Source: Anaerolineae bacterium (GTDB taxonomy: Bacteria; Chloroflexota; Anaerolineae; UBA3071). Taken from it: DNA of 64,000 bases. Shown here piece after piece: positions 1 through 64,000 of this stretch. Below the pieces are notes generated by a model that saw only the letters and a program-made list of their open reading frames with translations, made no database searches and was not told the DNA's origin. The position numbers and the translations under genes were made by a program. The stretch lies in assembly GCA_029907105.1 (NCBI GenBank), contig JARYMM010000002.1, forward strand, positions 18,992-82,991, given 5' to 3'. Each line of letters opens with the position of its first letter. Positions within the stretch are counted from its first letter, which is position 1.

Positions 1-808
1 GCATTTTCTCGTCTCCGAGGCCCATCTGCGGGGCATCGTGGCCGCGGCGGAGCTTGCGCCGGACGATATGGTGCTGGAGATTGGGCCGGGACTGGGCACG
101 CTGACCGCGCGGCTGGCCGCGCAGGCTGGCCACGTCGTGGCCGTGGAGCTGGACGAGCAACTCATCCCTATCCTGCAGCGCACGCTGGCTGGCCACGCCA
201 ACGTCACCATCGTCCACGGCGACATCTTGCAGCTTCAGCCTTCTGACCTGGTTTCACGTTGCACGCTTCAGGTTTCAGGTCCACTCGAAACCCGAAACGC
301 GAACCCCGAAACCTACAAAGTCGTTGCTAACCTGCCTTACTACATCACCTCCGCCGTATTGCGCCATCTGCTGGAGGCGGAGCCGCCGCCGCATTTGCTG
401 GTGCTGACCGTGCAGCAGGAGGTGGCGGAGCGCATCTGCGCCGCGCCGCCGGAGATGAGCCTGCTGGCGGTGAGCGTGCAGTTCTACGCTGAGCCGGAGC
501 TGGTGCAGCGCATTCCGGCAGGGGCCTTCTATCCCCGGCCCAAGGTGGACTCAGGCGTAGTGCGGCTCAGGCTTCGGCCACAGCCGGCAGCGGCGGTGGG
601 GGACGTGGAGCGCTTCTTCGAGATCGTGCGGGCCGGCTTCGGGCAGCGGCGCAAGCAGTTGCGCAACGCCCTGGCCCACGGCCTGGGGCAGCCGGCGGCG
701 GAGGTGGCCGCGGCGCTGGAACGGGCAGGCATCGAGCCCCGCCGCCGGGCGGAAACGCTGACCCTGACGGAATGGGGACAGGTGTATCGCCAACTGAATG
801 GCGGATGA
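1..808 (+). CDS. rsmA: 16S rRNA (adenine1518/1519-N6)-dimethyltransferase RsmA/KsgA; 5' end lies outside the window
   Basis: The ORF 38..808 stays open in the same frame back to nt 2 (HFLVSEAHLRGIV...). It has the SAM motif VLEIGPGLGTLT and the conserved NLPYYITS motif. Confidence 0.85.
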   Translation, partial: HFLVSEAHLRGIVAAAELAPDDMVLEIGPGLGTLTARLAAQAGHVVAVELDEQLIPILQRTLAGHANVTIVHGDILQLQPSDLVSRCTLQVSGPLETRNANPETYKVVANLPYYITSAVLRHLLEAEPPPHLLVLTVQQEVAERICAAPPEMSLLAVSVQFYAEPELVQRIPAGAFYPRPKVDSGVVRLRLRPQPAAAVGDVERFFEIVRAGFGQRRKQLRNALAHGLGQPAAEVAAALERAGIEPRRRAETLTLTEWGQVYRQLNGG

Positions 809-939
809 ACGGGGCGCCGTCCGATTTGACAGCTTCATGGATATGATGAAGACCTCCTGGCGCTTGGGAACTTTGAGGGTATTGAGATTATAGACGCGTG
901 CCTTCTTGGAGCGATTGGGAGCGTGAGAGGAGTAGGCTG

Positions 940-2709
940 ATGAAACTCGGCTTCTCGGTCAAGGTACTGGGCCGGCCCGGCCTCAAGTCGCATGACACCC
1001 GCCGCTGGCAGAACCATCCCCACCTCAGCGTCAGCCTGGTCTACCTGCGTGACATCTTCGCCTACCTGCGGCAGCAGGGAATCCGCATGTACCGCATGGC
1101 CTCCGAACTGGCCCCTTACCTCACCCACCCCGTCATGGGGCAGTTTCACCATCAGATTGACGAATGCCAGACGGAGCTGGCTGCCGTGGGGGAGATCGCC
1201 CGCGCCGACGGGCTGCGGCTTTCCTTTCATCCCGGTTCGCATGTCGTGCTCAACGCCCCTGACGAGGCCGTAGCTGCCAGGAGCCGGGCGGACCTGGTCG
1301 CCCTGGCACGGCTTCTGGAAGGCATGGGCCTGGGCCCGGAGGCGATGATCGTCGTGCATGTAGGCGGCGTGTATGATGACCGCCAGGCGGCGATGGCGCG
1401 CTTCGTCGAGGCCATCGGCCAACTGCCGGAAGCCACGCGGCGGCGGCTGGCGCTGGAGCATGATGATGCCCACTTCTCGCTGAGCGACTGCTATCGGCTG
1501 CACCAACACACGGGCCTGCCCCTGGTCTACGATCACCAACACCACCTGGTGCACAACCCGGAGCGGTTGCCAGCAGGCGAGGCGCTGCGATTGGCACTGA
1601 GCACCTGGCCGGCGGGCGTGCGCCCCAAGGTGCACTTCAGTTCGCCGCGCACGGAGATGCGCCTGGTGGAACGGGCCAACCCGGACGGCGGTCAGCGGTC
1701 ATTGCTCCAGCCGCCCCTCTGGACGCAACACGCCGACTACATCAACCCCTTCGAGTTCATCGCCTTCCTGCGCCTGGCGGAGGGGCTTCCGGACTTCGAC
1801 GTGTTGCTGGAGTGCAAGGCCAAGGACCTGGCCCTGCTGCGCTTGCGGGCCGACCTGGCCCGCTACGCGCCGGAACTGGCGGTCAGGCTGGAAGGCGTCG
1901 AATCCCTCCGTTTGGCCGAGGCGCGGGAACTGTACGAGGCGGAGATGGAGAGCCTGGAGGGGGTACAGCCGGACGAAGTGCGGGTGCTGGTAGTGGTGGT
2001 GAACAATCGCCGCGATTTCGAGCTGGCCCGCCGAGAGGGCTGGTACCGCATTCCCGTCAAACGGGCGCCGCCCCAGGTGGGCGCCGACATCCTGGCCTTC
2101 TACCAGACGGCGGCCTTTGGGCCGGAGGAGCGCTGGGCGGTGAACACCTATGCCCTCGTAAAGCGCTACCGCATCGTCACTCGCGCCGAGCTACTGCCCG
2201 AGGAAGCCGATCACCCGCGGGCCGGCGACCGCTACTTCAAGGTGGAGATCGGCCCGCTGCAAAAGCTGCCCCGACCGGTGCCCAGCCGGCGGCTGCGGCG
2301 CATCACCTTCATCCCCACCACGCTGGAACGGCTGCTGCATGCCGAAGAGATCAACGACCTCTGGCTGGGCAACCCCCTGCAGGAGCGGCTGTGGGCAGCG
2401 TTGAAAGCGGAGGAGATTGCTGCTGAGCGGGAGGTGGAGGTGCCGGAGGTGCTGGCCACGGAGGCCGCCGATTTCGTCATCCCCTGCGCTGAGGGAGAGG
2501 TGATAGTCCTTTGCGGCGGAAGGGTGTTGGGGGAAGGAATGCACACGCTGCGAGAGGAAGGTATCAGCTATGGCACCGCAGCGCGGCAGGTGATCTTGCG
2601 CTTCAACACCCGGCAAATAGCCGAAGCCCTGTCGGACTGCGTGACCGCCGTCGCCGAGGCCATCGCTCGCCTGGGCGGTCTGGCGGGCCAAAACCGCTCT
2701 CTTCCCTGA
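940..2709 (+). CDS. uvdE: UV-damage endonuclease UvdE (N-terminal ~300 aa) fused to a ~290-aa C-terminal extension of unknown function
   Basis: MKLGFSVKVLG...HPGSHVVLN...HDDAHF matches the UvdE TIM-barrel. ATG 940 is preceded by GAGAGGAG. A single 589-aa ORF runs through to TGA 2707..2709. Confidence 0.75.
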   Translation: MKLGFSVKVLGRPGLKSHDTRRWQNHPHLSVSLVYLRDIFAYLRQQGIRMYRMASELAPYLTHPVMGQFHHQIDECQTELAAVGEIARADGLRLSFHPGSHVVLNAPDEAVAARSRADLVALARLLEGMGLGPEAMIVVHVGGVYDDRQAAMARFVEAIGQLPEATRRRLALEHDDAHFSLSDCYRLHQHTGLPLVYDHQHHLVHNPERLPAGEALRLALSTWPAGVRPKVHFSSPRTEMRLVERANPDGGQRSLLQPPLWTQHADYINPFEFIAFLRLAEGLPDFDVLLECKAKDLALLRLRADLARYAPELAVRLEGVESLRLAEARELYEAEMESLEGVQPDEVRVLVVVVNNRRDFELARREGWYRIPVKRAPPQVGADILAFYQTAAFGPEERWAVNTYALVKRYRIVTRAELLPEEADHPRAGDRYFKVEIGPLQKLPRPVPSRRLRRITFIPTTLERLLHAEEINDLWLGNPLQERLWAALKAEEIAAEREVEVPEVLATEAADFVIPCAEGEVIVLCGGRVLGEGMHTLREEGISYGTAARQVILRFNTRQIAEALSDCVTAVAEAIARLGGLAGQNRSLP

Positions 2710-2745
2710 TCACGCTTCACGCATCACGTTTCACGCATCACGTAC
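2710..2745. repeat. REP-like element (family F4) built from CACGCATCACG units
   Basis: TCACGCTTCACGCATCACGTTTCACGCATCACGTACGG lies between the uvdE stop and the next gene. Confidence 0.7.
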
Positions 2746-2757
2746 GGAGTGTGACCC

Positions 2758-3549
2758 ATGCCTCAACCATCTCACCTGAGCACTGACCCTTTCTTCTTCG
2801 ACGGTGGCCCTGTGGGTATGCTGCTCATCCACGGCTTCACCGGCGCGCCGACGGAGATGCGGCCCATGGGCGAATACCTGGCTGCCCGTGGGCTGACCGT
2901 GGCCGGCGTGCGGCTGCCAGGGCACGGCACGACGCCGGAAGAACTGGCCCGCACCACCCGCCAGGAGTGGATCGCCGCCTGCGAGGCGGAGCTGGCCAGG
3001 CTGCGCGCCCGCTGTCCGACGCTCTTTGTCGGCGGCCTGTCGCTGGGGGCCCTGCTGACCCTCTGGCTGGGTGCCCATCACGACGACCTGGCGGGACTGA
3101 TCCTGCTGGCTCCGGCGGTCAAAGTGCGGGATTGGCGGATGCGCTTCACCCCCATCGCCAGGTATTTCATCAAGTACTCGCCGGTGGATTCCGCAGCGGA
3201 GAGTGACCTCGAGGATCCCGGGGCACTCGACCGCGTCTGGTGCTACGACACCCGACCCATCGCCGCCGCTGCCGAGGTGTATGCCCTGCAGCGCTGGGTG
3301 CAACGGGCGCTGCCCCGCATCAGGCAACCCGCGCTGATCATCCAGGGGAGGCGTGACCGTGCGCTCACGCCCGACGCGGCGCAGTTCACCTACGAGCGCA
3401 TCGGCTCGGCAGACAGGACGCTGATCTGGCTGGAGCATTCGGGGCATAATATTCTGGTGGACGGCGAGCGGGAGGAGGTCTGGGAAAAGAGCTATAGCTG
3501 GATCAGAGAGAGGATGGGGGAAGCACAGGAAACAATTCGTGTTGCGTGA
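2758..3549 (+). CDS. alpha/beta-hydrolase, carboxylesterase/monoacylglycerol-lipase-like
   Basis: Has HGFTG (oxyanion hole) and GLSLGA (nucleophile elbow) motifs. 263 aa. Confidence 0.7.
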   Translation: MPQPSHLSTDPFFFDGGPVGMLLIHGFTGAPTEMRPMGEYLAARGLTVAGVRLPGHGTTPEELARTTRQEWIAACEAELARLRARCPTLFVGGLSLGALLTLWLGAHHDDLAGLILLAPAVKVRDWRMRFTPIARYFIKYSPVDSAAESDLEDPGALDRVWCYDTRPIAAAAEVYALQRWVQRALPRIRQPALIIQGRRDRALTPDAAQFTYERIGSADRTLIWLEHSGHNILVDGEREEVWEKSYSWIRERMGEAQETIRVA

Positions 3550-3589
3550 TCCGTGTTGTATGAGGTCACGTTTCACGCATCACGCGTCA
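3544..3589. repeat. family F4 REP-like element between convergent genes
   Basis: GCGTGATCCGTG (inverted unit) ... TCACGTTTCACGCATCACGCGTCA. Confidence 0.7.
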
Positions 3590-3593
3590 TGTC

Positions 3594-4682
3594 TCAGTAA
3601 TCCCGCGAGAGCAGGTGGCGGTTGCCGATGTGCACACGGGTCAGCCCGGCAGCGCGGGCGGCGGCCTCTGCCTCCTCGGCGTGGCGCACGGAGGTGCAGG
3701 GCAGGTCGGGCATGTAGAAGTGGGGGCCGAAGCCGAGGAGCGAGTAGGGGATGGTGGGGTCCAACCCGGCGATGAAGCGGGCAATGCGCCCCACCTCTTC
3801 GGCATCCACGTAGCCGGGCACCAGCAGCGTGCTGGCAACGACCAGTGGCGGCTCCGGCCGTTCGGCAGCCCGGCGGGCCACACGGGCGAAGTTGGCCAGC
3901 GTTCCCCGGTTGGAGATGCCCGTCAGCGCCCGGTGCAGGTTCTCGTCGTAGGCCTTGAGGTCAAATTTGACGCAGCCTCCCGTACGCCGCGAGAGTTCGA
4001 CGGCGCGATCCAACAGTTTGGGGTTCTCGCTGCCGTTGGTCTCCCAGCAGATAGCCACGCCCCGTTCGGCCAGCCGTGTGGAGGCCGCCAGGGCGTGCGG
4101 CATCTGGCTGGCGGGGTCGCCGCCGAAATAGCAGACGCAGTAGGTGTGCGCGTTGGCGGTTGCTGCCAGTTCTGCGGCGCTCAGGCCCTGGCTGCGTGCC
4201 AGGTCCACCTGGCGATAGTGCCAGTTCTGACAGAAGAGACAGTCGGCGGTGCAACTGCAATAGAAGACGGCCAGGTTGTGGTAGCCCCGCTGACGGTGGC
4301 CGGCGCAGACCCAGTCGGCGACGCAGTTGGTGGGCAGCGGATCGCGGTACCAGTGCAGGATGCCCCGCTCTGGCGTGCCCGCCAGGTGGCGCAGCCGTCC
4401 CCCCTGGTTCACCCGCAACCCGCAGAAACCCCGCTCCCCCTCGCCCATCTGACAGCCGTTGGCGCAGAGCGGGCAGCGCACGCCGCCTGCCGTGCGCGGC
4501 GGGGCCTCGGGCAGGCCGAATTCGCGGCGCGCCTCGGCGTGGGCCTGTGCCGCCCGCGGCAACGCCTCATCCGGCCGTTGGCGGATGCAATCCGCGCACA
4601 CCCCCAGATGGGCGGCGATGAGGGGCGAACTCCGCCCGCACACAGCGCAGGTGGTCGAGGTCAGGATGCCGTAGTCGAACAT
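3594..4682 (-). CDS. radical SAM enzyme, AmmeMemoRadiSam-system (AmrS)/PFL-activase-like
   Basis: Has an N-terminal Cys cluster and the motif CSCTADCLFCQNW (CxxxCxxC followed by FCQN) typical of the AmrS family. 362 aa. Confidence 0.55.
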   Translation of the reverse strand: MFDYGILTSTTCAVCGRSSPLIAAHLGVCADCIRQRPDEALPRAAQAHAEARREFGLPEAPPRTAGGVRCPLCANGCQMGEGERGFCGLRVNQGGRLRHLAGTPERGILHWYRDPLPTNCVADWVCAGHRQRGYHNLAVFYCSCTADCLFCQNWHYRQVDLARSQGLSAAELAATANAHTYCVCYFGGDPASQMPHALAASTRLAERGVAICWETNGSENPKLLDRAVELSRRTGGCVKFDLKAYDENLHRALTGISNRGTLANFARVARRAAERPEPPLVVASTLLVPGYVDAEEVGRIARFIAGLDPTIPYSLLGFGPHFYMPDLPCTSVRHAEEAEAAARAAGLTRVHIGNRHLLSRDY

Positions 4683-4702
4683 GGTGAATTCGTCTTGAGA
4701 AT

Positions 4703-4785
4703 GCGCGATACGTGATCCGTGATGCGTGTTGCGCGATTTACGATGCGGGGTTACGTTTCACGCATCACGCATTACGCATCACGCC
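4703..4785. repeat. family F4 REP-like element, largest copy, with inverted (ACGTGATCCGTGATGCGTG) and direct (ACGTTTCACGCATCACGCATTACGCATCACGCC) units able to form a long hairpin
   Basis: Lies between the radical-SAM gene start and the EF-G gene end. Confidence 0.75.
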
Positions 4786-4786
4786 C

Positions 4787-6892
4787 TCACCGTTTCGGGA
4801 CCTTGCCCTCCTCTTTCCTCCGCTCGATCACCTGCTCGGCCAGGCTGTCGGGCAGCAGGTCGTAGCGGGCAAATTCCAGGGTGAAGGTGCCACGGCCGGA
4901 GGTCAGGCTGCGCAGGGTCGTGGCGTAGCCAAAGGTTTCGGCCAACGGCACTTCGCCTTCCACGTGACGCATATCCCCGCGCGGGCGCAGGTCCCTCACC
5001 AGGCCGCGCCGCTGGCTCAGGTCGCCCACGACGGCGCCCACGTGTTCCTCGCCGACGGTCATGTCCAGGGACATGATCGGTTCGAGCAGCGCAGGGCGGG
5101 CCTGGCGCACCGCCTGGCGCACGGCCATAGAGCCGGCGATCTCGAAGTCCATAGCCGCCGAGTCCACCTCGTGAAAGCGGCCGCCCAGCAGCGTCACCCG
5201 CACGTCGGTGACCGGATAGCCGGCAAGGATGCCTCTTTCCAGCGCCTGGCGTACCCCCATCTCCGTAGGGCGCACGAAATCGCGGGGGAACTCGGCGGGC
5301 GGCGCTGCGTTCTCGAAGATGACCCCCGCGCCCCGCTCCAGCGGCTCAACGCGCACCTGCACCTCGGCAAAGTGGCCGCGGCCGCCGGTCTGCTTCTTGT
5401 AGCGCCCCACGGCCTCGGCGGTGCCGCGCACCGTCTCGCGGTAGGAAACCTGCGGCGGGCTGACCCGCGGCCTGACGCCGAACTCCCGCCGCAGCCGCTC
5501 CACGGCAATCTCCAGGTGCAGTTCGCCCATGCCGGCCAGCGTCTGCTCGTCCGTCTCCGCGTCGAAGCGACCGATCAGAGTGGGGTCTTCGGTGCATAGC
5601 CGCGCCACGGCCTGGCTGAGTTTCTCCCGTTCCTCTGCGGAGGCGGGCGTCAGGGCCACGGCGATGACCGGCTCCGGAAAGCGCAAGGTCTCCAGGACGA
5701 TGGGGTGCGCGGGATCGCAGAGTGTGTCGCCGGTGATGGCCGACTTGACGCCCACCAGGGCCACCACATCGCTGGCCGCCATGTGGTCCACCTGCTCGCG
5801 CTGGTTGCCGTGTATGCGGTAGATGCGGCCCACCCGCTCCTGGACATCGGCGCGAGGGTTGTAGACCATCTCCCCTACCCGCAGCGCGCCGGAAAAGACA
5901 CGTACCCAGGTGAGATGTCCCACGTGGGGGTCGGTGACGATTTTGAAGGCCGCCGCGCACAGCGGAGCGGAGGGGTCATCGGGCCGCTCGATGACCTCCT
6001 CTTCGTCGCCGGGGAGGGTGCCCAGCACAGGGGGCATGTCCACCGGCGCCGGCAGGTAGGCGACGATGGCGTCGAGCAGCGGTTGCACGCCGATGCGCTG
6101 GCGTGAGGCACCGCAGAGCACGGGCACCAGCTTGCCGGCGATGGTGGCGCGGCGCAGCGCCGCCTGGATCACGGCCACGTCAGGTTCAGGCCCCTCCAGG
6201 CATTGTTCCAGCAGTGTCTCATCCGTCTCGCAGATGGTGTCCACAAGCTTCTGCCGGGCCTCGGCGACCTGGGCGCGCAGGGTGGCGGGAACGGGTTCCA
6301 CCGTGGGATCGTCGGCGCCGGCGCGCCATAGAAGCGCCTGCTGGCTGAGCAGGTCCACGACGCCGGTGAAGGCAGCCTCGCGGCCGATGGGCAGTTGCAG
6401 GGGCACGGCGCGGGGGGTGAGCCGCTCGCGCACCTCGGCCAGCACACGGTCGAAGTCGGCGCCCAGCCGGTCGAGCTTGTTGATGAAAATGATGCGGGCC
6501 AGGTTCTCGCGGTTGGCGTGCCTCCAGACGGCCTCGGTTTGCGGCTCCACGCCGCCGACGCCGCACAACAGGACGACGGCTCCGTCAATGACGCGGATGG
6601 AGCGCACCACTTCGGCGGTGAAGTCAATGTGGCCGGGCGTGTCAATCAGGTTGATGCGGTGGCCGCGCCAGTGACAGGCGGTGGCAGCGGAGGTGATGGT
6701 GATGCCCCGCTCTCGTTCCTGCTCCATCCAGTCCAGTTGAGTGTCGCCGGCGTCCACACTGCCCAGGCGGTGCGTGCGGCCCGTGTAGTAGAGAATCGCC
6801 TCCGACGTGGTTGTCTTACCGGCGTCTACGTGGGCGAAGATGCCGATGATGCGTACTTTCTCGATGGGGGCTTCTTGCCTTTTTGCGCTCAT
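4787..6892 (-). CDS. fusA: translation elongation factor G (EF-G family GTPase); stand-alone copy outside the str operon, so probably an EF-G2-type paralog
   Basis: Has AHVDAGKTT (G1 motif) and DTPGHIDF, with full EF-G domain length. 701 aa. Confidence 0.9.
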   Translation of the reverse strand: MSAKRQEAPIEKVRIIGIFAHVDAGKTTTSEAILYYTGRTHRLGSVDAGDTQLDWMEQERERGITITSAATACHWRGHRINLIDTPGHIDFTAEVVRSIRVIDGAVVLLCGVGGVEPQTEAVWRHANRENLARIIFINKLDRLGADFDRVLAEVRERLTPRAVPLQLPIGREAAFTGVVDLLSQQALLWRAGADDPTVEPVPATLRAQVAEARQKLVDTICETDETLLEQCLEGPEPDVAVIQAALRRATIAGKLVPVLCGASRQRIGVQPLLDAIVAYLPAPVDMPPVLGTLPGDEEEVIERPDDPSAPLCAAAFKIVTDPHVGHLTWVRVFSGALRVGEMVYNPRADVQERVGRIYRIHGNQREQVDHMAASDVVALVGVKSAITGDTLCDPAHPIVLETLRFPEPVIAVALTPASAEEREKLSQAVARLCTEDPTLIGRFDAETDEQTLAGMGELHLEIAVERLRREFGVRPRVSPPQVSYRETVRGTAEAVGRYKKQTGGRGHFAEVQVRVEPLERGAGVIFENAAPPAEFPRDFVRPTEMGVRQALERGILAGYPVTDVRVTLLGGRFHEVDSAAMDFEIAGSMAVRQAVRQARPALLEPIMSLDMTVGEEHVGAVVGDLSQRRGLVRDLRPRGDMRHVEGEVPLAETFGYATTLRSLTSGRGTFTLEFARYDLLPDSLAEQVIERRKEEGKVPKR

Positions 6893-7020
6893 ATTCTTTT
6901 GCCCTCGGTTGTATCTGTTACCTCTTGTCCGTTTCCGTTTTCCGGTTTATGGTGAATCTCATTATACCCCATCAGGGTGGAACGTCAAAGAACTGCACTG
7001 AGGGCTCGGCAGTGGTCAGT

Positions 7021-7049
7021 TTGCTCACCGGCGATACCCGTGCTATACT
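7021..7049 (+). promoter_or_regulatory. sigma70-type promoter, TTGCTC-17-TATACT with TGc extended -10, upstream of the 7078 gene
   Basis: The -35 is at 7021..7026, the -10 at 7044..7049 and the spacer is 17 nt. An AAGGAGG ribosome-binding site lies 6 nt before ATG 7078. Confidence 0.55.
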
Positions 7050-7077
7050 TTAAATAGCAATCTCCAAGGAGGATGCC

Positions 7078-8283
7078 ATGATCCGTAATCTCAGAGTGTA
7101 CGAAGTTGACATCGCCAACCGCCGGGATCGCAAGCGGTTCATCAAGGTCCCCTGGAAGGTCTACAAGGGCGATCGCTACTGGGTGCCGCCGCTGATCAGC
7201 GAGCGTATGGAGTTCCTTGACCCCGAGAAGAACCCCTCTTTCGAGCATATAGAGGCAGCCTTCTTCCTGGCCGAGGGTTTCGTGACCGGGAGACCAATTG
7301 CCTCAACAGGACCTGGATTGCCTCTGGCTGTGGGTGAGGAGCAGGAATTGGGCAGCATTTGCGCCTTCGTCAACCATCGCCACAATGAGTTTCACAATGA
7401 ACAGGTGGGCTTCTTTGGCTTCTTCGAGACGGTCAATGCCCCCGAGGTGGCCGAAGCGCTGCTGCAGACGGCCTGCGACTGGGTGCGAGAGCGGGGCATG
7501 ACCGCCATCCGCGGCCCGGCCAACTTCACCGGCAACGACGACGCCTACGGCATGCTGGTGGACGGCTTCAACGCCCGCCCCGTGGTGCTGATGAGCTACA
7601 ATCCCCCCTACTACCCGGAGATGGTGGAGGCTTTCGGCTTTCAGAAGGCCATGGACCTGTGGGCCTGGTACGTGGATACGGCCCGTTACGGCAGGAATCT
7701 GGAAAACCTGCCTCCCAAGCTGGTGCGCATCGTGGAAAAGGTGCGCGAGCGAACGAACGTCCACGTTCGCAAGATCAACCTGGACGATTGGGACGCCGAA
7801 GTGGAGCGGGTCAAGAAGGTTTACAACTCGGCCTGGGAGCTGAACTGGGGCTTCGTGCCGCTGACCGACGCCGAGATGGATCACATCGCCGCCGGGCTGC
7901 GGCAGTTCATTGCCCCCGACGTTATCTTCATGGCCGAGATTGACGGGGAGCCGGTGGGCTTCAGCCTGCCGCTGCCGGACATGTGCATCCCCTTGCAGCA
8001 CATGAACGGGCGGCTCTTTCCCATCGGCTGGCTGAAGTACCTGTGGTACAGGCGCAGGATTGATTGGCTGCGCGTTTTCGCTCTGGGGGTGGTCAAAGAG
8101 CACCGCGGGCGGGGCATTGACGCGCTGCTCTACTACGAGACGGCCAGGGCGGCTGTCCCCAAAGGCTACCGCCACGTGGAGATGTCCTGGATCCTGGAGA
8201 ACAACGACATGATGAACCGCGCCATCCAGATGTTCGGCGCCGAGGTGTACAAGACCTATCGCATCTATGAAATGCTGCTATGA
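7078..8283 (+). CDS. hypothetical protein with a C-terminal GNAT-type acyl-CoA N-acyltransferase fold
   Basis: The C-terminal HRGRGIDALLYYE resembles GNAT motif A. No closer assignment is possible by eye. 401 aa. Confidence 0.5.
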   Translation: MIRNLRVYEVDIANRRDRKRFIKVPWKVYKGDRYWVPPLISERMEFLDPEKNPSFEHIEAAFFLAEGFVTGRPIASTGPGLPLAVGEEQELGSICAFVNHRHNEFHNEQVGFFGFFETVNAPEVAEALLQTACDWVRERGMTAIRGPANFTGNDDAYGMLVDGFNARPVVLMSYNPPYYPEMVEAFGFQKAMDLWAWYVDTARYGRNLENLPPKLVRIVEKVRERTNVHVRKINLDDWDAEVERVKKVYNSAWELNWGFVPLTDAEMDHIAAGLRQFIAPDVIFMAEIDGEPVGFSLPLPDMCIPLQHMNGRLFPIGWLKYLWYRRRIDWLRVFALGVVKEHRGRGIDALLYYETARAAVPKGYRHVEMSWILENNDMMNRAIQMFGAEVYKTYRIYEMLL

Positions 8284-8347
8284 GTATGGCACTTTAGAGG
8301 CCCATATCCCGAATTCACCTTTGGCCATGAGCAAACCATGGGCATCC

Positions 8348-8758
8348 CTATTCGTGCTCCCTTAATTTGCCTTTGAGTTCTCTCGCCGTTCCTAAGACAT
8401 GTTCTGCTCCTTCTCTCGCCTCTTTGGCCTGCTCTGGACCATAGAGCCGATCCATGTAGAAAGCGGGAGCACGCTCTCTGGCCAACATGGAGGACGTTCG
8501 CTTTATCCGATCCAACGTTTCTATCTCAACTTTGATCCCCTTCTCTCGGCAAGCGCGCTCGAAAATATCGCCCACATCGTGCTCCTTCGGATATTCGACC
8601 CCCATCATCTTGAGAAGCCCCTTCAAAGAGAGTTCGACCACTTCCTGAGCTCTTCTCACCACTGTGTTCCAGGACTTTCTCTCGTAAGCCCGGAGCATCT
8701 CTTCATGATACTCCTCGGCTTCGTTGAGGAGCTTATTCCCTAACTCGAAGTTGTTCAT
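8348..8758 (-). CDS. hepT: HEPN-domain toxin (HepT-like) of a type VII HEPN/MNT toxin-antitoxin pair
   Basis: It is a small helical protein. Its ATG 8758 overlaps the upstream mntA stop codon by 4 nt (ATGA). The locus is low-GC. Confidence 0.7.
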   Translation of the reverse strand: MNNFELGNKLLNEAEEYHEEMLRAYERKSWNTVVRRAQEVVELSLKGLLKMMGVEYPKEHDVGDIFERACREKGIKVEIETLDRIKRTSSMLARERAPAFYMDRLYGPEQAKEAREGAEHVLGTARELKGKLREHE

Positions 8759-9258
8759 AGCTCGATCACCTCGCCCGGCTTCCAAGCAGGCTTCAAGTCC
8801 CAGTACCACTTTCCACTTTCCAAAATCACCTTTTTGGAGCCAAGTTCCGCAAGCCTTCTCCTTAACGCCTCGAGCCTCTCCCTCAAAAGCCCGCTATCGT
8901 AGAGTATTATCCCTTCGTCCAGGAGATCCAGGAGGATATGAGGGCTTTCCCAAAGTTCCTTCGCCGTCATGAATACCGGGTAAGGATCTGGATTCAAGCC
9001 TCTTTCCTTTAACACCCTGTACTCCTCGCTGCGCTTTAATTCAAAAAGGATGTCTACAAATCTGCTCGTCGGGTTGAACCTCACTCCCTTGTGGACAATG
9101 AGGATGTCAATATCGCTATCCGGCTTCGCCTCACCTCTAGCCACAGAACCGAAAACAGCGAAGGAGAGAATGGTGTCCTCACCGAATCTCGCTTTCAGCT
9201 CTTTCAGCAAGAGTCTCAAAAAGGCTTCGTAAGTCTCGAAACCCACATAGCCAGTCAT
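8755..9258 (-). CDS. mntA: minimal nucleotidyltransferase (MNT) antitoxin, MntA-like
   Basis: Has the GSVARGEAKPDSDIDILIV motif (GS...D.D polymerase-beta-type nucleotidyltransferase signature). Confidence 0.8.
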   Translation of the reverse strand: MTGYVGFETYEAFLRLLLKELKARFGEDTILSFAVFGSVARGEAKPDSDIDILIVHKGVRFNPTSRFVDILFELKRSEEYRVLKERGLNPDPYPVFMTAKELWESPHILLDLLDEGIILYDSGLLRERLEALRRRLAELGSKKVILESGKWYWDLKPAWKPGEVIEL

Positions 9259-9503
9259 CTCTTTTCCTCACCCCTTGCTCTTTTCCCTACAGCTAACGCG
9301 ATTTCAACAATCATCTGGACTCCGGCGAGATTAATTTCGCCGGGCTCGGTGGATTTTGTTCTGAGGGGATCGTCAGATCCCCGGTTTTGGCCTGCTACCC
9401 CATGATAATGAACCGCGGCGCACGCCTTATGAGTTTTCGGCCCGCTCACCTGGTTCGCTCCTGGAGTTTGGTGGATTGGGGATGGTGGGGGCCAGTCTCC
9501 GCT

Positions 9504-10619
9504 CTAGAAGTACGCTTCGTAGCCCTGGATTCTCAGTTCGTCGCGCATGAACTGTAGCTCCTGGCGCAGGTTGGGGTTCACGGGGATGCCCAGCCGCCGC
9601 CGTTCCTGCTCCATCTCGTATTCCTTCTCGCCGGCGACGTAGATGCGATCGTGCCCCGGCCATTTGCGGGAAGCCTGCAGGTTGCGCATGATCTGGCCGG
9701 TGATGCGGCGGGAAAGCTCCAGCGGGATGAAGTGCTCGATGTCAATGGCCAGGAAGAAGTGCCCCAGCATGTAAGGCCTCCGGCTGCCATCGGGGGCCAG
9801 GCCCAGCAGGTCCTTCAGGAACATGCCGCCCGATAGCGAGGCGGAGAGGATCTCCACCATCGTCGCCAGCCCGTAACCCTTGTGTCCTCCCATCTCCTCG
9901 CCGGCGCCGCCCAGCGGCAGCAACGCCGCCGTTGCCTGACCAAACCTCTCCAGGATCTCGGTGGGATCGGTGAGGGGCCGGCCCTCCGTGTCAATGACCC
10001 ATCCCTCCGGCACGGGCTTTTCGGCCCGCTCCAGCACCTCGATCTTGCCCCGCTGGGTGATGGGCGTGGCAGCGTCGTAGCAGAAGGGGTAGGGCAGGTC
10101 CGAAGGCGCGGCGAAGGCGATGGGATTGGTGCCCAGCATGGGCTCCGTGCCAAACGTCGGCGCCATGGCCGGACGGGCATTGGTCACCGTGAAGCCCATC
10201 ATCCCCTCCCTGGCGGCCATCAGCGGATAGTAGCCGGCGATGCCGAAGTGCGTGCCGTTGCGTACGGCGACCGCACCCACCCCATACCGTCTAGCCTTGT
10301 CCATGGCCAGGCGCATGGCGCGATAGGCGATGACGTGACCCATGCCGTGCCCTCCGTCAAGCAGGGCTGTGGTTTCCGTCTCTTTGACCACGGCGATATG
10401 CGTCTGGGTGCGCTGGACGCCGGCGACGATGCGGTCGTAGTAGTACTTCAGCCGGGCCACGCCGTGCGACTCGATGCCCCGCAAATCTGACGTGATGAGC
10501 ACGTCGGCGCAGATGCGGGCGTCCTCTTCCGGCGTGCCCAGTGCCACGAAAACATCCACCATGAGCTGTTCGACCACTTCTACGGGGATTCTGATGATTT
10601 CGGTCATGGTTCTCCTCAC
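9504..10619 (-). CDS. Ldh_2 family (malate/L-lactate/ureidoglycolate-type) NAD(P)-dependent dehydrogenase
   Basis: Has VRNGTHFGIAGYY and LGTNPIAFAAP motifs, both typical of PF02615. Confidence 0.8.
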   Translation of the reverse strand: MRRTMTEIIRIPVEVVEQLMVDVFVALGTPEEDARICADVLITSDLRGIESHGVARLKYYYDRIVAGVQRTQTHIAVVKETETTALLDGGHGMGHVIAYRAMRLAMDKARRYGVGAVAVRNGTHFGIAGYYPLMAAREGMMGFTVTNARPAMAPTFGTEPMLGTNPIAFAAPSDLPYPFCYDAATPITQRGKIEVLERAEKPVPEGWVIDTEGRPLTDPTEILERFGQATAALLPLGGAGEEMGGHKGYGLATMVEILSASLSGGMFLKDLLGLAPDGSRRPYMLGHFFLAIDIEHFIPLELSRRITGQIMRNLQASRKWPGHDRIYVAGEKEYEMEQERRRLGIPVNPNLRQELQFMRDELRIQGYEAYF

Positions 10620-10696
10620 AGGCAGTCAGGGAAACAAGTAGACAAGGAAACGACGACGTCCAACGCCGAACACCCTGAACGCGCAATGCCGAACTC

Positions 10697-12115
10697 TCAG
10701 ACGACGTGCACCTTCATCAAGTCGGTCGTGCCCGGGACGCTGCCGGCGGACCCCGCCGTCACCACCACTACATCCCCCTCTTTCACAAAGCCATGCTCCT
10801 TGGCGGTCTGCACGGCGTCGGCGATGACCTCATCGGTGCTGTCGCTGCGGTGAGAGAGCAGGGGGTACACGCCCCAGTAGAGCATCAACTGGCGCTGGGT
10901 CACGGGGCTGGGGGTGACGGCCACGATGGGGCAGCAGGGCCGGAAACGGGAGAGGGTGCGCGCCGTGTAGCCGGAGACGGTGGGGGCGATGATGGCGGCG
11001 GCGTTGAGGTCCCGGGCCGTCTCGCAGGTGGCATGGCTTACCGCTTCGGCGATGCCGGCCGCCCGCGGTGGAACGACGCCCCGTGCCGCGCAACTGCCCA
11101 GGGCCTGCTCCGCCTGCTGAGCGATGCGGGCCATCGTCTGCACCGCCCGCAGGGGATATTGGCCCACGGCCGTCTCGCCGGAGAGCATGATGGCGTCGGT
11201 GCCGTCGAGGATGGCGTTGGCCACATCGCTGGCCTCGGCGCGGGTGGGCCGTGGGTTGCGGATCATGCTGTCCAGCATCTGCGTGGCCGTGATCACCGGT
11301 TTGCCGGCGGCGTTGCAGCGGGTGATGATCATCTTCTGCACCATGGGCACCGCTTCGGGCGAGGTCTCGATGCCCAGGTCGCCGCGGGCGACCATGATGC
11401 CGTCGGCGGCGGCGATGATGGCCTCGATGTTCTCCACCGCCTCCGGCTTTTCGATCTTGGCGATCACCGGCGGGCAGTGGCCAGAGCAGGAGAGCTCGCC
11501 GATCAGCGCTTTCAGGTCCAGCACTTCCTCTGCCGTGCGCACGAAGGAGAGGGCCACCCAGTCCACCTGCTGTTCCAGCGCGAAGCGCAGGTCGTCCCGG
11601 TCCTTGTCGGTGATGGCGGGAATACTCAGCGAGGCCCGGGGCAGATTGATGCCCTTGTTTGTCTGGAGCAGGCCGCCGGTGACCACCCGGCAGACCACTT
11701 CCCTGTCCACCGTGCGCAGCGCCTCCAGCTCGATCAGCCCATCGTCAATGAGGATGGGATCGCCCCTGGCTACCGCCTGCGGCAGCCTGGCGTACTGCAC
11801 CGGCACGCGTCCCGGCTGCCCGACGATGGACTCGGTGGTCAGGATGATCTCCTCACCAGCCCTGAGCGGCAGGCCCTCTTCTGGCATCTTCCCCACCCGC
11901 AGCCGGGGGCCTTGCAGGTCGGTGAGGATGGCCACGGGTTTGCCTGTTTCCACCGCCGCGGCGCGGATGCGGCGGATGTTTTCGCCGTGAACCTCCTGTC
12001 CGCCGTGGGAGAAGTTGAGGCGGGCCACATCCATGCCCGCCGCCATGAGTTGGGCCAGCATGGCCGGCTCCCGGCTGGCCGGGCCAATCGTGCAGACGAT
12101 TTTGGTGCGCAGCAT
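10697..12115 (-). CDS. pyk: pyruvate kinase
   Basis: Has MLRTKIVCTIGPAS...ARLNFSHG. ATG 12115 is preceded by AGGAGG. The longer upstream extension in the track is not supported. Confidence 0.9.
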   Translation of the reverse strand: MLRTKIVCTIGPASREPAMLAQLMAAGMDVARLNFSHGGQEVHGENIRRIRAAAVETGKPVAILTDLQGPRLRVGKMPEEGLPLRAGEEIILTTESIVGQPGRVPVQYARLPQAVARGDPILIDDGLIELEALRTVDREVVCRVVTGGLLQTNKGINLPRASLSIPAITDKDRDDLRFALEQQVDWVALSFVRTAEEVLDLKALIGELSCSGHCPPVIAKIEKPEAVENIEAIIAAADGIMVARGDLGIETSPEAVPMVQKMIITRCNAAGKPVITATQMLDSMIRNPRPTRAEASDVANAILDGTDAIMLSGETAVGQYPLRAVQTMARIAQQAEQALGSCAARGVVPPRAAGIAEAVSHATCETARDLNAAAIIAPTVSGYTARTLSRFRPCCPIVAVTPSPVTQRQLMLYWGVYPLLSHRSDSTDEVIADAVQTAKEHGFVKEGDVVVVTAGSAGSVPGTTDLMKVHVV

Positions 12116-12203
12116 AGGGTCCTCCTGGATCAGGCTGAGAATATGATAGCATAGTTTGCCGTGATTGTCCAATAGGACAGGGTTTCAGGGAGATTAAACG
12201 CTG

Positions 12204-12232
12204 TTGCCAGCTCAGCGAAAACGTGGTATACT
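12204..12232 (+). promoter_or_regulatory. sigma70-type promoter TTGCCA-17-TATACT for the LysM/L,D-transpeptidase gene, followed by a ~130-nt structured 5'UTR
   Basis: The -35 is at 12204..12209 and the -10 at 12227..12232. An inverted repeat in the 5'UTR, TCTTTCTAGCC...GGCTAGAAAGGA, can sequester the ribosome-binding site. Confidence 0.5.
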
Positions 12233-12368
12233 GGAGGCGGCAGAGCATCGCGTCTGGCCAGGTGGCCTTGTAGGGCTGTCTTTCTAGCCCGCCTGGCTGC
12301 CCAGCGCAGGCCAGAGGGCCTGCCCATTCTCGCTCTGATGATCTGCAGAGGCTAGAAAGGAGATGGTG

Positions 12369-13364
12369 ATGAACGTTAAAATATCGCGCTGGCTCCCTAT
12401 GATTGTGTTGGCCTTGAGCCTGGTCATCTCGAGCGCGCCCGCCGCCGCGCAGGGCTCTACGGTGCACGTGGTACAAAGAGGCGAGACGCTGTCGCAGATC
12501 GCCCTGCGCTACGGCACCACGGTCAGCGCGCTGATGCAGGCCAACGGGCTGAGCAACGCCAACTTCATCTGGTGGGGGCAGCGGCTGCACATCCCCGGCG
12601 GCGCCGGCGCGCCGTCGGCCTCCACGCCGTCCACTGTCCAGGGCTACCACGTGGTGCAGCGAGGCGAGACGCTCTCACAGATCGCCCTGCGCTACGGCAC
12701 CACGGTCAGCGCGCTGATGCAGGCCAACGGGCTGAGCAACGCCAACTTCATCTGGTGGGGGCAGCGGCTGCACATCCCCGGCGGCGCCGGCGCGCCGTCG
12801 GCCTCCACGCCGTCCACTGTCCAGGGCTACCACGTGGTGCAGCGAGGTGAGACGCTCTCACAGATCGCCCGGCGCTACGGCACGACGATCAATGCCCTGA
12901 TGCAGGCCAACGGGCTGGGCAATGCCGATTTCATCTACGTTGGACAGCGGCTGCGCATCCCTGCCGGCGGCAGCGCGCCGGCATCCAATCCGTCCGTCTC
13001 CGCTCCGACCGGCGGCAAATGGATTGACATTGACCTGAGCAGCCAATGGTTGACAGCCTATGTGGGGGATACGGCGGTGTTCAGCACCGCGGTGAGCACG
13101 GGGCTGCCGGGCACGCCGACGCCGGTAGGACGTTACAGCATCCGCTATAAGGTGGCTTCGACGACCATGTCTGGCCCCGGCTACTACCTGCCCGGCGTGC
13201 CATGGGTGATGTCTTTCTCCAGCGGCTACACCATTCACGGCACCTACTGGCACAATAACTTTGGCCATCCCATGAGCCACGGCTGCGTGAACATGCGCGT
13301 CTCCGAGGCGCAATGGCTCTATAACTGGGCGCCCGTGGGCACGCCGGTCGTCATACACTGGTAA
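12369..13364 (+). CDS. secreted LysM-repeat (x3) L,D-transpeptidase (YkuD domain)
   Basis: Has a signal peptide, three LysM modules (VHVVQRGETLSQIA...) and a C-terminal HGCVNM catalytic motif. Confidence 0.85.
   Translation: MNVKISRWLPMIVLALSLVISSAPAAAQGSTVHVVQRGETLSQIALRYGTTVSALMQANGLSNANFIWWGQRLHIPGGAGAPSASTPSTVQGYHVVQRGETLSQIALRYGTTVSALMQANGLSNANFIWWGQRLHIPGGAGAPSASTPSTVQGYHVVQRGETLSQIARRYGTTINALMQANGLGNADFIYVGQRLRIPAGGSAPASNPSVSAPTGGKWIDIDLSSQWLTAYVGDTAVFSTAVSTGLPGTPTPVGRYSIRYKVASTTMSGPGYYLPGVPWVMSFSSGYTIHGTYWHNNFGHPMSHGCVNMRVSEAQWLYNWAPVGTPVVIHW
12465..12830 (+). repeat. near-perfect 183-bp tandem duplication (2 units plus a diverged third) inside the LysM L,D-transpeptidase gene, each unit encoding one LysM module
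   Basis: Units 12465..12647 and 12648..12830 differ at only a handful of positions. A third unit starting at 12831 is diverged. Confidence 0.9.
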
Positions 13365-13438
13365 CGTGGACAACCCTGTGGAATGCACCGGCTCTGCTGG
13401 TGCAGGGGGTCAACTCCTTACAGCCATCAGACGGTGAG

Positions 13439-14362
13439 TCAGCGAAACTGCGGGTCGCTTTTCAGCAATAGCCGCAGGCCCGTTTCCAGGTCCACCTGGG
13501 GCTGGTAACCGAGCAGCGCCCTGGCGCGGTGCAGGTCGGCCACCATGCGTCTGATGCCGCCGCTCTGCTGCTCGTTGGTGATCACGTTCGCCTTGCGCCC
13601 GGTGATCTGCAGGACCAGATGGGCCAGGTCGTTGATGCTGACCTCCTGGCCGGACCCGACGTTGATGATCTGACGGTCCACGGCCGGTGCAGTGGCCGCG
13701 GCGACGAGGGCATCCACAACGTCATCAATGTAGACGAAATCGCGTCGCTGCTGCCCGTCGCCGAAGATGACCAGCGAGCCTCCGCTCAGAGCCTGCTTCA
13801 GGAATTGGGGAACCACGGGGGGATGAGAAGGGGGAATGGCCTGCCAGCGTCCGTAGGCGTTGAAGATGCGCAAGGCGACCGTCTCGATGCCGTACAGCGC
13901 CCCCAGAGTGAACAGATAGTGCTCGGCGGCGATTTTGGTCACGGCATAAGGCACCAGCGGATGGGGGCGCATCTCCTCGTGCAGGGGTTGCCGGCTCTGC
14001 TCGCCGTAGACCGTGGCCGAGGAGGCCAGGATCACTCGCTGCACACCCACGTCACGCATGGCCTCCATCAGGCTTACCGTGCCGCCCACGTTGACGTCGT
14101 TGTACTCCCGTGGGAAGAGCACCGATTCGGGCACCGACACCCGGGCCGCCAGGTGAAAGACGCACTCCACGTCTTGCAACAGCGTCCAAAGCTTGGGGCG
14201 GTCTCTCACGTCGCCGCGAGTGAAGAGCACCTGCGGCCTGAGCCGCTGACGGTCGCCAGCGCTGAGGTCGTCGAGCACGCGCACGTGATGGCCCTCGGCC
14301 ACCAGGCGGTTGGCCAGGTTGGCGCCGATGAAGCCGGCACCGCCGGTGATGAGCACACGCAT
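13439..14362 (-). CDS. NAD-dependent epimerase/dehydratase (UDP-glucose 4-epimerase-like SDR)
   Basis: MRVLITGGAGFIG Rossmann motif at the N-terminus. Confidence 0.8.
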   Translation of the reverse strand: MRVLITGGAGFIGANLANRLVAEGHHVRVLDDLSAGDRQRLRPQVLFTRGDVRDRPKLWTLLQDVECVFHLAARVSVPESVLFPREYNDVNVGGTVSLMEAMRDVGVQRVILASSATVYGEQSRQPLHEEMRPHPLVPYAVTKIAAEHYLFTLGALYGIETVALRIFNAYGRWQAIPPSHPPVVPQFLKQALSGGSLVIFGDGQQRRDFVYIDDVVDALVAAATAPAVDRQIINVGSGQEVSINDLAHLVLQITGRKANVITNEQQSGGIRRMVADLHRARALLGYQPQVDLETGLRLLLKSDPQFR

Positions 14363-14517
14363 GTAATCGCCAACTCCTTGCCGATGAGACTCGGTAGATA
14401 GAATGGCTCCGCCAGGATCGCCAGTCCTGGCGAAAAGCGGAGGTCTGGCGATCCCCTCGGAGCAGGTTTCCATCCACTGAGGCTTGGGCGGCCGCTCAGG
14501 GTAAGCCGCCTGCCGAC

Positions 14518-14546
14518 ATTATAGCATAGAGGTCATCCTGCCGGAA
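14518..14546 (-). promoter_or_regulatory. extended -10 promoter (TGCTATAAT on the minus strand) upstream of the epimerase gene
   Basis: Plus-strand ATTATAGCA at 14518..14526. The -35 is weak. Confidence 0.4.
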
Positions 14547-14647
14547 ATCCTCAACCTCAAACTCGAAACCTCAAATCCCGGTCTCGTCCTCTGGCGAGTC
14601 TGGCGGGCGTAGCGGTTTTGAAGTTTGGATTTTGAGGTTTGAAGTTC
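14545..14647. repeat. heptamer-periodic palindromic element (family F1), full hairpin copy
   Basis: Left arm AAATCCT CAACCTC AAACTCG AAACCTC AAATCCC at 14545..14579. A 35-nt centre follows. The inverted right arm GTTTTGA AGTTTGG ATTTTGA GGTTTGA AGTTC at 14615..14647 ends directly at ATG 14648. Confidence 0.8.
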
Positions 14648-17113
14648 ATGTGGGATGTGTTCATTGCCGACGCTGAGCAGCCCCCGGACCCGCTCTGGGT
14701 GGCCGAGCGTCCATCCTGGCGGGAGGAGTTATTGCGCGCCTATGTGGAGGAGTTCAGTACGCCCGGCGCGCTGCTGCTGGACCCCTTTGCCCGCCATCCG
14801 GCCTTGCTGCGGGTAGCCCGGGCGACAGGGCGACGCGTCCTGGCCTCCAACTTCGACCCCCTGCCCCTGCTCCAGATCCGCCTGAGCCTCTCGCCGCCAC
14901 CGCCGCGAGCCCTGGACAGCATCGTCTCCCGCCTGGCCGACGCGCCCAAGGCGGGCAAACCCCTCTTCCGCCATCTTGACGACCTCTATCGCATCTACTG
15001 CCCGCGCTGTCAGCGTGTCCTGGCGGCCGATTACTTCGTCTGGGAAGGAGGCGTACCGGTAGAAAAGGGCTTTCATTGTGCCCGGTGTGGGGAGGAAGGC
15101 GCCGCGCCGATGACCGCCCAGGACCTGGACATCCAGGTCGCCGTGGAGGAGAAAGGCGTGACCTATTGGTGGCTGCGGCAGCGGCTGGCCGATGCGGAGA
15201 ATGAAGAGTTCGGCAAGCGGGTGGCGGAGCTTCTCGATCTGTACACGCCGCGCAACCGCTATGCTCTCGCCGAGCTGATGCTGCAGGCCGAGACTCTCTT
15301 CCTCCCCAAAGAGAAAGCGGCCCTGGAGATCATCCAGGGCCTCTGCCTGGCCTGCCTGCAACGGTGCCACTCCCTGCACAGCGAGGCCGGGCAACCCACC
15401 TTCCCCCATTCGCTGCACCGGCCGGAGCGCTTTGTGGAGCGCAACGTCTGGCGGACGTTCGAGGCCGCCTATCGCACGCTGCGAAGCTGGCCCGAGGCGC
15501 CTCCGGCCACCTGGGCGGCCAGCCTGCCGGCGTTGTTTCAACCTGTTCCTGGCCCGGACTTTGGCCCGATGCTGACCCTGCATCGTACCAGCCGCCTGCT
15601 GGTCGAGGCGTTAAGGCCATATCCCCGCCTCAGCCTCATCTGCACCGACCCGCCGCGTCCCTCCCTGGTTGCCCACACCCTGGCCTTTCTCTGGAGTGGC
15701 TGGCTTTTGGGGAGGGAAGCGACGCAGCCCTTGCGCCCGTTGCTGCGGCGGCGCACTGCGGACTGGGAGTGGTACAGCGAGGCCATGGCCGGCGTCTTCG
15801 GGGCGCTGAGCCGCCTGCTGGCCGATGGCGGGCGGTTGCTCCTGGCTTTCACCGCTGAGGAGGAGAGGCTGCTGCCGGCGCTGCTCTTGGCCGCAGCGCG
15901 GGCCGATCTGGCCCTGGAGCACAGTGTCTACCAGTTTCAGGGCGAGGGGGTTCGCGGTGAGCGCGTAACCTGCCGGCTGCTTTTCCGCCGTCATCCCCGG
16001 CCGCTTCGCCGGTCATCCGAGTCGGAAGAGGCGGTCAAACGCTGGGCGGAGGACAGCGCGCCCACATTTCAGGAAGAAGGGGCAAAGGCGGCCCGGGCGG
16101 CGCTGCGAGCTCGAGGGGAGCCGGCCTTCCCCTCCTGGCTGCAGGCGGCCATCGTCACCCACTGGGGCAGCAGTGGGCTGCTGCGAACCGTGCCGCTCCG
16201 CACCTGGTCCTTCAGGCCGCTGTCCTGGCTGATGCGCCAGGTGAAAGCGGTGATGCCGGCCGAAGGGCTGGCGCCGGGTGGGTTGCAGTGGCTGGCGCCG
16301 GGGGCGGAATCGGAAGGCAGGCCCGCTCTGGCCGCCTGTTGCTGGCTGGCCGATCCCTCGTCGGCCGCCGAGCCACTGAGCCAGCGGGTGGAACTGGCCA
16401 TGGCCGACCTGCTGCAGAGGGTCGAACCCTGGCCATGGATGGAATTGCACGATGCGCTGTGCCGCCGGTTCCGCGGCCTGTTGACGCCGGATCGCCCCTT
16501 GCTGGAGGCGTGCATCGCCTCCTACGGCCAGGAGCTGAGCACCGGCTCTTGGCAGTTGCGGCCGGAAGACCGGCCCCCGGCGCGGGCCGAAGCGCGCCGC
16601 CAGATGGTCCAGTTACTGGTGCAGACCGGGCAACGCCTGGGTTTCGACGTCTGGCTGGCGGAGGGGGAGCGACCAGGAGACAGGGAGACAAGGGGACAAG
16701 GAGACAGGGGAGAAGTCACCTTGTCACCCCCTCCCCTTGGCGCCTCCTCCCCTCTGGAAGTGGTCTGGCATGAGGGCGGCGTGCCGGCCTATGGCTTCGC
16801 TCTGAGCGACACGGCGGCGCTTGCGCCGTGGCTGGAGCCGCTGCCGCCTGCGCTGGCCGATGTTCCCCGCTACATCGTCGTGCCCGGCGGGCGCAGCGGG
16901 CTGCTGGCCTTCAAGCTGCGCTGCTGTCCCGCCTGGCGCCGCCAACTGGAGGCGCACGGTTGGATGTTCGTCAAGCAGCGTCACCTGCGCCGCCTGGCCG
17001 AGGCGGAGGACCTGGACCGCGCCGGCTGGCAGGCGCGTATCGGGCTGGACCCCATTGTGGAGCGAAGCGAGGAACAACTGGCATTATTTGAAACCACCGA
17101 TCTCCACGGATGA
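14648..17113 (+). CDS. large hypothetical protein with a degenerate N-terminal methyltransferase-like motif and a C4 zinc ribbon; very Arg/Ala/Leu-rich
   Basis: LLLDPFARHPALL resembles MTase motif I (DPFxGSGT) but lacks the glycines. Zinc ribbon CPRCQ...CARCG. 821 aa. An alternative TTG start at 14639 lies inside the repeat arm. Confidence 0.6.
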   Translation: MWDVFIADAEQPPDPLWVAERPSWREELLRAYVEEFSTPGALLLDPFARHPALLRVARATGRRVLASNFDPLPLLQIRLSLSPPPPRALDSIVSRLADAPKAGKPLFRHLDDLYRIYCPRCQRVLAADYFVWEGGVPVEKGFHCARCGEEGAAPMTAQDLDIQVAVEEKGVTYWWLRQRLADAENEEFGKRVAELLDLYTPRNRYALAELMLQAETLFLPKEKAALEIIQGLCLACLQRCHSLHSEAGQPTFPHSLHRPERFVERNVWRTFEAAYRTLRSWPEAPPATWAASLPALFQPVPGPDFGPMLTLHRTSRLLVEALRPYPRLSLICTDPPRPSLVAHTLAFLWSGWLLGREATQPLRPLLRRRTADWEWYSEAMAGVFGALSRLLADGGRLLLAFTAEEERLLPALLLAAARADLALEHSVYQFQGEGVRGERVTCRLLFRRHPRPLRRSSESEEAVKRWAEDSAPTFQEEGAKAARAALRARGEPAFPSWLQAAIVTHWGSSGLLRTVPLRTWSFRPLSWLMRQVKAVMPAEGLAPGGLQWLAPGAESEGRPALAACCWLADPSSAAEPLSQRVELAMADLLQRVEPWPWMELHDALCRRFRGLLTPDRPLLEACIASYGQELSTGSWQLRPEDRPPARAEARRQMVQLLVQTGQRLGFDVWLAEGERPGDRETRGQGDRGEVTLSPPPLGASSPLEVVWHEGGVPAYGFALSDTAALAPWLEPLPPALADVPRYIVVPGGRSGLLAFKLRCCPAWRRQLEAHGWMFVKQRHLRRLAEAEDLDRAGWQARIGLDPIVERSEEQLALFETTDLHG
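16671..16720 (+). repeat. GGAGACAAGGGGACAAGGAGACA-type repeat (family F3), in-frame inside the 824-aa gene (encodes ...ERPGDRETRGQGDRGE...)
   Basis: Shares a 20-nt identity with the reverse complement of 55831..55872. Confidence 0.7.
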
Positions 17114-17198
17114 CACGGAGGCGGGCGGTTGGTAACGTCCGTGATGCCTGGCCTTTGGGTCGTAAGTGCCGCCGGGTGCATTTCAGTTTTTTGGAAAT

Positions 17199-17328
17199 GT
17201 CATTGCGAGCCGAAGGCGAAGCAATCTCCTGCCAGCTAGTGGGAGATTGCCCTTCGGCAAAGCTCAGGGCAGGCTTCGGCACAAACCATGCCCTGAGCGC
17301 AGCGAATGGGGGCGTGCCTCGCAATGAC
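17199..17328. repeat. MITE-like element (family F2) with 12-bp terminal inverted repeats GTCATTGCGAGC...CTCGCAATGAC and an internal hairpin GCAATCTCC/GGAGATTGC
   Basis: The same termini and a GAAGCAATC internal motif recur at 20721..20825. Confidence 0.75.
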
Positions 17329-17493
17329 ACAGGCCAGGTTGGCTCTCGCTCTCGCCACTAAAGTGAAATACACCCGTGCCGCCTTGATGTTTGTGCCCGG
17401 CGGGCAGATGTGCTAAAATAGATGTGCAATACCCGATAGCGGATACCAGACTGGAGGTGGAGACTGAATTCGACAGCATTAGCCCATAGGATT

Positions 17494-17808
17494 GTGGAAC
17501 TGGTGGAGGAGAAGCAGGCCGAGGACATCGTCCTGCTCGACCTGCGCCAGGTGTCCATCCTTGCCGACTATTTCGTGATCTGCTCGGCCACGACGGAACG
17601 GCAGACGAGGGCCATCATTGACGCCCTGAGCGAGGACATCCGAAAGGAAGGGGTGCGGCCACTCCACGTGGAAGGGGAGATGGGCAGCGGCTGGCTGCTG
17701 GTGGACTATGGCAGCGTCATCGTACATGTTTTCGCCCCTGTGCAGCGGGCCTACTACCAACTGGAGGGGCTATGGCAGCATGCGGCCATGGTGGTGAAGA
17801 TCCAGTGA
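17494..17808 (+). CDS. rsfS: ribosomal silencing factor RsfS (Iojap family)
   Basis: Has DIVLLDLRQVSILADYFVICS. GTG start. Confidence 0.75.
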   Translation: MELVEEKQAEDIVLLDLRQVSILADYFVICSATTERQTRAIIDALSEDIRKEGVRPLHVEGEMGSGWLLVDYGSVIVHVFAPVQRAYYQLEGLWQHAAMVVKIQ

Positions 17809-17911
17809 ACGAGGGATGAGGGGCGAGGCCCCAGCACGCAGAGGAGGATGTGCAAAGAACCCCGCGTCAGGCAATGACGCGGGGTTCTTTCGTACACCGA
17901 CAGCGGACAGC

Positions 17912-18361
17912 CTACTCGAAGATCCAACGGTCCGTGTCCCGTGACCAGGAGATCAGCTCAGCCTGGTCGAAGAAGAGGGCCACTTCGAAGGCGGCCGTCT
18001 CCGGGCCATCGGAGCCGTGCACCAGATTGCGCCCCACCTCCAGGGCGAAGTCGGCGCGGATGGTGCCCGGCGCAGCCTCGGCCGGCCTGGTTGCGCCCAG
18101 CGTTCGCCGCACGATCTCGATGGCTTCTCGTCCTTCCAGGACCATCACCACTACGGGGGCAGAGGTGATGTAGCGGATCAGGCCGGGGAAGAAGGGCTTG
18201 CCCTCGTGGACGGCATAGTGCCGTCGGGCCAGCGCTTCGTCTATCTGCATGAGCTTCAGGCCCACAATCTTCAGGCCGCGTCGCTCCAGACGGCTGATGA
18301 TCTCGCCGATCAGGCCACGTTGCACGGCGTCGGGTTTGATGATGACCAGCGTACGTTCCAC
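17912..18361 (-). CDS. ndk: nucleoside diphosphate kinase
   Basis: Has [12 protein letters not shown] and NLVHGSD motifs. GTG start. Confidence 0.9.
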
Positions 18362-18397
18362 GTTGTCGTTCCTCCTGAGTTGTTGTTAGCTGCGTGC

Positions 18398-19441
18398 CTA
18401 CACCAGCCGATGCAGCCCCTTGAGCTGAAGCAACAGGGTGTCCACCGGCGTTTCGTCATAGGGGGAGGGCCCCAGAGGGTCCAGCACCTCTCCTTCTTCT
18501 GGCGTCAGCTCGCCCAGCAGCACGCGCAGGGTGTTGAGGATGGCGTAGGCCAGTGCTTGCAGATGGTAGCCGCCCTCCAGGGTGAAGGCCAGGCGGCCGC
18601 CACACAGCTCGTCGGCCATCGTCTTGAGGGCGTGAGCGAGATAGACATAACCACTGAGCGAGAGCTGCATTCCGGCCAATGGGTCCTGCCAGTGGGCATC
18701 GTAGCCGGCGGAGACCAGGATCAGTTGGGGCTGAAAACGCTCCGCCAGGGGCCACAGCAGTTCGTCGAAGATGCGGGCGTAGCCCTGATCGCCGACGCCG
18801 GGGCGCAGGGGCACGTTGCAGATGGTGCCCTGGCCTTCGCCGCCGCCGATTTCCCGCCAGTCGCCGCTGCCGGGATAGTAGGGGTATTGATGGGTGGAGA
18901 AGAAGAAGACCGCCGGATCGCGCCAGAAGGTGTCCTGCGTGCCGTTGCCGTGGTGCACGTCGAAGTCCACGATGAGCACCCGTTCCACGCCGCCCTCGGC
19001 CTGGGCGTAGCGGGCAGCGATGGCCACGTTGTTGAAGATGCAGAAACCCATGCCGCGGCCGGTGATGGCGTGATGGCCCGGCGGCCGCATCAGGTTGAAG
19101 CCATACGTCGCCTGGCCCTGCAGCACGGCCGCCACCAGGTTCACCAGGCCACCGGCCGACAGCAACGCCGCGTCGTAAGTGCGGGGGGCGACGTAGGTGT
19201 CCGGGTCGAGGTAGCCGCCGCCGCGTTCGGCCATGCGTTGCACCGTCTCCACGTAGGAGGGCGAGTGCACGCGTTGCAGGCGTTCCATGCTCACCGGGGT
19301 GGCCTCCACCAGGGCCATGCGGGCCAGCAGCCCCTGCTGGCGCAGCAGGTCCATCGTGCCTCGGAGCCGTTCGCGGTTTTCCGGATGGCCTGGGAGGGTG
19401 TGTTCCTGTTCCAGGGGATGATAGCAGTAGGCTACAGACAT
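18398..19441 (-). CDS. histone deacetylase-family protein (AcuC/acetylpolyamine amidohydrolase-like)
   Basis: Has HHGNGTQ and DFDVHHG motifs of the arginase/deacetylase fold. Confidence 0.8.
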   Translation of the reverse strand: MSVAYCYHPLEQEHTLPGHPENRERLRGTMDLLRQQGLLARMALVEATPVSMERLQRVHSPSYVETVQRMAERGGGYLDPDTYVAPRTYDAALLSAGGLVNLVAAVLQGQATYGFNLMRPPGHHAITGRGMGFCIFNNVAIAARYAQAEGGVERVLIVDFDVHHGNGTQDTFWRDPAVFFFSTHQYPYYPGSGDWREIGGGEGQGTICNVPLRPGVGDQGYARIFDELLWPLAERFQPQLILVSAGYDAHWQDPLAGMQLSLSGYVYLAHALKTMADELCGGRLAFTLEGGYHLQALAYAILNTLRVLLGELTPEEGEVLDPLGPSPYDETPVDTLLLQLKGLHRLV

Positions 19442-19489
19442 GGCGCACCTCGTTACGTAGGCAATGGTTTGACGTCAACATTATAGCAG

Positions 19490-19518
19490 ATGCAGTCGCT
19501 AATGTCAATGTAAAACAA
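19490..19518 (-). promoter_or_regulatory. extended -10 promoter (TGCTATAAT, -35 TTGTTT) for the deacetylase gene, divergent from the next promoter
   Basis: Plus-strand ATTATAGCA at 19490..19498. Confidence 0.4.
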
Positions 19519-19519
19519 C

Positions 19520-19548
19520 TTGACAGGAATCGCAGAAGGTGTTATACT
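19520..19548 (+). promoter_or_regulatory. sigma70 promoter TTGACA-17-TATACT for the LysM/PQPC gene; ~135-nt 5'UTR
   Basis: The -35 is at 19520..19525 and the -10 at 19543..19548. Confidence 0.55.
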
Positions 19549-19688
19549 CGTCATCGAGTTCCGGCCCCAGACGAGACCTTGGGCAGGCTTGTGCAGCAGG
19601 AACCTGGGCGCTCCCTTCGGCTCTCTCCCCGTTTCGTCATGTTGCTGCGCAAGGGCCCAGGCACAGAAGACAGGCAAAGGAGGATGCC

Positions 19689-20603
19689 ATGAGACGATTG
19701 CTTTTCCTCACCCTCATCGTGGTCTTGTTGCTGGCAATGCTGCCGGTCACAGCCGCGGCCGCCCCAATGGGATCTGGATGCACCCCCCTCTACCACCGGG
19801 TGCAGCGAGGGGAGACCCTTTCCAAGATCGCTGCTCGCTATGGTGTCAGCGTATGGGCCATCGCCAGTGCCAACGGCATCAAAAACATCAATGTCGTCTA
19901 TGTTGGCCAACTGCTGGTCATCCCCTGCGCTGCGACGCCTCCGCCTTCCTGCATCCACATCGTGCAGCGCGGGGAGTGGTTGAGCCAGATCGCCCGCCGC
20001 TACGGGGTCAGCGTGTGGGCCATCGCCAGCGCCAACGGCATCTGGAATCTCAACTACATCTATCCGGGGCAGCGGCTGGTCATCCCCGGCTGCAAGCCGA
20101 CTCCGCCGCCACCGCCGCCGAAACCGCCTGCCCCGCCTTCACCGCCGCCCTGCCCACAGCCGTGTCCACAGCCTTGCCCACAGCCATGTCCACAACCCTG
20201 CCCGCAGCCCTGTCCGCCGCAGTGCAGCATCACGCCGGTGGAGGGCTTCGGCCGCGTGTGGACCCAGAACGCCACCGTGCGCCAGAAGCTGGGCTGCCCC
20301 AAAGCAGCGGAGTACTCCGTGGACGGCGCTGAGCAACAATTCCAGCAGGGTATTGTCATCTGGCGGGGGGACATGGAGAAAGTCATTGTTCTCTACCATA
20401 GTGGGCGCTGGGGCACGGAAGACGATCCGTGGAAGGCTTGCCACTGCTACCATCCCCTGATCCCCAAGCTGGGCTGGCCGACCACGGGCCGTTGGGAGGG
20501 CAGGATTTCGGTGCAGGATTTCGAGGGCGGCACCATGCTCTGGACCCCCTGCGGTGGCATCTACGTGCTCTACAACGACGGTACGTGGAAGCATTACGAC
20601 TAA
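19689..20603 (+). CDS. secreted protein: signal peptide, two LysM domains, Pro-rich linker with a (PQPC)6 repeat, and a C-terminal domain of unknown function
   Basis: Starts MRRLLFLTLIVVLLLA.... Has two (VQRGETLSKIA) LysM modules and the linker PPPPPKPPAPPSPPP-CPQPCPQPCPQPCPQPCPQPCPPQC. AAAGGAGG lies before the ATG. Confidence 0.75.
   Translation: MRRLLFLTLIVVLLLAMLPVTAAAAPMGSGCTPLYHRVQRGETLSKIAARYGVSVWAIASANGIKNINVVYVGQLLVIPCAATPPPSCIHIVQRGEWLSQIARRYGVSVWAIASANGIWNLNYIYPGQRLVIPGCKPTPPPPPPKPPAPPSPPPCPQPCPQPCPQPCPQPCPQPCPPQCSITPVEGFGRVWTQNATVRQKLGCPKAAEYSVDGAEQQFQQGIVIWRGDMEKVIVLYHSGRWGTEDDPWKACHCYHPLIPKLGWPTTGRWEGRISVQDFEGGTMLWTPCGGIYVLYNDGTWKHYD
20148..20225 (+). repeat. 12-nt tandem repeat (CCNTGYCCRCAR)x6 encoding (PQPC/CPQP)6
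   Basis: Read directly from the sequence. Confidence 0.85.
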
Positions 20604-20702
20604 ACCGGTGATTGCCGTCCACTGCTAACGGAGGGGAGAGGACAGGCTCCGCGGGTGTGGCGCGTCCTTTACCGCGACTGCCTGCAAGAGAGGGCACCTT
20701 AC

Positions 20703-20848
20703 CTCGACAATGTTAGATTAGTCATTGCGAGCGGAGCACCGCACGGGTTTCGCGGTGCGGAGCGAAGCAATCCCCTTCGCAAAGCAAGAGATTGCTTCGT
20801 CGCAAACCCCGCTCCTCGCAATGACTGGCGAAATGTAACATTGTCGAG
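20703..20848. repeat. family F2 MITE-like element (inner TIR GTCATTGCGAGC 20721..20825) nested within an outer 13-bp inverted repeat CTCGACAATGTTA / TAACATTGTCGAG
   Basis: Same TIR as 17199..17328. Internal hairpins CCGCAC/GTGCGG and GAAGCAATC/GATTGCTTC. Confidence 0.75.
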
Positions 20849-20980
20849 TTACATCGCAGCCGTGGAGTTCCCGGCCGTCACCATGGTCGAGACAAGGCCG
20901 ACATACGAGATTGGCGAAGAAGCGGGTGAGGCTTCTCCAGATCAGGGGTCTCGAGGCTAAGTCTGTCGGGTTAAGAGGGC

Positions 20981-21029
20981 AAAGCCCCTTCGGGCTGCGA
21001 TGGTCAGCCCTGAAGGGGCTTTGTTCTTT
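20981..21029. terminator. bidirectional Rho-independent-type terminator between convergent genes
   Basis: Perfect 10-bp inverted repeat AAAGCCCCTT...AAGGGGCTTT followed by TTGTTCTTT. The 21049 gene stop lies 20 nt away on the minus strand. Confidence 0.55.
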
Positions 21030-21048
21030 CAGCGCGGGGCCTCCAGCT

Positions 21049-22527
21049 TTACATCGTCCGCAGCCGCATCCTGCCATCCGAACCAGGGACATACTCCATC
21101 GGCCCCTGCGGGATAAGATTATCCACCTCCAGGTAGCCGGCATCCATGTATTCCCATATGACCTGGAAAGGGGCTTTGCCGGACACCCACTTTTCCACGA
21201 TGGCGACACCATGCCCGGGCAGAACCGTGAAGACCACCGGGCGCGGGTCCTCGGGATGCTGCAACGCCTCCGAGCGGGCAAAGGCCTCTTTGATGCCCCG
21301 GGCCTGAGCATCTGTGCCGCAGGAAACCGGATAGTGATAGTAGGGCGGGTCCAGGGGCACGTACTCCACCCGGCGGGGATCGTAGGCAGCAAGGCCGCGG
21401 TGTCCGTGTAGCTTCGAGCGGGCCACCGGTACCCGAACCGGGGTATCCCATGCTGATCCCAGCTCAACGGTGGGCAGCGCGCTGTCCATATCCATCATCT
21501 CCACCGCCTCGACGGAAGGGGGGTCGTTGCGTTTCCCTTCCACATGGCGCACCAGCGCCCCCCGACCGTCGGGCCGCACCCCTACGATCACGGCCAGGTC
21601 ATCTTCGGTGATGTTCCCTTTATCCACAGGGCGGGCGCTTCCCGTCACCGTGGCGATGAGCGCGTTCAGCGTCGCATCCCAGGTGGCGAAGCAGCCCTCG
21701 CTGTATTGGCTGGCCACGGCATCCGAGACGACGGGTACTGATACCAAATCGGCAATGCGCACCATCTCGGTGAAGAAACGCCGCCGATCCAGTTGCTGGC
21801 CAGCGGCACACATGGCCGCAGGCGTGCTGATCTGTTGCCAAAGCGGGCGAGGGATGGGGTCTTCCACAACCTGGTGTTGATTGACCTCAATGGCGCTGAG
21901 CGTGGTGACCATGCGCAGCACGATGTCTTCGTAGAACGATTCCCGGTCCTCCGCCTCGCTGCGGGGATGGGCACCCACCAGGTCGAAATGATACACCGCC
22001 TGCGGATGGTCCTCCCCGACCAGAAGCAGGACACGGATGCTCTTGGTTTGAGCCTGTACCAGCCGTTCCAGAGCCAGAATGGGGCCGCCACGGTGGCCTT
22101 GCTCGAAGAGGACGCGGTAGGCCCGGGGAGCAAGGCCGGGGAAATCGTAGTCGGCCGGGTCAGGAGGTTCCTTCATCAACAGAGCCCGAAGGCGATCCAG
22201 CAATTGTTGAAACCTCAGGGGAGCCACTGGTACCAGCGTGTAGAGGGTGGGAGTGCGCTTGAGCTTGAAACGCCGACGAGCGGTGAAGAAGAGAGCCTCA
22301 TGCCAATCCAAAGGCTCACCAAAGAGGGCGGTGGTCAGAATGGCATCCGTGCGCTCATCGGGTGTTGACTGGACCTGATGGCCCAGACGGCGGAGGTGAC
22401 GCTTCAGACCATCCACTACTTCCTCAAGCAGGGGTGTCATGGGGCCGGGTATGAAGGCCACCTGCACCCTGCGCAGCCATGGATGGATAGGTTTGACGGC
22501 TGTGGATTTCCTGAGCGCAATACTCAT
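21049..22527 (-). CDS. hypothetical protein, 492 aa, apparently co-transcribed with the upstream Zn-dependent dehydrogenase
   Basis: Long ORF with a clean codon pattern. No recognisable motif. Confidence 0.55.
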   Translation of the reverse strand: MSIALRKSTAVKPIHPWLRRVQVAFIPGPMTPLLEEVVDGLKRHLRRLGHQVQSTPDERTDAILTTALFGEPLDWHEALFFTARRRFKLKRTPTLYTLVPVAPLRFQQLLDRLRALLMKEPPDPADYDFPGLAPRAYRVLFEQGHRGGPILALERLVQAQTKSIRVLLLVGEDHPQAVYHFDLVGAHPRSEAEDRESFYEDIVLRMVTTLSAIEVNQHQVVEDPIPRPLWQQISTPAAMCAAGQQLDRRRFFTEMVRIADLVSVPVVSDAVASQYSEGCFATWDATLNALIATVTGSARPVDKGNITEDDLAVIVGVRPDGRGALVRHVEGKRNDPPSVEAVEMMDMDSALPTVELGSAWDTPVRVPVARSKLHGHRGLAAYDPRRVEYVPLDPPYYHYPVSCGTDAQARGIKEAFARSEALQHPEDPRPVVFTVLPGHGVAIVEKWVSGKAPFQVIWEYMDAGYLEVDNLIPQGPMEYVPGSDGRMRLRTM

Positions 22528-22576
22528 GATGTGCTGCTCCCTCTATGGAGTAAACCTTCGTGTGGGCCTGCCTGCG

Positions 22577-23704
22577 TCAATCAAACACGAAGATGGACTT
22601 GATCGCCCGATGTCGGCCTTTGTTGGCTGTGACGGCCAGAGCTCTCTTGTAATCCTCCAACTGGAAACGATGGGTCACCATCGGGGAAAGATCAAGCTTG
22701 CCTTCGGCCATCCACTCCAGGGCCAGTTGTATAGTGCGCACCGCCCGGCCCTGGAACGTTTCCACCCCGCCCCAAACACTGCCCTTGACCGTCAGCTCAT
22801 TCAGCCAGATGGGGGTCCAGTCCACCTGCTGGAGGAGGCCGGCCATGCCCAGCAGCACCACGGTGCCGCCGCTGCGGGCCAGGCGCAGGCTATCGTCCAC
22901 GCTGTGCTTGGTGCCCACGCATTCGTAGACGATGTCGGCGCCGCCCACCAGGATCCTCTTGCCCAGCACCGGCTTATACAGCTTGCCGCCCGTGGCCTCG
23001 GCTACGGCCTGGAAATAATCCCCATCCCGTAGATAAATGATCTCGTCGGCGCCGAAGCGGCGGGCCATCTCGCCCTGGAAGGGATACTTGGCTACAACCA
23101 GCACTCGCGCCTTGCAGCCCAGGGCCCGCAGGGCGGCCACAACGCACAGGCCGGCGGTGCCGGCCCCTGACACCAAGACGGTGTCCTCATCTTTCGGCAG
23201 GTTGCGCATCACCGGATGCAGGGCCACGGAAAAGGGTTCGGCCATCAGCGCATTCTCATCGCTGACGTTTTGGGGCACTCGAACAAGCTGAGAGCGATGC
23301 GCCACAAAGTAGGGGCCCCAGCTTCCGCCCGTATCCCGACAGAAGCCGATGCTGAGGCCGGACACCACGCCTTTTTCGGCCAGGTTCTGACATAAAGAGA
23401 TCTCACCCCGCCGGCAGAAATCGCACGGCTCCTCGATGCCGCGCGCGACGCAGGGGAGCAGGGGGTCCGCCACCACCCGATCGCCGGGGGCGAAGCCTTC
23501 TGCCTCCTGCCCTGCCTCAACGATGGTCCCCACGTTCTCGTGGCCCAGGATGGTGGGCAGTGGAACGAGAACGGAGAGGGCCGGGTTCACCTTCAGCAGG
23601 ACGGCATTCATGTCGCTGCCGCAGATGCCACCATAACGGGTCTTGATCTTCACCCACTGGGGGCCGGGAAGGGCGGGCTCAGGCACTTCACTGTGGCGGA
23701 TCAT
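22577..23704 (-). CDS. zinc-dependent medium-chain alcohol/polyol dehydrogenase (sorbitol/threonine-dehydrogenase-like)
   Basis: Has the GICGSDMNAV structural-zinc motif and a GxGxxG Rossmann motif. Start taken at MIRHSE (ATG 23704). Confidence 0.8.
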   Translation of the reverse strand: MIRHSEVPEPALPGPQWVKIKTRYGGICGSDMNAVLLKVNPALSVLVPLPTILGHENVGTIVEAGQEAEGFAPGDRVVADPLLPCVARGIEEPCDFCRRGEISLCQNLAEKGVVSGLSIGFCRDTGGSWGPYFVAHRSQLVRVPQNVSDENALMAEPFSVALHPVMRNLPKDEDTVLVSGAGTAGLCVVAALRALGCKARVLVVAKYPFQGEMARRFGADEIIYLRDGDYFQAVAEATGGKLYKPVLGKRILVGGADIVYECVGTKHSVDDSLRLARSGGTVVLLGMAGLLQQVDWTPIWLNELTVKGSVWGGVETFQGRAVRTIQLALEWMAEGKLDLSPMVTHRFQLEDYKRALAVTANKGRHRAIKSIFVFD

Positions 23705-24123
23705 GGCCAGGGGACCCCAAAGAACCGGCGGATAGAGCGCTCCCACGGCTCTGGCCAGGAGGTAGCGGGGAATGTGTTGGGTCAACTCGATCAACTGGAT
23801 GGCTTTCACGGCAGCCTCGTATAATTGGAGCTCCTGCTGGACGGCCACGTCCAGCCCTTGCTTCTGAGAGTGTAATGAATTATACGCCTTCCCCTGGTTT
23901 CCTACAAGCTTCTACACCCCAGGCTTGTGCAGCGATCAGGCGCAAGCCTCAGCAAATGCCCACCCCGATTTGGCGCAGTGCTCCCATTCAAGCCCTTACT
24001 GCCCTTTCAGACCTCCCTGCTTCTTCAACCACACTTGAACATAGTGGTCCCTGCGTGCTCTGCGGTGAGATAAACCTGTCGGTTTGAGGCGAAGCTTCAC
24101 TGGGCAGTTACAGGCAAAGAAGA

Positions 24124-26769
24124 TCAGGGAGCAAGCTCGATGGCTTTCAAGATCACATATTCACCGCGCAGAAGCCCGAAGGGGCCGCGGCGGGCGGGGA
24201 TGCGCTGGCCGTCGCTGGCCCGTTCCAGGGCGACGACGAGCCGGTAGCGGCCAGGCGGCGCGTCAGCGGGGACAGTCAGCTCGTGGCGGTCGCCCACAGG
24301 GTAATCCGTCGCCCAGAGCGAGGTGGGATAACGGCCATCCACCGGCCGGCCCGCGGCGCGGGCCACGATGCGGTCGCCTGCGTCCAGCAGTTGCAGCACC
24401 ACCAGATAGTCGTCCACGTACGGCGAGGGACGGGGACGCCAACACAGCTTGACGGGGATGACATCGCCGGGCCGCAGCCGCGTGGCCGGGCTGTAAGCTT
24501 CGAGCAGTTCGATATAGTCGAAGCGGGCCAGCGGGCGCTCGCCAGGCCTCATGGACGGCTCCTCGGGCAGGGTGATCTCCACGCCGCCCAGTTGCAGGCG
24601 ATGGCCATCGGCCACGGAGAGGCCATCTTCGGAGACCGCAGGCAGCGGTTCAGCCATGGCCGGGTCATACAGCACCAGCTCGACGCTGTACCGGCCGGGA
24701 GGCGTATCCCCAGGCACAGGCAGGCGCACAGGCTGGCGTTCAACGCCCCCCGCTGGCCAGCGGGAGGTGGTATAGAGGCTGCCCAACGGGCGCTCGTCCG
24801 GCGGCTGGCTCCAGACGCGGCCCTGGGCATCCACCAGGCGCAGCGAGGTGGCGTAGTCGGCGGCCGGAGGCTGGCGTACCTGCCAAAAGAGGGCCGTGTA
24901 CAGCGTCTGCCCGGCGGCAAGGGTGCCGCAACAGGGCGGGACGTAGAGCGTGAACAGGTCGCCGAAGGCAGCGCGGCGGGCATCGGCCGGCGGCTCAACA
25001 GCACGCTGGCGGGGCAGCACCCCCTGCACCCGCATGTTGGCCTCGCCAGTGAAGACCCGATCCTCGAACAGCTCCCCATAGGCGTCCAACAGGCCCCGGA
25101 TCACCCCCTGCGGGTCGTTGACCGTGTCGTAGATGCGGTAGTGCCACAGGCGAGGATGGGTGGCCAGGAGCAGGGCGAGCTTCTCCTTCGCCAGGTCGCC
25201 GGGCAAGGCGTAAAAGTCGGACGCCGGATCGCCCCAGCCCAGGCGGGGGTCGCCGTCAATGTGCCCTGTCTGCACGATGACCGCGCCGTCGGCGGAAGCC
25301 GCTGCTGGGGTGTAGTCGCTCAGCCGCCCGCGCCAGGCGATGGGCAACTGCAAGTAGGTCAGCAGCGCCGTGTAGCTATAGCCGGCGTTGACCAGGATGA
25401 CGTCACCGGGCCGCCACTGTTCGCTCAGCAAGCGTGCGGCGGCGCGGTGGTCGTCGCTGGCGTAGCGCGGGTCGCCCCACAGGTTGTGCAGGGAGAAGCC
25501 GGAAGCGGCGAGGATGACGGCCAGCGCGCCGACGGCCAGCGGCCGCCTCCAGCGCCGCCAGCGGAGGAGAGCCACAATGCCTGCCGCCAGGACCAGGCTG
25601 AAGGGCGGTGCGTAGGCGAAGACGTAGCGGACGTGATATAGCGGCGTGAACAAAGAAGCCAGGAAGACAAGCAGCACCGGGACGAGAGTATGGATGGCCA
25701 GGGGAAAGGAAGGAAAGGAGGGAAAGGAAGGGACGATCTCTTGCATTCCCTCCATTTCCTTCTCTTCCTTCGTTTCCCTTCTTAGAAGCCCAAGTATGTA
25801 AAGGGCAGCCGTCATGACTAAGAGCGGCCACACGCGTTGCGGTTCCACGGATTGTCCGAAGCTGAGCGCACTCCAGGTTTCCGTCAGCATGTCCCACAGC
25901 CCGGTAAAGGTGCGCCAGGGCGGCACGGGCGGGTCGGTGGCCTGCCGCCAGGCGATGGGCAGCCAGGGTGCGTACAGGAGCAGAACGGCGGCCTGGGCGA
26001 GGAACCAGGCCCGAAGCCGGAACCTGGAACCTGAAACCTGGAACCCTCCGGGCCGAGCGCCTCGGCCGACGCCTCGGCGGAGGCCCTCAGGGCGAAGCCT
26101 GGAACACGCCACTACGATGACCCATAGATTAAGGGCGACGAGGAGGAAGGCGAAGTAGTAGAGAACGTAGAGGCCAGCGGCAGCAGCGAGGACGTAAAGG
26201 ATGAGTGCGCAGCGGTCAGGGGTCAAGGGATAGGGGTTAGGGGAGGTTCCCTTTGGCTCAGAACCTGAAACCATCTGGGGGCTCACGAAGTGGATGATGC
26301 ACCGAAGACAGATCAGCCCCAGCACCGCGCCGAGGGTGTACATGCGCACCTCTTGCGCGTACCAGACGTGGAAGGGGGAGATGGCCGTGAGCGCTGCCGC
26401 CAAAAGCGCCGTCGGCTCATCGTACAGGCGGCGGCCCAGGGTGTAGATGAGCGGGATCAGCATCATGCCGAAGACGAGGGAGAGGAGCGCAGCAGCGAAC
26501 TCCAGGCCGTGGCCGTCGGCGTCGGCATGGCCGGTGGGATAGCCGAAGAGAAGCAGCCAGCCGCGCAGCAGCAGATAGTAGCCGGGCGGATGGATGTCGC
26601 CGGCGGTGTGGGCGATGAGGGCGGGCACGGGCTTGCCCGCCAGGTGCACGCTGACCGTCTCGTCGTACCAGAGGCTCTGCGCGCCGAGCCGGTGCAGGCG
26701 CAGGCCAAAGGCGGCCAGCAGGATGAGCAGCAGGATCAGGCGAGAGCGAGCAGCGGCATGGCGAACCAT
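24124..26769 (-). CDS. GT39/GT83-family (ArnT/PMT-like) membrane glycosyltransferase with a large C-terminal extracytoplasmic domain
   Basis: N-terminus LILLLILLAAFGLRLHRLGAQSLWYDE...DIHPPGYYLLLRGW. Multiple transmembrane helices. 881 aa. Contains an in-frame F1 repeat insertion. Confidence 0.65.
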   Translation of the reverse strand: MVRHAAARSRLILLLILLAAFGLRLHRLGAQSLWYDETVSVHLAGKPVPALIAHTAGDIHPPGYYLLLRGWLLLFGYPTGHADADGHGLEFAAALLSLVFGMMLIPLIYTLGRRLYDEPTALLAAALTAISPFHVWYAQEVRMYTLGAVLGLICLRCIIHFVSPQMVSGSEPKGTSPNPYPLTPDRCALILYVLAAAAGLYVLYYFAFLLVALNLWVIVVACSRLRPEGLRRGVGRGARPGGFQVSGSRFRLRAWFLAQAAVLLLYAPWLPIAWRQATDPPVPPWRTFTGLWDMLTETWSALSFGQSVEPQRVWPLLVMTAALYILGLLRRETKEEKEMEGMQEIVPSFPSFPSFPLAIHTLVPVLLVFLASLFTPLYHVRYVFAYAPPFSLVLAAGIVALLRWRRWRRPLAVGALAVILAASGFSLHNLWGDPRYASDDHRAAARLLSEQWRPGDVILVNAGYSYTALLTYLQLPIAWRGRLSDYTPAAASADGAVIVQTGHIDGDPRLGWGDPASDFYALPGDLAKEKLALLLATHPRLWHYRIYDTVNDPQGVIRGLLDAYGELFEDRVFTGEANMRVQGVLPRQRAVEPPADARRAAFGDLFTLYVPPCCGTLAAGQTLYTALFWQVRQPPAADYATSLRLVDAQGRVWSQPPDERPLGSLYTTSRWPAGGVERQPVRLPVPGDTPPGRYSVELVLYDPAMAEPLPAVSEDGLSVADGHRLQLGGVEITLPEEPSMRPGERPLARFDYIELLEAYSPATRLRPGDVIPVKLCWRPRPSPYVDDYLVVLQLLDAGDRIVARAAGRPVDGRYPTSLWATDYPVGDRHELTVPADAPPGRYRLVVALERASDGQRIPARRGPFGLLRGEYVILKAIELAP
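26001..26107. repeat. family F1 element (half hairpin plus conserved 43-bp core) inserted in-frame in the GT39 gene
   Basis: Heptamers CGGAACC TGGAACC TGAAACC TGGAACC are followed by the core CGGGCCGAGCGCCTCGGCCGACGCCTCGGCGGAGGCCCTCAG. The core is identical at 42/43 positions to 53820..53862. It encodes ...LRPEGLRRGVGRGARPGGFQVSGSRFRLRAW... in the glycosyltransferase. Confidence 0.8.
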
Positions 26770-26855
26770 ACTTTCATCTTACCACAATCGGCCCGTTCTG
26801 GCAATCGAGTGCCCTCGGCCCTTGACGAGAACCGCCTTTGTGCATATCCTGCTTC

Positions 26856-26894
26856 GAAAATGTCACCCTGAGCGCAGCGAAGGGTGACATTTTC
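26856..26894. repeat. perfect 14-bp inverted repeat GAAAATGTCACCCT-(11)-AGGGTGACATTTTC, related to the interior of family F2
   Basis: The loop GAGCGCAGCGA matches CCTGAGCGCAGCGAA in the 17199 element. Confidence 0.6.
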
Positions 26895-26962
26895 AACTTC
26901 AGGGTGGCCCGTTGGGCCATGACGACTGCCTCCAAGTTGGCTGCACAAGTCTATACACAAAT

Positions 26963-26991
26963 TTGACAAAGCTTTGACATTGTGCTATAAT
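26963..26991 (+). promoter_or_regulatory. consensus sigma70 promoter TTGACA-17-TATAAT (TGc extended -10)
   Basis: The -35 is at 26963..26968 and the -10 at 26986..26991. It drives the 27090 gene via a ~90-nt leader. Confidence 0.6.
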
Positions 26992-27089
26992 GATGGCCGA
27001 GTTCAGGCGAGCGCCATGTGTTCTGGCCACAGCCCACAGGACGCCCAGGGCGCTCCAACCGCCGACCGCGCACTGTTCAGGAGGATGAC

Positions 27090-27713
27090 ATGAGAATACT
27101 ACGCCTCGCCGCTTTTCTGCTGCTGGCCACAGCAATGTTGGCCGGAGTCTCTCCCGCCTATGCCCATGTGCCCTACATCGAGCGGGAAGACTACACGGAG
27201 GAGGCTCCCGCCGTTGTGCGTAACGTCGAGCAGTCCAAGGCGTTCTATGCCTGGCTGCAATCGGCCGATGACGTGGACTATTATCGCCTGCAAGTACAGG
27301 GGCCGACCCGGATCTTCGCCCAGGTCATTGTCCCCGTCTGCCCCGGCTACGAGGAGTTCCGGCCCAGTTTCGCCGTGATCGGCCCGGGTCTGCCCGATCC
27401 CACCGAGGAGCTGCCGGTGCTGTTGCCCGAAGGCTATGGCGCTATCATCGTGCCCAACGGAACCCCCGGCCAGCCGCGGGAGAGCTTCTACGAGCCCTTT
27501 GGCGGCAAATCCTATTACGACGGCCCCCTGTTCGACCAGACGGTCGAGATGCCCGGCGATTGGCAACTGATCGCCTGGGACCCCTACGGCATGGGCGGTG
27601 ACTACGTCACTGTGGTGGGGGCCGGAGAGCAGTTCGCACCCGCTGACATCCTGCGCTCCATCCACAACACGCTGATCATCCGGCGGAACGGTGAATTACA
27701 CACCGACTGCTGA
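27090..27713 (+). CDS. secreted hypothetical protein (signal peptide)
   Basis: Starts MRILRLAAFLLLATAMLAGVSPAYA. GGAGGA ribosome-binding site. Confidence 0.55.
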   Translation: MRILRLAAFLLLATAMLAGVSPAYAHVPYIEREDYTEEAPAVVRNVEQSKAFYAWLQSADDVDYYRLQVQGPTRIFAQVIVPVCPGYEEFRPSFAVIGPGLPDPTEELPVLLPEGYGAIIVPNGTPGQPRESFYEPFGGKSYYDGPLFDQTVEMPGDWQLIAWDPYGMGGDYVTVVGAGEQFAPADILRSIHNTLIIRRNGELHTDC

Positions 27714-27786
27714 GATCCCGGACCGTGGACAAAGCAGGAACCGCATCTGTCCCGTTAGAGGTAGAAGACGGGTTTCTGGGGCTATC

Positions 27787-29109
27787 ATGACCTACACGAC
27801 GCCGATGTTCAATCTGAAAGCTGTCGTCGAAGAGACCGGCATCACCGCCCACACGCTGCGCGCCTGGGAACGGCGCTATGGCCTGCCGCGGCCGGCGCGC
27901 AGCGAAGCTGGACACCGCCTCTATTCGCAGCGGGACATTGATGTGCTCAAATGGCTGATAGCCCGCCAACAGGAAGGCCTGAGCATCGGGAGAGCAGCGG
28001 AATTGTGGCAGGCGCTGGAAGCCGAAGGCCGGGAACCTCTGCAGGCGATGCCATTGCTTCCTCCAGCCGCCATGCCGGCTGGAGGAAAGCTCGCCGAATT
28101 GCGCCAGGCTTGGGTCTCGGCCTGCCTGGCCTTCGACGAAGCCCGCGCCGAACAGGTGGTCACGGGGGCTTTCGCCCTCTACGGGCCGGAGATGGCCTGC
28201 CTGGAGGTGCTGCAGAGGGGGCTTGCGCAGATCGGCGAGGCCTGGTACGCTGGCCAGGCCAGCGTGCAGCAGGAACACTTCGCCACCGCGCTGGCCATGC
28301 GCCGCCTGGACGGATCGGTCCTGGCCACGCCGCCACCGACACGGGCTGGCCGCATCCTGGTTGCCTGCCCGCCGGAGGAGGAACACGCCTTCAGCCTGCT
28401 GCTGGCCGCCTTCCTGTTGCGGCGACGGGGTTGGGATGTGCTCTACCTGGGTGCCAATGTGCCCATCGCCCGCCTGGAGACGGCCATCGCTGCTCGCCGG
28501 CCGCAACTGGTGCTCTCAGCGGCCCAACAGTTGCCCACAGCGGCCACCCTGCTGGAGATGGCGCGCTTCCTGTACGGGGAGCAGATTCCGCTGGCCTTTG
28601 GCGGGTGGATCTTCAACCGCCTGCCGGCATTGCCTGCCCGCATCCCCGGTCACTTCCTGGGCCAGACTATCCCGCAGGGAGTGCAGGCAGCGGAGCAATT
28701 GATGCTGGCGCCCCGCCCGCTGCCTCAGGCCGGGGGTCAGGAGGTCGCCTTCGAACACGAGAGCAGCCAGGAGCGGCGTCGGGCGCTGGCCCACTACCGT
28801 GAGCGCCAACCGCGCATCGAGGCGGAGCTGTGGCAGAACCTGGCCACGATGGGCATGGCCGAAAAGGACCTGACCATGGCCAACGACGCGCTGGCGCGCC
28901 ATATCAGTGCTGCCCTGATCCTGTGCGAGATGAGTTTTCTCGACACCTGCCTGGATTGGGCGCAGGGTCTGTTGCACAACCATGGCCTGCCCTTGGACGT
29001 CCTGTCAAACTATCTGCGCGCTTACCATCGAGCCGCCCAGGCACATCTGGATGAACGCGCCACGCCTATCGTCAATTGGCTGGCCACACAATTATCACAG
29101 GAGAAATAG
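27787..29109 (+). CDS. carH: MerR-family regulator with a cobalamin (B12)-binding domain, CarH/LitR-type light sensor, with ~130 extra C-terminal residues
   Basis: N-terminal MerR helix-turn-helix (ITAHTLRAWERRYGLPRPARSEAGHRLYS). B12-binding Rossmann motif ILVACPPEEEHAFSLLLAAFLLRRRGWDVLYLGANVP. Confidence 0.75.
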   Translation: MTYTTPMFNLKAVVEETGITAHTLRAWERRYGLPRPARSEAGHRLYSQRDIDVLKWLIARQQEGLSIGRAAELWQALEAEGREPLQAMPLLPPAAMPAGGKLAELRQAWVSACLAFDEARAEQVVTGAFALYGPEMACLEVLQRGLAQIGEAWYAGQASVQQEHFATALAMRRLDGSVLATPPPTRAGRILVACPPEEEHAFSLLLAAFLLRRRGWDVLYLGANVPIARLETAIAARRPQLVLSAAQQLPTAATLLEMARFLYGEQIPLAFGGWIFNRLPALPARIPGHFLGQTIPQGVQAAEQLMLAPRPLPQAGGQEVAFEHESSQERRRALAHYRERQPRIEAELWQNLATMGMAEKDLTMANDALARHISAALILCEMSFLDTCLDWAQGLLHNHGLPLDVLSNYLRAYHRAAQAHLDERATPIVNWLATQLSQEK

Positions 29110-29111
29110 AA

Positions 29112-29897
29112 ATGCGAAAAGACATCGTCAGACAATGGGTCAATGTGCTGGCATTGGTCGTGACCTTCGTTATCAACTCGTTGGCCGCGGCCCTGCCCCT
29201 GGGCGGGCTGACCACGGGAGAGATATCCGATCTCTTCCCTGTCTACTTCACGCCCGCCAACTATGTGTTCAGGATCTGGTTCCTGATCTACGCGGCACTG
29301 TTTGGTTTCATCGTCTACCAGGCTCTCCCTTCGCAACGGGAGAACCCACGTCTGCGCCGCGTCGGCTACCTGTTTGTCCTCAGTGCTCTGGCCAATACCG
29401 TCTGGCTGCTGCTGTGGCACTTCTGGCGCTTCCCGCTCAGCCTGGTGGCCATGATCGTGCTGCTGCTGACGCTGATCGTCATCTACCTGCGCCTGGGCAT
29501 CGGCCGCACCAGGGTCAGCACGGCCGAGACCTGGCTGGTGCGCGTGCCCTTCAGCATTTACCTGGGCTGGATCACCGTGGCCACCATCGCCAACGCCACC
29601 ACAGTCCTGCAGTATTTCAACTGGAGCGGCTGGGGCCTTAGCCCGCAGGTCTGGACGGTGATCATGCTGGCCGCGGCCACGGTCATCGGCGCGCTGGTGA
29701 GCCTGAGGCGGGGCGATGCGGCTTACATGCTCGTCCTCGTCTGGGCCTTCGCCGGCATCGCCGTGAAGCATGCGGCCACGCCCGTGGTGGCCATCGCCGC
29801 CTGGGTGGCCGCGGCGCTGGCCGCCGTCATGCTCGTTGTGGGCGTGCTGCTGAAAAGGGCGAGAGGCGGGGGACGAGAGGCGAGAAGCGAGGCGTGA
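29112..29897 (+). CDS. TspO/MBR-like tryptophan-rich membrane protein with a C-terminal extension
   Basis: Five or more transmembrane helices and high Trp content. FTPANYVFRIWFLIYAALFG and YLGWITVATIAN resemble TspO TM1 and TM5. AGGAGA ribosome-binding site; the start follows the carH stop by 2 nt. Confidence 0.5.
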   Translation: MRKDIVRQWVNVLALVVTFVINSLAAALPLGGLTTGEISDLFPVYFTPANYVFRIWFLIYAALFGFIVYQALPSQRENPRLRRVGYLFVLSALANTVWLLLWHFWRFPLSLVAMIVLLLTLIVIYLRLGIGRTRVSTAETWLVRVPFSIYLGWITVATIANATTVLQYFNWSGWGLSPQVWTVIMLAAATVIGALVSLRRGDAAYMLVLVWAFAGIAVKHAATPVVAIAAWVAAALAAVMLVVGVLLKRARGGGREARSEA

Positions 29898-30035
29898 GAG
29901 GCGAGGGGCAAAGATGAGCATCGTCCTGCTGGAAGGCCAGCGGGGTGTGCCGCGCTGCCTGCGGGAACTGGGCTCACCTTTCGTTTCCCGGAAGCGGAGA
30001 GGGCCCTGTGCGACGTGCTTGGAGCAGCGTGACAG

Positions 30036-31457
30036 ATGAGCACGGCGATCTGGTGGGCGCGGCGCGATCTGCGTCTGGCCGACAACCAGGCCCTGCAAGC
30101 GGCGCTGGCCCACGCCGGGCAGGTGGTCCCCGTCTTCGTGCTTGACCCGGTGCTGCTGACGGCGCCCGAAGCCGGGGCGAAGCGCGCGGCCTTCCTCTTC
30201 GGCGGGCTGCGAGCGCTGGATGCGCAACTGCGCGCCCGCGGCAGCCGGCTGATCATCCGCCAGGGCGACCCGCGGGACGAGCTGGCCGCGCTGCTCGCCG
30301 AAAGCGGTGCCACGGCCATCTTCGCCGAGGAGGACCCCTGGCCCTACGGCCGGCAGCGGGACCTGCGCGTGGCGGCGACGTTGCCCCTGCACCTGGTCGG
30401 CGGCCTCACCGTACAGCCGCCGGGGGCTGTGCTGAAGGCCGACGGCAATCCCTACACCGTCTTCACCCCCTTCAGCCGGCAATGGCAGGCCCTGCTGTCG
30501 TCCCAAGAGCCCACACCCCTTCCGGCGCCCGAGCGGCTGGCCGCGCCGCCTGCTGTGGCCAGTCTGCCCATACCGGAGAAACCGGCCTTGCCTGCGGCAG
30601 TGCCCTTTCCGCCTGGCGAGGGTGAAGCCTGGAAGCGGCTGCGCGGTTTCGCCGTGGGCGAAAATGCACCCATCTATGACTATGCGACGCGGCGCGACCG
30701 GCTGGACCTGGAGGGCACGTCGCGCCTTTCGCCGTACCTGCGCTTCGGCATGCTCTCTGCCGGCCAGGCTGTGGCTGCGGCGCGCCAGGCGATGGACGCT
30801 GCCCCGAACGCGGCCGCCCGCCGGGGTGCGGAGACCTGGCTCAACGAGCTCATCTGGCGCGAGTTCTACATACATATCCTGCACCATTTCCCATACGTGC
30901 TGGAGCAAAGCTTCCGCGCCGACCTGCGGGCCATTCCCTGGGCCAACGACGAGGGGGACTTCGCCGCCTGGTGCGCCGGGCGCACCGGCATCCCCGTGGT
31001 GGATGCCGCGTTGCGCCAGTTGGCCGAGACCGGCTGGATGCATAACCGGGCGCGCATGATCGTGGCTTCGTTCCTGACCAGGGATTTGCTGATTGACTGG
31101 CGCTGGGGGGAACGCGTTTTCATGCAGCACCTGGTGGATGGCGACCCGGCGGCCAACAACGGCGGCTGGCAGTGGACGGCGGGCACCGGCAGCGACGCCG
31201 CGCCCTACTTCCGCCTCTTCAACCCCACCCTGCAGGGTCAAAGACACGACCCGCAGGGGGCCTACGTGCGGCACTGGCTGCCGGAACTGGCCCGCGTGCC
31301 CGAACGCTTTATCCACGAACCTTGGAAAATGCCGCTGGAGATGCAGCGCGCAGCCGGCTGCATCATCGGCGTGGACTACCCCGCCCCCATCGTGGATCAC
31401 CGCTGGGCCCGCGAGAGGGCACTGGACGCCTATGGTGCCGCTCGTCGCAGGATGTGA
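30036..31457 (+). CDS. phr: deoxyribodipyrimidine (CPD) photolyase, class I
   Basis: Starts [21 protein letters not shown]-terminal FAD-binding domain motifs WREFY and [13 protein letters not shown]. Confidence 0.9.
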
Positions 31458-31566
31458 AGCTCGAGCAGAAGGATCGGAACGGACAGGCTCAATCACTTAT
31501 CCCGCGATTGCGCTGATAGATCAGGAGGCGGCCAGGAGATCGCCTCTGAAGGACGGAGACAGAAAA

Positions 31567-32571
31567 ATGATTCCCAATCAGTGGTATGTCGTCCTGGATT
31601 CCAGCCAGGTCAAAGAAAGGCCCGTGGGCGTGACGCGCCTGGGCGAGAAGCTGGTGTTCTGGCGAGACCGAAGCGGGCAGGTGAACTGCTTCGGCGACCG
31701 CTGCGTACACCGCGGTGTCCAACTGAGCAAGGGCAAGGTCCTGGATAACGGCTGTCTGCAGTGCCCATTCCATGGCTTCCAGTACGATGCCTCTGGCCGC
31801 GTCATCATGATCCCGGCCAACGGCAAGAACATGCCGGTGCCTGAGCGCTACCGGGTGCATCGCTATCCCACTCACGAGGCACACGACTTCATCTGGATCT
31901 GGTGGGGCGAGGAGCCGCCCACAGAGTTGAAGCCGCCGCGCTTCTTTGACGACATAGACGATAGCTTCTGCTATGGCAAAGCCTATGATCCCTGGAACGC
32001 CCATTACTCTCGCGTCATTGAAAACCAACTCGACGTGGTGCACTTGCCCTTCGTCCACTACAACACCATTGGACGGGGCGGTCGCACATTGGTGGACGGC
32101 CCTGGTCTGCAGTGGGTAGACGACGACATGTTCTTCGTCTACGTCTTCAACCGTGTGGACGACGGCAGGCCTCCGCGCAGGCCCGATGAGGTGCCTACCC
32201 CCGACCCCACACGGGAGTACAAACTGGAGTTCATCTTCCCTAACCTGTGGCAGAACTACATCCATAGAGATATGCGCGTGGTGGGTGCCTTCGTGCCCGT
32301 GGACGATGAGCATACCCTGTTGTACCTGCGCTACTACCAGAGGTTCCTGACCATGCCCATCCTGGGAAACCTGGTCAGCCGCCTGGCCATGCCTTTCAAC
32401 CTCTACGTCGCCCATCAGGACCGGCGGGTGGTCATCACCCAGCAGCCCAAGGCCTCCGCCCTGGTCATGGGCGAAAAGCTGATCCAGGGCGACCATCCCA
32501 TCGTGGCCTACCGCAGACGACGGCAGGAACTGATGGAAGCAGCGGCGCGAGGCAAGGGAGACAAAGTGTAG
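31567..32571 (+). CDS. Rieske [2Fe-2S] non-heme-iron oxygenase (small PAO/KshA-like type)
   Basis: Has CVHRG...CPFHG (Rieske motif) and DVVHLPFVH (mononuclear iron site). Confidence 0.8.
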   Translation: MIPNQWYVVLDSSQVKERPVGVTRLGEKLVFWRDRSGQVNCFGDRCVHRGVQLSKGKVLDNGCLQCPFHGFQYDASGRVIMIPANGKNMPVPERYRVHRYPTHEAHDFIWIWWGEEPPTELKPPRFFDDIDDSFCYGKAYDPWNAHYSRVIENQLDVVHLPFVHYNTIGRGGRTLVDGPGLQWVDDDMFFVYVFNRVDDGRPPRRPDEVPTPDPTREYKLEFIFPNLWQNYIHRDMRVVGAFVPVDDEHTLLYLRYYQRFLTMPILGNLVSRLAMPFNLYVAHQDRRVVITQQPKASALVMGEKLIQGDHPIVAYRRRRQELMEAAARGKGDKV

Positions 32572-32590
32572 GGGTGTGTGGAGAGATCGC

Positions 32591-33796
32591 ATGAGGAATA
32601 TGAGAAGAGAACTGGTACTGATCCTGCTCTTCGTCTTCATTGACGTCTTGGGCTTCAGCCTGATCCTGCCGCTGCTGCCCTTCTACGCCGAGACCTTCGC
32701 CGCCACCCCCACCACGGTGGGCCTGCTGCTGGGGGCCAACGCCTTGACCCAACTCATCGGGGCACCGATCATCGGACGGCTCTCCGACCGCTACGGTCGG
32801 CGGCCGTTGCTCATCCTGAGCATCGCCGGCACCCTGGTCGGATTCATCATGCTGGGCCTGGCCAATTCCCTGGCCATGCTCTTCGCCAGCCGCATCCTCG
32901 ATGGCTTCCTGGGCGGCAATGTCTCCCTGGCCCAGGCCTACATCAGCGACGTGACAGACAGCAAAGAGCGAGCCAGGGGGCTGGGGCTGATCGGCGCTGC
33001 CTTTGGCCTGGGCTTCATCATTGGCCCGGCTCTGGGCGGGACGCTGGCCAGAAACGGGAACTACGCCCTGCCTGCCCTGGTTGCCTCGGCATTCTCGTTC
33101 CTCAACCTGCTCGGAGTACTCCTGTGGTTGCCCGAGTCGTTGCCGCCAGAAGAGCAGGCACGGCGGGCCGCAGAGCCTCGTGCCGCCTTCACGGCGCGGG
33201 CGCTGTGGGAGGCCCTGCAATTGCCTTGTGTGGGCCCTCTTTTGCAGAGCCAACTCGTTTTCGCCCTGGCCTTTACCACCTTCGAGACGATCTTTTCCCT
33301 CTTCGCCCAGCAACGCCTGGCCTTGAACGCCCAGCGCACCGGTTATGTGCTCACCTATGTGGGCGTTCTGGTGGTGCTGGTACAGGGAGTGGGCATCCGT
33401 TTCCTGGTGAGACGGTTCAACGACAAGCAACTGGTCTTCGGCGGAGCGATTCTGGGCCTCTTCTCCCTGCTCGCCTGGGCGCTCACGCCCTCGCTGGCCG
33501 TGCTCCTGGTGGTGCTGGCCCCGCTGGCTCTGGCTTCCGGCGTGCTGCGCGTCTCCATCAGCAGCGCGCTGACCAAGTCCGTCTGGCCGGAGGAGGTGGG
33601 TGGGGTGTTGGGACTCTCCGCCTCCCTGGGAAGCCTGGCGCGCGTCGTCTCGCCCACCGTGGGTGGGTTCCTGCTCAGCCAGGTGGGGACCGCCGCGCCG
33701 GGGATTCTGGGGGCCTTGTTAATGGGCTGGCTGATCTACTACACGCGGAAGCGAGTGCTCTTCGTGCCCGACCTGCAATGCCCGGCGCCGCGCTGA
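32591..33796 (+). CDS. MFS transporter
   Basis: 12 predicted transmembrane helices. GRLSDRYGRRP loop motif. Confidence 0.8.
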   Translation: MRNMRRELVLILLFVFIDVLGFSLILPLLPFYAETFAATPTTVGLLLGANALTQLIGAPIIGRLSDRYGRRPLLILSIAGTLVGFIMLGLANSLAMLFASRILDGFLGGNVSLAQAYISDVTDSKERARGLGLIGAAFGLGFIIGPALGGTLARNGNYALPALVASAFSFLNLLGVLLWLPESLPPEEQARRAAEPRAAFTARALWEALQLPCVGPLLQSQLVFALAFTTFETIFSLFAQQRLALNAQRTGYVLTYVGVLVVLVQGVGIRFLVRRFNDKQLVFGGAILGLFSLLAWALTPSLAVLLVVLAPLALASGVLRVSISSALTKSVWPEEVGGVLGLSASLGSLARVVSPTVGGFLLSQVGTAAPGILGALLMGWLIYYTRKRVLFVPDLQCPAPR

Positions 33797-33916
33797 GGTA
33801 ACGGCCACTTTTTCCAGAAGGGAGAGAAACGATGAAATGGATAGACGTATTGGAGGAAACCCAATTCATCTTCCCGGTCAAGATCGAGGCCGGGCGCGTG
33901 TGGGGGGTGTGAGCTC

Positions 33917-34528
33917 TTGCCTGGGGCCGTGTTCCTCTGGTCGCTGTTGGGTTTTCTTTGCGGCGCGCTTCCCTTCTCGCTGTGGATAGGCCATCTGATC
34001 GCCCGCACTGACATCCGTCGCTACGGTGATGGCAACCCCGGTGCTACCAACGCCTGGCGGGCCGGCGGGTGGCGGGCGGGAGTCCCGGCGAGCCTGCTGG
34101 ATTATCTGAAGGGGGTGGCGCCGGTGTCGCTGGCCTGCTACGGCGCCGGCCTCAGCGGTTGGGCCCTGCTGCCGGTGGCCCTGGCCCCGGTCCTGGGCCA
34201 TGCCTTCTCCCCGTTCCTGGGCTTCCGGGGCGGCAAAGCCCTTGCCGTCACCTTTGGCATCTGGACAGGGCTGACCTTGTGGGCGGGGCCGACCATGCTG
34301 GGCCTGGGCCTGGCCCTTGGCGCTCTCATCAACTCCGCCGATGCCTGGTCAGCGCTCTTCGGCCTGCTGGCCCTTCTGAGCTACCTGGTGCTCTCACATG
34401 CCCCGGCAACGTTCCTGGCCATCTGGGCGGGGAACCTGGCCATCTTTCTCTACAAGCACCGGCAGGACCTGAGAGCACCGCTCTGTATCCGCCCCTGGCT
34501 GCGCAAGCTGCTGAAGAGGTCCCCGTGA
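33917..34528 (+). CDS. plsY: glycerol-3-phosphate acyltransferase PlsY
   Basis: Has RYGDGNPGATNAWRAGG (GSGNxGATN-type motif). TTG/GTG start. The TGA stop overlaps the GTG of the next gene. Confidence 0.8.
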   Translation: MPGAVFLWSLLGFLCGALPFSLWIGHLIARTDIRRYGDGNPGATNAWRAGGWRAGVPASLLDYLKGVAPVSLACYGAGLSGWALLPVALAPVLGHAFSPFLGFRGGKALAVTFGIWTGLTLWAGPTMLGLGLALGALINSADAWSALFGLLALLSYLVLSHAPATFLAIWAGNLAIFLYKHRQDLRAPLCIRPWLRKLLKRSP

Positions 34529-35688
34529 GTTCCTCCTTCTGGCTACAGCATCAGGTGAGCATCGCCGTCTTCCTGGCCGTTCTGCTTCTCATCGTCCTGA
34601 GCAACCTGCGGGCGCTGCGTCCGCTGGGCACCTATCCTGCTCCTCCCCGCATGCCGCGGGTCTCGATGCTCCTCCCCGTGCGCGACGAGGCGGAGACAGT
34701 CGTCTCCTGCCTGCGCTCGCTGCTGGCCCAGGACTATCCCGATTTCGAGGTGCTGGTGCTGGATGATGGCTCCACTGATGGGACAGGAGATCGCCTGGCC
34801 GAACTGCAGGCGCAAAACCGGCGGTTGCAGGTATTGCCAGGACAGCCGCTGCCAGAAGGGTGGCTGGGCAAGCATTGGGCCTGTCAGCAACTGGCGCAGA
34901 AGGCCTCGGGTGACCTGCTCCTCTTCACCGACGCCGATACCCGCCACGGGCCGGGCATGCTGCGGGCAGCCGTGGCCGCCTTGCTGGCCGAGGAGGCGGA
35001 CCTGATGACGGCGTTTGTGCAGCAAGAGGTCATCTCCTGGGGGGAGCGGCTGACGGTGCCCGTCGTCTTCTGGTGTTTCTTCTCCGTGCTGCCCATAGGC
35101 CTGGCCCATCGGCTGCGCCTCCCCGGTCTGTCCCTGACCAACGGACAGTTCATGCTCTTTCGACGGGCAGCCTATGAGGCCATCGGCGGGCACGAGGCGG
35201 TGCGGGCCAACCCCGTAGACGACATCGCCCTGGGCCGACGGGTGAAAGAAGCAGGGCTGCGCTGGCGGCTGGTGGATGCCTTGGAGTTCGTGCGCTGTCG
35301 GATGTATCGCTCCTTTGGCCAGGCGCTGGAAGGGTTCGGCAAGAACCTCTTCGCCGCCTTTGACTTTCGGCTGCTGGAGTACCTGTTCGTCTGGCTCTGG
35401 ATGATGTGGATCGTCTGGGAGCCGCTGGTCGTGCTGATGCTGAAGGCGACGGCGATGTCGCCGCCGAAGCCTATGCTCTGGCCGGCAACCCTGGCCGTTG
35501 CCGAGACCCTGGCCCTGTGGCTCATCGTCCTCAGCCGCCTCCGCTTCCCGCGCGTTCTGGCCTTCCTCTATCCGCTCAGTGTGTCCCTGCTCCTGGGCGT
35601 TGCCCTCCGCTCCCTGGCCTGGACGGTGGCCGGCAGGGCCGCCTGGAAGGGCCGGCCGCTGCCCCGTCAGCGGGTGAGACTGGTGTAA
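34525..35688 (+). CDS. family 2 glycosyltransferase with an N-terminal transmembrane helix
   Basis: Has LVLDDGSTDGT and DAD motifs. GTG start overlapping the plsY stop (GTGA). Confidence 0.75.
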   Translation: MSSSFWLQHQVSIAVFLAVLLLIVLSNLRALRPLGTYPAPPRMPRVSMLLPVRDEAETVVSCLRSLLAQDYPDFEVLVLDDGSTDGTGDRLAELQAQNRRLQVLPGQPLPEGWLGKHWACQQLAQKASGDLLLFTDADTRHGPGMLRAAVAALLAEEADLMTAFVQQEVISWGERLTVPVVFWCFFSVLPIGLAHRLRLPGLSLTNGQFMLFRRAAYEAIGGHEAVRANPVDDIALGRRVKEAGLRWRLVDALEFVRCRMYRSFGQALEGFGKNLFAAFDFRLLEYLFVWLWMMWIVWEPLVVLMLKATAMSPPKPMLWPATLAVAETLALWLIVLSRLRFPRVLAFLYPLSVSLLLGVALRSLAWTVAGRAAWKGRPLPRQRVRLV

Positions 35689-35692
35689 GCCG

Positions 35693-36613
35693 TCAGAGGT
35701 TTCCAAGCAGATCCCCCAGCTCCTCCTCCCAGAGATCCCTGAAGGGCATGAACTGCCTTTCAGTGAACTCGGCGTTCACCTTTTGCAGGTAACCGGCCAC
35801 ATCGAGCTGCGGCATGGCCCGGGCCAGGTGGTCCATCTTGGCCTCCCATTCGGCGATGAGCCTGTCGGCGCGCCGGGCCAGGTCTGCAAGATCCAGACCC
35901 AGACGGAACATGTGGTCGAGCCTGCGCATCAGGTCGTACCAGGCCTTGAAGTCTTCCTCCATGGCCACCTGTTGCACGAGCACCGCAGGCTGGGAGAAGT
36001 CATAGGCCGGAACGAAGGCATAGAAGCTGAAGAACTCGATCCCCCTCGCCTCTGCCTTATCTGCCAGGTACGTGCTGATGGTGGCGCCACCCTCGTAGTC
36101 GGAAAAGCGGACAGCGTACTCGGCCAATTCGGCCTTCAGCGCCGGCAGGCTGTAGATGCAGGAAATGTCCCTCTCCTTGTTGTAGGGAACCGGCGCATGG
36201 ACGCCTCCCAGGGCCGCCACCCGTTGGATGCCCAGGGCCTCCACAGCGTCGAAAAACGCCTCCGCATAACGCTCCTCGTTCAGGTGAGGCTCCTCTCCCA
36301 GGAAGATGACGAACCCCTTTCGATCATCACCGGCATAGAAGAACTCGTTGCTTCTGCGCTCTAACGATTCCCGGTACCCCTCGCTGAGTTTGACCACCGG
36401 CCGGAGAAAGTGGTGCGCGCCGGGGAGCTGGAACAGATAGAACCCCTCCGGGGCCATTTCCCCGATGCGTCTGGCCGAGGTCTGTTCGATCAAGTACCTG
36501 GGCAAACCGGAGGACACATTGCCGGCATCTGCCCATTGCTGCCAGCCGGCGATCATGTACTGCGCAGCCTGGGGAAACTCCCAGAGTTGGATCACATCGC
36601 TCATTGCCATCAC
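35693..36613 (-). CDS. PAC2-family (proteasome-assembly-chaperone-like) protein
   Basis: The N-terminal YMIAGWQQWADAGN resembles the PAC2 GW.DAG motif. Weak call. Confidence 0.45.
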   Translation of the reverse strand: MMAMSDVIQLWEFPQAAQYMIAGWQQWADAGNVSSGLPRYLIEQTSARRIGEMAPEGFYLFQLPGAHHFLRPVVKLSEGYRESLERRSNEFFYAGDDRKGFVIFLGEEPHLNEERYAEAFFDAVEALGIQRVAALGGVHAPVPYNKERDISCIYSLPALKAELAEYAVRFSDYEGGATISTYLADKAEARGIEFFSFYAFVPAYDFSQPAVLVQQVAMEEDFKAWYDLMRRLDHMFRLGLDLADLARRADRLIAEWEAKMDHLARAMPQLDVAGYLQKVNAEFTERQFMPFRDLWEEELGDLLGNL

Positions 36614-36628
36614 CTCCTCAGGTGGCTG

Positions 36629-37747
36629 TCACCTGGCTGCCGCAACATCGCGGATGACCAGGGGGAAATAGGTGACGGGCCAGGCGTCGTTGATCGCCGC
36701 AAACCAGTCTTCCGCGCGGCGATAGTCGGAATGTTGCTCCATATGGATAAAATGCCCGGAATAGCCGGAAGCCTCTGTGCCGCAGACCTGATCACCCGGC
36801 ACGCCGTTGAGCAGCCGTCCTTCCACGTTCGTCGTGCCATTCAGGTGGCATTCGGGGTTCTCTCCCGGCCCATTCGCTATCCATGTCGGATTGTGTTGTA
36901 CCAGGTTGGCCCTCAGTTCCAACACCTTATCGCCTGCAACCGGCGGTGAGGCCGAACCGTGCGTCAGATAGACATCCACTCCAGGGCAGCTTGAACTGCC
37001 CATGCCGTGAAACTGCAGGTGGTAGAACGGGACGCCGCGACCGTCGTAGTACTCCAGCAGCTCGGCCACGGTGGCGTAGAACATGTGCTGCGTGTTGTGC
37101 GCGGCGTCGGAGCGCTTGCCGTCGGCCTGGCAATCGCTGCCCACATCGCTGGCGTAGCGGTGGGCACCGTTCATCAGCAGCGTGCGGCTGCGCGTGCGCT
37201 TGAAGATGCCGGCAGCCTGGCGGTCGGTCCAGGCCTCGTATTTGATGTGCGGGGCGGCGATGCTCAGCTCCCGCAGGGCGAGCGGGTTGTAGACAAACGT
37301 GCCCCAGCCGTGGGTCAGGCGGGGCCCCGCCGGGTCAGGGTAGGTCTCGTAGCGGGTCTCCATGAGGATGCAGTAGGTGCTGCTGGCCTCAACATCGGTG
37401 AAAGTGGTTACCGTGAAATCGCCGCCCCAGTCGTAGCCGTTCAGGTCAATGCTCTCGCATTGGCCATTCATCATCTGTGCCACCACCTCACGCCACTGCG
37501 CCACCTCCTCCGCCGTAGGCACGTCGAAACCATCGCGGCCATCCTTGCTGTAGCGGTCAGGCACGTAGTCGTAGAAGCAATAGACCAGCTCTTCCAACGT
37601 GTCGCTGCTGCCCAGGCAGGGCACAGTCCCCCCTTGGGCTGCCGGGCTGCCCTCGGCAACAGACCAGACGAAAAGCAGACACAGCAAAAGGGTCACCGTT
37701 GCCCGCGTTGAAGAGAAGCGATGAACTTTCCCCTCCCTGGCCTTCAT
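36629..37747 (-). CDS. secreted hypothetical protein
   Basis: Starts MKAREGKVHRFSSTRATVTLLLCLLFVWSVAEGSPAAQG (signal peptide). 372 aa. GGAGG lies before ATG 37747. Confidence 0.5.
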   Translation of the reverse strand: MKAREGKVHRFSSTRATVTLLLCLLFVWSVAEGSPAAQGGTVPCLGSSDTLEELVYCFYDYVPDRYSKDGRDGFDVPTAEEVAQWREVVAQMMNGQCESIDLNGYDWGGDFTVTTFTDVEASSTYCILMETRYETYPDPAGPRLTHGWGTFVYNPLALRELSIAAPHIKYEAWTDRQAAGIFKRTRSRTLLMNGAHRYASDVGSDCQADGKRSDAAHNTQHMFYATVAELLEYYDGRGVPFYHLQFHGMGSSSCPGVDVYLTHGSASPPVAGDKVLELRANLVQHNPTWIANGPGENPECHLNGTTNVEGRLLNGVPGDQVCGTEASGYSGHFIHMEQHSDYRRAEDWFAAINDAWPVTYFPLVIRDVAAAR

Positions 37748-38255
37748 GTCTTTCACCTCCAAATCGTTTATAGCTGGAGCAGCGAGCAACAGGCAGCGCC
37801 TGTGGCAGGGGGGCGCACAAGGAAGCGCAGGCGGCCCTTACTGGCAAGTATAGCACAATCAGACCGGGACTGCAACAGTGGGGAAAGCGCCCAGGGTGCG
37901 GAATCCCTTCTTGATGAGGAAGCGCAGGTTGCCGGCTTTAGTGCCCACAGCGGGCGGCAACCTGGCCTCCCTCAGATCAAACAGATAACGCTGGCGCATG
38001 GGTCATCCTCGATGGGCAAAAGGCGCGGTGCTTGTTGGCACAAAGATGAGAGATGTGGTATGATATAGTGAATCTACTACATGATACACCAATATGCATC
38101 CCTGTCCAAAACGACATAGCGGTACCAGCCCGGGCTGACCGCGGGCGGCCAGGCTGTATGGTCGGATTGCGGCGATTATTCAGCCGCCAGGAGCAGCAGC
38201 GTCAGATCGTCGCTGCCACGCTGGAACTTCTGCAAGACCTGGAGGGAAGAAGACG

Positions 38256-39224
38256 ATGAAGCGATCCCTGCGTATCGTGTTGACCCTGTTAGCCGTCCTG
38301 CTGGCCATCCTGGCCATAGGCCCTTTTCTGGTGCCCGTGCCCGCGCTGCAGGATACCGTCCCGCCGCAACAACTGGCCGACCCCGACAGCCGCTTCATCG
38401 AGGTGAACGGCCTGACCGTCCATTACAAGATGGCCGGTCAGGGCGAGCCGGCGCTGGTGCTTTTGCACGGCTTCGCTGCCAGCACCTTCTCCTGGCGAGA
38501 GGTCATGGCCCCGCTGGCCGAGCTCGGCACCGTCGTGGCCTTCGATCGGCCTTCCTCCGGCCTGACCGAACGGCCCCTGCCCGGCGATTGGGTCGGCGAG
38601 AGTCCCTATAGCCGGGAGGCTCAAGCTGACCTCACCATCGGCCTGCTGGACGCCCTGGGCATCGGACAGGCGGTGCTGGTGGGCAACTCTGCCGGCGGCA
38701 CCATCGCTGCCCTCACCGCCCTGCGCTATCCGCAGCGCATCAGGGCATTGGTGCTGGTAGATGCGGCCATCTACGAGGGAGGCGGCTCCCCCGCCTGGTT
38801 GCGTCCGCTCTTCCACACGCCGCAGATGCGCCATCTTGGCCCGCTCATCGCCCGCACCATCCGCAGGCAGGGCGAGGAGCTGCTGCGCCTGGCCTGGCAC
38901 GATCCCTCCCGCATCACCGCCGAGGTGATGGATGGCTACCGCGAGGCTTTGCAAGCGGAGAACTGGGATCGCGCTCTGTGGGAGCTGACTCTGGCCAGCC
39001 GTGCTTCCGACCTGCCGGAGCGGCTGGACGAACTCACGTTGCCGGTGCTGGTCATCACCGGTGACGACGACCGCATCGTGCCCCCCGAACTGAGCGTGCG
39101 CCTGGCCGGGGAGCTGCCCAATGCTGAACTGGCGGTGCTTGCCAATTGCGGCCATGTGCCGCACGAGGAATGCCCGCAGCCCTTCCTGCAGGCGGTGACG
39201 GCGTTTCTGGATAGACTCCCGTAG
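38256..39224 (+). CDS. alpha/beta-hydrolase
   Basis: Has HGFAAS and GNSAGG nucleophile-elbow motifs. N-terminal transmembrane/signal segment. Confidence 0.75.
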   Translation: MKRSLRIVLTLLAVLLAILAIGPFLVPVPALQDTVPPQQLADPDSRFIEVNGLTVHYKMAGQGEPALVLLHGFAASTFSWREVMAPLAELGTVVAFDRPSSGLTERPLPGDWVGESPYSREAQADLTIGLLDALGIGQAVLVGNSAGGTIAALTALRYPQRIRALVLVDAAIYEGGGSPAWLRPLFHTPQMRHLGPLIARTIRRQGEELLRLAWHDPSRITAEVMDGYREALQAENWDRALWELTLASRASDLPERLDELTLPVLVITGDDDRIVPPELSVRLAGELPNAELAVLANCGHVPHEECPQPFLQAVTAFLDRLP

Positions 39225-39239
39225 AACTGAGGGGAGAAC

Positions 39240-39725
39240 ATGGCCAAAAGAGTACAAATCAACACACCAGCTCCAGACTTCACCCTGGAGGATTTCCGCG
39301 GGCAGGCTGTCAGCCTGGCCGATTTCCGCGGCCAGAAACACGTCTTCCTGGTCTTCAACCGCGGCTTCGCCTGACCCTTCTGCCGCCGGCACATGGCGCA
39401 GTTGCGCCAGGACTATGCGGAGTTCACGGCCCGAGATGCCGAGATCGTGGTCGTCGGCCCAGAGGATGCGACGGCCTTCGAACGTTACTGGACGCAGGAG
39501 AAGCTGCCTTTCCTTGGCCTGCCCGACCCCCAATCCAGCGTGCTCAAGCTGTACGGCCAGGAGGTGAACCTCTTCAAACTTGGCCGCATGCCGGCGCAAG
39601 TCCTGGTGGACAAGGACGGCACGGCCCGTTACGTGCACTACGGCCACTCCATGAGCGACATCCCCTCCAACGAGGAGTTGCTCGCCCTGCTGGATGAGCT
39701 GAAGTCCGCCATCGGCGCGCAATAG
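39240..39725 (+). CDS. PRXL2/AhpC-TSA_2-type thiol-disulfide oxidoreductase with in-frame TGA (codon 45) at the first Cys of its CxxC motif; candidate selenoprotein (UPFC)
   Basis: ATG 39240 is preceded by GAGGGGAG. The sequence ...HVFLVFNRGFA-TGA-PFCRRHMAQL... continues in the same frame into ORF 39393..39725. A hairpin lies 20 nt downstream of the TGA. Confidence 0.6.
39372..39374 (+). other. in-frame UGA, putative selenocysteine codon
   Basis: Occupies the Cys position of the RGF-C-P-x-C redoxin motif. Confidence 0.55.
39395..39408 (+). promoter_or_regulatory. hairpin GGCGC-AGTT-GCGCC, putative bacterial SECIS apical stem-loop
   Basis: Lies 20 nt 3' of the UGA. Shares the loop context GCAGTTGC with the hairpin after the second UGA. 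Confidence 0.4.
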
Positions 39726-39984
39726 CCTGTGGGTAGCCGTCAACCGCCTGCGCCGTCTGTTGGAGCCGGAGGCGAGCGGCGATTTCTACGTGGGCTTCTT
39801 CCATCTGGAGAACTACCGCCCCACTCTGGGGATTGACACCACCTTCGCCGACGGCCGCAGCTTCGAGGTGGACGGGGCATACTGGGAGCAACAGGCCAGC
39901 GACTACATGATCCGGGCGGTGGTTGTACACCGCTAAAGCTGTTTCAGAGCGGTCACCTGATTATTTTCGAGGGAGGTAAGCAAA

Positions 39985-40233
39985 ATGAGCAGCAAGAGAA
40001 TCCTGACGATCATTGTCATCGCCAGCACTGTGATGCTGGCAGTAGGGGCCGGCCCCCAGGTTAGCGGCAACGTCTATGCGCTGCCTGCTGCCCAGGCCGG
40101 CGTGACCATCCCCTACTCGGGGCGTCTGTCCCTTGCTTCGCCTGGGGATGCTGCGCAGAGCGCCGAGGCCGGGCAGCCTGCGGCCGACGGAGCCTACGAT
40201 TTCAGCTTCGCCCTGTACTTTAGTTTCCGCTAA
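39985..40233 (+). CDS. small secreted hypothetical protein (82 aa)
   Basis: Signal peptide MSSKRILTIIVIASTVMLAVGAG. Confidence 0.4.
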   Translation: MSSKRILTIIVIASTVMLAVGAGPQVSGNVYALPAAQAGVTIPYSGRLSLASPGDAAQSAEAGQPAADGAYDFSFALYFSFR

Positions 40234-40244
40234 CTTGTTTTGCC

Positions 40245-40289
40245 ACTACATGTAGTAGCTTTGTTGATTCAGGCTACCGCATGTAGTAG
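40245..40289. promoter_or_regulatory. two copies of CATGTAGTAG (the first within the 12-bp palindrome ACTACATGTAGT) spaced ~34 bp apart, 30-70 nt upstream of the repeat-protein gene; candidate operator
   Basis: 40245..40258 and 40280..40289. Confidence 0.35.
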
Positions 40290-40315
40290 GTCATCGGAGC
40301 GCAAAATGGCCCAAA

Positions 40316-42037
40316 ATGGCTCAAAACCCCAACTTAGCGGAAAGTAGAGTGTACGATGTCCCGGCTGGCGGGGAGCCGCTGTGGACGGAGACGCAGGAAG
40401 GCGTGATGGTGCAGGGGGGCGCCTTCACGGCCTTGCTGGGGAGCGTGAACGGCATTCCCCCGGAGGTATTGGCGGGGAAAGAGCTCTGGCTGGCGGTGGC
40501 TGTGCGCGGGCCAGGGGAGGGGGAGTTCACGCTGCTGGCGCCGCGGCAGGGGGTGAGCGCCGCCTCGTCGCCGACCGGCGCGGCCGGCGGCATGACCTGC
40601 CCTCACGACCACTTTGGGGAAACCTGGACCGGCAGCGGCTCTTCTGGGCTGAACATCACGAACACCGGCGCCGGCAACGGCATCACGCTCCACAATAACA
40701 GCCAGTTTGCCACACTCCTGGCATACAACGCCTCCAGCGGCACCGGCGTGTACGGTTCCAGCAGCACCAGCGGCAAGGGCGTGTGGGGCTTCAGCACCAC
40801 CGGCTTCGGGGTGTATGGAGAAAGCCCCCGCGGCACGGGCGTGTATGGGACGACCGCGATCACGACGGGCACGACGAGCGGCGTAGTAGGCGTGGTCTCC
40901 TCGCCCGACGGCTACGGCGTGTACGGCATGAACACCACTAACGGCACGGGCGTGTATGGCTATAGCAACGGCGGTGCTGGCGTGAATGCCCGGGGTGCGA
41001 ACGCCGTAGTGGGTATCTCCAGCTCGCCCGGCTATGCCGCGATCTACGGTCGCAATGACGCCACCACGGGCACCGGCAGCGGCATCTGGGGCGAGGCCAA
41101 GTCTCCCGACGGCTATGGCGGCTACTTCAAGAACACGGCCGGCGATGGCGTGCGTGTGGAGTCGGTTGGCGGCAATGGTGTGTACGTGCACTCGGCGACC
41201 GATAATGGCGTGGAAGTGCGGTCGGCGGGCGATCATGGTGTGAAGGTGGAGTCGGCGTACTACGACGGTGTGTTTGTGAACTCCGCGGGCATCCACGGCC
41301 TGTACGTGAATTCGGCGGGCGGCAACGGCGTACTCGTGGGGTCAGCCGTGGATAGCGGCGTGTACGTGCAGTCGGCGCACAAAGGCTTGTATGTGGAGTC
41401 GTCAGAGTTGTACGGCGTGCACGCATTTGGAAAGTGGATGGGAGTATGGGGCGAAGTAGAAGGAACCCGCCATGATTGGGGCCTCCACACAACCGACTAC
41501 ATATACGCGCTTAGCTACTTTCTGCTTGGTTCGGTGATGCACGTCATGCAGAACGGGGGCAGCGAGCCTCTGGAACCGGGGGATGTGGTCGTCTTCAGCG
41601 GCCTGGGCGCGCCCCTGGAGGAGGGTGTGCCGACGGTCCAGGTGGCCAAAGCTGCCTCAGCTAACAGCACCGGCGTGGCCGGCGTGGTGTTCAGCCGCTA
41701 TAATCCCCTCATTGTGCCGGAGAACGCGAAGCCGGGAGAGGACAGCATGCCCTCTGGCTGGGAGTTCATGCCGGCGGGGCCCGTGCCGCCGGGCGAATAC
41801 CTGACGGTGGTGATTCAGGGCCCGGCTCAGGTGAAAGCCAGCGCCGTCGCCGGCCCCATCCGGTCCGGCGACCTGCTCTCCAGCGCCCCTGAGGCCGGCT
41901 ATGCCGCCAAAGCGGCCGAGGTCTCGCTGGGAGGGGTCAAGATGGCCCTGCCGGGGACGGTCTTCGGCAAGGCGCTGGAAGCGCTGGACGCCGGCCAAGA
42001 CACCGGCCTGGTATGGGTATGCGTGACGCTGCAGTGA
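40316..42037 (+). CDS. repetitive beta-solenoid-like protein (Gly/Tyr/Val-rich 10-11-residue repeats), function unknown
   Basis: Repeats GTGVYG, NGVYVHSATD, NGVEVRSAGD, HGVKVESAYY, DGVFVNSAGI, HGLYVNSAGG, NGVLVGSAVD, SGVYVQSA. No signal peptide. Confidence 0.6.
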   Translation: MAQNPNLAESRVYDVPAGGEPLWTETQEGVMVQGGAFTALLGSVNGIPPEVLAGKELWLAVAVRGPGEGEFTLLAPRQGVSAASSPTGAAGGMTCPHDHFGETWTGSGSSGLNITNTGAGNGITLHNNSQFATLLAYNASSGTGVYGSSSTSGKGVWGFSTTGFGVYGESPRGTGVYGTTAITTGTTSGVVGVVSSPDGYGVYGMNTTNGTGVYGYSNGGAGVNARGANAVVGISSSPGYAAIYGRNDATTGTGSGIWGEAKSPDGYGGYFKNTAGDGVRVESVGGNGVYVHSATDNGVEVRSAGDHGVKVESAYYDGVFVNSAGIHGLYVNSAGGNGVLVGSAVDSGVYVQSAHKGLYVESSELYGVHAFGKWMGVWGEVEGTRHDWGLHTTDYIYALSYFLLGSVMHVMQNGGSEPLEPGDVVVFSGLGAPLEEGVPTVQVAKAASANSTGVAGVVFSRYNPLIVPENAKPGEDSMPSGWEFMPAGPVPPGEYLTVVIQGPAQVKASAVAGPIRSGDLLSSAPEAGYAAKAAEVSLGGVKMALPGTVFGKALEALDAGQDTGLVWVCVTLQ

Positions 42038-42048
42038 GGAGGCCGGCG

Positions 42049-42321
42049 ATGAAGGGGATAATGCTTCTGCTAACCTTGCTGGTTCTCCTCCTGCTGGTCG
42101 GCGCCGTGCTGGCCCAACCGGGCGGGCCCGGCCCGGCCGTCTGGTACACGGTCGAGGAGGGGATGGCCTCCGGCGGGGGTTATCGCCTGACCGGGCTGGC
42201 CTGGCAGTTTAGCGGCATTGCCAGCGGCGGAAAGTATCGTCTGCTGGGGCCGGCGGCGCCGGCCCTGCGGGGCAACGGCTGCTGCTGCACCTATCTGCCC
42301 TGTATCGTGCGGAGGTGGTGA
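42049..42321 (+). CDS. small secreted Cys-containing protein (90 aa) with duplicated GGxYRLxG motif and C-terminal GNGCCCTYLPCIVRRW
   Basis: GAGGAGG ribosome-binding site 7 nt before ATG 42049. Signal peptide MKGIMLLLTLLVLLLLVGAVLA. Confidence 0.45.
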   Translation: MKGIMLLLTLLVLLLLVGAVLAQPGGPGPAVWYTVEEGMASGGGYRLTGLAWQFSGIASGGKYRLLGPAAPALRGNGCCCTYLPCIVRRW

Positions 42322-42448
42322 GAGATATCCGAGCCTCAGGCAACACACAAGTCGCTCGTGGCCGTCCAGCAGGAGCACGTGTTATACGAGCGGTATCGGG
42401 CAGCACGCCCCAACGCCGATCGTGGATGCCACATAACCGTTCATTGCT

Positions 42449-42877
42449 CTACAAATCCAGCACACACTGCACCACGTGCTGCCCGTTCTCGTCCAGGAAG
42501 TACTTCAATCCCCCGTAGGTGGCGGCTTTGACTTCCACCTTCGGCTGGTGCCGCTCGATGTCCATCGGCTCGCCGCGGGCGATGCCCTCCAGCACATAGC
42601 CGTCATCGGTCCGCTCCAGGCGGGTGACCTGGAAATCGCTGAAGAACAGCCCCTCGATGTCGCGCTGCGCCAGTAACTCGTTGAGCAGCTCCACGAACAA
42701 AGCCGCCGGGTCACCCGCCGCGCAGCGGATAGGGACTTCCTGCCGCGCCACAACCCGCTCCAGATCCACCATCAAATGAAACAGGCCGAGGGCACCATCT
42801 GTCAGCGCCTCGGCCAGCGTCCGCCCGCAACTCCGCAGCCCCACGTCGGCTGTGTGGTCAAGATATTCGTAAGGCAT
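42449..42877 (-). CDS. archease (RtcB ligase activator/chaperone)
   Basis: Starts MPYEYLDHTADVGLR (archease N-terminal signature). 142 aa. Confidence 0.85.
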   Translation of the reverse strand: MPYEYLDHTADVGLRSCGRTLAEALTDGALGLFHLMVDLERVVARQEVPIRCAAGDPAALFVELLNELLAQRDIEGLFFSDFQVTRLERTDDGYVLEGIARGEPMDIERHQPKVEVKAATYGGLKYFLDENGQHVVQCVLDL

Positions 42878-42916
42878 AGATTTTCTCCAAAGCCGAAGGC
42901 AAAAACCTGAACCCGC

Positions 42917-43570
42917 CTACCTCCGCCAGAAGCGCCAATCCCAGCCGCCTTCCTCCTTCTCTGGCCAGCCATGCTCGCCGATCAGCGGCACGAAGGCCAC
43001 GGGGGCCATGTTGCGGGTGGTCGTGCTCTGGCCCTTCTTGCGCACGCAGATCAGATTCTGGAACCCTGCCGGGCCCACGGGAGCCACCAGCCGCCCGCCG
43101 TCGGCCAGTTGATCCAGCAAAGGCTGGGGCACCTCCGGCGCGGCGGCAGTGACGATGATGGCCTCGAAGGGCGCATGCTCTGGCCAGCCGGCCGTGCCAT
43201 TGCCCACCCGCACGTGCACGTTGTGATAGCCCAACTCGGCCAGCAATCTCTGCGCCCGTTCGGCCAGCACGGCGTGGCGCTCGATGGTGTAGACGTCCCG
43301 GGCCAGCTTGCTGAGGATGGCGGCCTGGTAGCCCGACCCTGTGCCGATCTCCAGCACTCGCTCGTGGCTTTGTAATTCCAGCGCCTCCGTCATCAGGGCC
43401 ACGATGTAGGGCTGTGAGATCGTCTGCCCCTCGCCGATGGGCAGCGCACAGTCGGCGTAGGCCGAGGAGAGAAGATGCTCGGGAACGAAGCGATGGCGGG
43501 GCACCTCGCGCATGGCCTGCAGCACCCGCTCATCGGCAATGCCCCGGCTGGCGATCTGGGTCTCCACCAT
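42917..43570 (-). CDS. pcm: protein-L-isoaspartate O-methyltransferase
   Basis: Has TISQPYIVALMTE and LEIGTGSGYQAA motifs. ATG 43570 is preceded by GGGAG. The track's upstream TTG extension overlaps rpoD. Confidence 0.85.
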   Translation of the reverse strand: MVETQIASRGIADERVLQAMREVPRHRFVPEHLLSSAYADCALPIGEGQTISQPYIVALMTEALELQSHERVLEIGTGSGYQAAILSKLARDVYTIERHAVLAERAQRLLAELGYHNVHVRVGNGTAGWPEHAPFEAIIVTAAAPEVPQPLLDQLADGGRLVAPVGPAGFQNLICVRKKGQSTTTRNMAPVAFVPLIGEHGWPEKEEGGWDWRFWRR

Positions 43571-43638
43571 CCGCTCCCGCAGCCGTTGATATTCGGCCGA
43601 AGAGGCTTTCACCTCGCCACTTCCTCCAGGCCGCCAGC

Positions 43639-44838
43639 TCAATCAATGAAGTCGCGCAGACGGCGGCTGCGGCTGGGGTGGCGCAGCCGGTTGAGGGCGT
43701 GGGCTTCGATCTGGCGGATACGCTCCCGGGTCAGGCCGAACTTCTGGCCCACTTCCTCCAGTGTGTAGCTGCGCCCGTCTTGCAGGCCGAAGCGCAGGCG
43801 CAGGATGCGCGCCTCCCGCGGTTGCAATGTCTCCAGGATCTCTTCCAATTCCTCGCGCAGGAGAGCGTTGTCGGCCATCGCCGGCGGTGGCGGCGCTTCC
43901 TCGTCGGCGATAAAGCTGCCCAGCATCGTCTCCTCCTCCTCGCCGACAGGCTGTTCCAGCGACAGCGGACGGCGGGAGAGACGCAACAGTCGCCGCACCC
44001 GGTCAGGGGCCGATTCCATCCGGTCGGCGATCTCCTCGGGGGTGGCGGGGCGTCCCTGATCCTGCTCCAATTCCCGCGAGGCGCGATGCAACAGGCGCAG
44101 CTTGTCGCCGATGTGCACGGGCAGGCGGATGGTGCGCCCCTGATCGGATACGGCACGGCTGACCGCCTGGCGGATCCACCAGGTGGCGTAGGTGCTGAAC
44201 TTGTAGCCCCGTGTGTGATCGAACTTGTCCACCGCCTTCATCAGCCCCAGGTTCCCCTCCTGCACCAGATCGAGGAAGGGCACGCCCTGGCCGATGTAGC
44301 GCTTGGCCACGCTGATCACCAGGCGGGTGTTGGCCTTGATCAGTCGCCGGCGGGCCGCTTCACCTTCCTGTACCGCTTTCTTCAGGGCTTCGATCTTCCT
44401 GGCGCTGAGTCGCCCATCGTCCCTGGCCAGCCGCTCGGCGGCCTCTGCCCCTTTGGCCACGGCTTTGGCCAGTTCCACCTCTTCTTCGGCGGTGAGCAGG
44501 GGCTCCCGCCCCATCTCCCGAAAATAGAGATCGGTGGGGTCGCCCACAGGCACGTCGCTCAGATCGGGCACCTCCTCCTCTCGCTTCGGGGGCTGCCCTC
44601 GGCGTGGCGGCCTGTCCTCCCAGACGTCAATGCCGCGCTCGTGCAACTGAGCAAACAGGTCCTCCAGCAGGTCCAGGCGCTCCTCTGCGTTGGGCAGGGA
44701 GTACAGGATATCGTCATAGGTGATATACCCCTGCTCTTCGGCCTGGCTCAGCAGCTCTTCCATGATGGCCTCAGCCGGCTCAATTTCCATTTCTGTTTCT
44801 GTGGTCTGACCCAGTTCTTCGTAAATCTCGTCCTTCAT
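43639..44838 (-). CDS. rpoD: RNA polymerase primary-type sigma-70 factor
   Basis: Region 2.4 YATWWIRQA and region 4 helix-turn-helix are present. 399 aa. Confidence 0.9.
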   Translation of the reverse strand: MKDEIYEELGQTTETEMEIEPAEAIMEELLSQAEEQGYITYDDILYSLPNAEERLDLLEDLFAQLHERGIDVWEDRPPRRGQPPKREEEVPDLSDVPVGDPTDLYFREMGREPLLTAEEEVELAKAVAKGAEAAERLARDDGRLSARKIEALKKAVQEGEAARRRLIKANTRLVISVAKRYIGQGVPFLDLVQEGNLGLMKAVDKFDHTRGYKFSTYATWWIRQAVSRAVSDQGRTIRLPVHIGDKLRLLHRASRELEQDQGRPATPEEIADRMESAPDRVRRLLRLSRRPLSLEQPVGEEEETMLGSFIADEEAPPPPAMADNALLREELEEILETLQPREARILRLRFGLQDGRSYTLEEVGQKFGLTRERIRQIEAHALNRLRHPSRSRRLRDFID

Positions 44839-44995
44839 TCTCTCAACCTCGCCTCTGCATGAAACACAGATAGCTGTGAACGAACACAGAGAAACGTCAT
44901 GGTGCTTCTCCGCGTTTGTCCGCGTCTGATTGATCTTAACTCAATCTGCACCGTGTGCATATGATGTAAAGCATACCGCCGCGCCGCCCGCCGGA

Positions 44996-47900
44996 TCAAG
45001 GCCTGGACGGGCGCTGACGCGCCGCCTTCAGCTCCCGCACGCGCCCACGGCGATCAATCTGGAAACGCCGCACGTAGCGGGGCGGCAACTCGAAAGCAAA
45101 ACGTGAAGGGCCGCGCAGGAAACCATCGCCCCGATCGCGGGTGGAACAGAGATAGAGCCGTTCCCTGGCCCGCGTCATGCCCACGTAAAACACCCGCCGT
45201 TCCTCGGCCAGCGCGGCTTCCTGCCCCTCCTGCAGCGTCGTCCACAGCGGCAGGTTCTCTTCCTCCACGCCGATGATGATGACCACCGGAAACTCGGTGC
45301 CCTTGGCGTTATGCAGGGTCATCAACGTCACCCGGTCTGGCCGGGTCTCGTGGGCGAAGGTGTCCACGTTGACCACCAGCGCCTGATAGTCAAGAAAGGC
45401 GGAAAGGGAACGGTCTGCGCTGAAACGCAGGAAGGCGGCCACCTGCTGCTGGAACGCCTCCCGCAGGCGATCCCAGGCTTCGTCCACCAGCGGTGGCGGT
45501 TCCTCCGCCTCCAGCCGTGCGGCAAGCAAGGTCAGCCTCTCCTCCGCCTGTGGCCGCAGCTCCCGCACCCGTGCCAGACCCACGATCTCCCCCGAACGCT
45601 GCACGACCCGTCGCGCCGCATTGAGCAGGGCCGCCATCGGGATCATTCCGCCATCCGCATTCCGCTTTTCGCAATGCAGCTCCAGCAGTCCCAGGACGGC
45701 CAACGGCAACAACTCGGGCAGAGCACGCAACGCCGTCTGCCAGCGGTTCTCGGCCAGCAAACGCTCGAAGAGCGCCGCTACCTGGCGCACATCCCCGGCC
45801 GCGCGGTGCTCCACCCGCTCTCCCAGGCCGAAATAGCGCAGCAGGCTCTCCAGACTGTAGCTCGCCGGCGCATCCGGCCCATCGCGCAGCAGGCGGCGGG
45901 CCAGCGTCAACGTGTCCAGGTACGGGTTGCGAAAGCCCCGTCCCAGCAACCGCCCGGCCTCGCGGTCGAGAAAGCGATTGTCGAAGCCTTCGACATTGTG
46001 CCCGACCACGGTGTCGGTGCCGACGTAGGCCAGGAAGCGGGGCAGCACCCTCTCGATGCCCTCGGCGTCCCTGACGTCTTCCCAGCGCAATCCGTGAACC
46101 TGGGTGGCCGCTTTGGGAATGAAACCCTGTTCCGGCCGCACCCTGGCGTAGAAGGGTTCCCCGGCCGGCCTGCCTCCCCGCATGGCCATCCCACCGATCT
46201 CGATGATCTCATCACGTCGGGCATTGGTGCCCGTGGTCTCCAGATCGTAGACGACGAAAGAACCTTCGCCCAGCCGCTCGTGGGCGGCCAGCAGGTCCTG
46301 GGCGAAACGGTAGGCAACCACGCTGCACGGAGTTTCGGGTTCCAGGTTCCGGGTTTCAGGCTCCAGGCTCCAGGCTTCGGGTTCTGAGGCCGGGCTTCTG
46401 GCCTCGAGTCTTAAACCCCCGGCTTCGGGGATGAGTTCAATGTCCAACGGGCGGCCCAGGTAGTGCTGCAGGGTGTGCTCCAGGATGGCCGCCGCGCAGG
46501 CGCCGTCGAGGGTAGCCGGCGCAGTCAGCCGGAGGCGGGCACCCGCCTGGAGTTGGTCGCGCAGCCGTCCAGCCTCCTCGGAAAACGCGCATCCGCTGGC
46601 CCAGGTGCGCCATTTCTGCCATTCTCCCCGCTCAAAGGGACTGCGCCGCTGCTCCAGCAGGGTGAACAGCTTTTCCATGATGACGTCTACGGCCTCCGCG
46701 CTGGCCGGTTTCAACTCCTCCTCGAACAGGCGCAGAAAGCCTTGCAGATTGGCGCGGGTGAGCGGGCTGAGCTCGGGGAAGGCCTGGGCACGGCGGGCCA
46801 GATCGGCCAACCCCACGGCGTGGAAGTCCGCCAGCCTTTGCAACTGCATCACCGTCAGCTCGTCGGCCAGCGTCTGCGGGAAGTTGAGCGCTTCGAGGAT
46901 GGCCTGGTCGTCGGCCAGCGAGCGAATGAGGTGCAGGTAGCGCACCACTTCCCGCGCCCCCGGTTGCTCGAAGAAGTTTTTCTTGCGCACCCGCTGCAGC
47001 GGGATCTGCTCTTGTCCCAGGTATCCCTCCAGGTCGTCGGCCAGTTGATGGGTGCGATAAAAGATGGCGATGTCCCCGCAGGCATAGCCATGCCCGTCGG
47101 CCAGGCGGCGGATGAGACGGGTGATCAGGCGATGCTCCTGTGCGACATCGGCCAGCAGATAGTGATGGATGGGAGCCCCGCGGCCCCGGCTGGTGTGCAG
47201 AAACCGCCGGCGCTGCGGCGACCGCTGGCGGGCGATCATGTTCTGGGCAGCATAGAGAATGGTCTCCGTGCTGCGATAACACTCGGTGAGTTCGATCACC
47301 CGCGGGTGATAGCGGGCGATGAACTCGTCCACCAACTGCGGCTGCGCCCCTCGCCATTCGTAGATGGACTGGTCGTCGTCGGCCACGGCCATGACGTCGG
47401 CCCCTGGCGGGCACAGCAGGGTGAGCAGTTCGTATTGGGCGCGGTTGATGTCCTGATACTCATCCACCAGCACGTGCGGCAGCAGGCGTTGCAACTCCTG
47501 GCGCACCTCCGCCCGCTCCCGCAGCAGGCGCACGGTTTCGCCGATGAGATCGTCGAAGTCGAGGGCCCGGCGGGCACGCAAACCTTCGGCATAATCGGCA
47601 GCCAATTCGGCCCACAGTGGATCCCCGACGCTTTCGCCCGAGGCAGCTCGCGCCAGATCGCGCAACGCCGCTTTCTCGTAGCTGACGAAATCCCGCAGGC
47701 GATAGACCGGGTACAGCTCCTGGCTCAGGTTGCGCCGCGTGATGACGCTCCGCCAGATGGCGTCCTGCAGTACTTCGTCGGCGACGATGAAATCGGGCAG
47801 CAGGCCGATGGCCGCGCCATGCCGGCGCAGGATGCGCAGGCAGGCGGCGTGAAAGGTGTGGATCCAGATGTCTGCTGCCGCCGGCCCCAGCAGGTGTTCC

Positions 47901-48130
47901 AGGCGCGAGCGCATCTCCTCAGCGGCTTTGTTGGTAAAGGTCACGCAGAGCAACCGCGTGGGGGGCACCTTTCGCTCGACGACGAGATAGGCCACACGGG
48001 AGGTCAGGGTACGGGTCTTGCCGCTCCCCGGGCCGGCCAGCACCAACACCGGACCGGGCTCGAGTGTCACTGCCTGCCGTTGGCTGTCGTTCAGGCTTGC
48101 CAGAATCTCTTCCGTCGTGTGCAGGGTCAT
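44996..48130 (-). CDS. UvrD/PcrA-family SF1 helicase with an inserted DnaQ-type (DEDDh) 3'-5' exonuclease domain
   Basis: N-terminal VLVLAGPGSGKTRTL (Walker A). Middle segment VVYDLETTG...HNVEGFD...HRAAGD has exonuclease motifs I-III. C-terminal MTLHNAKGTEFP...VGMTRAR (UvrD C-domain). Start at MTLHTTEE (ATG 48130). Contains an in-frame F1 heptamer insertion. Confidence 0.8.
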   Translation of the reverse strand: MTLHTTEEILASLNDSQRQAVTLEPGPVLVLAGPGSGKTRTLTSRVAYLVVERKVPPTRLLCVTFTNKAAEEMRSRLEHLLGPAAADIWIHTFHAACLRILRRHGAAIGLLPDFIVADEVLQDAIWRSVITRRNLSQELYPVYRLRDFVSYEKAALRDLARAASGESVGDPLWAELAADYAEGLRARRALDFDDLIGETVRLLRERAEVRQELQRLLPHVLVDEYQDINRAQYELLTLLCPPGADVMAVADDDQSIYEWRGAQPQLVDEFIARYHPRVIELTECYRSTETILYAAQNMIARQRSPQRRRFLHTSRGRGAPIHHYLLADVAQEHRLITRLIRRLADGHGYACGDIAIFYRTHQLADDLEGYLGQEQIPLQRVRKKNFFEQPGAREVVRYLHLIRSLADDQAILEALNFPQTLADELTVMQLQRLADFHAVGLADLARRAQAFPELSPLTRANLQGFLRLFEEELKPASAEAVDVIMEKLFTLLEQRRSPFERGEWQKWRTWASGCAFSEEAGRLRDQLQAGARLRLTAPATLDGACAAAILEHTLQHYLGRPLDIELIPEAGGLRLEARSPASEPEAWSLEPETRNLEPETPCSVVAYRFAQDLLAAHERLGEGSFVVYDLETTGTNARRDEIIEIGGMAMRGGRPAGEPFYARVRPEQGFIPKAATQVHGLRWEDVRDAEGIERVLPRFLAYVGTDTVVGHNVEGFDNRFLDREAGRLLGRGFRNPYLDTLTLARRLLRDGPDAPASYSLESLLRYFGLGERVEHRAAGDVRQVAALFERLLAENRWQTALRALPELLPLAVLGLLELHCEKRNADGGMIPMAALLNAARRVVQRSGEIVGLARVRELRPQAEERLTLLAARLEAEEPPPLVDEAWDRLREAFQQQVAAFLRFSADRSLSAFLDYQALVVNVDTFAHETRPDRVTLMTLHNAKGTEFPVVIIIGVEEENLPLWTTLQEGQEAALAEERRVFYVGMTRARERLYLCSTRDRGDGFLRGPSRFAFELPPRYVRRFQIDRRGRVRELKAARQRPSRP
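46331..46432. repeat. family F1 heptamer array (about 14 consecutive 7-nt units: GGTTCCA GGTTCCG GGTTTCA GGCTCCA GGCTCCA GGCTTCG ...) in-frame inside the helicase gene
   Basis: Encodes ...ARSPASEPEAWSLEPETRNLEPETP... between the helicase and exonuclease domains. Confidence 0.8.
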
Positions 48131-48179
48131 GATCAGGTGTCCACCGCCTCGTGCGGTTGCCCGGCTTGCTCTATGTTCT

Positions 48180-48207
48180 ATTATAGCATACTCCTGGCGT
48201 AAGTCAA
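48180..48207 (-). promoter_or_regulatory. promoter TTGACT-16-TATAAT (TGc extended -10) for the helicase-exonuclease gene
   Basis: Plus-strand ATTATA at 48180..48185 and AGTCAA at 48202..48207. Confidence 0.5.
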
Positions 48208-48276
48208 GGGGTTTTTTGAAACGAGTTTCGATCGTTGAGGCTTGTGCGCCATCCTTGCACAGGTCTGGCCTCCAAC

Positions 48277-48305
48277 TTGACAAATATCAAGGGACATGCT
48301 ACAAT
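48277..48305 (+). promoter_or_regulatory. consensus sigma70 promoter TTGACA-17-TACAAT for the perR-led oxidative-stress operon
   Basis: The -35 is at 48277..48282 and the -10 at 48300..48305. The imperfect dyad TTAGAATGGTTATCGTTTAA (48314..48333) over the transcript start is a possible autoregulatory box. Confidence 0.6.
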
Positions 48306-48357
48306 CTCCTCAGTTTAGAATGGTTATCGTTTAATGAGGCTTGTCGTGAGGCAGACG

Positions 48358-48828
48358 ATGCTGACAACTGAGGAGATGTGTCGGAAGTTTCGGGCCCTGG
48401 GGCTGAAGGTGACGCCCCAGAGGCGCTTCATCTTCCAGGTGCTGGAGGGAAACCCCCATCACCCCTCGGCCGAGGCGGTTTACGCAGAAGTGCGTGCTTT
48501 TATCCCTGAGATCTCTCTGGCTACCGTGTACAACACGCTGCGCGAGCTGGTGGACCTGGGTGAACTGCGCGAGTTGAACCTGGGGGATGGCAAGAGCCAT
48601 TACGATCCCGACCTGAGCAACCACCAACATCTGGTGTGCGTGCGCTGCCACGCCGTCGCAGACGTGACCTGTGATATCGGTGGCCTTACCCTGACTCCGG
48701 AGCAAAGCCGGGGCTACCGACTTCTGGGCACTGATGTGACGTTCTACGGCCTGTGCCCCGCCTGCCAGCAGCAGGCGGATTGGCCGGGGCAGGCTTTGCA
48801 CCTGTGGGGGGTATCACCCGCAGCCTGA
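48358..48828 (+). CDS. perR: Fur-family metalloregulator, PerR-like
   Basis: Has a KVTPQRRFIFQVL DNA-binding helix and the HHxHxxCxxC metal site (NHQHLVCVRCH). Position heads a peroxide-stress operon. Confidence 0.7.
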   Translation: MLTTEEMCRKFRALGLKVTPQRRFIFQVLEGNPHHPSAEAVYAEVRAFIPEISLATVYNTLRELVDLGELRELNLGDGKSHYDPDLSNHQHLVCVRCHAVADVTCDIGGLTLTPEQSRGYRLLGTDVTFYGLCPACQQQADWPGQALHLWGVSPAA

Positions 48829-48861
48829 ATGCACATTACGATCGAAAGAAAGGATGACCCA

Positions 48862-49356
48862 ATGGCAAGAACAGATTTCGATTACATGAGCGGGGAGCAA
48901 TACCTGGAGGAGATCCTTCGCCAGGCGATCCGCTTCGAAGAGGAATCGTACGCCCTTTACACCAACGCCATCCGGATCAGCACGATGGCCGATGCCCGGG
49001 CCATGCTGGAGGACCTGGCTGCGCAGGAGTTGGGGCACAAACAGAAATTGCAGCGCCTTCAGGCACAGGGAGTCGCCAACCTTGTCCCTGTGGTGAGGAC
49101 GGCGGAGGCTCGGGACCTCAAACTGGCCGAGGTCTTGCAGGCGCCCTCGGAACTGGATGAAGAAGCCGACCTGCAGGACGTATTACTGGTGGCCATGCAG
49201 CGAGAGAAATCCACTCGCGAGTTCTATCTGAAGCTGGGACAGGTCACCGAAGAAGGGCCGGTCAGGAGCCTGTTCGATTTTCTGGCCGAAGAGGAGTTGA
49301 AGCATAAGCAGCGGGTCGAGTCGCTCTACGAGCAACTGGTCTACCGGGAGTTCTGA
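48862..49356 (+). CDS. rubrerythrin-like ferritin-fold diiron protein (no rubredoxin domain)
   Basis: Has two E...ExxH pairs ([30 protein letters not shown]). Confidence 0.6.
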
Positions 49357-49411
49357 TCGGAAAACGGCCAATGCGATTGGCCTTCTACCCTTTACACGAG
49401 GAGAACATAGC

Positions 49412-49573
49412 ATGAAGAAGTACGAATGTCTCGCTTGCGGCTACATTTACGATCCTGAGCTGGGCGATCCCGATGGGGGCATCGCTCCCGGCACCGCTTT
49501 CGAGGACTTGCCCGACGATTGGGTCTGCCCTCAGTGCGGTGTGGGCAAGGACATGTTCGAGCCCCTGGATTGA
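49412..49573 (+). CDS. rub: rubredoxin (53 aa); not present in the supplied ORF track
   Basis: Sequence [53 protein letters not shown] has two CxxCG knuckles. GAGGAG ribosome-binding site. Confidence 0.85.
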
Positions 49574-49590
49574 GTGAGGCCGGCGAAAGC

Positions 49591-50793
49591 ATGTCAGCCA
49601 TTGCCATCAAACCCGACGTCTATTGGATCGGTGTCAACGATCGGACGACCGACCTTTTTGAGGGCTTGTGGCCGATCTCGCAAGAGGGCGTTTCCTACAA
49701 CGCCTACCTCATCAACGACGAGAAGAAAGCGCTCATAGACCTGGCCAAAGCCTTCAAGGCGGACGAATTCTTCGACCACATCGGCGAAGTGGTGGATCCC
49801 TCGCGGCTTGACTACGTCATCATCAACCACATGGAGCCCGACCACACCGGCGTCTTGAACACGCTGCGCCGCATTGCCCCGCAGGTGACCCTTCTGGGTT
49901 CGGCCAAGACGAAGGAGATGCTGGCCTCTTTCTACGGTGTCACGGAAAACGTCGAGGTGGTCGGCGATGGCGATACCCTCTCTCTGGGCCACAGCACATT
50001 GCAGTTTTTCTCCACGCCCTTTGTGCACTGGCCGGAGACGATGATGACCTACGAGACCGGGCGGCGCATCCTTTTCTCCTGCGACGCTTTCGGTGGCTAC
50101 GGCGCGCTGCGCGGGGCCATCTTCGACGACGAGTACCCCGACCTGGGCTTCTATCAGCGGGAGGCCCTTCGCTACTATGCGAACATCATCGCCGGTTTCA
50201 GCAAACGGGTGCTGATGGCCATCGAGAAGCTGGCCGATGTGCCCGTGGAGATCATCGCCCCTTCGCACGGGCTGATCTGGCGGCAGCATCCCCAGCTCAT
50301 CGTCAACCTTTACCGCCAATGGGCCGAGTATGCCGAGAGCGGTGGCGAGGTCGGCGTGACCCTCGTCTACGGGTCCATGTACGGCTACACGGAGAAGATG
50401 ATGAATGCGGTGGCGCAAGGCATCTCCCGCGCTGGCGTGCCGGTGGAGATTTTCGACGCCGCCAGGACGCACGTCAGCTACATCCTGCCCTCCCTGTGGG
50501 CCCGGATCGGCGTGATGGTCGGCGCTCCGACCTACGAGGTCTCCCTGTTTCCTCCCGTGGCCCAGGTGCTGGACATGGCCGTGCACAAGCGCGTACGGCA
50601 TAAGAAGGCAGCCCGGTTCGGCAGCTACGGCTGGAGCGGCGGCGCGCAGAAACACTTCGAGCGCCTCGTTGAATCGGCAGGCTGGGAATTGCTGGACGTT
50701 TTCGAGTTCGTGGGCAGCCCTTCGCCGGAGGAGCTGGAGCAGGGCGAGGAATTCGGTGCCCGCTTCGCTGCACGGATCAGGGAGGGGCGATGA
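49591..50793 (+). CDS. fprA: flavodiiron protein (FprA; rubredoxin:oxygen/NO oxidoreductase)
   Basis: N-terminal metallo-beta-lactamase fold with HxExDH (HMEPDH) and a C-terminal flavodoxin domain. 400 aa. Confidence 0.85.
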   Translation: MSAIAIKPDVYWIGVNDRTTDLFEGLWPISQEGVSYNAYLINDEKKALIDLAKAFKADEFFDHIGEVVDPSRLDYVIINHMEPDHTGVLNTLRRIAPQVTLLGSAKTKEMLASFYGVTENVEVVGDGDTLSLGHSTLQFFSTPFVHWPETMMTYETGRRILFSCDAFGGYGALRGAIFDDEYPDLGFYQREALRYYANIIAGFSKRVLMAIEKLADVPVEIIAPSHGLIWRQHPQLIVNLYRQWAEYAESGGEVGVTLVYGSMYGYTEKMMNAVAQGISRAGVPVEIFDAARTHVSYILPSLWARIGVMVGAPTYEVSLFPPVAQVLDMAVHKRVRHKKAARFGSYGWSGGAQKHFERLVESAGWELLDVFEFVGSPSPEELEQGEEFGARFAARIREGR

Positions 50794-50811
50794 CGGTTGT
50801 CACATAATGTC

Positions 50812-52029
50812 ATGAATTTCACGATTATCGGCAACGGTGTGGCCGGCAACACCGCCGCCCTGGCCCTGAGCAGGCTCGTCCCAGGGGCGCGGGTTGACGT
50901 CTATGCTGCCGAAGCGCATCCCTACTACCCCCGCCCGCTGCTGCCCGAATTCCTGGCCGGCGAGCTGGACCTGGAACACCTGTACTTCAAGCCCCTGTCC
51001 TGGTATGCCGGGCGGAGCATCGCCCTGCACCTGGGCGTGCCGGTGGTCGCCATCATCCTGCAGGAACATCGCATCACGCTGGCGGATGGCACGAAGGCTG
51101 GCTACGATCGTTTGCTCCTGGCCGCCGGTGGCCAGGCCTGGGTTCCCCCCATTCGGGGCGCAGACAAGCCGGGGGTGTTTACCCTGCGCACGGTGGACGA
51201 TGCCCTGGCCATCCAGTCCTATGCCCGCCGGGCGCGCCGGGCCATCGTCATCGGCGGTGGCCTGCTGGGCCTGGAGGCGGCGCGGGCGCTGCGTGTCCTG
51301 GGTCTCCAGGTGAAAGTGGTCGAGTTTCTGCCCCGCCTGTTGCCCCGCCAGCTCGATGCCGAAGGCGCTGCCGTGCTGCAGGGGCTGATCGAGGGCCGGG
51401 GCATCGAGGTCATGGTGGATGCGGCTGCGGAGGAAATCCTGGGAGCAGATGGCGTGACGGGGCTGCGGCTCAAAGACGGTCGGGAGATCGAAGGGGAGCT
51501 TGTGCTGGTCTCCACGGGCATCCGCAGCAACGTCGCCCTGGCCCGAGAGGCGGGCCTGGAGGTGAACCATGGCGTGGTCGTAGACGAACATCTGCGCACC
51601 AGCGCCGCCGACGTCTACGCCGCGGGGGACGTGGCGGAGTTCGATGCTCGGGTCTATGGCATTGTGCCCGCGGCCATCGAGCAGGCGCGGGTTGCCGCTG
51701 CCCACATGGCCGGCGACGAGAGCGCCACTTATCAGGGCACCGTGCCCTTTACCACGCTGAAGGTCACCGGCATTGATCTGACCAGCGTGGGCGTGATCAT
51801 GCCGGAGGAGGGCCGGGAAGCGGAATATCAGGAGCTGCGGCGCACGGATGGCGCCCAGGGGCTGTACCGCAAGCTGGTGTTGAAGGACGGCTGCATTGTG
51901 GGGGCCATCCTGCTGGGCGACAAGGCCCGTGTGGGCCCCGTCACGCAGTTGATCAACCGGTCAGTGGATGTCTCGGCTCACGTCGAGCGGCTCCTGGATG
52001 ACGATTTCGACCTTAAATCCCTGCTGTGA
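50812..52029 (+). CDS. NAD(P)H:rubredoxin oxidoreductase (FAD-dependent pyridine nucleotide-disulfide oxidoreductase family)
   Basis: Has FTIIGNGVAGNTAA and IVIGGGLLGLEAA dinucleotide-binding motifs. Confidence 0.75.
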   Translation: MNFTIIGNGVAGNTAALALSRLVPGARVDVYAAEAHPYYPRPLLPEFLAGELDLEHLYFKPLSWYAGRSIALHLGVPVVAIILQEHRITLADGTKAGYDRLLLAAGGQAWVPPIRGADKPGVFTLRTVDDALAIQSYARRARRAIVIGGGLLGLEAARALRVLGLQVKVVEFLPRLLPRQLDAEGAAVLQGLIEGRGIEVMVDAAAEEILGADGVTGLRLKDGREIEGELVLVSTGIRSNVALAREAGLEVNHGVVVDEHLRTSAADVYAAGDVAEFDARVYGIVPAAIEQARVAAAHMAGDESATYQGTVPFTTLKVTGIDLTSVGVIMPEEGREAEYQELRRTDGAQGLYRKLVLKDGCIVGAILLGDKARVGPVTQLINRSVDVSAHVERLLDDDFDLKSLL

Positions 52030-52077
52030 AGCGATGGTTTCCCTCTGGAAGCACTGTTTCCACCTGTGTGGTTGGTA

Positions 52078-52105
52078 GTAGGACAACTGCGAGCAGTTGT
52101 CCTAC
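52078..52105. promoter_or_regulatory. perfect 28-bp palindrome GTAGGACAACTGC-GAG-GCAGTTGTCCTAC between nror and rbr, flanked by direct repeats AGCACTGTTTC (52050 and 52143)
   Basis: Read directly. No U-tract follows, so this is not a classical terminator. Confidence 0.5.
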
Positions 52106-52205
52106 GCTGGTAGCCAGCAGCGCCCATCGCAACCGCACAGGTAGCACTGTTTCAGGATGTGTTGGCATCCTGACCACGACTCTTCACATTCAAGGAGAAG
52201 CAACG

Positions 52206-52709
52206 ATGAAACTGATGACCAAAGACAATCTGCAAGCTGCCTTTGCCGGCGAGAGCCAGGCGCACATGAAGTATCTGATCTTCGCCGATCAGGCGGAGAA
52301 GGAAGGCTTTCCCGATGTCGCCCGTCTCTTCCGCGCCATTGCCTTCGCCGAGCAGGTCCATGCCACCAACCACTTCCGCACCCTGGGCAAAATCGGCCAG
52401 ACGGCGGAGAACCTGCAGGCGGGGATTGATGGGGAGACCTATGAGGTGAACGAGATGTACCCCGCCTTCCGCGCCGTGGCTGAGCTGCAGGAGGAAAAAG
52501 GGGCGAACCGCTCGATGAGCTGGGCCCTGGAGGCGGAGAAGGTGCATGCCGGGATGTACGAACAGGCCCGCCAGGCCGTCCTCTCCGGCAAGGATGCCGA
52601 GGTGGGTGAGGTGTACATCTGCGAAGTCTGCGGCTGGACCGTCGAAGGCGAGCTGCCTGAGCGTTGCCCCATCTGCGGGGCCAGGAAGGAGAAGTTCCGC
52701 CGCTTCTGA
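52206..52709 (+). CDS. rbr: rubrerythrin (ferritin-like diiron domain plus C-terminal rubredoxin-like CxxC...CxxC)
   Basis: Has AFAGESQAHMKY and the C-terminal CEVCGW...CPICGA. AAGGAGA ribosome-binding site. Confidence 0.85.
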   Translation: MKLMTKDNLQAAFAGESQAHMKYLIFADQAEKEGFPDVARLFRAIAFAEQVHATNHFRTLGKIGQTAENLQAGIDGETYEVNEMYPAFRAVAELQEEKGANRSMSWALEAEKVHAGMYEQARQAVLSGKDAEVGEVYICEVCGWTVEGELPERCPICGARKEKFRRF

Positions 52710-52907
52710 GATGGGCGGACAGGAAAGACACGGTGTTGCCACGTTGATCGTCGCAGGTTGCCTGTGGGGTGCTGAACAGGAGGTTTGCTCATGGCAGAGA
52801 AGGAAAAGATCCCCTCTTGCGTGCAACCAGCAGCCGGCCCGTTAGTGCCGGCACCGAAGCTCGCCTCCGCCAAAGGCGAGCCGGCAACCGAGAAGGAGGT
52901 ACCTGAG

Positions 52908-53498
52908 ATGATCGCACGTGTGGGCAAGGAAGCGCCGGATTTTGAGACCAATGCCTTTGTGGACGGAGGCTTTAAGAACATCAAGCTGTCGGACTATCGC
53001 GGCCAGTGGGTGGTGCTCTGCTTCTACCCCGGCGACTTCACCTTCGTTTGACCGACGGAACTGACGGCAGTTGCCGCCAGGTATCCGGAGCTGAAGGCGT
53101 TGGGCGTCGAGGTGCTGGCCATGAGCGTGGACAGCGTCTTCGTTCACAAGGTCTGGCAGGAAGAAGAGCTGTCCAGGATGATCGAGGGGGGAGTTCCCTA
53201 TCCCATGCTCTCCGACCGGGGCGGGCGCATCGGCACCGTCTACGGAGTCTACGACGAGGCCGCTGGTGTGGACATTCGGGGCCGTTTCCTGATTGACCCC
53301 GATGGCGTGATCCAGGCCATGGAGGTCCTGACACCGTCTGTGGGCCGCAACCCGGACGAGCTGGTCCGCCAGGTCAAGGCGTATCAGCATGTGCGGGAAA
53401 CGGGCGAAGTCACCCCCTCCGGCTGGACACCAGGCCAACCCACCCTCAAACCAGGTCCTGGTCTGGTGGGCAAGGTCTGGAAGGTGTGGAAGCCCTGA
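52908..53498 (+). CDS. AhpC/Prx1-type peroxiredoxin with in-frame TGA at the peroxidatic cysteine ([14 protein letters not shown]); candidate selenoperoxiredoxin with no resolving Cys
   Basis: ATG 52908 is preceded by AAGGAGGT. ORFs 52785..53051 and 53100..53498 share a frame across TGA 53049..53051. A hairpin lies 13 nt downstream. Confidence 0.65.
53049..53051 (+). other. in-frame UGA, putative selenocysteine codon
   Basis: Replaces the Cys codon of the universal peroxiredoxin motif DFTFVCPTE. Confidence 0.6.
53065..53076 (+). promoter_or_regulatory. hairpin CGGC-AGTT-GCCG, putative bacterial SECIS apical stem-loop
   Basis: Lies 13 nt 3' of the UGA. Loop context GCAGTTGC is shared with 39395..39408. 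Confidence 0.4.
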
Positions 53499-53559
53499 GC
53501 ATCCTGGAGGCAACCGTCCGACGATCAGCGTGGCTATTCTTCGAGAGGAGGGAGGGGCG

Positions 53560-53736
53560 ATGACAGAGTTGAAATGCGATTTCTGCGGCGATCCTATCGA
53601 GGGGGAAGCGATCAGGCGCGGCGATCGCGTCTACTGCTGCGAGGCCTGTGCCTTTGAGGCCACCCGCAGCAAGGATTGCGGCGGCCGCGGCGATTCCCAT
53701 CTGCCTCACCAGGTCGCGGAACCCGTCGAGCGGTGA
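53560..53736 (+). CDS. small Cys-rich metal-binding protein (TRASH/zinc-ribbon-like), 58 aa
   Basis: Sequence MTELKCDFCGDPIEGEAIRRGDRVYCCEACAF... has C-x2-C...CC-x2-C. GGAGGGG ribosome-binding site. It is the last gene of the operon. Confidence 0.4.
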   Translation: MTELKCDFCGDPIEGEAIRRGDRVYCCEACAFEATRSKDCGGRGDSHLPHQVAEPVER

Positions 53737-53756
53737 GACCTGATCAGTGCATGGAA

Positions 53757-53909
53757 GGGTTTCAGGTTTCAGGTTCCAGGTTCCCGGTTTCCGGACCGAA
53801 CCTGAAACCTGAAACCCTTCGGGCTGAGCGCCTCGGCCGACGCCTCGGCGGAGGCCCTCAGAGCTTGCCCTGAGTGAAGCGAAGGGGCGAAGCCTTTGAA
53901 TCTGGAACC
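53757..53909. repeat. family F1 element, most complete copy: 38-nt heptamer arm (GGGTTTC AGGTTTC AGGTTCC AGGTTCC CGGTTTC CGG), 4-nt loop, inverted arm, then the conserved 43-bp core and tail; it acts as an intergenic hairpin/terminator between convergent operons
   Basis: Arms at 53757..53794 and 53799..53817. The core at 53820..53862 is 42/43 identical to 26050..26092. The tail GAAGCCT..GGAAC is shared with 26096..26105. The metalloprotease stop and last ~15 codons lie inside the element. Confidence 0.85.
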
Positions 53910-56041
53910 GCAGAGGGCGGTCGGATCTCGAAGGTATAAGATGCCTCTTCCGTGGTCACCGGCGCCAGCGCGCTGACCACCAATACGGCCTTTCTCCCCG
54001 TCTGCCCCAGGCCCTTGATGGGCAACTGCCCGCATCCCGTATCGTCTATCGTCATGCGCTGCACGCTGAGGCTGAGGAGGCCCTGCTCGATGACCTGCAC
54101 CAGCCAGCGCTGCGGCAGGCGACCGTCAGTCAGCACCCAGCCTTCGGTTTGCCAGTCTCCCTCCCCGCTCTCGCCGTCATCGAAAAAACCCAGCGCAGGG
54201 ATGGCGATATCGTCCACGAACCAGCCGGGGTAGTTCACCGCATCGTCGGTGACGTACTCGAAACGCACCAGCACCTCCTGCCCGACATACGGGCTCAAGT
54301 CCATCCGCTCCTTCACCCACTCCGCCTCTGCCGATGTTGGCGTTTGGATTTTGGTTTTTGGATTTTGAGCTCCGGACTTCCCTGTATAGCCGACGCCGAA
54401 AGCGTTGCCCACCGGATTGTAGTCGCTGCTGTGCTCTCCTTCCAGAATGTGCCAGGTGGCCCCGCCATCGGTGGAGACCTCCACGTAACCGTAGTCGTAC
54501 CCTTCTTCGAGGTCGTACCAGAGCCAGAACTCCAGCGTGGCCTGGCTGACCTCGCTGAGGTCGAAGGCATGGGTCAGGCGGGTGTCGCTATCGTCGGCGC
54601 GGTGCGCCCACCAGGCGAAACGGCCGCTGTGCGCGGCGGTGGCTGCCAGCCGTGTCTCCGTTGCTCCGCAAAAGTCAATCACCACATCTCCCCGCCCGCT
54701 CAGCTCGAAGTAGTCGGCAGCATACTGGTGGACGGTCGTCCTTTCGCTGACAGGGTAGCTGCGATAACGGGCCTCCAGGGCCACCGGGCGGGGATTGTCC
54801 CGCTCGTAGCCGTAACGGCCATCCTCCAGCCTGGGCCTGTCCAGAAGGTTGGCGATCACCCAGTCGGCGAAGACGTCATCGAAGCGCAGGTCATAGCCTG
54901 CAGCAGCCAGTGCCTCATCGAAGCCGGCCGGCCCGTTGGCCGGCGAGGCCACCACGGCTTGCGTCAGCTCTTCGCCGAAGCGGTCGAGGAAGTAGCTCAT
55001 GAAAAGATAGGCGTTGCCATAGTGGTAGGCATTCAACTCCGGATCGTCGGTCCAGGTGGTGAGCTGCGTGTCCGGCTCCTGGCTGAAGACCACATCTGCC
55101 CCGCCGCGGGAGAAGCCGTTCAGCTCCGTGGCCAGCTCTGAAAGCCCCTCGTTGACCCAGGTCTCCTCGTTGCGGTCGTTGGCCCAATGGATCATGTGCT
55201 GGAACTCGTGGGCCAGCGTGCCATCGTAGAAGGCGGTCCCCGGCGGGTTGTTCTCCAGGTTGATGTAGAAGATCTCCCGCTCGTTGGAGTAGGGGTTGGC
55301 CAGGCGGGAGAACTCATCGGCAGAGGAGAAGTAACCGGCCACGCTGTCGCCCAGGTTGGTGGCGTTCAGGATGGTCAGATGCACATCGTTGTCCACGCCG
55401 GGCGACCATTCGGAGCCGAAGAAGGCGCGGTTGGTGGGGTAAGTCCGCTCCTCGAAGCGCCGCGCCGAGCGCTCCAGGTCGTCCAGGTCCACGTCCACCC
55501 CCTTCTCCACCCACATGTAGACGTGCGGCAGCTTCACCAGCAGCTCCGCTTCGATCTGGAAGTGCTCTTCCGTGTCCACGTTGCCCAGCCAGAAAGTCTC
55601 CACATCGCCCACCTCGTAGTGGGGCGGGGTGGCGTTGACCACCACGGGGATCTCGCCGGCGTGGTGGCGCAGGCGCAAGGCCAGGTCGCGCAGGTCCCGC
55701 GTGGGCAACACGGCCTGCGCCAGGTGTTCCTCGGTGCTGGGCGCGGGTGTGGCCATGGCCTTCGCGGTGGGTGTCGGCGCCGGCGTATCTGTGACGAGAG
55801 GGGGAGACGGGGAGAGGGGGAGACCTTCTTCCTGTCCCCTTGTCTCCTTGTCCCCTTGTCCCCCTGTCTCAGAAGGCGTGGGCGTGCGTGTGGGCGTCGG
55901 TATCGCTGTCGGCGTCGGCGGCTGACAGGAGACGAGCAGCGAGGTCATCAGGCAAACGGCTGCCAGGCAGCAGCAGGCGAGGATGACCAATGTGACAAGG
56001 AGGATGATGAGATTACGGTTGGTGGTGCTCATTGATGCCAT
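53858..56041 (-). CDS. secreted/membrane-anchored zinc metalloprotease (HExxH; InhA/M6-like) with a Pro/Thr-rich linker
   Basis: Has HEFQHMIHWAND...NEGLSE (HExxH plus downstream Glu). N-terminal transmembrane anchor. Linker TPTAIPTPTRTPTPSE. 727 aa. Confidence 0.65.
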   Translation of the reverse strand: MASMSTTNRNLIILLVTLVILACCCLAAVCLMTSLLVSCQPPTPTAIPTPTRTPTPSETGGQGDKETRGQEEGLPLSPSPPLVTDTPAPTPTAKAMATPAPSTEEHLAQAVLPTRDLRDLALRLRHHAGEIPVVVNATPPHYEVGDVETFWLGNVDTEEHFQIEAELLVKLPHVYMWVEKGVDVDLDDLERSARRFEERTYPTNRAFFGSEWSPGVDNDVHLTILNATNLGDSVAGYFSSADEFSRLANPYSNEREIFYINLENNPPGTAFYDGTLAHEFQHMIHWANDRNEETWVNEGLSELATELNGFSRGGADVVFSQEPDTQLTTWTDDPELNAYHYGNAYLFMSYFLDRFGEELTQAVVASPANGPAGFDEALAAAGYDLRFDDVFADWVIANLLDRPRLEDGRYGYERDNPRPVALEARYRSYPVSERTTVHQYAADYFELSGRGDVVIDFCGATETRLAATAAHSGRFAWWAHRADDSDTRLTHAFDLSEVSQATLEFWLWYDLEEGYDYGYVEVSTDGGATWHILEGEHSSDYNPVGNAFGVGYTGKSGAQNPKTKIQTPTSAEAEWVKERMDLSPYVGQEVLVRFEYVTDDAVNYPGWFVDDIAIPALGFFDDGESGEGDWQTEGWVLTDGRLPQRWLVQVIEQGLLSLSVQRMTIDDTGCGQLPIKGLGQTGRKAVLVVSALAPVTTEEASYTFEIRPPSAVPDSKASPLRFTQGKL
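54339..54375. repeat. family F1-like heptamer stretch (GGCGTTT GGATTTT GGTTTTT GGATTTT GAGCTCC) in-frame inside the metalloprotease gene
   Basis: Encodes the AQNPKTKIQTPTS segment. Confidence 0.7.
55801..55872. repeat. family F3 repeat (reverse complement GACAAGGGGACAAGGAGACA...) in-frame inside the metalloprotease gene
   Basis: Encodes SETGGQGDKETRGQEEG. It pairs with 16671..16720, which encodes ETRGQGDRGE. Confidence 0.7.
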
Positions 56042-56068
56042 GCCTTGTTGCCCCGTTGCCTTGTTGCC

Positions 56069-59000
56069 CTATTCCCGCGGCGGCAGGGGTTCGATCGCCG
56101 AAATGCGCCAGTCGGTGACATCCCTTCGGAAATGGACGCGGAAATGAAAGGCGCTGTCGCCCTCGGAGAAGAACTCGATGGGCTCTCCTTCCGCCTCCAG
56201 ATAGCCACCGGTGGCCAGCAGGCGATCGCCTTCGGGCCGCGGCAGCGACCAGCCTAGACCCAGCGCGGCTTCCACCAGCGCCTGATCGCTGACCCGTTCC
56301 GCCGCCGCGTCCAGGTCCCCCTCCCGCAGGGCGGCGATGAACTGGCTGAGCACGCTCATCGGCGTCTGCTGCAACTGCGCCGTCACCCGCACGTAGCTGT
56401 CCCCCTGCCGTTCCCAGACGGCGCCCACCCGCTGTTTGCTGTAATCGCCGATCTCGGCAAAGATTCGCGGCGCGGCGACGAAATCATCCGGCGGAGCGCC
56501 TGTCAGCCGCAGTTGCTCCAGGCCCCTGCCAGTAAACTGCACCTGCCCATCCACGCCACCCCAACTGCCGGGTGGCGCGTCCCACCAGGTCCACACCGGC
56601 TCCCAGTGGCCCGCTATCCTGCCGCTGCTGCTTATCTGCGAGGCGCAAAGCCGCAGCAACTGGTAATGCGCCTGCCGGCGGCTCCCCAGACGGTCGCCGG
56701 CAATGCCCAGTTCCAGGCCCTTCTCTCCATAGGCCGATCGCACGGCCTGCGGCGGCCGGCGCAGCGCTTCCCACATCCCGGTGCCGCTCGCCCACCACTG
56801 CTGCCACAGCTCGCCATTCTCCGGCCACAGCAGGTAGACCCACTCCCCCAGGGCAGCTACGGCGACCGGCCCTGCCCCTTCGCCGATGAAGAGGTACTCC
56901 TGGGTGCCGCGCTGGAAAACCAGCCCGCGGCCGGGCGAAGCGAGGAGGGCGCGCAGCGCGTCGGCGGCTTCTCCGCTGACCAGCCCGGACCCGCTGCTGG
57001 CGGGGGCGACGTCCGGCCGGGTCGCGGCCAGCGCTTCGGCCAGGAGGGTGGCAGTGTCACCCACGTAGACCATTGCGCCGTTCACCGTGGACGTCAGCGG
57101 CGGCCGCGGTGCATTCACGCCGCAGCCGACGATGGGCTCATCTTCCAGCGGGAAATAAGTGCGTGCATCGGCCCCATGCGCCCAGATGGTAGGGTAGGTG
57201 GTCACACCTTCCACCTCTGCCCACAGGTAGAGCTTGTTCCACGGGTTGCGGGCGGCGCGCACATCCACGTTGTTGAAATCCCACACCGGAAAGGTGATCG
57301 CCCCACGCCGCACCAGCCGCTTCTCCGCTTTCGTGGCCAGCGGCTTGCCCGTGCCCTGATTCCAGGCTCCATAGAGGGTGAGGCCGGCCGGCTCCCAGTC
57401 AACGGGCACGCTGCGGCCTGTCTCCGGCTCGAAGAGGGCCACGGTGACATTGGCCCAATCGGCCCGCTCCGCCGGCTGTTCGTGACCCAGGCCATCGTGC
57501 GGCCAGACGATCTGGATGCGCGCCTCTACTGCTTCCGGCGGGGCAGTGGCGATGCCTGTCGGCGTGTCCTGCTGGGGGAAATAGGTGCGGGGGTCGGCAC
57601 CGTGCGCCCAGATGCTGGTGGCCGTCTCCACGCCGGGCACCCGCACCAGGAAATAGAGCGTGCTCTGCCCATCGCGGGCGAGGGAGACATCCACGTCGTT
57701 CAGCTCCCAGAAGGGGAAGGGGCGGCCTTCCACGGAGCGCGGTTCGGCGGGCTTCAGCAAGCGCGCCGGCTCCGTGTTTACCGCCTGCCACACTTCGACG
57801 CGCGGCGTCCAGTGGCAGGGCGGCGGCACCAGGCTGCCAGGCCAGAAGAGCCGCAGGCCCAGGTTGGCCAGGGTTGCTTCCTGCACGGGCGCGCCGCCAT
57901 GCGGCCAGACGATCTCGATGCGGGCGTCCACCGCCTGAGGCGATGGGGGCGGCTGGGCTTCTTCTCCGGGGTTCAGGGCCCAAAGGCCGGCGGTGTCCGT
58001 GGCCGCCAGCAGGCCGGACCGTTCGCCGTGGCTTTCGGCCAGCGCCAGGACCAGGTTCTCGCCCAGGCCAGCAGCCACATTCTGCCAGCGCTGGCCACCG
58101 TCTGTGGAACGGTACACGCCGCCGCCATCGCGGCTGGCCCAGAGGGTCCCATCGGCCGTTTGCAGGAGCGAGAGGATGTCGCTGCCCGCCGGCAGCCCGG
58201 CGTGGCTGGCTTCCCAGCTCTCGCCGCCATCGCCGGAACGATAGAGGCCGGCACCGCTGGGGGCGATGTACACCTTCTCTGGGTTGGCCGCGTCCAGCAA
58301 TACACGGCGAACGGACGTCGTTTCCAGGCCCCTCGCCGCCGTGGTCAGCCGCTCCCAGCTCTGCCCGCCGTCGGACGAACGGTACAGGCCGCCCTGCTTC
58401 TCGCCGGACGATTGGGTCGCGGCGTAGAGGTCACCGCCGGCAGTCACGGCCAGGTCGTGGACGGGGAGAGGTTCCAGGCCGCTGGCCATCCAGGTGCGCC
58501 CGCCGTCTGTCGAGCGGTAGACGCCGCCATAGGTCCCGGCATAGAGCGTGTCGGCATCGTCGGGATCGAAGGCCAGGGCCTGGACAGGATGAGCATCGAG
58601 TGACACTTCCGCCCACGTCGTGCCGCTGTCTGCGCTCCACACCAGACCCCGGGAGGTGGCCACGAAGAGGTGAGAAGCCCACTTGGGGTGCTGCGTGAGG
58701 GCCCGCACGTCTTCCCACGGCCCTGTGGCCAGCGTGCGCCAGCTCTGGCCCCCATCGTCGCTGGAGAGCAGGGAGACCAACGGCTGGCCGAAAGCGGCAT
58801 GGGCCCACTGTAAGGCGACGGTGATGGTGCCGGGCGGAAACGGCGAGGTGAGCAACGCTCGCAGTTTGCTATTGGGCGGCAGGCCGACGCCGGTGGGCTG
58901 CCAGTGCTCCCCCGCGTCGGGGCTGAGGTACAGGCCGTGGCCGGTGGCGGCGAAGACGCTGCCCGGCTGAGCGGGGCGGGCCAGCAATGCCGTGGCTCCG

Positions 59001-60172
59001 GCCACTTCCAGGCCCCCCGGCAGCCGTTCCCAACGTTCGCCGCCGTCCAGGGAGCGATACAGGGCGCGGTCTGTGGCCAGCAAGAGAGCGGCGGGGTCGC
59101 CGGGAAGCCAGGCCAGGGCCTGTGCGCTGCCCGGCAGGGGGTCGCCGGGCAGCTCCCGCCAGGTGGCGCCGCCGTCGTCGCTGCGCAGCAGGCGCGTGGC
59201 GGTGAAGCCCTCGCCCGTCTCCGGGCAGGTCAGATAAAGCCGGGACGGGAGCACTTTGCCTCTGGATACGGCGATCAGCGTCTTCTGTCCCACCGGGCAG
59301 CGGGGCAGTGTGGCTTCCTGCCAGCTCTGTCCGCTGTCGTTGCTGATGAAGAGCCCGCCATAGGTGACCAGGTACAGCCGTCGGGCGTGCTGGGGGTCGA
59401 GCACGAGGTCGGTGAGGATGCCGTCGGGTGGCTGCCCGGACGCCAGAGCCTGGAACTCCTGCCAGGTGGTGCCGTTGTCGTCGCTGCGGTAGACGAGGGT
59501 GCGGGGGGATGCGGCGGCTTCCACGGCCCCCACGTACAGGGCGGCGCCATCGCTGCTGCGGCCGATGGCCAGGACCTTGAGCCGCCGGTAGGCAGGTGCC
59601 AGGTCCACTTTCTGCCAGGTAGTCCCGCCATCGCCGGAGCGGAGGAGGCCCTGGAACGGCGTGAGTTCTTCGCCATCGCCTGCCAGTCCGGCGTAGAGCT
59701 GGGCGGAGAACGAATCATAGGTCAGCGCCGTGATCTTGCCGTAAGGAAGGCTGTTGCCGGCGGGCTGCCAGGTATCGCCGCCATCGGTGGAGCGGTAGAG
59801 GGCCTGGGCCTGGCGGAGGGTGCCCCGCGCCAGCCATTGGGCATGGTCGTCCCCGCGTGTGCATTGCGTGGCGGCCACTGCCCACAGGCGGTCGGGCTGG
59901 CGCGTGTCCCAGGTCAGCAGGGTGACGGTGCCCGGCGGCCCATTCAGCGCCTGCCACAGCGGTTCCGGGGGCGGCGCAGCATGCACAGGCGCCGTCAGGG
60001 CCAGGGCACACAAAATCCAAAGCTCAAAGCTCAAAATCCAAAGCTTATGGCGAATGGGACGAAGGATGGCGAAAGAGACGATCGGTTTTCGCGTCTTTTG
60101 TGGGGTTTCGAGCTGTTCGCAGGCGGTTTTGAGGTTTGAACTTTGAGCTTTGACATCTAAAGAATTGTTCAC
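56069..60172 (-). CDS. very large secreted BNR/Asp-box-repeat beta-propeller protein (sialidase/xyloglucanase/Ycf48-like folds), ~1370 aa
   Basis: At least 13 S-x-D-x-G-x-T/S-W repeats (STDGGDTWQ, SGDGGTTWQ, SDDNGTTWQ, ...). Start proposed at GTG 60172 overlapping the upstream stop (GTGA). The signal peptide region is partly built from an F1 repeat arm. Confidence 0.65.
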   Translation of the reverse strand: MNNSLDVKAQSSNLKTACEQLETPQKTRKPIVSFAILRPIRHKLWILSFELWILCALALTAPVHAAPPPEPLWQALNGPPGTVTLLTWDTRQPDRLWAVAATQCTRGDDHAQWLARGTLRQAQALYRSTDGGDTWQPAGNSLPYGKITALTYDSFSAQLYAGLAGDGEELTPFQGLLRSGDGGTTWQKVDLAPAYRRLKVLAIGRSSDGAALYVGAVEAAASPRTLVYRSDDNGTTWQEFQALASGQPPDGILTDLVLDPQHARRLYLVTYGGLFISNDSGQSWQEATLPRCPVGQKTLIAVSRGKVLPSRLYLTCPETGEGFTATRLLRSDDGGATWRELPGDPLPGSAQALAWLPGDPAALLLATDRALYRSLDGGERWERLPGGLEVAGATALLARPAQPGSVFAATGHGLYLSPDAGEHWQPTGVGLPPNSKLRALLTSPFPPGTITVALQWAHAAFGQPLVSLLSSDDGGQSWRTLATGPWEDVRALTQHPKWASHLFVATSRGLVWSADSGTTWAEVSLDAHPVQALAFDPDDADTLYAGTYGGVYRSTDGGRTWMASGLEPLPVHDLAVTAGGDLYAATQSSGEKQGGLYRSSDGGQSWERLTTAARGLETTSVRRVLLDAANPEKVYIAPSGAGLYRSGDGGESWEASHAGLPAGSDILSLLQTADGTLWASRDGGGVYRSTDGGQRWQNVAAGLGENLVLALAESHGERSGLLAATDTAGLWALNPGEEAQPPPSPQAVDARIEIVWPHGGAPVQEATLANLGLRLFWPGSLVPPPCHWTPRVEVWQAVNTEPARLLKPAEPRSVEGRPFPFWELNDVDVSLARDGQSTLYFLVRVPGVETATSIWAHGADPRTYFPQQDTPTGIATAPPEAVEARIQIVWPHDGLGHEQPAERADWANVTVALFEPETGRSVPVDWEPAGLTLYGAWNQGTGKPLATKAEKRLVRRGAITFPVWDFNNVDVRAARNPWNKLYLWAEVEGVTTYPTIWAHGADARTYFPLEDEPIVGCGVNAPRPPLTSTVNGAMVYVGDTATLLAEALAATRPDVAPASSGSGLVSGEAADALRALLASPGRGLVFQRGTQEYLFIGEGAGPVAVAALGEWVYLLWPENGELWQQWWASGTGMWEALRRPPQAVRSAYGEKGLELGIAGDRLGSRRQAHYQLLRLCASQISSSGRIAGHWEPVWTWWDAPPGSWGGVDGQVQFTGRGLEQLRLTGAPPDDFVAAPRIFAEIGDYSKQRVGAVWERQGDSYVRVTAQLQQTPMSVLSQFIAALREGDLDAAAERVSDQALVEAALGLGWSLPRPEGDRLLATGGYLEAEGEPIEFFSEGDSAFHFRVHFRRDVTDWRISAIEPLPPRE
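60011..60154. repeat. family F1 element with inverted heptamer arms (CAAAATC CAAAGCT CAAAGCT CAAAATC CAAAGCT ... GGTTTTG AGGTTTG AACTTTG AGCTTTG AC) overlapping the 5' coding region of the BNR gene
   Basis: Arms at 60011..60045 and 60125..60154. The minus-strand translation of the arm gives HKLWILSFELWIL within the predicted signal peptide. Confidence 0.8.
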
Positions 60173-60915
60173 TGTCCCACCGTGACCTGTACGCGACAGG
60201 GTGGAGCGATCCAGTTGCCCGTGTAGTCTACCACCTTCAGTTGCAGCGTGTACACCCCAGGGGGAAGGCCGGAGACGTCCCACGTGCCCAGCACGCCATC
60301 GTACACCGGGGTGTCACCGCGCAGGATGAAGGAGAGGTCCTCGTCCCTTGGGTTGGGTCCCACCCCGAATTCCAGCTTGTAATACTCGAACCCCTCCCGG
60401 TAAGCCGAACCGGTCACCTGTACAGCGCCTCGCAGCACGGCATTCACTCCCGGCCAGGTCAGACGCGAGCGGGGGTCAGGGCAGGCCGGTGGCTGCACCG
60501 GTGGTGTTTCGGGAGTGGGCGGTTCCGTGGGCCGCGGGGTCGGCCGGGGCCGTGGCGTGGGCGTCACCGTGGGCGTGGGGGTGGGAGGGAGCGGCGTGGG
60601 TGTCGGCGTGGGCAGCAATAGCGCCGAGGTCGGTGTGAGGGCCTTGACTTCCTCTTCTATGGTCGGCGTGGGCACGGCCTCCACCAGGTAGGTGCTGATG
60701 TAGTAGACCACCCCTATCACGGCGAGGAGAACGAAGGCCACGCCGAAGATACCGCGCAGGCGGGCCAGGGCCGTCTCCCGCTCCAGGGTGTACATGGCCT
60801 GCCGCCGCTCTCGGCGCACGCGAAAGGTTTCGCGCAGATACCAGAGGGCGATCACGCCGCACAGGGCGTAGATCCAGGGGGCGTAATCTGCGATGAGCTG
60901 GATCAGCACACTCAT
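60169..60915 (-). CDS. membrane protein with two transmembrane helices, a Pro/Thr-rich linker and a C-terminal beta-rich domain
   Basis: Linker TPTPTPLPPTPTPTVTPTPRPRPTPRPTEPPTPETPP. Its start overlaps the pnp stop (ATGA). Confidence 0.55.
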   Translation of the reverse strand: MSVLIQLIADYAPWIYALCGVIALWYLRETFRVRRERRQAMYTLERETALARLRGIFGVAFVLLAVIGVVYYISTYLVEAVPTPTIEEEVKALTPTSALLLPTPTPTPLPPTPTPTVTPTPRPRPTPRPTEPPTPETPPVQPPACPDPRSRLTWPGVNAVLRGAVQVTGSAYREGFEYYKLEFGVGPNPRDEDLSFILRGDTPVYDGVLGTWDVSGLPPGVYTLQLKVVDYTGNWIAPPCRVQVTVGQ

Positions 60916-61769
60916 GGCTGTTGCCTCGCCAGCTCGGCCAGGATGCCCCGCAGCAGGGCCGTCAGGCGGGGCACCAGTAAGCGGCCAGCTTCCAGCACTT
61001 CCTCGTGGCTGGCTTCGCCGGCGGCGTCCGCCTCGGCGATGGCCACGTTGCTGATGCCGGAGATGCCCAACACGCGCATGGAGCCATGGCGGGCGACGAT
61101 GGCCTCGGGGACGGTGGACATGCCCACGGCATCGGCGCCGATAAGGCGCAGGAAGCGGATGTCGGCAGGGGTCTCGAAGGTAGGCCCGGCCAGGCCGATG
61201 TAGACGCCTTGTTGCAGGGGGATGTTCAGCTCGCCGGCCACGCGCAGGGCCAGCCGCCGCAGGCCGGGGTCGTACACTTTGGACATGTCGGGGAAGCGAG
61301 GCCCCAGGGCCGGATCGTTCGGCCCGCGCAGCGGGTTCAGGCCGGTCATGCCCATGAGGTTGATGTGGTCGGTGATCAGCATCAGGTCACCGGCCCGGAA
61401 GGCGGGATTGAGCCCGCCGGCGGCGTTGGTCAGGATCAACGTGTGCACGCCCAGGGTGCGCATGACGCGCACAGGGAAGGTGACCTGCTGCATGGAGTAG
61501 CCTTCGTAGTAATGCACACGCCCTTGCATGACCAACACAGGCATCCCCTGCAGCAGCCCCAGAAGCAGACGGCCGACGTGTCCCTCGACGGTGGCCGCAG
61601 GGAAGTAGGGGATCTCTTCGTAGGGGATGACATCCGCCTGGGCGATCTCTTCGGCCAGGGGGTTAAGACCGGAACCCAGCACCACGCCCACAGTGGGGCG
61701 GTGGGCGCTTCTGGCGCGGATATAGGCTGCCGCCTTCTCGAATTCTGCACGACCGAAGGTGTCAGGCAT
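60912..61769 (-). CDS. punA: purine nucleoside phosphorylase (PNP-I/PunA family)
   Basis: Has VVLGSGLNPLAE, HVGRLLLG and THGVY-type family motifs. Start at MPDTFG (ATG 61769). Confidence 0.85.
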   Translation of the reverse strand: MPDTFGRAEFEKAAAYIRARSAHRPTVGVVLGSGLNPLAEEIAQADVIPYEEIPYFPAATVEGHVGRLLLGLLQGMPVLVMQGRVHYYEGYSMQQVTFPVRVMRTLGVHTLILTNAAGGLNPAFRAGDLMLITDHINLMGMTGLNPLRGPNDPALGPRFPDMSKVYDPGLRRLALRVAGELNIPLQQGVYIGLAGPTFETPADIRFLRLIGADAVGMSTVPEAIVARHGSMRVLGISGISNVAIAEADAAGEASHEEVLEAGRLLVPRLTALLRGILAELARQQP

Positions 61770-61780
61770 GGCTTGGCTGT

Positions 61781-62701
61781 CTACTCTCCCTGCTCTTTGG
61801 CGCGCGGGTGGGCCTCGTCGTAAACCTCTCGCAGCCGTTGGTTGGAGACGTGTGTGTAGACCTGGGTTGTGGAAAGGCTGGCGTGCCCCAGCAGGTCCTG
61901 CACGTTGCGCAGGTCGGCCCCGCGGTCGAGCATGTGCGTGGCGAAGGAGTGGCGCAACGTGTGTGGGGTGACGTTCATATCGAGGTTGGCCTCCTGAACG
62001 TACTGCTTGACGATCAGCCACAGGCCCTGACGGGTCAGCCGCTGCCCGCGGGGGTTCAGGAACAGGGCCTGTTCATCCTGCCGATCGTGCAGGAGGCGGG
62101 CACGTCCCTTCTCCAGGTAGCGCTTCAGGGCTTCCACCGACCGGGCGTGGATCGGTAACTCCCGTTCTTTGGCCCCTTTGCCGTAGCAGCGGATGGTGCC
62201 CGTTTCCAGGTCCACATCGGTCAGATTCAGAGAGACAAGTTCCGTCACCCTCATGCCGGTGGCGTAGAGGAGTTCCAGCAGTGCCGTATCGCGCAGGGCT
62301 TTGGGGGATTCGCCTCTGGCCGCTGCCAGCAACCGCTCGATGTCTTCCGTAGCGGCCGCCCGCGGCAAGCGTTTCTTCACACGAGGGGAATCCAGGGTTA
62401 CTGTGGGGTCATCGGCGAGGACACCGCTCTGCAACAGATGGTGGAAGAAGGACTTGACGGCGGCTATCTTGCGGGCGACGGTGGATGAAGCATACTCGCG
62501 CTCCTTGAGATAGAGGATGTAAGCAATGATGGTATCCCTGCTCACCTTTTTCCAGTCCAGAGGGCTTTCCATACCGCGCTCTTGCGCCAGATACCTGGTC
62601 AATTGTGAAAGGTCATTGCGGTAGGCGGCAATGGTGTTGTTGGAGTAGCCCTTTTCCACCAGCAAGAAATCCAGAAAGCGCTGCACTTGCTCGTCAGTCA
62701 T
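61781..62701 (-). CDS. tyrosine site-specific recombinase, XerC/XerD family
   Basis: N-terminal SAM-like domain (NTIAAYRNDL) and C-terminal catalytic RHSFATHML...LGHASLSTTQVYTH with the Tyr. Confidence 0.85.
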   Translation of the reverse strand: MTDEQVQRFLDFLLVEKGYSNNTIAAYRNDLSQLTRYLAQERGMESPLDWKKVSRDTIIAYILYLKEREYASSTVARKIAAVKSFFHHLLQSGVLADDPTVTLDSPRVKKRLPRAAATEDIERLLAAARGESPKALRDTALLELLYATGMRVTELVSLNLTDVDLETGTIRCYGKGAKERELPIHARSVEALKRYLEKGRARLLHDRQDEQALFLNPRGQRLTRQGLWLIVKQYVQEANLDMNVTPHTLRHSFATHMLDRGADLRNVQDLLGHASLSTTQVYTHVSNQRLREVYDEAHPRAKEQGE

Positions 62702-62776
62702 GATACTCCCTCCCTGGTTTCAACCGAAAGATGAGATGTCGTCCTTGCCATCAGATGCTGACAAGCACTCCGGGTA

Positions 62777-62805
62777 AGCCATGTCTATTATAGCATAGCT
62801 TTTCA
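62777..62805 (-). promoter_or_regulatory. extended -10 promoter (TGCTATAAT) upstream of the recombinase gene; weak -35
   Basis: Plus-strand ATTATAGCA at 62777..62785. Confidence 0.35.
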
Positions 62806-62851
62806 TAAAGACAAAACGGGCAAGCTCAGGGCGTGCGTATTGGATTTCATA

Positions 62852-64000
62852 TCACCATTCCCCAGGCTCCAGCAATGGGTCCATGCCTACCACATCACCA
62901 TTTCGCAGGTAGACCCGTGTGACCCGCGGAAGGATGCTCGTCGTCACCTCGTAGTTGATGGTCTCGGCCCAGCCGGCCACTTCTTCGGCGGTGATCTCCG
63001 CCTCCCCCTGCCGTCCGAAGAGCACCACTTCGTCGTCCTGTTGCACGCCGGCGGTGCCACTGACGTCCACCACGAACTGGTCCATGCACACGCGGCCCAC
63101 GATGGGGGCGCGCTGGCCGCCGATGAGCACGGCACCGCGGTTGGACAGGAGGCGGTGGTAGCCGTCGCCATAGCCCACCGGCACCAGGGCCACCTCCGTC
63201 GGCCGCGTGGTGATGTAAGTGCGCCCGTAGCTGATGCTGGAGCCGGCGGGCAGCGTGCGCAGGCGGGCCACGCGGCTCTTGAGGCTCATCGCCGGGCGCA
63301 GGGGGACAGGCGGCTCCACCTCGGCGGAAGGGCGCAGCCCGTAGAGGGCGATGCCGCAGCGCACCGCGTCCAGGGACATCTCCGGCAGGTCCAGCGTGGC
63401 GGCGGAGTTGGCGACGTGGCGCAGGGGGATGGAGATGCCCACGTCCTGCAGCCGCGTCAGCAGTTGGCAGTAAATGGCGAACTGACGACGGGTGTAGGTT
63501 TTGTCGGCCGCATCGGCGGTGGCGAAGTGGGTGTAGAAGCCTTCCAGGTGCAGCCCGGGAAGCTGCACCAACGCCTGGGCGAAGTCGGCCACCTCTTCCG
63601 GCAGCAGCCCGAAGCGGCCCATGCCTGTGTCGGCCTTGATGTGTACGGGGAGCGACACGCCCGCCGCCGTCGCTGCGGCGCTGAGCGCTTGCGCCTGCGC
63701 CCAGGTGTTCACCGTAGGCGTGAGCCGCCAGCGGACGATAGTTTCCGCCTCGGCGGGCAAGGTGTAGCCCATAAGCAGGATGGGGGCCTCGATGCCTGCC
63801 CGGCGCAACTGCACGCCTTCCAGCGTGCGCACCACGGCCAGGCGGCTGGCCGCGGCCTGCAATGCGGCGCGGGCCACGGCCACCGCGCCGTGACCGTAGG
63901 CGTTGGCCTTGACCACAGCGATGAGTTCAGCCTGTTCGCCGGCCCGCCGCTTGAGTTGGCGGGCATTGTGCGCTACAGCGTCCAGATCAATCTCCGCCCA
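62852..64000 (-). CDS. alr: alanine racemase; N-terminus beyond the window end
   Basis: Has the AVVKANAYGHG PLP-lysine motif. The reading frame continues open to nt 64000 (WAEIDLDAV...). Confidence 0.85.
   Translation of the reverse strand, partial: WAEIDLDAVAHNARQLKRRAGEQAELIAVVKANAYGHGAVAVARAALQAAASRLAVVRTLEGVQLRRAGIEAPILLMGYTLPAEAETIVRWRLTPTVNTWAQAQALSAAATAAGVSLPVHIKADTGMGRFGLLPEEVADFAQALVQLPGLHLEGFYTHFATADAADKTYTRRQFAIYCQLLTRLQDVGISIPLRHVANSAATLDLPEMSLDAVRCGIALYGLRPSAEVEPPVPLRPAMSLKSRVARLRTLPAGSSISYGRTYITTRPTEVALVPVGYGDGYHRLLSNRGAVLIGGQRAPIVGRVCMDQFVVDVSGTAGVQQDDEVVLFGRQGEAEITAEEVAGWAETINYEVTTSILPRVTRVYLRNGDVVGMDPLLEPGEW

Follow-up and report, generated by a model that had tools for sequence, protein, structure and literature searches.

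A cassette gene of an Anaerolineae bacterium very probably split by a 132-bp MITE

The 82-aa open reading frame (ORF), the two CATGTAGTAG sites and the 573-aa ORF found in the window (the whole stretch of DNA that was analysed, 64 kb long) are very probably the parts of one gene, which was cut by a MITE of 132 bp. As the sequence is read, three ORFs follow each other on the forward strand: ORF 1 (39985-40233) codes for 82 aa with a signal-peptide-like N-terminus, ORF 2 (40316-42037), listed with 573 aa, has its ATG at 40316 inside the MITE, and ORF 3 (42049-42321) is a conserved partner gene of 90 aa with a signal peptide. The cassette at this locus is composed of two genes, not three. Its neighbours are housekeeping genes and there are no phage genes nearby. 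The profile search returned no Pfam domain in any of the three ORFs, and the promoter/terminator scan of the region 39700-42500 gave no promoter-like site.

Reconstruction of the large gene

Upon deletion of 136 bp (40219-40354) the 82-aa and the 573-aa ORFs were joined in frame and a protein of 638 aa was obtained, the restored frame at the join reading ...DGAYDFSFALY followed directly by DVPAGGEPLWTETQ... The 5' part of this gene 1 (39985-40217, forward strand) runs from codon 1 to the second base of codon 78, and codes for the signal peptide and for the initial strands of an N-terminal beta-sandwich domain, while the 3' part (40355-42037, forward strand) contains codons 79-638 and the stop. 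The 82-aa protein had been considered a separate gene in the preliminary description; it turned out to consist of codons 1-78 of the large gene together with four codons and a stop from the insertion, since past 40217 the frame runs through four element-derived codons (FSFR) to a TAA and ends at 40233. The same description stated that the 573-aa protein has no signal peptide. This is true for the ORF as read, but the intact protein does have one, and it is missing from the 573-aa product only because the N-terminus was cut off.

The fused 638-aa protein could be aligned with uninterrupted homologues from end to end and no gap was seen at the join. The proteins aligned across the join were P0002 (660 aa, 75% identity), P0003 (539 aa) and six more, and Y78 and G84 were invariant in this alignment. 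The homologues of the large protein number in the hundreds, the closest intact one showing 69-75% identity; an empty-site allele of the same species was not found. Alignment with the homologues revealed no other lesion in either half of the gene. Since both halves are otherwise intact, the insertion appears to be evolutionarily recent.

In the AlphaFold model residues 40-145 form one beta-sandwich, with block-mean pLDDT values mostly between 84 and 97 and with a low-confidence insert at residues ~51-60. Helix 3-20 is the predicted signal peptide, the early strands are 42-47 and 69-78, and the predicted strands 69-78 and 88-98 flank the join. The CxHxH motif CPHDHFGETWTG (40598-40633, forward strand) comprises C160, H162, H164, E167, W169 and G171. 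All six of these residues were invariant in 9 full-length homologues, and H162 and W169 showed at least 90% conservation among 120 sequences.

The inserted element and its family

The MITE occupies positions 40218-40349 (forward strand, 132 bp, CTTTAGTTTCC...GGAAAGTAGAG) and has no coding capacity of its own, the reading frames through it being read-through from the flanking gene only. Its GC content is 45%, compared with 65% in the flanks. The left terminal inverted repeat is CTTTAGTTTCCGCTAACTTG (40218-40237) and the right one is CAACTTAGCGGAAAGTAGAG (40330-40349), with CAASTTAGCGGAAASTARAG as the terminal repeat sequence; the arms 40217-40237 and 40330-40350 are 21 nt long and 86% complementary. 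The target-site duplication is TGTA on the left (40214-40217), or TGTAC with the initial C of the element included, and TGTA followed by C on the right (40350-40353). The duplication here is thus of 4 bp, or of 5 bp provided that the initial C of the element has been lost, compared with the clean 5 bp found at six other copies.

Two internal palindromes are present in the element, GCCACTACATGTAGTAGC at 40242-40259 (family consensus CCACTAYATGTAGTRG) and GCTACCGCATGTAGTAGG at 40273-40290 (family consensus ACTRYATATAGTGGG), which hold the first and the second CATGTAGTAG, respectively. The exact copies of the latter are at 40249-40258 and 40280-40289, and the palindrome ACTACATGTAGT (40245-40256) overlaps the first of them. 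The two copies, the first one placed in the palindrome ACTACATGTAGT, had already been recognised in the preliminary description, but their spacing is 31 bp from start to start and not ~34 bp. The suggestion that the pair represents a dedicated regulator site had to be abandoned, since it is an internal motif of the MITE which is conserved in the MITE family, occurs at unrelated sites in other genomes and is absent from the intact homologous genes. With at most one mismatch CATGTAGTAG occurs 11 times in the window versus 1.03 expected, 3 of the 11 being in this element. No second copy of the element was detected by BLAST in the rest of the 64-kb window, to which the copy number in the source genome refers, this genome not being in the searched collection.

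A scan for the two repeat cores located nine loci in four other Anaerolineae/Chloroflexota MAGs. Five copies, 98-100% identical, are inserted at different sites in the CAYMKL01 MAG, and an own exact 5-bp duplication (TTCAA, TACAA, CAGAA, TCTAA, GTGAA or TGATA) was present in six of the seven copies examined in three MAGs. In an alignment of 13 copies the columns of the repeat cores show little or no variation, and the CATGTAGTAG palindromes are kept in the ~130-bp MITE subfamily irrespective of the flanking genes. The terminal repeat was found in more than 120 metagenome stretches, many matches of the family lying at contig ends. The distance to the partner repeat is bimodal, either 103-268 bp or, in about 25 cases, 1476-1542 bp, and the long form (~1.5 kb) encodes a DDE transposase of 430-450 aa. 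Since there are related copies which carry their own duplications, and the ends are common to transposase-encoding insertion sequences, the element is a MITE. No published description of this MITE family was found in the literature on MITEs in Chloroflexi and on IS701 MITEs.

Similarly to bacterial MITEs, the element is short, non-coding and AT-richer than its host, with terminal inverted repeats of ~20 nt and a short target duplication, and its family has near-identical copies in one genome (in another MAG) and terminal repeats in common with a transposase-encoding element. Only the terminal ~20 bp are common with the long element, and the palindromes are specific for the MITE. Moreover, the window copy interrupts a coding sequence, the other copies examined being mostly intergenic. 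The internal palindromes were absent from the ten full-length insertion sequences searched, which gives no ground for regarding them as transposase sites common to MITE and parent.

IS701 elements are ~1.4-1.55 kb long according to ISfinder and generate 4-5-bp target duplications. The parent element resembles the IS701/IS4 type in its size of ~1.5 kb, its single DDE transposase and its terminal inverted repeats, and its length range fits that of IS701. Duplications of 4-5 bp were seen on the MITE copies, but no clean one on the full-length insertion sequences examined, and the transposase stays far below the family cut-offs: its best profile was NF049999 (IS701) with 41 and 34 bits versus a cut-off of 170, followed by NF033540 (21 bits, cut-off 150) and PF01609 (DDE_Tnp_1; 17-22 bits versus 23). 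More than 4400 homologues of the transposase exist without a name in their sources. Judged from these profile scores, the parent represents at best a distant or unclassified branch.

Origin of the split gene and alternative explanations

We propose that gene 1 originally coded for a 638-aa secreted protein which would have contained, in this order, the signal peptide, the beta-sandwich, the CxHxH motif, a variable stalk of Gly-rich repeats with a period of 10 and, at the C-terminus, a beta domain of the phage-decoration type, and that gene 2, starting 12 bp downstream, coded for a 90-aa secreted Cys-rich partner. The 132-bp MITE, presumably derived from a ~1.5-kb IS701/IS4-like insertion sequence and, being non-autonomous, moved in trans by the DDE transposase of the latter, would have entered codon 78 of gene 1 and duplicated TGTA(C). 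The insertion would part the signal peptide, together with the initial strands of the N-domain, from the remainder, with a stop four codons into the element, which by chance would supply an in-frame ATG for the 573-aa ORF; the two CATGTAGTAG sites would be the MITE's own internal palindromes. Since any product of the 3' ORF would be devoid of an export signal and of half of a folded domain, we infer that the insertion allele is most likely a null allele, i.e. the gene is inactivated. The consensus sequence of a MAG could mask a mixed population at the insertion site.

The existence of three separate genes under a dedicated regulator, which would bind the duplicated CATGTAGTAG sites, is very unlikely. 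The ORFs are separate as the sequence stands, the motif is located directly 5' of the 573-aa ORF and the 10-mer is over-represented in the window, but in the homologues one continuous ORF runs through the join, which is bridged by the folded N-domain. The motif pair is part of a mobile element present at unrelated loci, and it is absent from the intact cassettes in L010, L015 and L017, which have an uninterrupted gene. It is just as hard to believe that the interruption is an artefact of the assembly, with a repeat misplaced in the MAG consensus. MITEs and insertion sequences are a frequent cause of breaks and errors in metagenome assemblies, and the frequent family matches at contig ends would agree with this, but here the halves of one gene on the two sides of the element match exactly, and the target duplication is like those of other copies in length and type. 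A chimeric join would neither create a duplication nor leave the two flanks collinear. It appears extremely improbable that a full-length protein is nevertheless made, either by splicing of the 136 bp out of the RNA like a small intron or by translational bypassing of the segment. With a minimum free energy of -53.6 kcal/mol the segment is strongly structured, and its removal restores the frame. However, the Rfam search of 39900-40500 gave no relevant match at E <= 1, and for the 13 MITE copies RNAalifold yielded a covariation term of 0.08 kcal/mol, the sole invariant helix being the pairing of the terminal repeats. Since there is no covariation among these copies beyond the terminal repeats, there is no case for a structured RNA. 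Furthermore, the relatives are mostly intergenic and have target duplications, the ends are those of a transposase-encoding element, and group I or II introns are far larger than 136 bp.

A functional role of the insertion, either as a reversible on/off switch of a surface fibre operated by precise excision or as the source of a start codon for a truncated, non-exported protein, is also regarded as quite unlikely. Reversible switching of surface structures by insertion sequences occurs in other bacteria (IS492, IS256, IS1301), which speaks for such a role. In line with it the frame is restored exactly once the element and the duplication are removed, no other lesion is present in either half of the gene, and the in-frame ATG at 40316 is preceded by GGAG 17 nt upstream. 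However, there was no sign of excision or of mixed alleles, the spacing of GGAG is poor and the scan detected no promoter-like site; the product, without a signal peptide and with half of the N-domain, is unlikely to fold or to be exported, and the other copies of the family are mostly found between genes, as expected of a selfish element. The wider idea that the intact cassette is an undescribed cell-surface fibre system of Anaerolineae, with the 90-aa protein as an obligatory partner of the large one, in which insertion and excision of the MITE serve as the on/off switch is unlikely as well. The event at this locus is an ordinary insertion, and the preferred explanation is the single gene cut by the MITE.

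The intact cassette and its predicted products

The Gly/Val/Tyr/Ser-rich repeat region of gene 1 extends from 40733 to 41470 (forward strand), and it is repetitive on the DNA level as well, with periods of 30 and 33 bp (TRF). The Gly/Val/Tyr-rich 10-residue repeat noted earlier in the 573-aa protein is real, since the autocorrelation at lag 10 gave z = 9.4 for residues 355-465 of the reconstructed protein. The most regular stretch (~41141-41410), with a period of 10 residues, is made up of about eight to nine near-regular xxGVxVxSAx units with a looser G(T)GVYG region before them, and the homologues differ in the length of the repeat region. In the AlphaFold monomer pLDDT was about 40-50 for this region and almost no secondary structure was predicted for residues 150-460; a confident monomeric beta-solenoid was not obtained from this monomer model.

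The C-terminal beta domain (41528-42034, forward strand) is related to DUF7452 and has the fold of the trimeric phage capsid decoration/cement proteins, on the solved members of which it superposes in the structural comparison. The same fold occurs in the C-terminal auto-chaperone fragment of phi29 gp12 (3gqh) and in the gp8.5 head-fibre base (6qyy). The sequence identity with these phage proteins is only 12-23%, and unlike them the protein studied here is found in a cellular context with a Sec-type signal peptide, and a trimerisation/chaperone role of its domain is putative. A sequence-profile search of the PDB with the family alignment gave no match. The C-domains of P0071 and P0100 matched DUF7452 (PF24249) with 38.7 and 49.5 bits versus a gathering score of 28.2, but at E <= 1 the 573-aa ORF, and at E <= 0.1 P0002 and P0003, had no match to any Pfam family, including haemagglutinin, tail-fibre and ice-binding families. 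Since DUF7452 is matched by homologues but not by the window protein, the relationship is indirect; it is a family without known function, and the literature search yielded no paper in which it is named.

NCBIfam searches with P0002, P0003 and P0033 gave only sub-threshold Bdello_MAT_N matches. The N-domains of P0033 (E 0.0076) and P0002 (E 0.096) matched weakly the mosaic adhesive trimer (MAT) fibre proteins of Bdellovibrio (NF053851), the scores of 12-16 bits (cut-off 60) not being significant alone. The overall logic of the two proteins is similar, as in both of them a conserved N-terminal part is followed by a repetitive stalk and then by a C-terminal module, but the stalk and the tip differ.

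The partner gene (42049-42321, forward strand) has a GAGGAGG ribosome-binding site 6 nt 5' of its ATG. Its product possesses, as described earlier, a signal peptide, a duplicated GGxYRLxG motif (GGGYRLTG / GGKYRLLG, the two GGGYRL repeats) and a CCC tail (CCCTYLPC). This 90-aa protein has 972 homologues, the tail of the family is CCCxYLPC with an invariant CCC..P core, and in the 4 loci examined the gene begins 12 bp past the large gene, the neighbours being otherwise different. The downstream gene is a genuine conserved partner, and together with the large gene it is a widespread uncharacterised family. NCBIfam gave sub-threshold matches at most with this small ORF, and in its AlphaFold model (pLDDT 55) the signal-peptide helix is the sole confident part.

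On the basis of the fold similarity of one domain, we infer that the intact large protein may be an extracellular trimeric fibre. The C-terminal domain would nucleate the trimerisation of the repeat stalk, and the small Cys-rich protein could be an accessory or anchoring partner of the fibre. The earlier guess of a surface fibre is compatible with the similarity of the C-domain to trimeric decoration and tailspike-chaperone modules of phages, but the three-gene module in which it was framed was wrong.

The main value of these results is corrective, as an apparent three-gene module with an operator is a transposon-split gene, and pipelines calling an 82-aa "secreted protein" and a leaderless protein of 562-573 aa are wrong in both cases. 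As a by-product, an apparently undescribed and abundant pair, a ~1.5-kb IS701/IS4-like insertion sequence and its MITEs, came to light in Anaerolineae, which fragments metagenome assemblies. The other by-product is a widespread conserved two-gene cassette, in which a trimer domain resembling those of phage decoration proteins is joined to a repetitive stalk, and which may reasonably be considered a candidate surface structure of the poorly cultured filamentous Anaerolineae.

One gene interrupted by an insertion

The sequence features of the preliminary description (three ORFs, the 10-mer pair, the palindrome and the repeats) are all present in the window. As called, ORF 1 (39985-40233) codes for 82 aa, ORF 2 (40316-42037) for 573 aa and ORF 3 (42049-42321; the longest possible ORF starts at 42013) for 90 aa. 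The first ends with ...DGAYDFSFALY-FSFR and a stop, the second reads MAQNPNLAESRVY-DVPAGGEPLWTETQ..., and between them lie an inverted repeat of 21 nt (40217-40237 / 40330-40350, 86% complementary) and a direct repeat TGTA(C) at 40214-40218 and 40350-40354. Removal of 136 bp (40219-40354) brought ORFs 1 and 2 in frame and restored a protein of 638 aa. In a protein search with this query, the existing annotation P0001 (QHJ81_01090, Anaerolineae bacterium, 562 aa) covered only 88% of it, and uninterrupted homologues, P0002 (660 aa) and P0003 (539 aa) among them, were found at 100% query coverage. The alignment was seamless across the join (DGAYDFSFALY followed by DVPAGGEPLWTETQEG in the window, DGAYDFAFALYDAPTGGEPLWTETQED in P0003), and the flanking Y78 and G84 were invariant. 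Residues 40-145 were predicted as a single beta-sandwich (AlphaFold, 120 sequences, block-mean pLDDT mostly 84-97) with a low-confidence insert at residues ~51-60, the join falling between the predicted strands 69-78 and 88-98.

ORFs 1 and 2 are thus one gene, and the proposed three-gene trio was an artefact of reading the locus as if nothing had been inserted. What had been called an 82-aa "small secreted protein" is the large protein's signal peptide and first strands; the 573-aa ORF does lack a signal peptide as read, but its N-terminus was severed by the insertion.

The inserted element and its presumed parents

The insertion (40218-40349, 132 bp, CTTTAGTTTCC...GGAAAGTAGAG) is delimited by these inverted and direct repeats, has a GC content of 45% against 65% in the flanks, and its predicted fold is a long hairpin (-53.6 kcal/mol). 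Its duplication can be read as TGTA (4 bp) or as TGTAC (5 bp, the first C of the element being lost), the restored sequence being identical either way. No further copy was found within the 64-kb window. When 185,579 reference genomes were scanned for both repeat cores at 85-115 nt spacing, nine loci were obtained in four other Anaerolineae/Chloroflexota MAGs, six of them in one MAG, where five copies share 98-100% mutual identity at different places. Among seven copies examined in three MAGs, mostly intergenic, six carry their own exact 5-bp duplication (the duplications were TTCAA, TACAA twice, CAGAA, TCTAA, GTGAA and TGATA). Locus L005 holds two copies head to tail with one end in common (59-316), and in L009 a complete copy is preceded, 47 bp upstream, by a lone extra left terminal repeat (5013-5030); both arrangements point to nested or repeated insertion.

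In metagenomes, a degenerate 20-nt pattern of the terminal repeat matched more than 120 stretches, a lower bound. The distance to the opposite terminal repeat was bimodal, 103-268 bp or, in about 25 loci, 1476-1542 bp. The long form (full-length in L025, L028, L037, L041 and L063) has only the ~20-bp ends in common with the MITE and codes for a single protein of 430-450 aa, whose matches to DDE_Tnp_1 and to models of the IS701 and IS4 families stay below threshold, those to IS701 and IS4 by a wide margin; NF049999 scores best (E = 1e-10, 41 bits, cut-off 170). More than 4400 homologues without a name were found for this transposase, most of them on contigs of ~1.5 kb, and the parents may represent an unclassified insertion-sequence group. 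Taken together, the inverted repeats, the duplications, the copies at multiple sites in other genomes and the ends common with the long form define the inserted piece as a MITE that an IS701/IS4-like DDE transposase mobilises in trans. By length, the short elements group at about 103, 122-133, 151-175 and 205-268 bp, all with the same terminal repeats, and therefore several independent MITE lineages seem to have arisen from a single insertion-sequence family. Many of the matches fall at the ends of contigs; the family thus breaks up assemblies.

The 10-mer CATGTAGTAG, taken earlier for a dedicated regulator site, occurs exactly at 40249 and 40280 (31 bp spacing), the first copy enclosed by the palindrome ACTACATGTAGT. 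Both copies lie within the MITE, and when 13 members of the ~130-bp subfamily, taken from different genomes, were aligned, the sites proved conserved as CCACTAYATGTAGTRG and ACTRYATATAGTGGG irrespective of the flanking genes. The genes of P0002, P0003, P0007 and P0033 are continuous through the corresponding position; therefore the sites are absent from intact cassettes, and the pair is not an operator for this gene. They were absent from the parent insertion sequences sampled, no Rfam match was found for the element region, and the aligned MITE copies gave no covariation. The CATGTAGTAG sites are a feature of the mobile element; like the trio, the regulator-site reading arose from taking the split gene as it stands. 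A third exact copy (38074-38083, minus strand), with no other likeness to the MITE around it, is located in AT-rich intergenic DNA upstream of an alpha/beta-hydrolase gene starting at 38256; near-matches in the window, this copy included, numbered 11 against 1.03 expected, about a 10-fold excess.

The intact cassette and its neighbourhood

The small downstream gene belongs with the large one, as had been supposed. In L010, L015 and L017, the loci of P0003, P0033 and P0007, a gene of 87-96 aa starts exactly 12 bp past the large gene, as in the window, and the remaining neighbours differ. All four small proteins (51-71% identity) carry a signal peptide and two GGxYRL repeats, and their CCCxYLPC tail is invariant; a predicted structure of the small protein was uninformative (pLDDT 55). 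A profile search gave 972 homologues, all about 90 aa, with C78, C79, C80 and P84 invariant in 120 of them; at least 12 were on contigs equal in size to those bearing large-protein homologues, and in two annotated MAGs the pair has locus tags one step apart (QHJ81_01090/01095, H5T61_13015/13010).

Pfam and NCBIfam gave no significant match for the large-protein family or for the small ORF, except DUF7452, at the C-terminal domain of two homologues. The C-terminal ~170 residues were predicted with pLDDT above 90; in phi29, decoration-type or chaperone-type modules trimerise at the spike or fibre end. In the Gly/Val/Tyr/Ser-rich region the repeat period is 10 residues (autocorrelation lag 10, z = 9.4), with about eight to nine near-regular xxGVxVxSAx units 3' of a looser G(T)GVYG region. 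Of the suggested beta-solenoid the period stands, but no confident monomeric AlphaFold model of the stalk was obtained. The stalk also varies in length among homologues, which together is compatible with an obligate oligomer but no proof of one. C-terminal to the N-domain, the motif C-x-H-x-H-x2-E-x-W-x-G (CPHDHFGETWTG, 40598-40633, residues 160-171 of the restored protein) has its C, H, H, E, W and G invariant in nine full-length homologues; with the invariant CCC..P core of the partner it hints at metal binding or cross-linking. For Bdello_MAT_N, the NCBIfam model of Bdellovibrio mosaic adhesive trimer fibres, the N-terminal domains of P0033 (residues 31-99, E 0.0076) and P0002 (45-102, E 0.096) gave weak matches of 12-16 bits, below the cut-off of 60. 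Our working model of the intact cassette, a tentative and rather doubtful one, is a trimeric fibre that is secreted and has a small accessory protein rich in Cys.

Directly upstream of the cassette, a 58-aa ORF (39760-39936, plus strand, ...GDFYVGFFHLENYRPTLGIDTTFADGRSFEVDGAYWEQQASDYMIRAVVVHR) without Pfam match looks like what is left of the C-terminal part of a longer gene. Before it, a peroxiredoxin-like gene (39240-39725, plus strand) contains a TGA in frame (39372-39374), exactly where the redox-active Cys would stand, in a UxxC motif (...FNRGFA[TGA]PFCRRH...). With Cys for the stop, a 161-aa protein results, matching positions 1-123 of 124 of the AhpC-TSA model (E = 3e-23); a hairpin starts ~11 nt past the TGA, its stability not above shuffled controls. 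The gene probably encodes a selenocysteine-containing protein, split in two by ORF callers.

Probable consequence of the insertion

Translation of the 5' fragment would stop after 78 residues of the gene and the added FSFR. The 3' ORF would take its start ATG from the MITE, with a poorly placed GGAG, and no promoter-like site was seen near it; a product, if made, would be without the export signal and half of the N-domain. Nothing supports the insertion as a reversible switch, an unlikely though conceivable reading. Because both gene halves are otherwise intact, a recent null allele would, judged from the sequence, explain the locus most simply. The MITE-interrupted gene is a real but ordinary finding, and the MITE / insertion-sequence family and the two-gene cassette appear to be new to the literature, though of known kinds.

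Follow-up and report, generated by a model that had tools for sequence, protein, structure and literature searches.

The window analysed here, a stretch of 64,000 nucleotides from the genome of an Anaerolineae bacterium, carries on its minus strand a real and intact gene encoding a PcrA/UvrD-type DNA-unwinding motor together with a nuclease module. The analysis supports the interpretation of its product as a helicase with an embedded DEDDh exonuclease. We consider it probable that the protein is a chromosomal, stand-alone DNA-repair enzyme, in which an SF1A motor of the PcrA/UvrD type and an active DEDDh 3′-5′ exonuclease share one polypeptide and whose geometry and substrate we infer. Directly supported are the intact motor motifs, the intact exonuclease site, the position of the nuclease module inside subdomain 2B and the degenerate RecJ-type DHH scaffold. 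A first-pass annotation made from the letters of the sequence had recognised the helicase and the exonuclease, but had missed the 2B site, the nested RecJ-DHH/DEDDh module and the loss of both GIG and the Tudor domain. The gene and its promoter lie at the following window positions:

44996..48130, minus strand: complete helicase-exonuclease coding sequence, 1044 aa plus stop (ORF list, Pfam architecture, NCBI identity, AF2)
48180..48207, minus strand: sigma-70-type promoter TTGACT-16-(TG)TATAAT, 11/12 consensus matches, ~45 nt ahead of the ATG (promoter scan and direct read)

The longest frame spans 44996..48283 and begins with TTG; starting from the ATG at 48130 yields 1044 aa. This ATG is supported by the promoter inside the longer frame, by an identical 1044-aa protein at NCBI (MDH7484857.1) and by the homologues, which begin at the same start. 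The promoter scan returned four sites against 0.5 expected in shuffles, and the site at 48207-48180 lies within the longer TTG frame. As had been noted from the sequence, there is a single ORF of 1044 aa, which was found unbroken in independent NCBI, ENA and Logan assemblies. Pfam returned UvrD-helicase, UvrD_C and RNase_T, and the quoted motifs (GPGSGKT, DEYQD, D-L-E, HNVEGFD, HRAAGD and VGMTRAR) are all present at verified coordinates. The AF2 model of the whole protein reached a pLDDT of 91.3 and a pTM of 0.87.

In ~80 species-level genomes from Chloroflexota and Poribacteria, the same architecture is encoded by one intact ORF. The exceptions among these 80 are L011, L019, L030, L033, L043 and L067, which are at contig ends or partially displayed, and L076, which is frameshifted. 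That two genes have been fused by an assembly or annotation artefact is thus a negligible prospect: we found no support for it, apart from the frameshift at L076, and the independent assemblies and all but a few of the 80 genomes carry the ORF uninterrupted. Moreover, since the insertion lies within one subdomain, splitting the protein would yield two non-functional helicase halves.

The two parts of the motor, their diagnostic motifs and the altered site in 2B are located as follows:

46721..48130, minus strand: helicase residues 1-470, covering 1A, 1B, the N-terminal half of 2A and the beginning of 2B (BLASTP, motif conservation)
48014-48034, minus strand: Walker A, GPGSGKT (coordinates verified)
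47450-47464, minus strand: motif II, DEYQD (coordinates verified)
46850..46885, minus strand: site of the 2B 'GIG' duplex-contact motif, occupied by NFPQTLADELTV (consensus comparison)
44996..45520, minus strand: residues 871-1044, returning into 2B and then forming the second half of 2A, with a short basic tail (BLASTP)
45164-45184, minus strand: motif VI, VGMTRAR (coordinates verified)

The Pfam UvrD-helicase match covers residues 13-274 (E 6e-74), and UvrD_C (E 2e-44) matches in two stretches, the second of which is 900-997. Both results bear out the earlier reading of a Walker A motif with UvrD/PcrA helicase N-domains and of a UvrD C-terminal domain containing VGMTRAR. In BLASTP, residues 8-470 aligned with residues 2-464 of a canonical PcrA (39% identity) and residues 871-1022 with PcrA 490-638. 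The SF1A motifs Q, I, Ia, II (DExQD), III, IV, V and VI are all present, with residues that are invariant or at least 90% conserved among 86 sequences. The AF2 model, searched with Foldseek, has the canonical four-subdomain core of 1A, 1B, 2A and 2B. Target-normalised TM scores were 0.81-0.84 for the DNA-bound 'closed' forms of PcrA/UvrD (3pjr, 4c30, 2is1) and poorer, 0.61-0.70, for the apo forms; the top sequence match to a structure was 1pjr (E 8e-96). Its motifs and its predicted four-subdomain fold make the protein a member of the SF1A UvrD/PcrA/Rep superfamily, with scores far below the NCBIfam equivalog cut-offs for PcrA (TIGR01073, 445 vs 911 bits), UvrD (TIGR01075, 359 vs 1144) and Rep (TIGR01074, 365 vs 951).

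The role of 2B in UvrD-family helicases is debated, the proposals being autoinhibition, dimerisation or duplex contact; in Rep, removal of 2B alters activity. GIG is the duplex-contact motif of 2B, a subdomain with a regulatory role, and the Tudor domain of PcrA/UvrD binds RNA polymerase (PMC11912403). In all fusion members the canonical N.P.RGIG is replaced by NFP....DELT. Furthermore, Pfam found no match to the Tudor domain (PF21196) in the window protein, whose alignment with PcrA stops at residue 1022 of 1044; the canonical PcrA matches carry PF21196. As judged from these comparisons, both the GIG motif and the C-terminal Tudor domain have been lost in the fusion family. As a natural 2B variant in which GIG is gone and a 400-residue nuclease module is present, the family tests the possible uses of 2B.

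According to the BLASTP mapping, ~400 residues (471-870) stand in place of a ~25-residue loop inside the 2B regulatory subdomain. The exonuclease had been placed between the helicase part and the UvrD C-terminal domain; it is indeed embedded in the helicase, but the actual site is within 2B and not between two helicase halves. The insert is composed of the following parts:

46547..46720, minus strand: start of the insert, residues 471-528, helices with a conserved RRSP[FYW] motif and the counterpart of the helix before RecJ motif I (AF2, conservation, hhalign against RecJ::DEDDh)
46328..46546, minus strand: degenerate RecJ-type DHH segment, residues 529-601, truncated in the window lineage
46332..46384, minus strand: in-frame heptanucleotide tandem array, ~7.5 copies of RARCCYG on the coding strand, encoding SEPEAWSLEPETRNLEPETP / EPEAWSLEPETRNLEPE (TRF and sequence)
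45725..46270, minus strand: predicted DEDDh 3′-5′ exonuclease domain, residues 621-802 (Pfam, PolC match, conservation)
46238-46246, minus strand: Exo I, D629/E631 (D-L-E)
45980-46000, minus strand: Exo II, HNVEGFD
45791-45808, minus strand: Exo III, HRAAGD
45521..45724, minus strand: post-exonuclease helices, residues 803-870, counterpart of the RecJ DHH motif-IV segment (GT.AD..PL..ENR) with the catalytic Asp lost (hhalign)

The scaffold was compared with RecJ proteins that carry an embedded DEDDh domain (RecJ::DEDDh), found in MAGs of Brevinematales, Elusimicrobia and Spirochaetes and annotated only as 'RecJ'. These chimeras show a weak likeness, at the Pfam level, to Rv2179c-like exoribonucleases. 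When the post-exonuclease flank (residues 803-870) alone was aligned with RecJ::DEDDh, hhalign gave a probability of 95.5% (E 1.6e-8), against 0.6% and 0.1% in crossed controls. The DHH fold is recognisable. Its catalytic residues are not: D542 in motif I is the sole Asp retained, motifs II and III are absent and motif IV is replaced. Pfam gave no match to DHHA1 or OB domains in the window protein. Ahead of the degenerate segment, P498 of the RRSP[FYW] motif is at least 90% conserved among the 86 sequences and invariant in smaller alignments. As read from these alignments, the module is nested, with a DEDDh domain within a RecJ-type DHH domain devoid of catalytic motifs. Matches to designer PPR proteins were discarded as a repeat artefact.

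The heptamer-repeat insertion, which the first-pass annotation had put at the helicase/exonuclease junction, is real as an array, but it sits in the degenerate DHH-like segment ~20 residues ahead of the exonuclease. Among close relatives its length changes by 21 nt at a time, P0264, P0002 and P0003 each being without exactly 7 aa.

Within the exonuclease domain, Pfam RNase_T (PF00929) matches residues 626-788 (E 3e-27). Among 86 homologues that are 35-94% identical overall, D629, E631, H711, N712, D717 and H775 are invariant and D780 is at least 90% conserved. The DEDDh exonuclease is thus complete, as had been proposed, and every catalytic Asp/Glu is present on alignment. The PolC proofreading exonuclease 2p1j matched with E 2.6e-28 and aligned catalytic motifs, and Cas2-DEDDh aligned too. 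Together with DnaQ these are the closest exonuclease relatives, all of them DNA proofreading or trimming enzymes. The earlier label 'DnaQ-type proofreading' is apt as a fold class, but here 'proofreading' names the fold and does not imply the activity. Every NCBIfam DnaQ and PolC model scored far under its cut-off, and no polymerase domain was matched by Pfam in the window protein. With its Exo I D-x-E, Exo II D and Exo III H-x4-D, the domain belongs by its motifs to the DEDDh family, and exonuclease activity is predicted.

The loss of catalytic motifs in the adjoining DHH-like part indicates that domain inactivation has occurred in this protein. One could therefore imagine that the exonuclease domain is likewise a non-catalytic regulatory or DNA-binding appendage and that the protein is in effect a helicase only. 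We regard this as very improbable in view of the conservation of the seven residues named above and of a dN/dS of 0.13 for the domain.

DEDDh domains can act on RNA, which we count against our main explanation. In a surveillance role the motor would strip RNA from RNA:DNA hybrids, like PcrA/UvrD, and the DEDDh domain would degrade the 3′ end of the RNA. The RNases among the DEDDh enzymes and the exoribonuclease likeness of the RecJ chimeras would fit such a role. The same holds for ExoDinG of B. subtilis, an exo(ribo)nuclease (PMC12525004), and for the suppression of R-loops by PcrA (PMC8318588). However, the Tudor domain through which PcrA/UvrD engage RNA polymerase is absent from the protein, its best exonuclease matches are DNA exonucleases and its module derives from RecJ, itself a DNA exonuclease, which makes action on R-loops unlikely.

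Next we considered the distribution of the family. An NJ tree built from the helicase core unites the fusion family in a single clade, separate from canonical PcrA. The fusion family itself splits into clades of 49 and 36 sequences and a long-branch outlier, P0088. The named members of the 49-sequence clade are Chloroflexota and those of the 36-sequence clade Poribacteria, among them the orthologue MFC1713134.1. Helicase-core identity is 36% between fusion proteins and canonical PcrA and 51% among the canonical PcrAs themselves. Every segment is under purifying selection (dN/dS 0.09-0.32). In Poribacteria, and likewise in many Anaerolineae and Caldilineales, the fusion seems to belong to the core genome. 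In the databases its members bear generic names only. In the literature that we searched, neither a UvrD/PcrA-DEDDh nor a RecJ-DEDDh protein is described, and a DNA polymerase survey that we checked for helicase fusions contained none.

The genomic context consists of housekeeping genes, which in the window include those for a sigma-70 factor, PCMT and Fur. All-against-all ORF clustering of 84 loci revealed no conserved operon partner common to both phyla. The ORF clusters with high counts were rejected as partners, being antisense ORFs within the gene itself. Linkage to the primary sigma factor is confined to the window, to L001 and L002 as its close relatives, and to L003, L020 and L026; it was therefore rejected as a general feature. 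In the window lineage the gene is divergent from an oxidative-stress cluster (Fur-family, rubrerythrin, flavodiiron), an arrangement seen in the closest relatives only. The Poribacteria neighbours, which by eye resemble genes for dioxygenase-like, amidohydrolase and WD40 proteins, reflect nothing beyond synteny.

The good scores of the PADLOC GajB and Cas-associated DEDDh models could point to a helicase-nuclease that acts against phages or belongs to a mobile element, like Gabija GajB or Nhi. These matches, however, reflect generic UvrD and DEDDh similarity, and across the 84 loci there is no GajA-like (OLD-family) or other conserved partner. The housekeeping neighbours and the fit of the two NJ clades to the two phyla, where members are named, also speak against it. 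Moreover, the architecture was found in no phage record (none of 167 matching records covers at least 80% of the query), and none of the BFVD models has it. A defence role is thus hardly to be expected.

For the DNA-repair enzyme that we favour, the motor would travel 3′-5′ on single-stranded DNA and open the duplex ahead. The exonuclease, acting in the same 3′-5′ direction, would digest the 3′-ended strand that the motor renders single-stranded. Strand excision starting at a nick, gap or end would thus need no second enzyme. E. coli divides this task, in mismatch and excision repair, between UvrD and separate exonucleases (ExoI, ExoX, RecJ). Since 2B bears the nuclease and is without the duplex-clamping GIG, swivelling of 2B probably decides whether the nuclease gains access to DNA. 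The repair pathway is uncertain, because 3′-5′ strand removal gives no 3′ tails of the kind needed for recombination. A more far-reaching version strikes us as doubtful. Here, an autoinhibitory 2B would have turned into a nuclease-delivery arm, whose swivel, normally the on/off switch of the helicase, would gate the exonuclease in its dead RecJ scaffold. The monomer would be a full machine for unwinding, holding and degrading during excision. On this view a RecJ::DEDDh dual exonuclease would be the enzyme from which the module was captured, and Chloroflexota and Poribacteria would have exchanged the gene.

It is rather unlikely that the enzyme instead processes primer ends or gaps. Anchored at a junction with a 5′ single-stranded tail, it would use the 2B-borne exonuclease to trim the recessed 3′-OH strand and not the strand tracked by the motor. 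Possible substrates would be nascent strands at forks that have stalled or reversed, as well as damaged 3′ ends. PcrA has been described as reeling in DNA to strip RecA, which could serve as a model. The nuclease is on 2B, which closed monomer-DNA complexes place over the duplex and the junction (PMC11912403), and the AF2 model is nearest to the closed forms. The relation to primer-end proofreaders such as PolC and the oxidative-stress neighbourhood point the same way. Against this, that neighbourhood is confined to the closest relatives, and GIG, which holds duplex DNA in the closed conformation, is lost.

Among SF1A helicases, the protein would be the first to carry a DEDDh exonuclease. The polarities of helicase and exonuclease match, and the protein appears to fuse activities that reside on separate proteins in model bacteria (UvrD plus ExoI, ExoX, RecJ). 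Poribacteria, Anaerolineae and Caldilineales are uncultured groups, and the family bears on their DNA repair. RecJ::DEDDh would itself be an undescribed class of dual exonuclease.

Compared with PcrA, UvrD and Rep, the window protein has all motor motifs, the 1A/1B/2A/2B fold and the expected 3′-5′ polarity, but differs in its 400-aa 2B insert, in the absence of GIG and Tudor and in its separate clade. Other helicase-nucleases resemble it in part. ExoDinG, the Gram-positive DinG with an N-terminal DEDDh domain, likewise combines a helicase and a DEDDh 3′-5′ exonuclease in one chain, and exonuclease activity has been shown for DinG of S. aureus and B. subtilis (PMC12345164, PMC12525004, PMC11981726). 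ExoDinG, however, is an SF2 XPD-like 5′-3′ helicase with a terminal fusion, whereas the window protein is SF1A and 3′-5′ with an internal insert and matching polarities; the DinG model aligns only to the exonuclease region, 624-794. The comparison with WRN drawn previously is apt for polarity, both proteins joining a 3′-5′ helicase to a 3′-5′ exonuclease. WRN is built on a eukaryotic SF2 RecQ scaffold with an N-terminal DEDDy exonuclease, and the two architectures are non-homologous.

AddA, RecB and AdnB are also SF1A 3′-5′ motors, and their own nuclease cuts the 3′-ended strand leaving the motor. They gave weaker fold and sequence matches and, unlike the window protein, have a C-terminal PD-(D/E)XK endonuclease and work in heteromeric complexes; Pfam found no PD-(D/E)XK domain in the window protein, and the AddA and RecB models cover its motor only. 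Cdc45, the inactive RecJ-fold subunit of the CMG helicase, offers an analogy only: it works as a subunit of its own within a hexameric SF6 helicase and is not an insertion in an SF1 monomer. The RecJ::DEDDh proteins are a second, uncharacterised and likewise undescribed nuclease architecture. They keep DHH motifs I-IV, DHHA1 and OB and are without a helicase, whereas the window protein has degenerate DHH motifs and neither DHHA1 nor OB, and its module is housed in a helicase. Both share the order of DHH first part, DEDDh and DHH motif-IV segment, and the module is colinear (hhalign 99.9%), with each flank significant alone.

The minus strand of the region contains a single long ORF, whose longest frame opens at TTG 48283. 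From ATG 48130 we obtained the 1044-aa single ORF reported in the first-pass annotation, and NCBI lists an identical protein, MDH7484857.1 ('UvrD-helicase domain-containing protein [Anaerolineae bacterium]'), encoded on a MAG contig of 160 kb. All motifs quoted in that annotation were found and their coordinates verified, and Pfam searches matched both helicase and exonuclease domains in the one protein:

48207-48180, minus strand: near-consensus promoter (TTGACT, 16 nt, TG-TATAAT), inside the TTG-started extension of the ORF
Residues 13-274: UvrD-helicase (Pfam, E 6e-74)
Residues 626-788: RNase_T/DEDDh (Pfam, E 3e-27)
Two pieces, the second at residues 900-997: UvrD_C (Pfam)

A copy that is 94% identical, flanked by the same genes, is present in independent ENA and Logan assemblies. 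With the insert alignment as query, we also scanned GTDB, taking one genome for each species. Each of the best 80 loci holds one full-length ORF except L011, L019, L030, L033, L043 and L067, in which the gene is cut by contig ends or only partly shown, and L076. The reading frame is unbroken in independent assemblies and in nearly all of these species-level loci, and the ORF is no artefact. In L076 (4414-7918), on a 1.3-Mb Chloroflexia MAG contig, a frameshift splits the gene into two overlapping ORFs. Among related loci this is the sole such case, and either a sequencing error or a pseudogene may explain it.

The exonuclease had been described as following the helicase domains and preceding the UvrD C-terminal domain. 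Both halves indeed lie in one chain, but BLASTP against a canonical PcrA (P0104) places the exonuclease inside the 2B subdomain: query 8-470 aligns with PcrA 2-464 and query 871-1022 with PcrA 490-638, so that about 400 residues take the place of about 25. An AlphaFold2 model built with the family alignment reached a pLDDT of 91.3 and a pTM of 0.87. Its core was best superposed on the DNA-bound 'closed' forms of PcrA and UvrD (3pjr, 4c30, 2is1; TM 0.81-0.84, normalised to target), whereas apo forms fitted more poorly (TM 0.61-0.70). Across the whole fusion family the GIG motif of 2B (canonical N.P.RGIG) has become NFP....DELT, and the second hallmark of canonical PcrA/UvrD, the Tudor domain, is absent throughout. 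In PcrA/UvrD, the GIG motif touches duplex DNA in the autoinhibited monomer, the helicase is activated via 2B-2B contacts, and RNA polymerase is bound through the Tudor domain (PMC11912403).

When the insert was searched against 1.8 billion representatives, the fusion family was found first, followed by proteins of about 750 aa. The latter are RecJ proteins whose DHH domain is interrupted by a DEDDh domain; their domains run DHH, RNase_T, DHHA1, RecJ_OB. Over residues 55-431 the insert aligns colinearly to one such RecJ chimera (hhalign probability 99.9%). With the exonuclease removed, the flank preceding it still matched its RecJ-chimera counterpart (probability 96.6%, E 6e-10), as did the flank following it (95.5%, E 1.6e-8), whereas crossed flank controls gave 0.6% and 0.1%. 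The RecJ chimeras retain DHH motifs I-IV, while in the helicase fusion a single Asp of motif I survives and the DHH triad is gone. The flank homology and this motif loss show a nested architecture, in which the DEDDh exonuclease sits in a degenerate RecJ-type DHH domain, itself inside 2B, inside 2A. The RecJ chimeras (P0229, P0254, P0199, P0176; about 85 clusters; locus L084, 531-2765) are a family apart from the helicase fusions, come from MAGs of Brevinematales, Elusimicrobia and Spirochaetes, and are named only 'RecJ' in databases. As all their DHH motifs are intact, they may combine 5'-3' with 3'-5' exonuclease activity. No paper describing RecJ proteins with an embedded DEDDh was found in the literature searched.

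The protein was aligned to 85 full-length homologues, whose identity to it ranges from 35 to 94%. The alignment shows no or almost no variation in helicase motifs I, Ia, II, III, IV and VI. All sequences share the exonuclease residues D629 and E631 of Exo I, H711, N712 and D717 of Exo II and H775 of Exo III; D780 is kept in at least 90% of them, so the catalytic Asp/Glu residues are present. This invariance makes it unlikely that the exonuclease is inactive. The motifs of the domain lined up one by one with those of the proofreading exonuclease of Thermotoga PolC (2p1j, E 2.6e-28), and likewise with those of Cas2-DEDDh and one DnaQ structure. Between the gene and its 94%-identical relative, dN/dS was 0.13 in the helicase N-terminal part, 0.10 in the linker and DHH-like part, 0.13 in the exonuclease, 0.32 in the helical bundle and 0.09 in the C-terminal 2A part.

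The heptamer repeat, previously assigned to the helicase/exonuclease junction, is real and lies more precisely in the degenerate DHH segment:

46332-46384, within the helicase-exonuclease gene: heptamer array

This segment is shorter in the window lineage than in most fusion-family members. Within the window protein's 90% cluster, and in relatives at 75-77%, the array differs by exactly 7 aa (21 nt, three heptamers), which indicates that array length shifts in frame inside a poorly conserved loop; residues 591-600 have a pLDDT of 67. Tandem 7-nt arrays with related units also occur at 286-313, 26018-26045, 53758-53816 and 57358-57371, and further ones at 2709-2743, 4758-4784, 29858-29909 and 54343-54367, in both genic and intergenic positions. 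The TGGAACC/TGAAACC-type unit has 13 matches in the window against 0.45 expected. The repeats look like a genome-wide habit, nothing peculiar to the helicase gene.

The best 80 loci are all from MAGs; going by record titles, 38 are of Chloroflexota (Anaerolineae, Caldilineales, one Herpetosiphonaceae, one Chloroflexia), 40 of Candidatus Poribacteria, including many complete chromosomes, and two are labelled just 'uncultured bacterium'. At 50% identity, about 60-70 representatives show the architecture. A neighbour-joining tree built on the helicase core sets the 86 fusion proteins, as a single clade, apart from 30 canonical PcrAs. The fusion clade is subdivided into 49 sequences (named members Chloroflexota), 36 sequences (named members Poribacteria) and a long-branch outlier, P0088. 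The closest GTDB species representative is about 55% identical in the protein and 50% over the insert region scanned, and 94% relatives come from raw metagenome assemblies (ERZ4756919, ERR6058144). It seems that the source organism belongs to a lineage of Anaerolineae for which there is no near species representative.

Comparison of the fusion-family loci revealed no neighbour gene conserved across both phyla. The window is ordinary chromosome, with UvdE, EF-G, pyruvate kinase, alanine racemase, primary sigma factor and PCMT genes and a Fur-family/rubrerythrin/flavodiiron cluster:

48277-48305: near-consensus promoter of the cluster
48334-52029, plus strand, divergent from the helicase gene: Fur-family regulator, rubrerythrin-like protein, flavodiiron protein, NADH:rubredoxin-type oxidoreductase
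12363-13364, plus strand: L,D-transpeptidase (YkuD) with three LysM domains; DNA repeat at 12465-12980
898-2709, plus strand: 603-aa ORF with a UvdE match confined to residues 50-255

The cluster is common to the window and the 94% relative and is missing beside more distant members. The LysM repeat unit (183 bp, 2.8 copies, 92% DNA identity) suggests recent duplication of these domains. The long remainder of the 603-aa ORF had no Pfam match; either the ORF was called too long or this UvdE is an extended form. Membership in a defence system was rejected, as PADLOC matches were generic. No phage record carries the architecture. In a very large protein of an uncultured Caudovirales phage (BFVD A0A6J5QNL6, 'DNA 3'-5' helicase'), a segment is 36% identical to the exonuclease domain over 175 columns, so helicase and DEDDh combinations of another layout may exist in phages.

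In this family the SF1A motor and the DEDDh site are intact, the insertion in 2B is fixed, and GIG and Tudor are lost. Judging from the respective enzyme families, the motor would translocate and unwind 3'-5' and the exonuclease would degrade single-stranded 3' ends in the 3'-5' direction. As these polarities coincide, the simplest model is that the motor opens the duplex while the exonuclease takes off a 3'-ended strand, which would be either the strand being tracked, behind the motor, or one whose recessed 3' end lies at the junction. Such a model agrees with the module's RecJ ancestry. RNA or R-loops are less likely targets, since the Tudor domain is missing and the exonuclease's relatives are of DNA type.

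Helicase-nuclease fusions as such are well known (AddA, RecB, AdnB, ExoDinG, WRN). Database names of fusion members are generic only, there is no curated family, and the literature searched contained no account of an SF1A helicase whose 2B subdomain carries a dead RecJ domain with a DEDDh exonuclease nested in it. If unwinding and degradation are coupled as proposed, the protein would combine in one chain the excision roles of UvrD and ExoI/ExoX (and RecJ).

Follow-up and report, generated by a model that had tools for sequence, protein, structure and literature searches.

The locus raises the question of whether a run of adjacent genes in an uncultured Chloroflexota bacterium forms a single, peroxide-controlled unit for the reduction of oxygen and peroxide, and of what part is played in it by a peroxiredoxin gene with an in-frame UGA. 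Our analysis of the window (the whole stretch of DNA, 64,000 nucleotides) makes it likely that the cluster is an autoregulated oxidative-stress operon of this Anaerolineae/Thermoflexia-like organism, acting through the mechanism proposed below; the cluster is real but ordinary, with all of its principal parts assigned to established families. Eight genes, all on the + strand (48358-53736), lie downstream of a sigma-70-type promoter (48277..48305, + strand) composed of TTGACA at 48277-48282, a 17-nt spacer, and TACAAT at 48300-48305. It matches 11 of 12 consensus positions and has a TG preceding the -10 hexamer (extended -10); the -35, the -10, and the TG are all kept in the related contigs L161, L081, and L082. 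The promoter is probably of the housekeeping-sigma type, driving perR and the seven genes 3' of it. Near-consensus promoters (at least 11/12) are rare in the window, with six on the two strands of the 64 kb, compared with 0.02 expected from first-order Markov simulations. A gene for RpoD, the primary sigma factor, was also seen near the operon. The intergenic gaps are, in gene order, 33, 55, 17, 18, 176, 81, and 61 nt, and the eight genes are presumably cotranscribed. The sequence-only reading had proposed a consensus promoter followed by eight codirectional genes with short gaps; promoter and gene arrangement were borne out, all eight gene identities were recovered by profile searches, and the gaps are short at six junctions (17-81 nt) but not between nror and rbr. 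Gene order is identical in three related Chloroflexota contigs (L082, L161, and L162) and partly kept in L081, and looser perR-rd-nror-rbr-prxU-(small Cys) clusters, found in L160, L158, L132, L130, L164, and L168, are widespread.

The first gene (48358..48828, + strand) encodes a 156-aa PerR-like Fur-family repressor (Pfam FUR, 90 bits); its ATG at 48358 follows a conserved GAGG ribosome-binding site, whereas the ORF track started at 48334. In an alignment to Bacillus subtilis PerR (2fe3), H35, D83, H89, H91, D102, C94, C97, C133, and C136 are conserved, and all metal ligands of that protein are kept, including the Asp equivalent to D104. The FUR profile and this full ligand set agree with the PerR-like assignment made earlier. 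A candidate PerR/Fur-type operator, TTAGAATgGTTATCG (48315..48329, + strand), is a 7-1-7 box just 3' of the -10 hexamer, at about +4 to +18 relative to the predicted start site. The box reads TTAGAATAATTATTG or ends in TCA at the same location in relatives, and it is a perfect palindrome, TTAGAATAATTCTAA, in L088; the window's own copy is a poor one. A position weight matrix made from the boxes of six relatives gave 22.2 bits at 48315-48329, compared with 15.4 bits for the second-best site in the window. The box matches TTATAATNATTATAA, which we take to be the B. subtilis PerR box consensus, at 10 of 14 positions; a search for TTAGAATNATTCTAA with up to three mismatches found no site. Of the dyad suggested earlier as a PerR box overlapping the start site, the exact symmetry proved weak, while a conserved Fur/PerR-like 7-1-7 box does lie inside the interval that had been named. 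The regulator thus probably controls the operon as a PerR-type repressor: with Fe or Mn bound, it would occupy the box just 3' of the -10 hexamer, and oxidation of its metal-binding histidines by H2O2 would release it from DNA.

The genes that follow encode a predicted rubredoxin-dependent chain. A 164-aa rubrerythrin-family, ferritin-like diiron protein that has no rubredoxin domain (48862..49356, + strand; Pfam Rubrerythrin, 51 bits in two stretches) contains two E...ExxH motifs and has 2fzf as its only PDB relative. It is followed by a 53-aa rubredoxin (49412..49573, + strand) that scores 89.5 bits to Pfam Rubredoxin and 109.7 bits to the NCBIfam rubredoxin equivalog (cut-off, 90). The 400-aa class-A flavodiiron protein (FDP; 49591..50793, + strand), with ODP/metallo-beta-lactamase and flavodoxin domains and an H80-x-E-x-D-H85 motif, matches the E. 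coli NorV core at 248 bits and Moorella FprA at 241 bits. The next gene encodes a 405-aa NAD(P)H:rubredoxin oxidoreductase (NROR)-like flavoprotein (50812..52029, + strand; Pyr_redox_2, 196 bits; Rubredoxin_C, 64.7 bits), whose best match among solved structures is 8c0z_E, a ferredoxin:NADH-oxidoreductase-like subunit. Second and third come 1xhc and 3klj, presumably NROR entries from Pyrococcus furiosus and Clostridium acetobutylicum; the molecule names given to them in the PDB are silent on NROR. The 167-aa rubrerythrin (52206..52709, + strand) has both Rubrerythrin (94.8 bits) and RUBY_RBDX (41.2 bits) domains and scores under the NCBIfam equivalog cut-offs. By analogy with characterized members of these families, the flavoprotein would oxidize NAD(P)H and reduce rubredoxin, which would supply both the FDP, reducing O2 to water, and rubrerythrin, reducing H2O2 to water. 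The parts of the rubredoxin-dependent oxygen and peroxide reduction chain claimed earlier are identified; completeness does not extend to superoxide, as the operon encodes no superoxide reductase (SOR). Nor is the strictly anaerobic lifestyle that had been attached to the chain implied, since the same window encodes a photolyase, UvdE, and a CarH-like regulator.

The peroxiredoxin gene prxU (52791..53498, + strand) encodes a protein of 235 aa when the TGA at 53049-53051 is read as residue 87, and this codon very likely specifies selenocysteine as the peroxidatic residue of the motif P80xxxT84xxU87. It is hardly credible that the TGA is a true stop or that it comes from an error in sequencing or from a lesion in a pseudogene. 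That view can point to the splitting of prxU by gene callers in related contigs and to the closest relative, L161/L162, in which a deletion of about 374 nt has removed the prxU core, so that this lineage can do without PrxU. Yet of the 80 closest genomic homologs, which span many phyla, 79 have TGA exactly at the codon for the peroxidatic residue; both halves of the protein show clear purifying selection (66-82% identity); and the full-length product exceeds the cut-off of the PrxU equivalog (NF040737; 381 bits against 270), with an alignment that, when the long start is used, runs from profile position 3 to 230 out of 233. A SECIS-like hairpin, CUGaCGGC-AGUU-GCCGcCAG (53061..53080, + strand), begins 10 nt past the UGA, a spacing as expected for SelB. 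Over 78 distinct sequences, pairing holds in 91% of cells, with 65 two-sided changes (22 +/- 5.6 in shuffled alignments; none of 500 shuffles was as high); the apical GU is invariant, and pair 21-24 is AU in 43 sequences and GC in 32, at synonymous third codon positions. This hairpin would aid decoding of the UGA to selenocysteine. A tRNA-Sec was not found in the 64-kb window, nor were selA, selB, or selD in a Pfam scan of about 30 window ORFs outside the operon; in a sample of 64 kb, such absences are uninformative. Thr replaces the usual C-terminal resolving Cys, and an N-terminal extension carries a conserved Cys10 (in the motif CVxPAxGP), a candidate resolving residue. Selenium dependence, as proposed in the sequence-only reading, is upheld by the TGA conservation and the covarying hairpin; a place at the end of the rubredoxin chain is not, since the family is thioredoxin dependent. 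PrxU would instead be a parallel thiol/selenol-type peroxidase, and no reductant for it is encoded within the operon.

Other readings concern what the operon senses, what it detoxifies, and whether it is one unit. The regulator might sense iron, as Fur does, or another metal, and the cluster might be primarily an iron-homeostasis or iron-sparing regulon with ferritin-like proteins. Its top PDB match, 9ire, is annotated as Fur; no NCBIfam PerR model reaches its cut-off (117 bits for the best, cut-off 180); the box is equally Fur-box-like, with a right half-site of ATTATCA in L081; and related clusters contain ferritin and encapsulin genes. We nevertheless regard this as improbable: PerR models are the highest scoring in NCBIfam, the residue equivalent to D104 is Asp, as in PerR, where Fur 9ire has Glu, all the regulated genes encode O2 or peroxide reductases or their electron donors, and the Fur-family regulators known from within such operons are PerR (PMC11980386). 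Much the same low probability attaches to a nitrosative-stress unit in which the FDP and the rubredoxin/NROR chain detoxify nitric oxide as E. coli NorV/NorW do. The FDP has its top profile and structure matches in anaerobic NO reductase flavorubredoxin and in Moorella FprA, an entry deposited under the name "nitric oxide reductase," but its Lys53 and Tyr264 occupy the positions of the residues of the O2-selective Entamoeba FDP, where E. coli NorV has Asp/Ser, with the proviso that two residues are an unreliable guide to FDP substrate preference (PMC13133992). The adjoining genes encode peroxidases, and the regulator is PerR-like, with no NorR/NsrR-type NO sensor. The Lys/Tyr signature gives a hint of O2 preference; NO reduction is also possible, and one enzyme may have both activities.

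A division into two units, perR-rbrL-rd-fdp-nror and a separately transcribed rbr-prxU-smallCys, is doubtful but deserves more weight. The nror-rbr gap owes its length to a MITE-like, hairpin-forming insertion of 92 nt (52051..52142, unstranded) with an 11-bp direct repeat, AGCACTGTTTC, on both flanks, 13-bp terminal inverted repeats, and a perfect 13-bp palindrome at its center. The insertion is missing from L161 and L082, where the gap is 85 and 37 nt, respectively, compared with 176 nt here, and the entire gap is strongly folded (predicted -75.2 kcal/mol; z, -5.0), so that transcription of rbr and the genes after it could be partly independent of the promoter. In addition, rbr is only 65% identical to its L082 counterpart (79-92% for the neighboring genes), which suggests local rearrangement. 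However, no promoter-like site was found in this gap or 5' of prxU and no second operator-like box anywhere within the operon; the inserted hairpin has no T-run, and relatives that lack it keep the same gene order. The single operon remains our preferred reading, and its transcript probably ends at a long hairpin of GGTTTCA/GGTTCCA heptads (53754..53820, unstranded) between convergent genes. This hairpin has perfect 23-nt arms, its 121-nt spacer has a predicted fold of -75.7 kcal/mol (z, -7.35), and no T-run was found after it; it is missing from L161, whose spacer is 25 nt.

In clostridia, rbr/sor operons are under PerR control; PerR of C. acetobutylicum controls rd, nror, fprA, dfx, and rbr, and Clostridioides difficile has the operon rbr-perR-sor-CD0828 (PMC11980386). 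As in those regulons, a Fur-family peroxide repressor is encoded inside the operon that it is presumed to repress, together with rubrerythrin-type and O2-reducing enzymes, rubredoxin-type donors, and a housekeeping-sigma promoter. The present operon differs in that the regulator comes first, FDP, NROR, and free rubredoxin share one unit, SOR is absent, the selenoprotein PrxU and a small Cys protein are encoded as well, and the lineage is Chloroflexota rather than Bacillota. Chains of NROR, rubredoxin, and FDP or rubrerythrin are known from Desulfovibrio gigas (Rd-ROO), Moorella thermoacetica (fprA cluster), and P. furiosus (NROR-Rd-SOR/Rbr). The same families occur here, with the same predicted path from NAD(P)H through flavoprotein and rubredoxin to a diiron enzyme that would reduce O2 or H2O2 to water; unlike those systems, this one has an additional diiron protein without a rubredoxin domain, and its activities are predicted from genes. 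Selenocysteine-containing peroxiredoxins are, in the account that PMC13188914 gives of Sohling et al. 2001, an experimentally established family. The PrxU of Eubacterium (Peptoclostridium) acidaminophilum (NF040737) likewise has a Prx1/AhpC-type fold, PxxxTxxU with a UGA-encoded Sec, no C-terminal resolving Cys, and a SECIS hairpin directly 3' of the UGA; the PerR-type operon context and the lineage differ.

The last gene encodes a 58-aa Cys protein (53560..53736, + strand) with C6, C9, C26, C30, and C40 invariant in the family alignment, i.e., C-x2-C-x16-C-x3-C and a fifth invariant Cys. No Pfam family scored above threshold (Metallothio_Pro, 24.7 bits; threshold, 33). An AlphaFold2 model (pLDDT, 77.5) gave weak Foldseek matches to L24e, the MYM TRASH domain (2das), and 6gv6, which weakly suggests a zinc ribbon of the TRASH, L24e, or bacterial-metallothionein-like type; the earlier label of a TRASH-like protein is thus matched faintly by fold and not by Pfam. 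Rubrerythrin relatives that lack the rubredoxin domain include ferriperoxin and "aerobic-type" rubrerythrins (PMC3317640, PMC5114695). Like rubrerythrin and reverse rubrerythrin, the operon combines a four-helix diiron bundle of the ferritin type with a small metal-Cys4 module, which by sequence is not a rubredoxin here and has a predicted TRASH/L24e-like fold. The 164-aa diiron protein and the 58-aa protein, whose putative Cys4 site would hold Fe or Zn, may form a further pair of ferritin-like protein and redox partner. In a manual tally, 10 of 12 contexts placed the 58-aa family in or beside Rbr, PrxU, SOR, or Fur gene clusters, and in P0302 and P0303 it is fused to ferritin-like domains, with the small Cys domain N-terminal. 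The 58-aa protein thus represents a very small family that is associated with ferritin-like diiron proteins and in some members joined to them in one polypeptide; it is the sole poorly understood part of this operon and its most novel lead.

Gene mapping by ORF listing, sequence reading, and profile searches confirmed that the interval 48277-53736 has the contents that a sequence-only reading had described, namely, a predicted operon for defense against O2 and reactive oxygen species; that finding is real, and its interpretation was essentially right. The eight plus-strand genes encode a PerR-like regulator (48358-48828), a rubrerythrin-family diiron protein with two E...ExxH motifs and no rubredoxin domain (gene 2; 48862-49356), a rubredoxin (49412-49573; NCBIfam equivalog score of 109.7 bits versus a cut-off of 90), a class-A flavodiiron protein (FDP; 49591-50793), a flavoprotein resembling NAD(P)H:rubredoxin oxidoreductase (NROR; 50812-52029), a rubrerythrin (52206-52709), a peroxiredoxin with an in-frame TGA (PrxU; 52791-53498), and a 58-aa Cys protein (53560-53736). 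The promoter at 48277-48305 (TTGACA, 17-nt spacer, TACAAT, with a TG extended -10) matched the consensus at 11 of 12 positions in a promoter scan, and six sites with at least 11 matches occur on the two strands of the whole window, against 0.02 expected from first-order Markov simulations; given this match, its rarity, and the presence of a full-length primary sigma factor gene 3.5 kb away, the consensus promoter that had been claimed is very likely real. A divergent near-consensus promoter (TTGACT-16-TATAAT, 48180-48207, minus strand) lies in the same 226-bp intergenic region and serves the gene for a UvrD-RNase T fusion helicase (44996-48130, minus strand).

Successive genes are separated by 33, 55, 17, 18, 176, 81, and 61 nt, so that the short gaps noted previously are found at six junctions but not at the one before the rubrerythrin gene, where the 176-nt gap holds an inserted hairpin. 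A scan of the operon found no internal consensus promoter or terminator, and a single transcription unit is tentatively predicted from codirectionality, conserved order, and the one promoter. Relative to L161, the most closely related locus, the window has two hairpin-forming insertions. The long gap is due to a 92-nt insertion at 52051-52142 that is flanked by an 11-bp direct repeat (AGCACTGTTTC) and contains 13-bp terminal inverted repeats (ACCTGTGTGGTTG and CAACCGCACAGGT) around a central perfect 13-bp palindrome; it resembles a miniature mobile or REP-like element, and no second copy of its palindrome was found within the window. Downstream of the operon, tandem heptads (GGTTTCA/GGTTCCA) at 53754-53820 form a 23-bp perfect hairpin within a 121-nt spacer between convergent genes, which folds at -75.7 kcal/mol (z, -7.35); the transcript probably ends at this hairpin. 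Two more runs of such heptads lie at 26021-26045 (minus strand) and 46331-46369 (plus strand), one of them inside the helicase ORF, with 12 matches versus 0.02 expected.

The regulator has the Fur-family fold, matching the Pfam FUR profile with 90 bits (cut-off, 23.1) over positions 3 to 119 of 121. In an alignment with Bacillus subtilis PerR (2fe3), all five regulatory ligands are kept (H35, D83, H89, H91, and D102, corresponding to His37, Asp85, His91, His93, and Asp104 in B. subtilis numbering), as are the four cysteines of the structural Zn(Cys)4 site (C94, C97, C133, and C136); the position equivalent to Asp104 is Asp in the regulator and Glu in the aligned Fur structure 9ire. The best NCBIfam models were PerR models, all of which scored below their cut-offs (NF052545, 117.2 versus 180; NF047406, 91 versus 200) and are lineage-specific builds, and we therefore use the label PerR-like; peroxide sensing by this protein is predicted.

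The sequence-only reading had placed a possible dyad-symmetric PerR box at the transcription start. We found a conserved, best-scoring candidate box of the 7-1-7 type there, but in the window it is a poor dyad. The candidate, TTAGAATgGTTATCG at 48315-48329, matches 10 of 14 positions of what we take to be the B. subtilis PerR box consensus, while its relatives match 12 of 14; these have TTAGAATAATTATTG, or a form ending in TCA, at the same place, and L088, a locus encoding a homolog of 54% identity, has the perfect palindrome TTAGAATAATTCTAA at that position. A position weight matrix built from the boxes of six relatives scored 22.2 bits at 48315, the best value in the window, with the runner-up (15.4 bits) lying outside the operon. 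When the divergent intergenic region was aligned with those of the related loci L161, L081, and L082, four blocks were conserved: the -35 hexamer, the TG with the -10 element, TTTAGAAT..TTAT..TTT directly downstream, and the GAGG-ATG start. Most of about 70 regions upstream from perR homologs likewise have TTGACA-17-TATAAT with an overlapping box of the type TTATAATnATTAyAA. No match to the palindrome TTAGAATNATTCTAA with up to three mismatches was detected within the window, and the window's own box is thus degenerate; phylogenetic footprinting nevertheless supports a candidate operator where transcription starts. A perfect 12-nt inverted repeat (ATCTCCTCAGTT at 48304-48315, in the -10/+1 region, and AACTGAGGAGAT at 48366-48377, at the perR start) was considered as a stem masking the ribosome-binding site and was rejected because it is not conserved in L161, L081, and L082 and because its 5' arm lies mostly upstream from the predicted start site; this repeat is probably fortuitous.

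By homology with characterized systems, NAD(P)H would reduce the NROR-like protein, which would in turn reduce rubredoxin; reduced rubredoxin would then supply electrons to the FDP for reduction of O2 to water and to rubrerythrin for reduction of H2O2 to water. The FDP, of 400 aa, comprises an ODP domain (85.5 bits) and a Flavodoxin_1 domain (37.4 bits) with no extra domains, which is the class-A architecture, and its HxExDH motif (H80-M-E-P-D-H85) aligns with the HAEEDH motif of NorV. Where the O2-selective Entamoeba enzyme differs from Escherichia coli NorV, it has Lys53 and Tyr264, a signature that fails to switch the selectivity of the E. coli enzyme (PMC13133992). These residues are only a hint that the FDP may prefer O2 over NO. 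The NROR-like protein has the domain composition of an NROR (Pyr_redox_2, 196 bits; Rubredoxin_C, 64.7 bits) and scored below the cut-offs of all NCBIfam equivalogs compared, among them those for the NirB N-terminal domain and NorW. Its best match among solved structures was 8c0z_E, a ferredoxin:NADH-oxidoreductase-like subunit, followed by 1xhc and 3klj, which we take to be the NROR entries of Pyrococcus furiosus and Clostridium acetobutylicum though the molecule names in the PDB do not show this; 3fg2 and 2v3a were also matched. The rubredoxin gene lies two genes upstream from the NROR gene in the window, and the two are adjacent in many related loci; rubredoxin reduction is the predicted activity. 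In the rubrerythrin, which combines Rubrerythrin (94.8 bits) and RUBY_RBDX (41.2 bits) domains, the motifs of the diiron four-helix bundle (E, ExxH, E..E, ExxH) and the C-terminal CxxC...CxxC motif can be read in the translation, but the NCBIfam Rbr score of 95 bits is below the cut-off of 200, and so the protein is assigned at the family rather than the equivalog level. Exact-sequence lookups for the FDP and the rubrerythrin returned no record.

The rubredoxin-dependent chain had been called complete, with the selenium-dependent peroxidase at its end. Its components for O2 and peroxide are present (NROR, rubredoxin, FDP, and rubrerythrin), but superoxide reductase (SOR) is absent from the operon, which leaves the set incomplete for superoxide. 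The terminal position of PrxU did not hold up: PrxU is a thiol/selenol peroxidase by family, and since its reductant is not encoded in the operon, it would work in parallel with the chain.

The assignment of this peroxiredoxin as a UGA-containing selenoprotein was itself strengthened. Read from the ATG at 52791, which has an AGGAGG ribosome-binding site, the protein scored 381.2 bits against NCBIfam NF040737 (cut-off, 270) over profile positions 3 to 230 of 233, and the TGA at 53049-53051 replaces the codon for the peroxidatic Cys within the motif P80-G-D-F-T84-F-V-U87 (PxxxTxxU). A scan with one genome per species gave 80 closest loci, 66 to 78% identical, from Chloroflexota, Zixibacteria, Ignavibacteria, Desulfobacterota, Acidobacteriota, Actinomycetota, and other phyla; the codon is TGA in 79 and TGC in 1. 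Judged by its codons in these nearest genomes, selenocysteine rather than cysteine is the rule in this PrxU clade. Experiments have established Prx with selenocysteine as a selenoprotein family (Sohling 2001, cited in PMC13188914).

A helix of 8 pairs, whose GU apex is invariant, starts 10 nt past the UGA. In 78 distinct sequences, pairing holds in 91% of cells; 65 cells are changed on both sides, compared with 22 ± 5.6 in shuffles, and the observed count was attained in none of 500 shuffles. As the closing pair, 43 sequences have A-U and 32 have G-C, a variation at synonymous third codon positions for which protein coding cannot account. The 62 nt that follow the UGA, folded on their own, gave no significant result (z = -0.68), and support for the hairpin therefore comes from covariation; its arrangement is, by this comparative evidence, the anatomy expected of a bacterial SECIS. 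A search of the whole window with Rfam at gathering thresholds yielded no match, so that no curated family reports the SECIS. ARAGORN found no tRNA-Sec in the window and indeed no tRNA at all, and no Sec-insertion or thioredoxin genes were found among about 30 flanking ORFs scanned with Pfam.

The position of the usual C-terminal resolving Cys is Thr in PrxU. In nearly all clade members, the N terminus is extended and includes a CVxPAxGP motif whose Cys is invariant; Cys77 is likewise invariant, and it is our conjecture that Cys10 serves as the resolving residue for Sec87. Docking of the N-terminal motif on the active site was sought in an AlphaFold2 monomer of a Cys-type homolog (P0010), a model that was uninformative, the extension being disordered (pLDDT of 40 to 52 for residues 1 to 30). 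Among the best 120 database homologs (P0001 to P0120), 65 have Trp at the Sec position, which is UGA translated with an alternative genetic code, and other gene callers split prxU into two ORFs. Misannotation of this selenoprotein clade is systematic.

The gene order is identical in L082, a Chloroflexi MAG contig (65 to 92% amino acid identity), and in L161 and L162 (92 to 100%), and partially so in L081: helicase (minus strand), perR, rubrerythrin-like, rubredoxin, FDP, NROR, rubrerythrin, prxU, small Cys protein, and InhA-like peptidase (minus strand). Looser clusters of perR, rubredoxin, NROR, rubrerythrin, and prxU, with the small Cys gene, SOR, ferritins, and FDP nearby, were seen in L160, L158, L132, L130, L164, and L168. 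The best named matches of EF-G place the window in Chloroflexota, within the Thermoflexia/Anaerolineae group. On L164, another Chloroflexota contig, a large "ROS island" (350-9750) encodes ferritin, cytochrome b5, Fur, rubredoxin, NROR, rubrerythrin, a split (Sec) PrxU, DJ-1, SOR, and the small Cys protein, as well as a double ferritin-like protein beside an encapsulin shell gene, another ferritin-like protein, and an FDP. In L161 (9550-9880) and L162, prxU is frameshifted and lacks an internal stretch of about 374 nt, equivalent to window positions 52963-53336, in which the Sec codon lies; the nearest population sampled has thus lost the selenoprotein but kept the other genes of the operon intact. 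The rubrerythrin gene of the window (52206-52709) encodes a protein 65% identical to that of L082 (12107-12607), where flanking genes reach 79 to 92%, and 86% identical to one in the more distant locus L004. Replacement of the gene by a different paralog or xenolog is suggested.

The 58-aa product of the last gene had been labeled TRASH-like, a label that Pfam does not sustain, as Arc_trans_TRASH (20.9 versus 27 bits) fell short of its gathering threshold, as did Metallothio_Pro (24.7 versus 33); NCBIfam gave no match. Five cysteines (C6, C9, C26, C30, and C40) are invariant in the family alignment. The spacing C-x2-C-x16-C-x3-C is close to the C-x2-C-x19-22-C-x3-C that defines TRASH. An AlphaFold2 model is confident for residues 1 to 35, a beta-hairpin plus helix, and Foldseek matched it weakly (all E values above 0.1) to L24e, MYM TRASH (2das), and metallothionein (6gv6). 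Searching 1.84 billion cluster representatives with a profile recovered just 70 relatives, 23 of them at an E value of 1e-10 or lower, and the named members are from Chloroflexota. By our tally, the gene is part of, or adjacent to, a rubrerythrin, PrxU, SOR, or Fur cluster in 10 of the 12 contexts examined. In two members the domain is fused to a ferritin-like diiron domain homologous to the product of a ferritin-like gene found directly downstream of the small Cys gene in other loci, and these fusions and downstream homologs suggest that the family serves ferritin-like proteins as a redox or metal partner. When the ferritin-like domains of a fusion (P0303) were compared with gene 2 of the window, no significant similarity emerged (E = 0.13), so that the Rosetta-stone link points to ferritin-like proteins generally and not specifically to gene 2. 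We put forward, as a speculation that we consider rather unlikely to prove correct, that these proteins make up a small family, as yet undescribed, of redox partners that have a metal-Cys4 site and serve ferritin-like diiron proteins. If so, the small Cys protein would be a stand-alone functional analog of the rubredoxin domain of rubrerythrin or of bacterioferritin-associated ferredoxin and would pass electrons to the gene-2 diiron protein or to PrxU.

The window also encodes a UvdE UV damage endonuclease, a MerR-B12-binding (CarH-like) light-responsive regulator, and a DNA photolyase (898-2709, 27691-29109, and 30036-31457), from which the organism appears to be light exposed. The chain had been ascribed to strict anaerobes or microaerophiles; "strict anaerobe" sits awkwardly with these three proteins. 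As in the clostridial style of O2 defense, a PerR-like regulator, rubredoxin, NROR, FDP, and rubrerythrin occur in this uncultured Chloroflexota bacterium; unlike in that style, they are predicted to be packaged as one unit with a selenoprotein peroxidase. Clostridia, sulfate reducers, and Pyrococcus already provide examples of each main component and of the overall logic, and the only leads beyond annotation are the small Cys family and the N-terminal Cys of PrxU. Current understanding is thus not overturned by the locus. A practical consequence is that many database entries of the PrxU clade split the gene or read UGA as Trp. Our results indicate that uncultured Anaerolineae-type Chloroflexota carry a clostridial-style oxygen defense in what is probably a single unit, and the locus offers a compact, testable system for a Chloroflexota Fur-family operator, the reductant of PrxU, and a small Cys protein whose gene accompanies those for oxidative stress.
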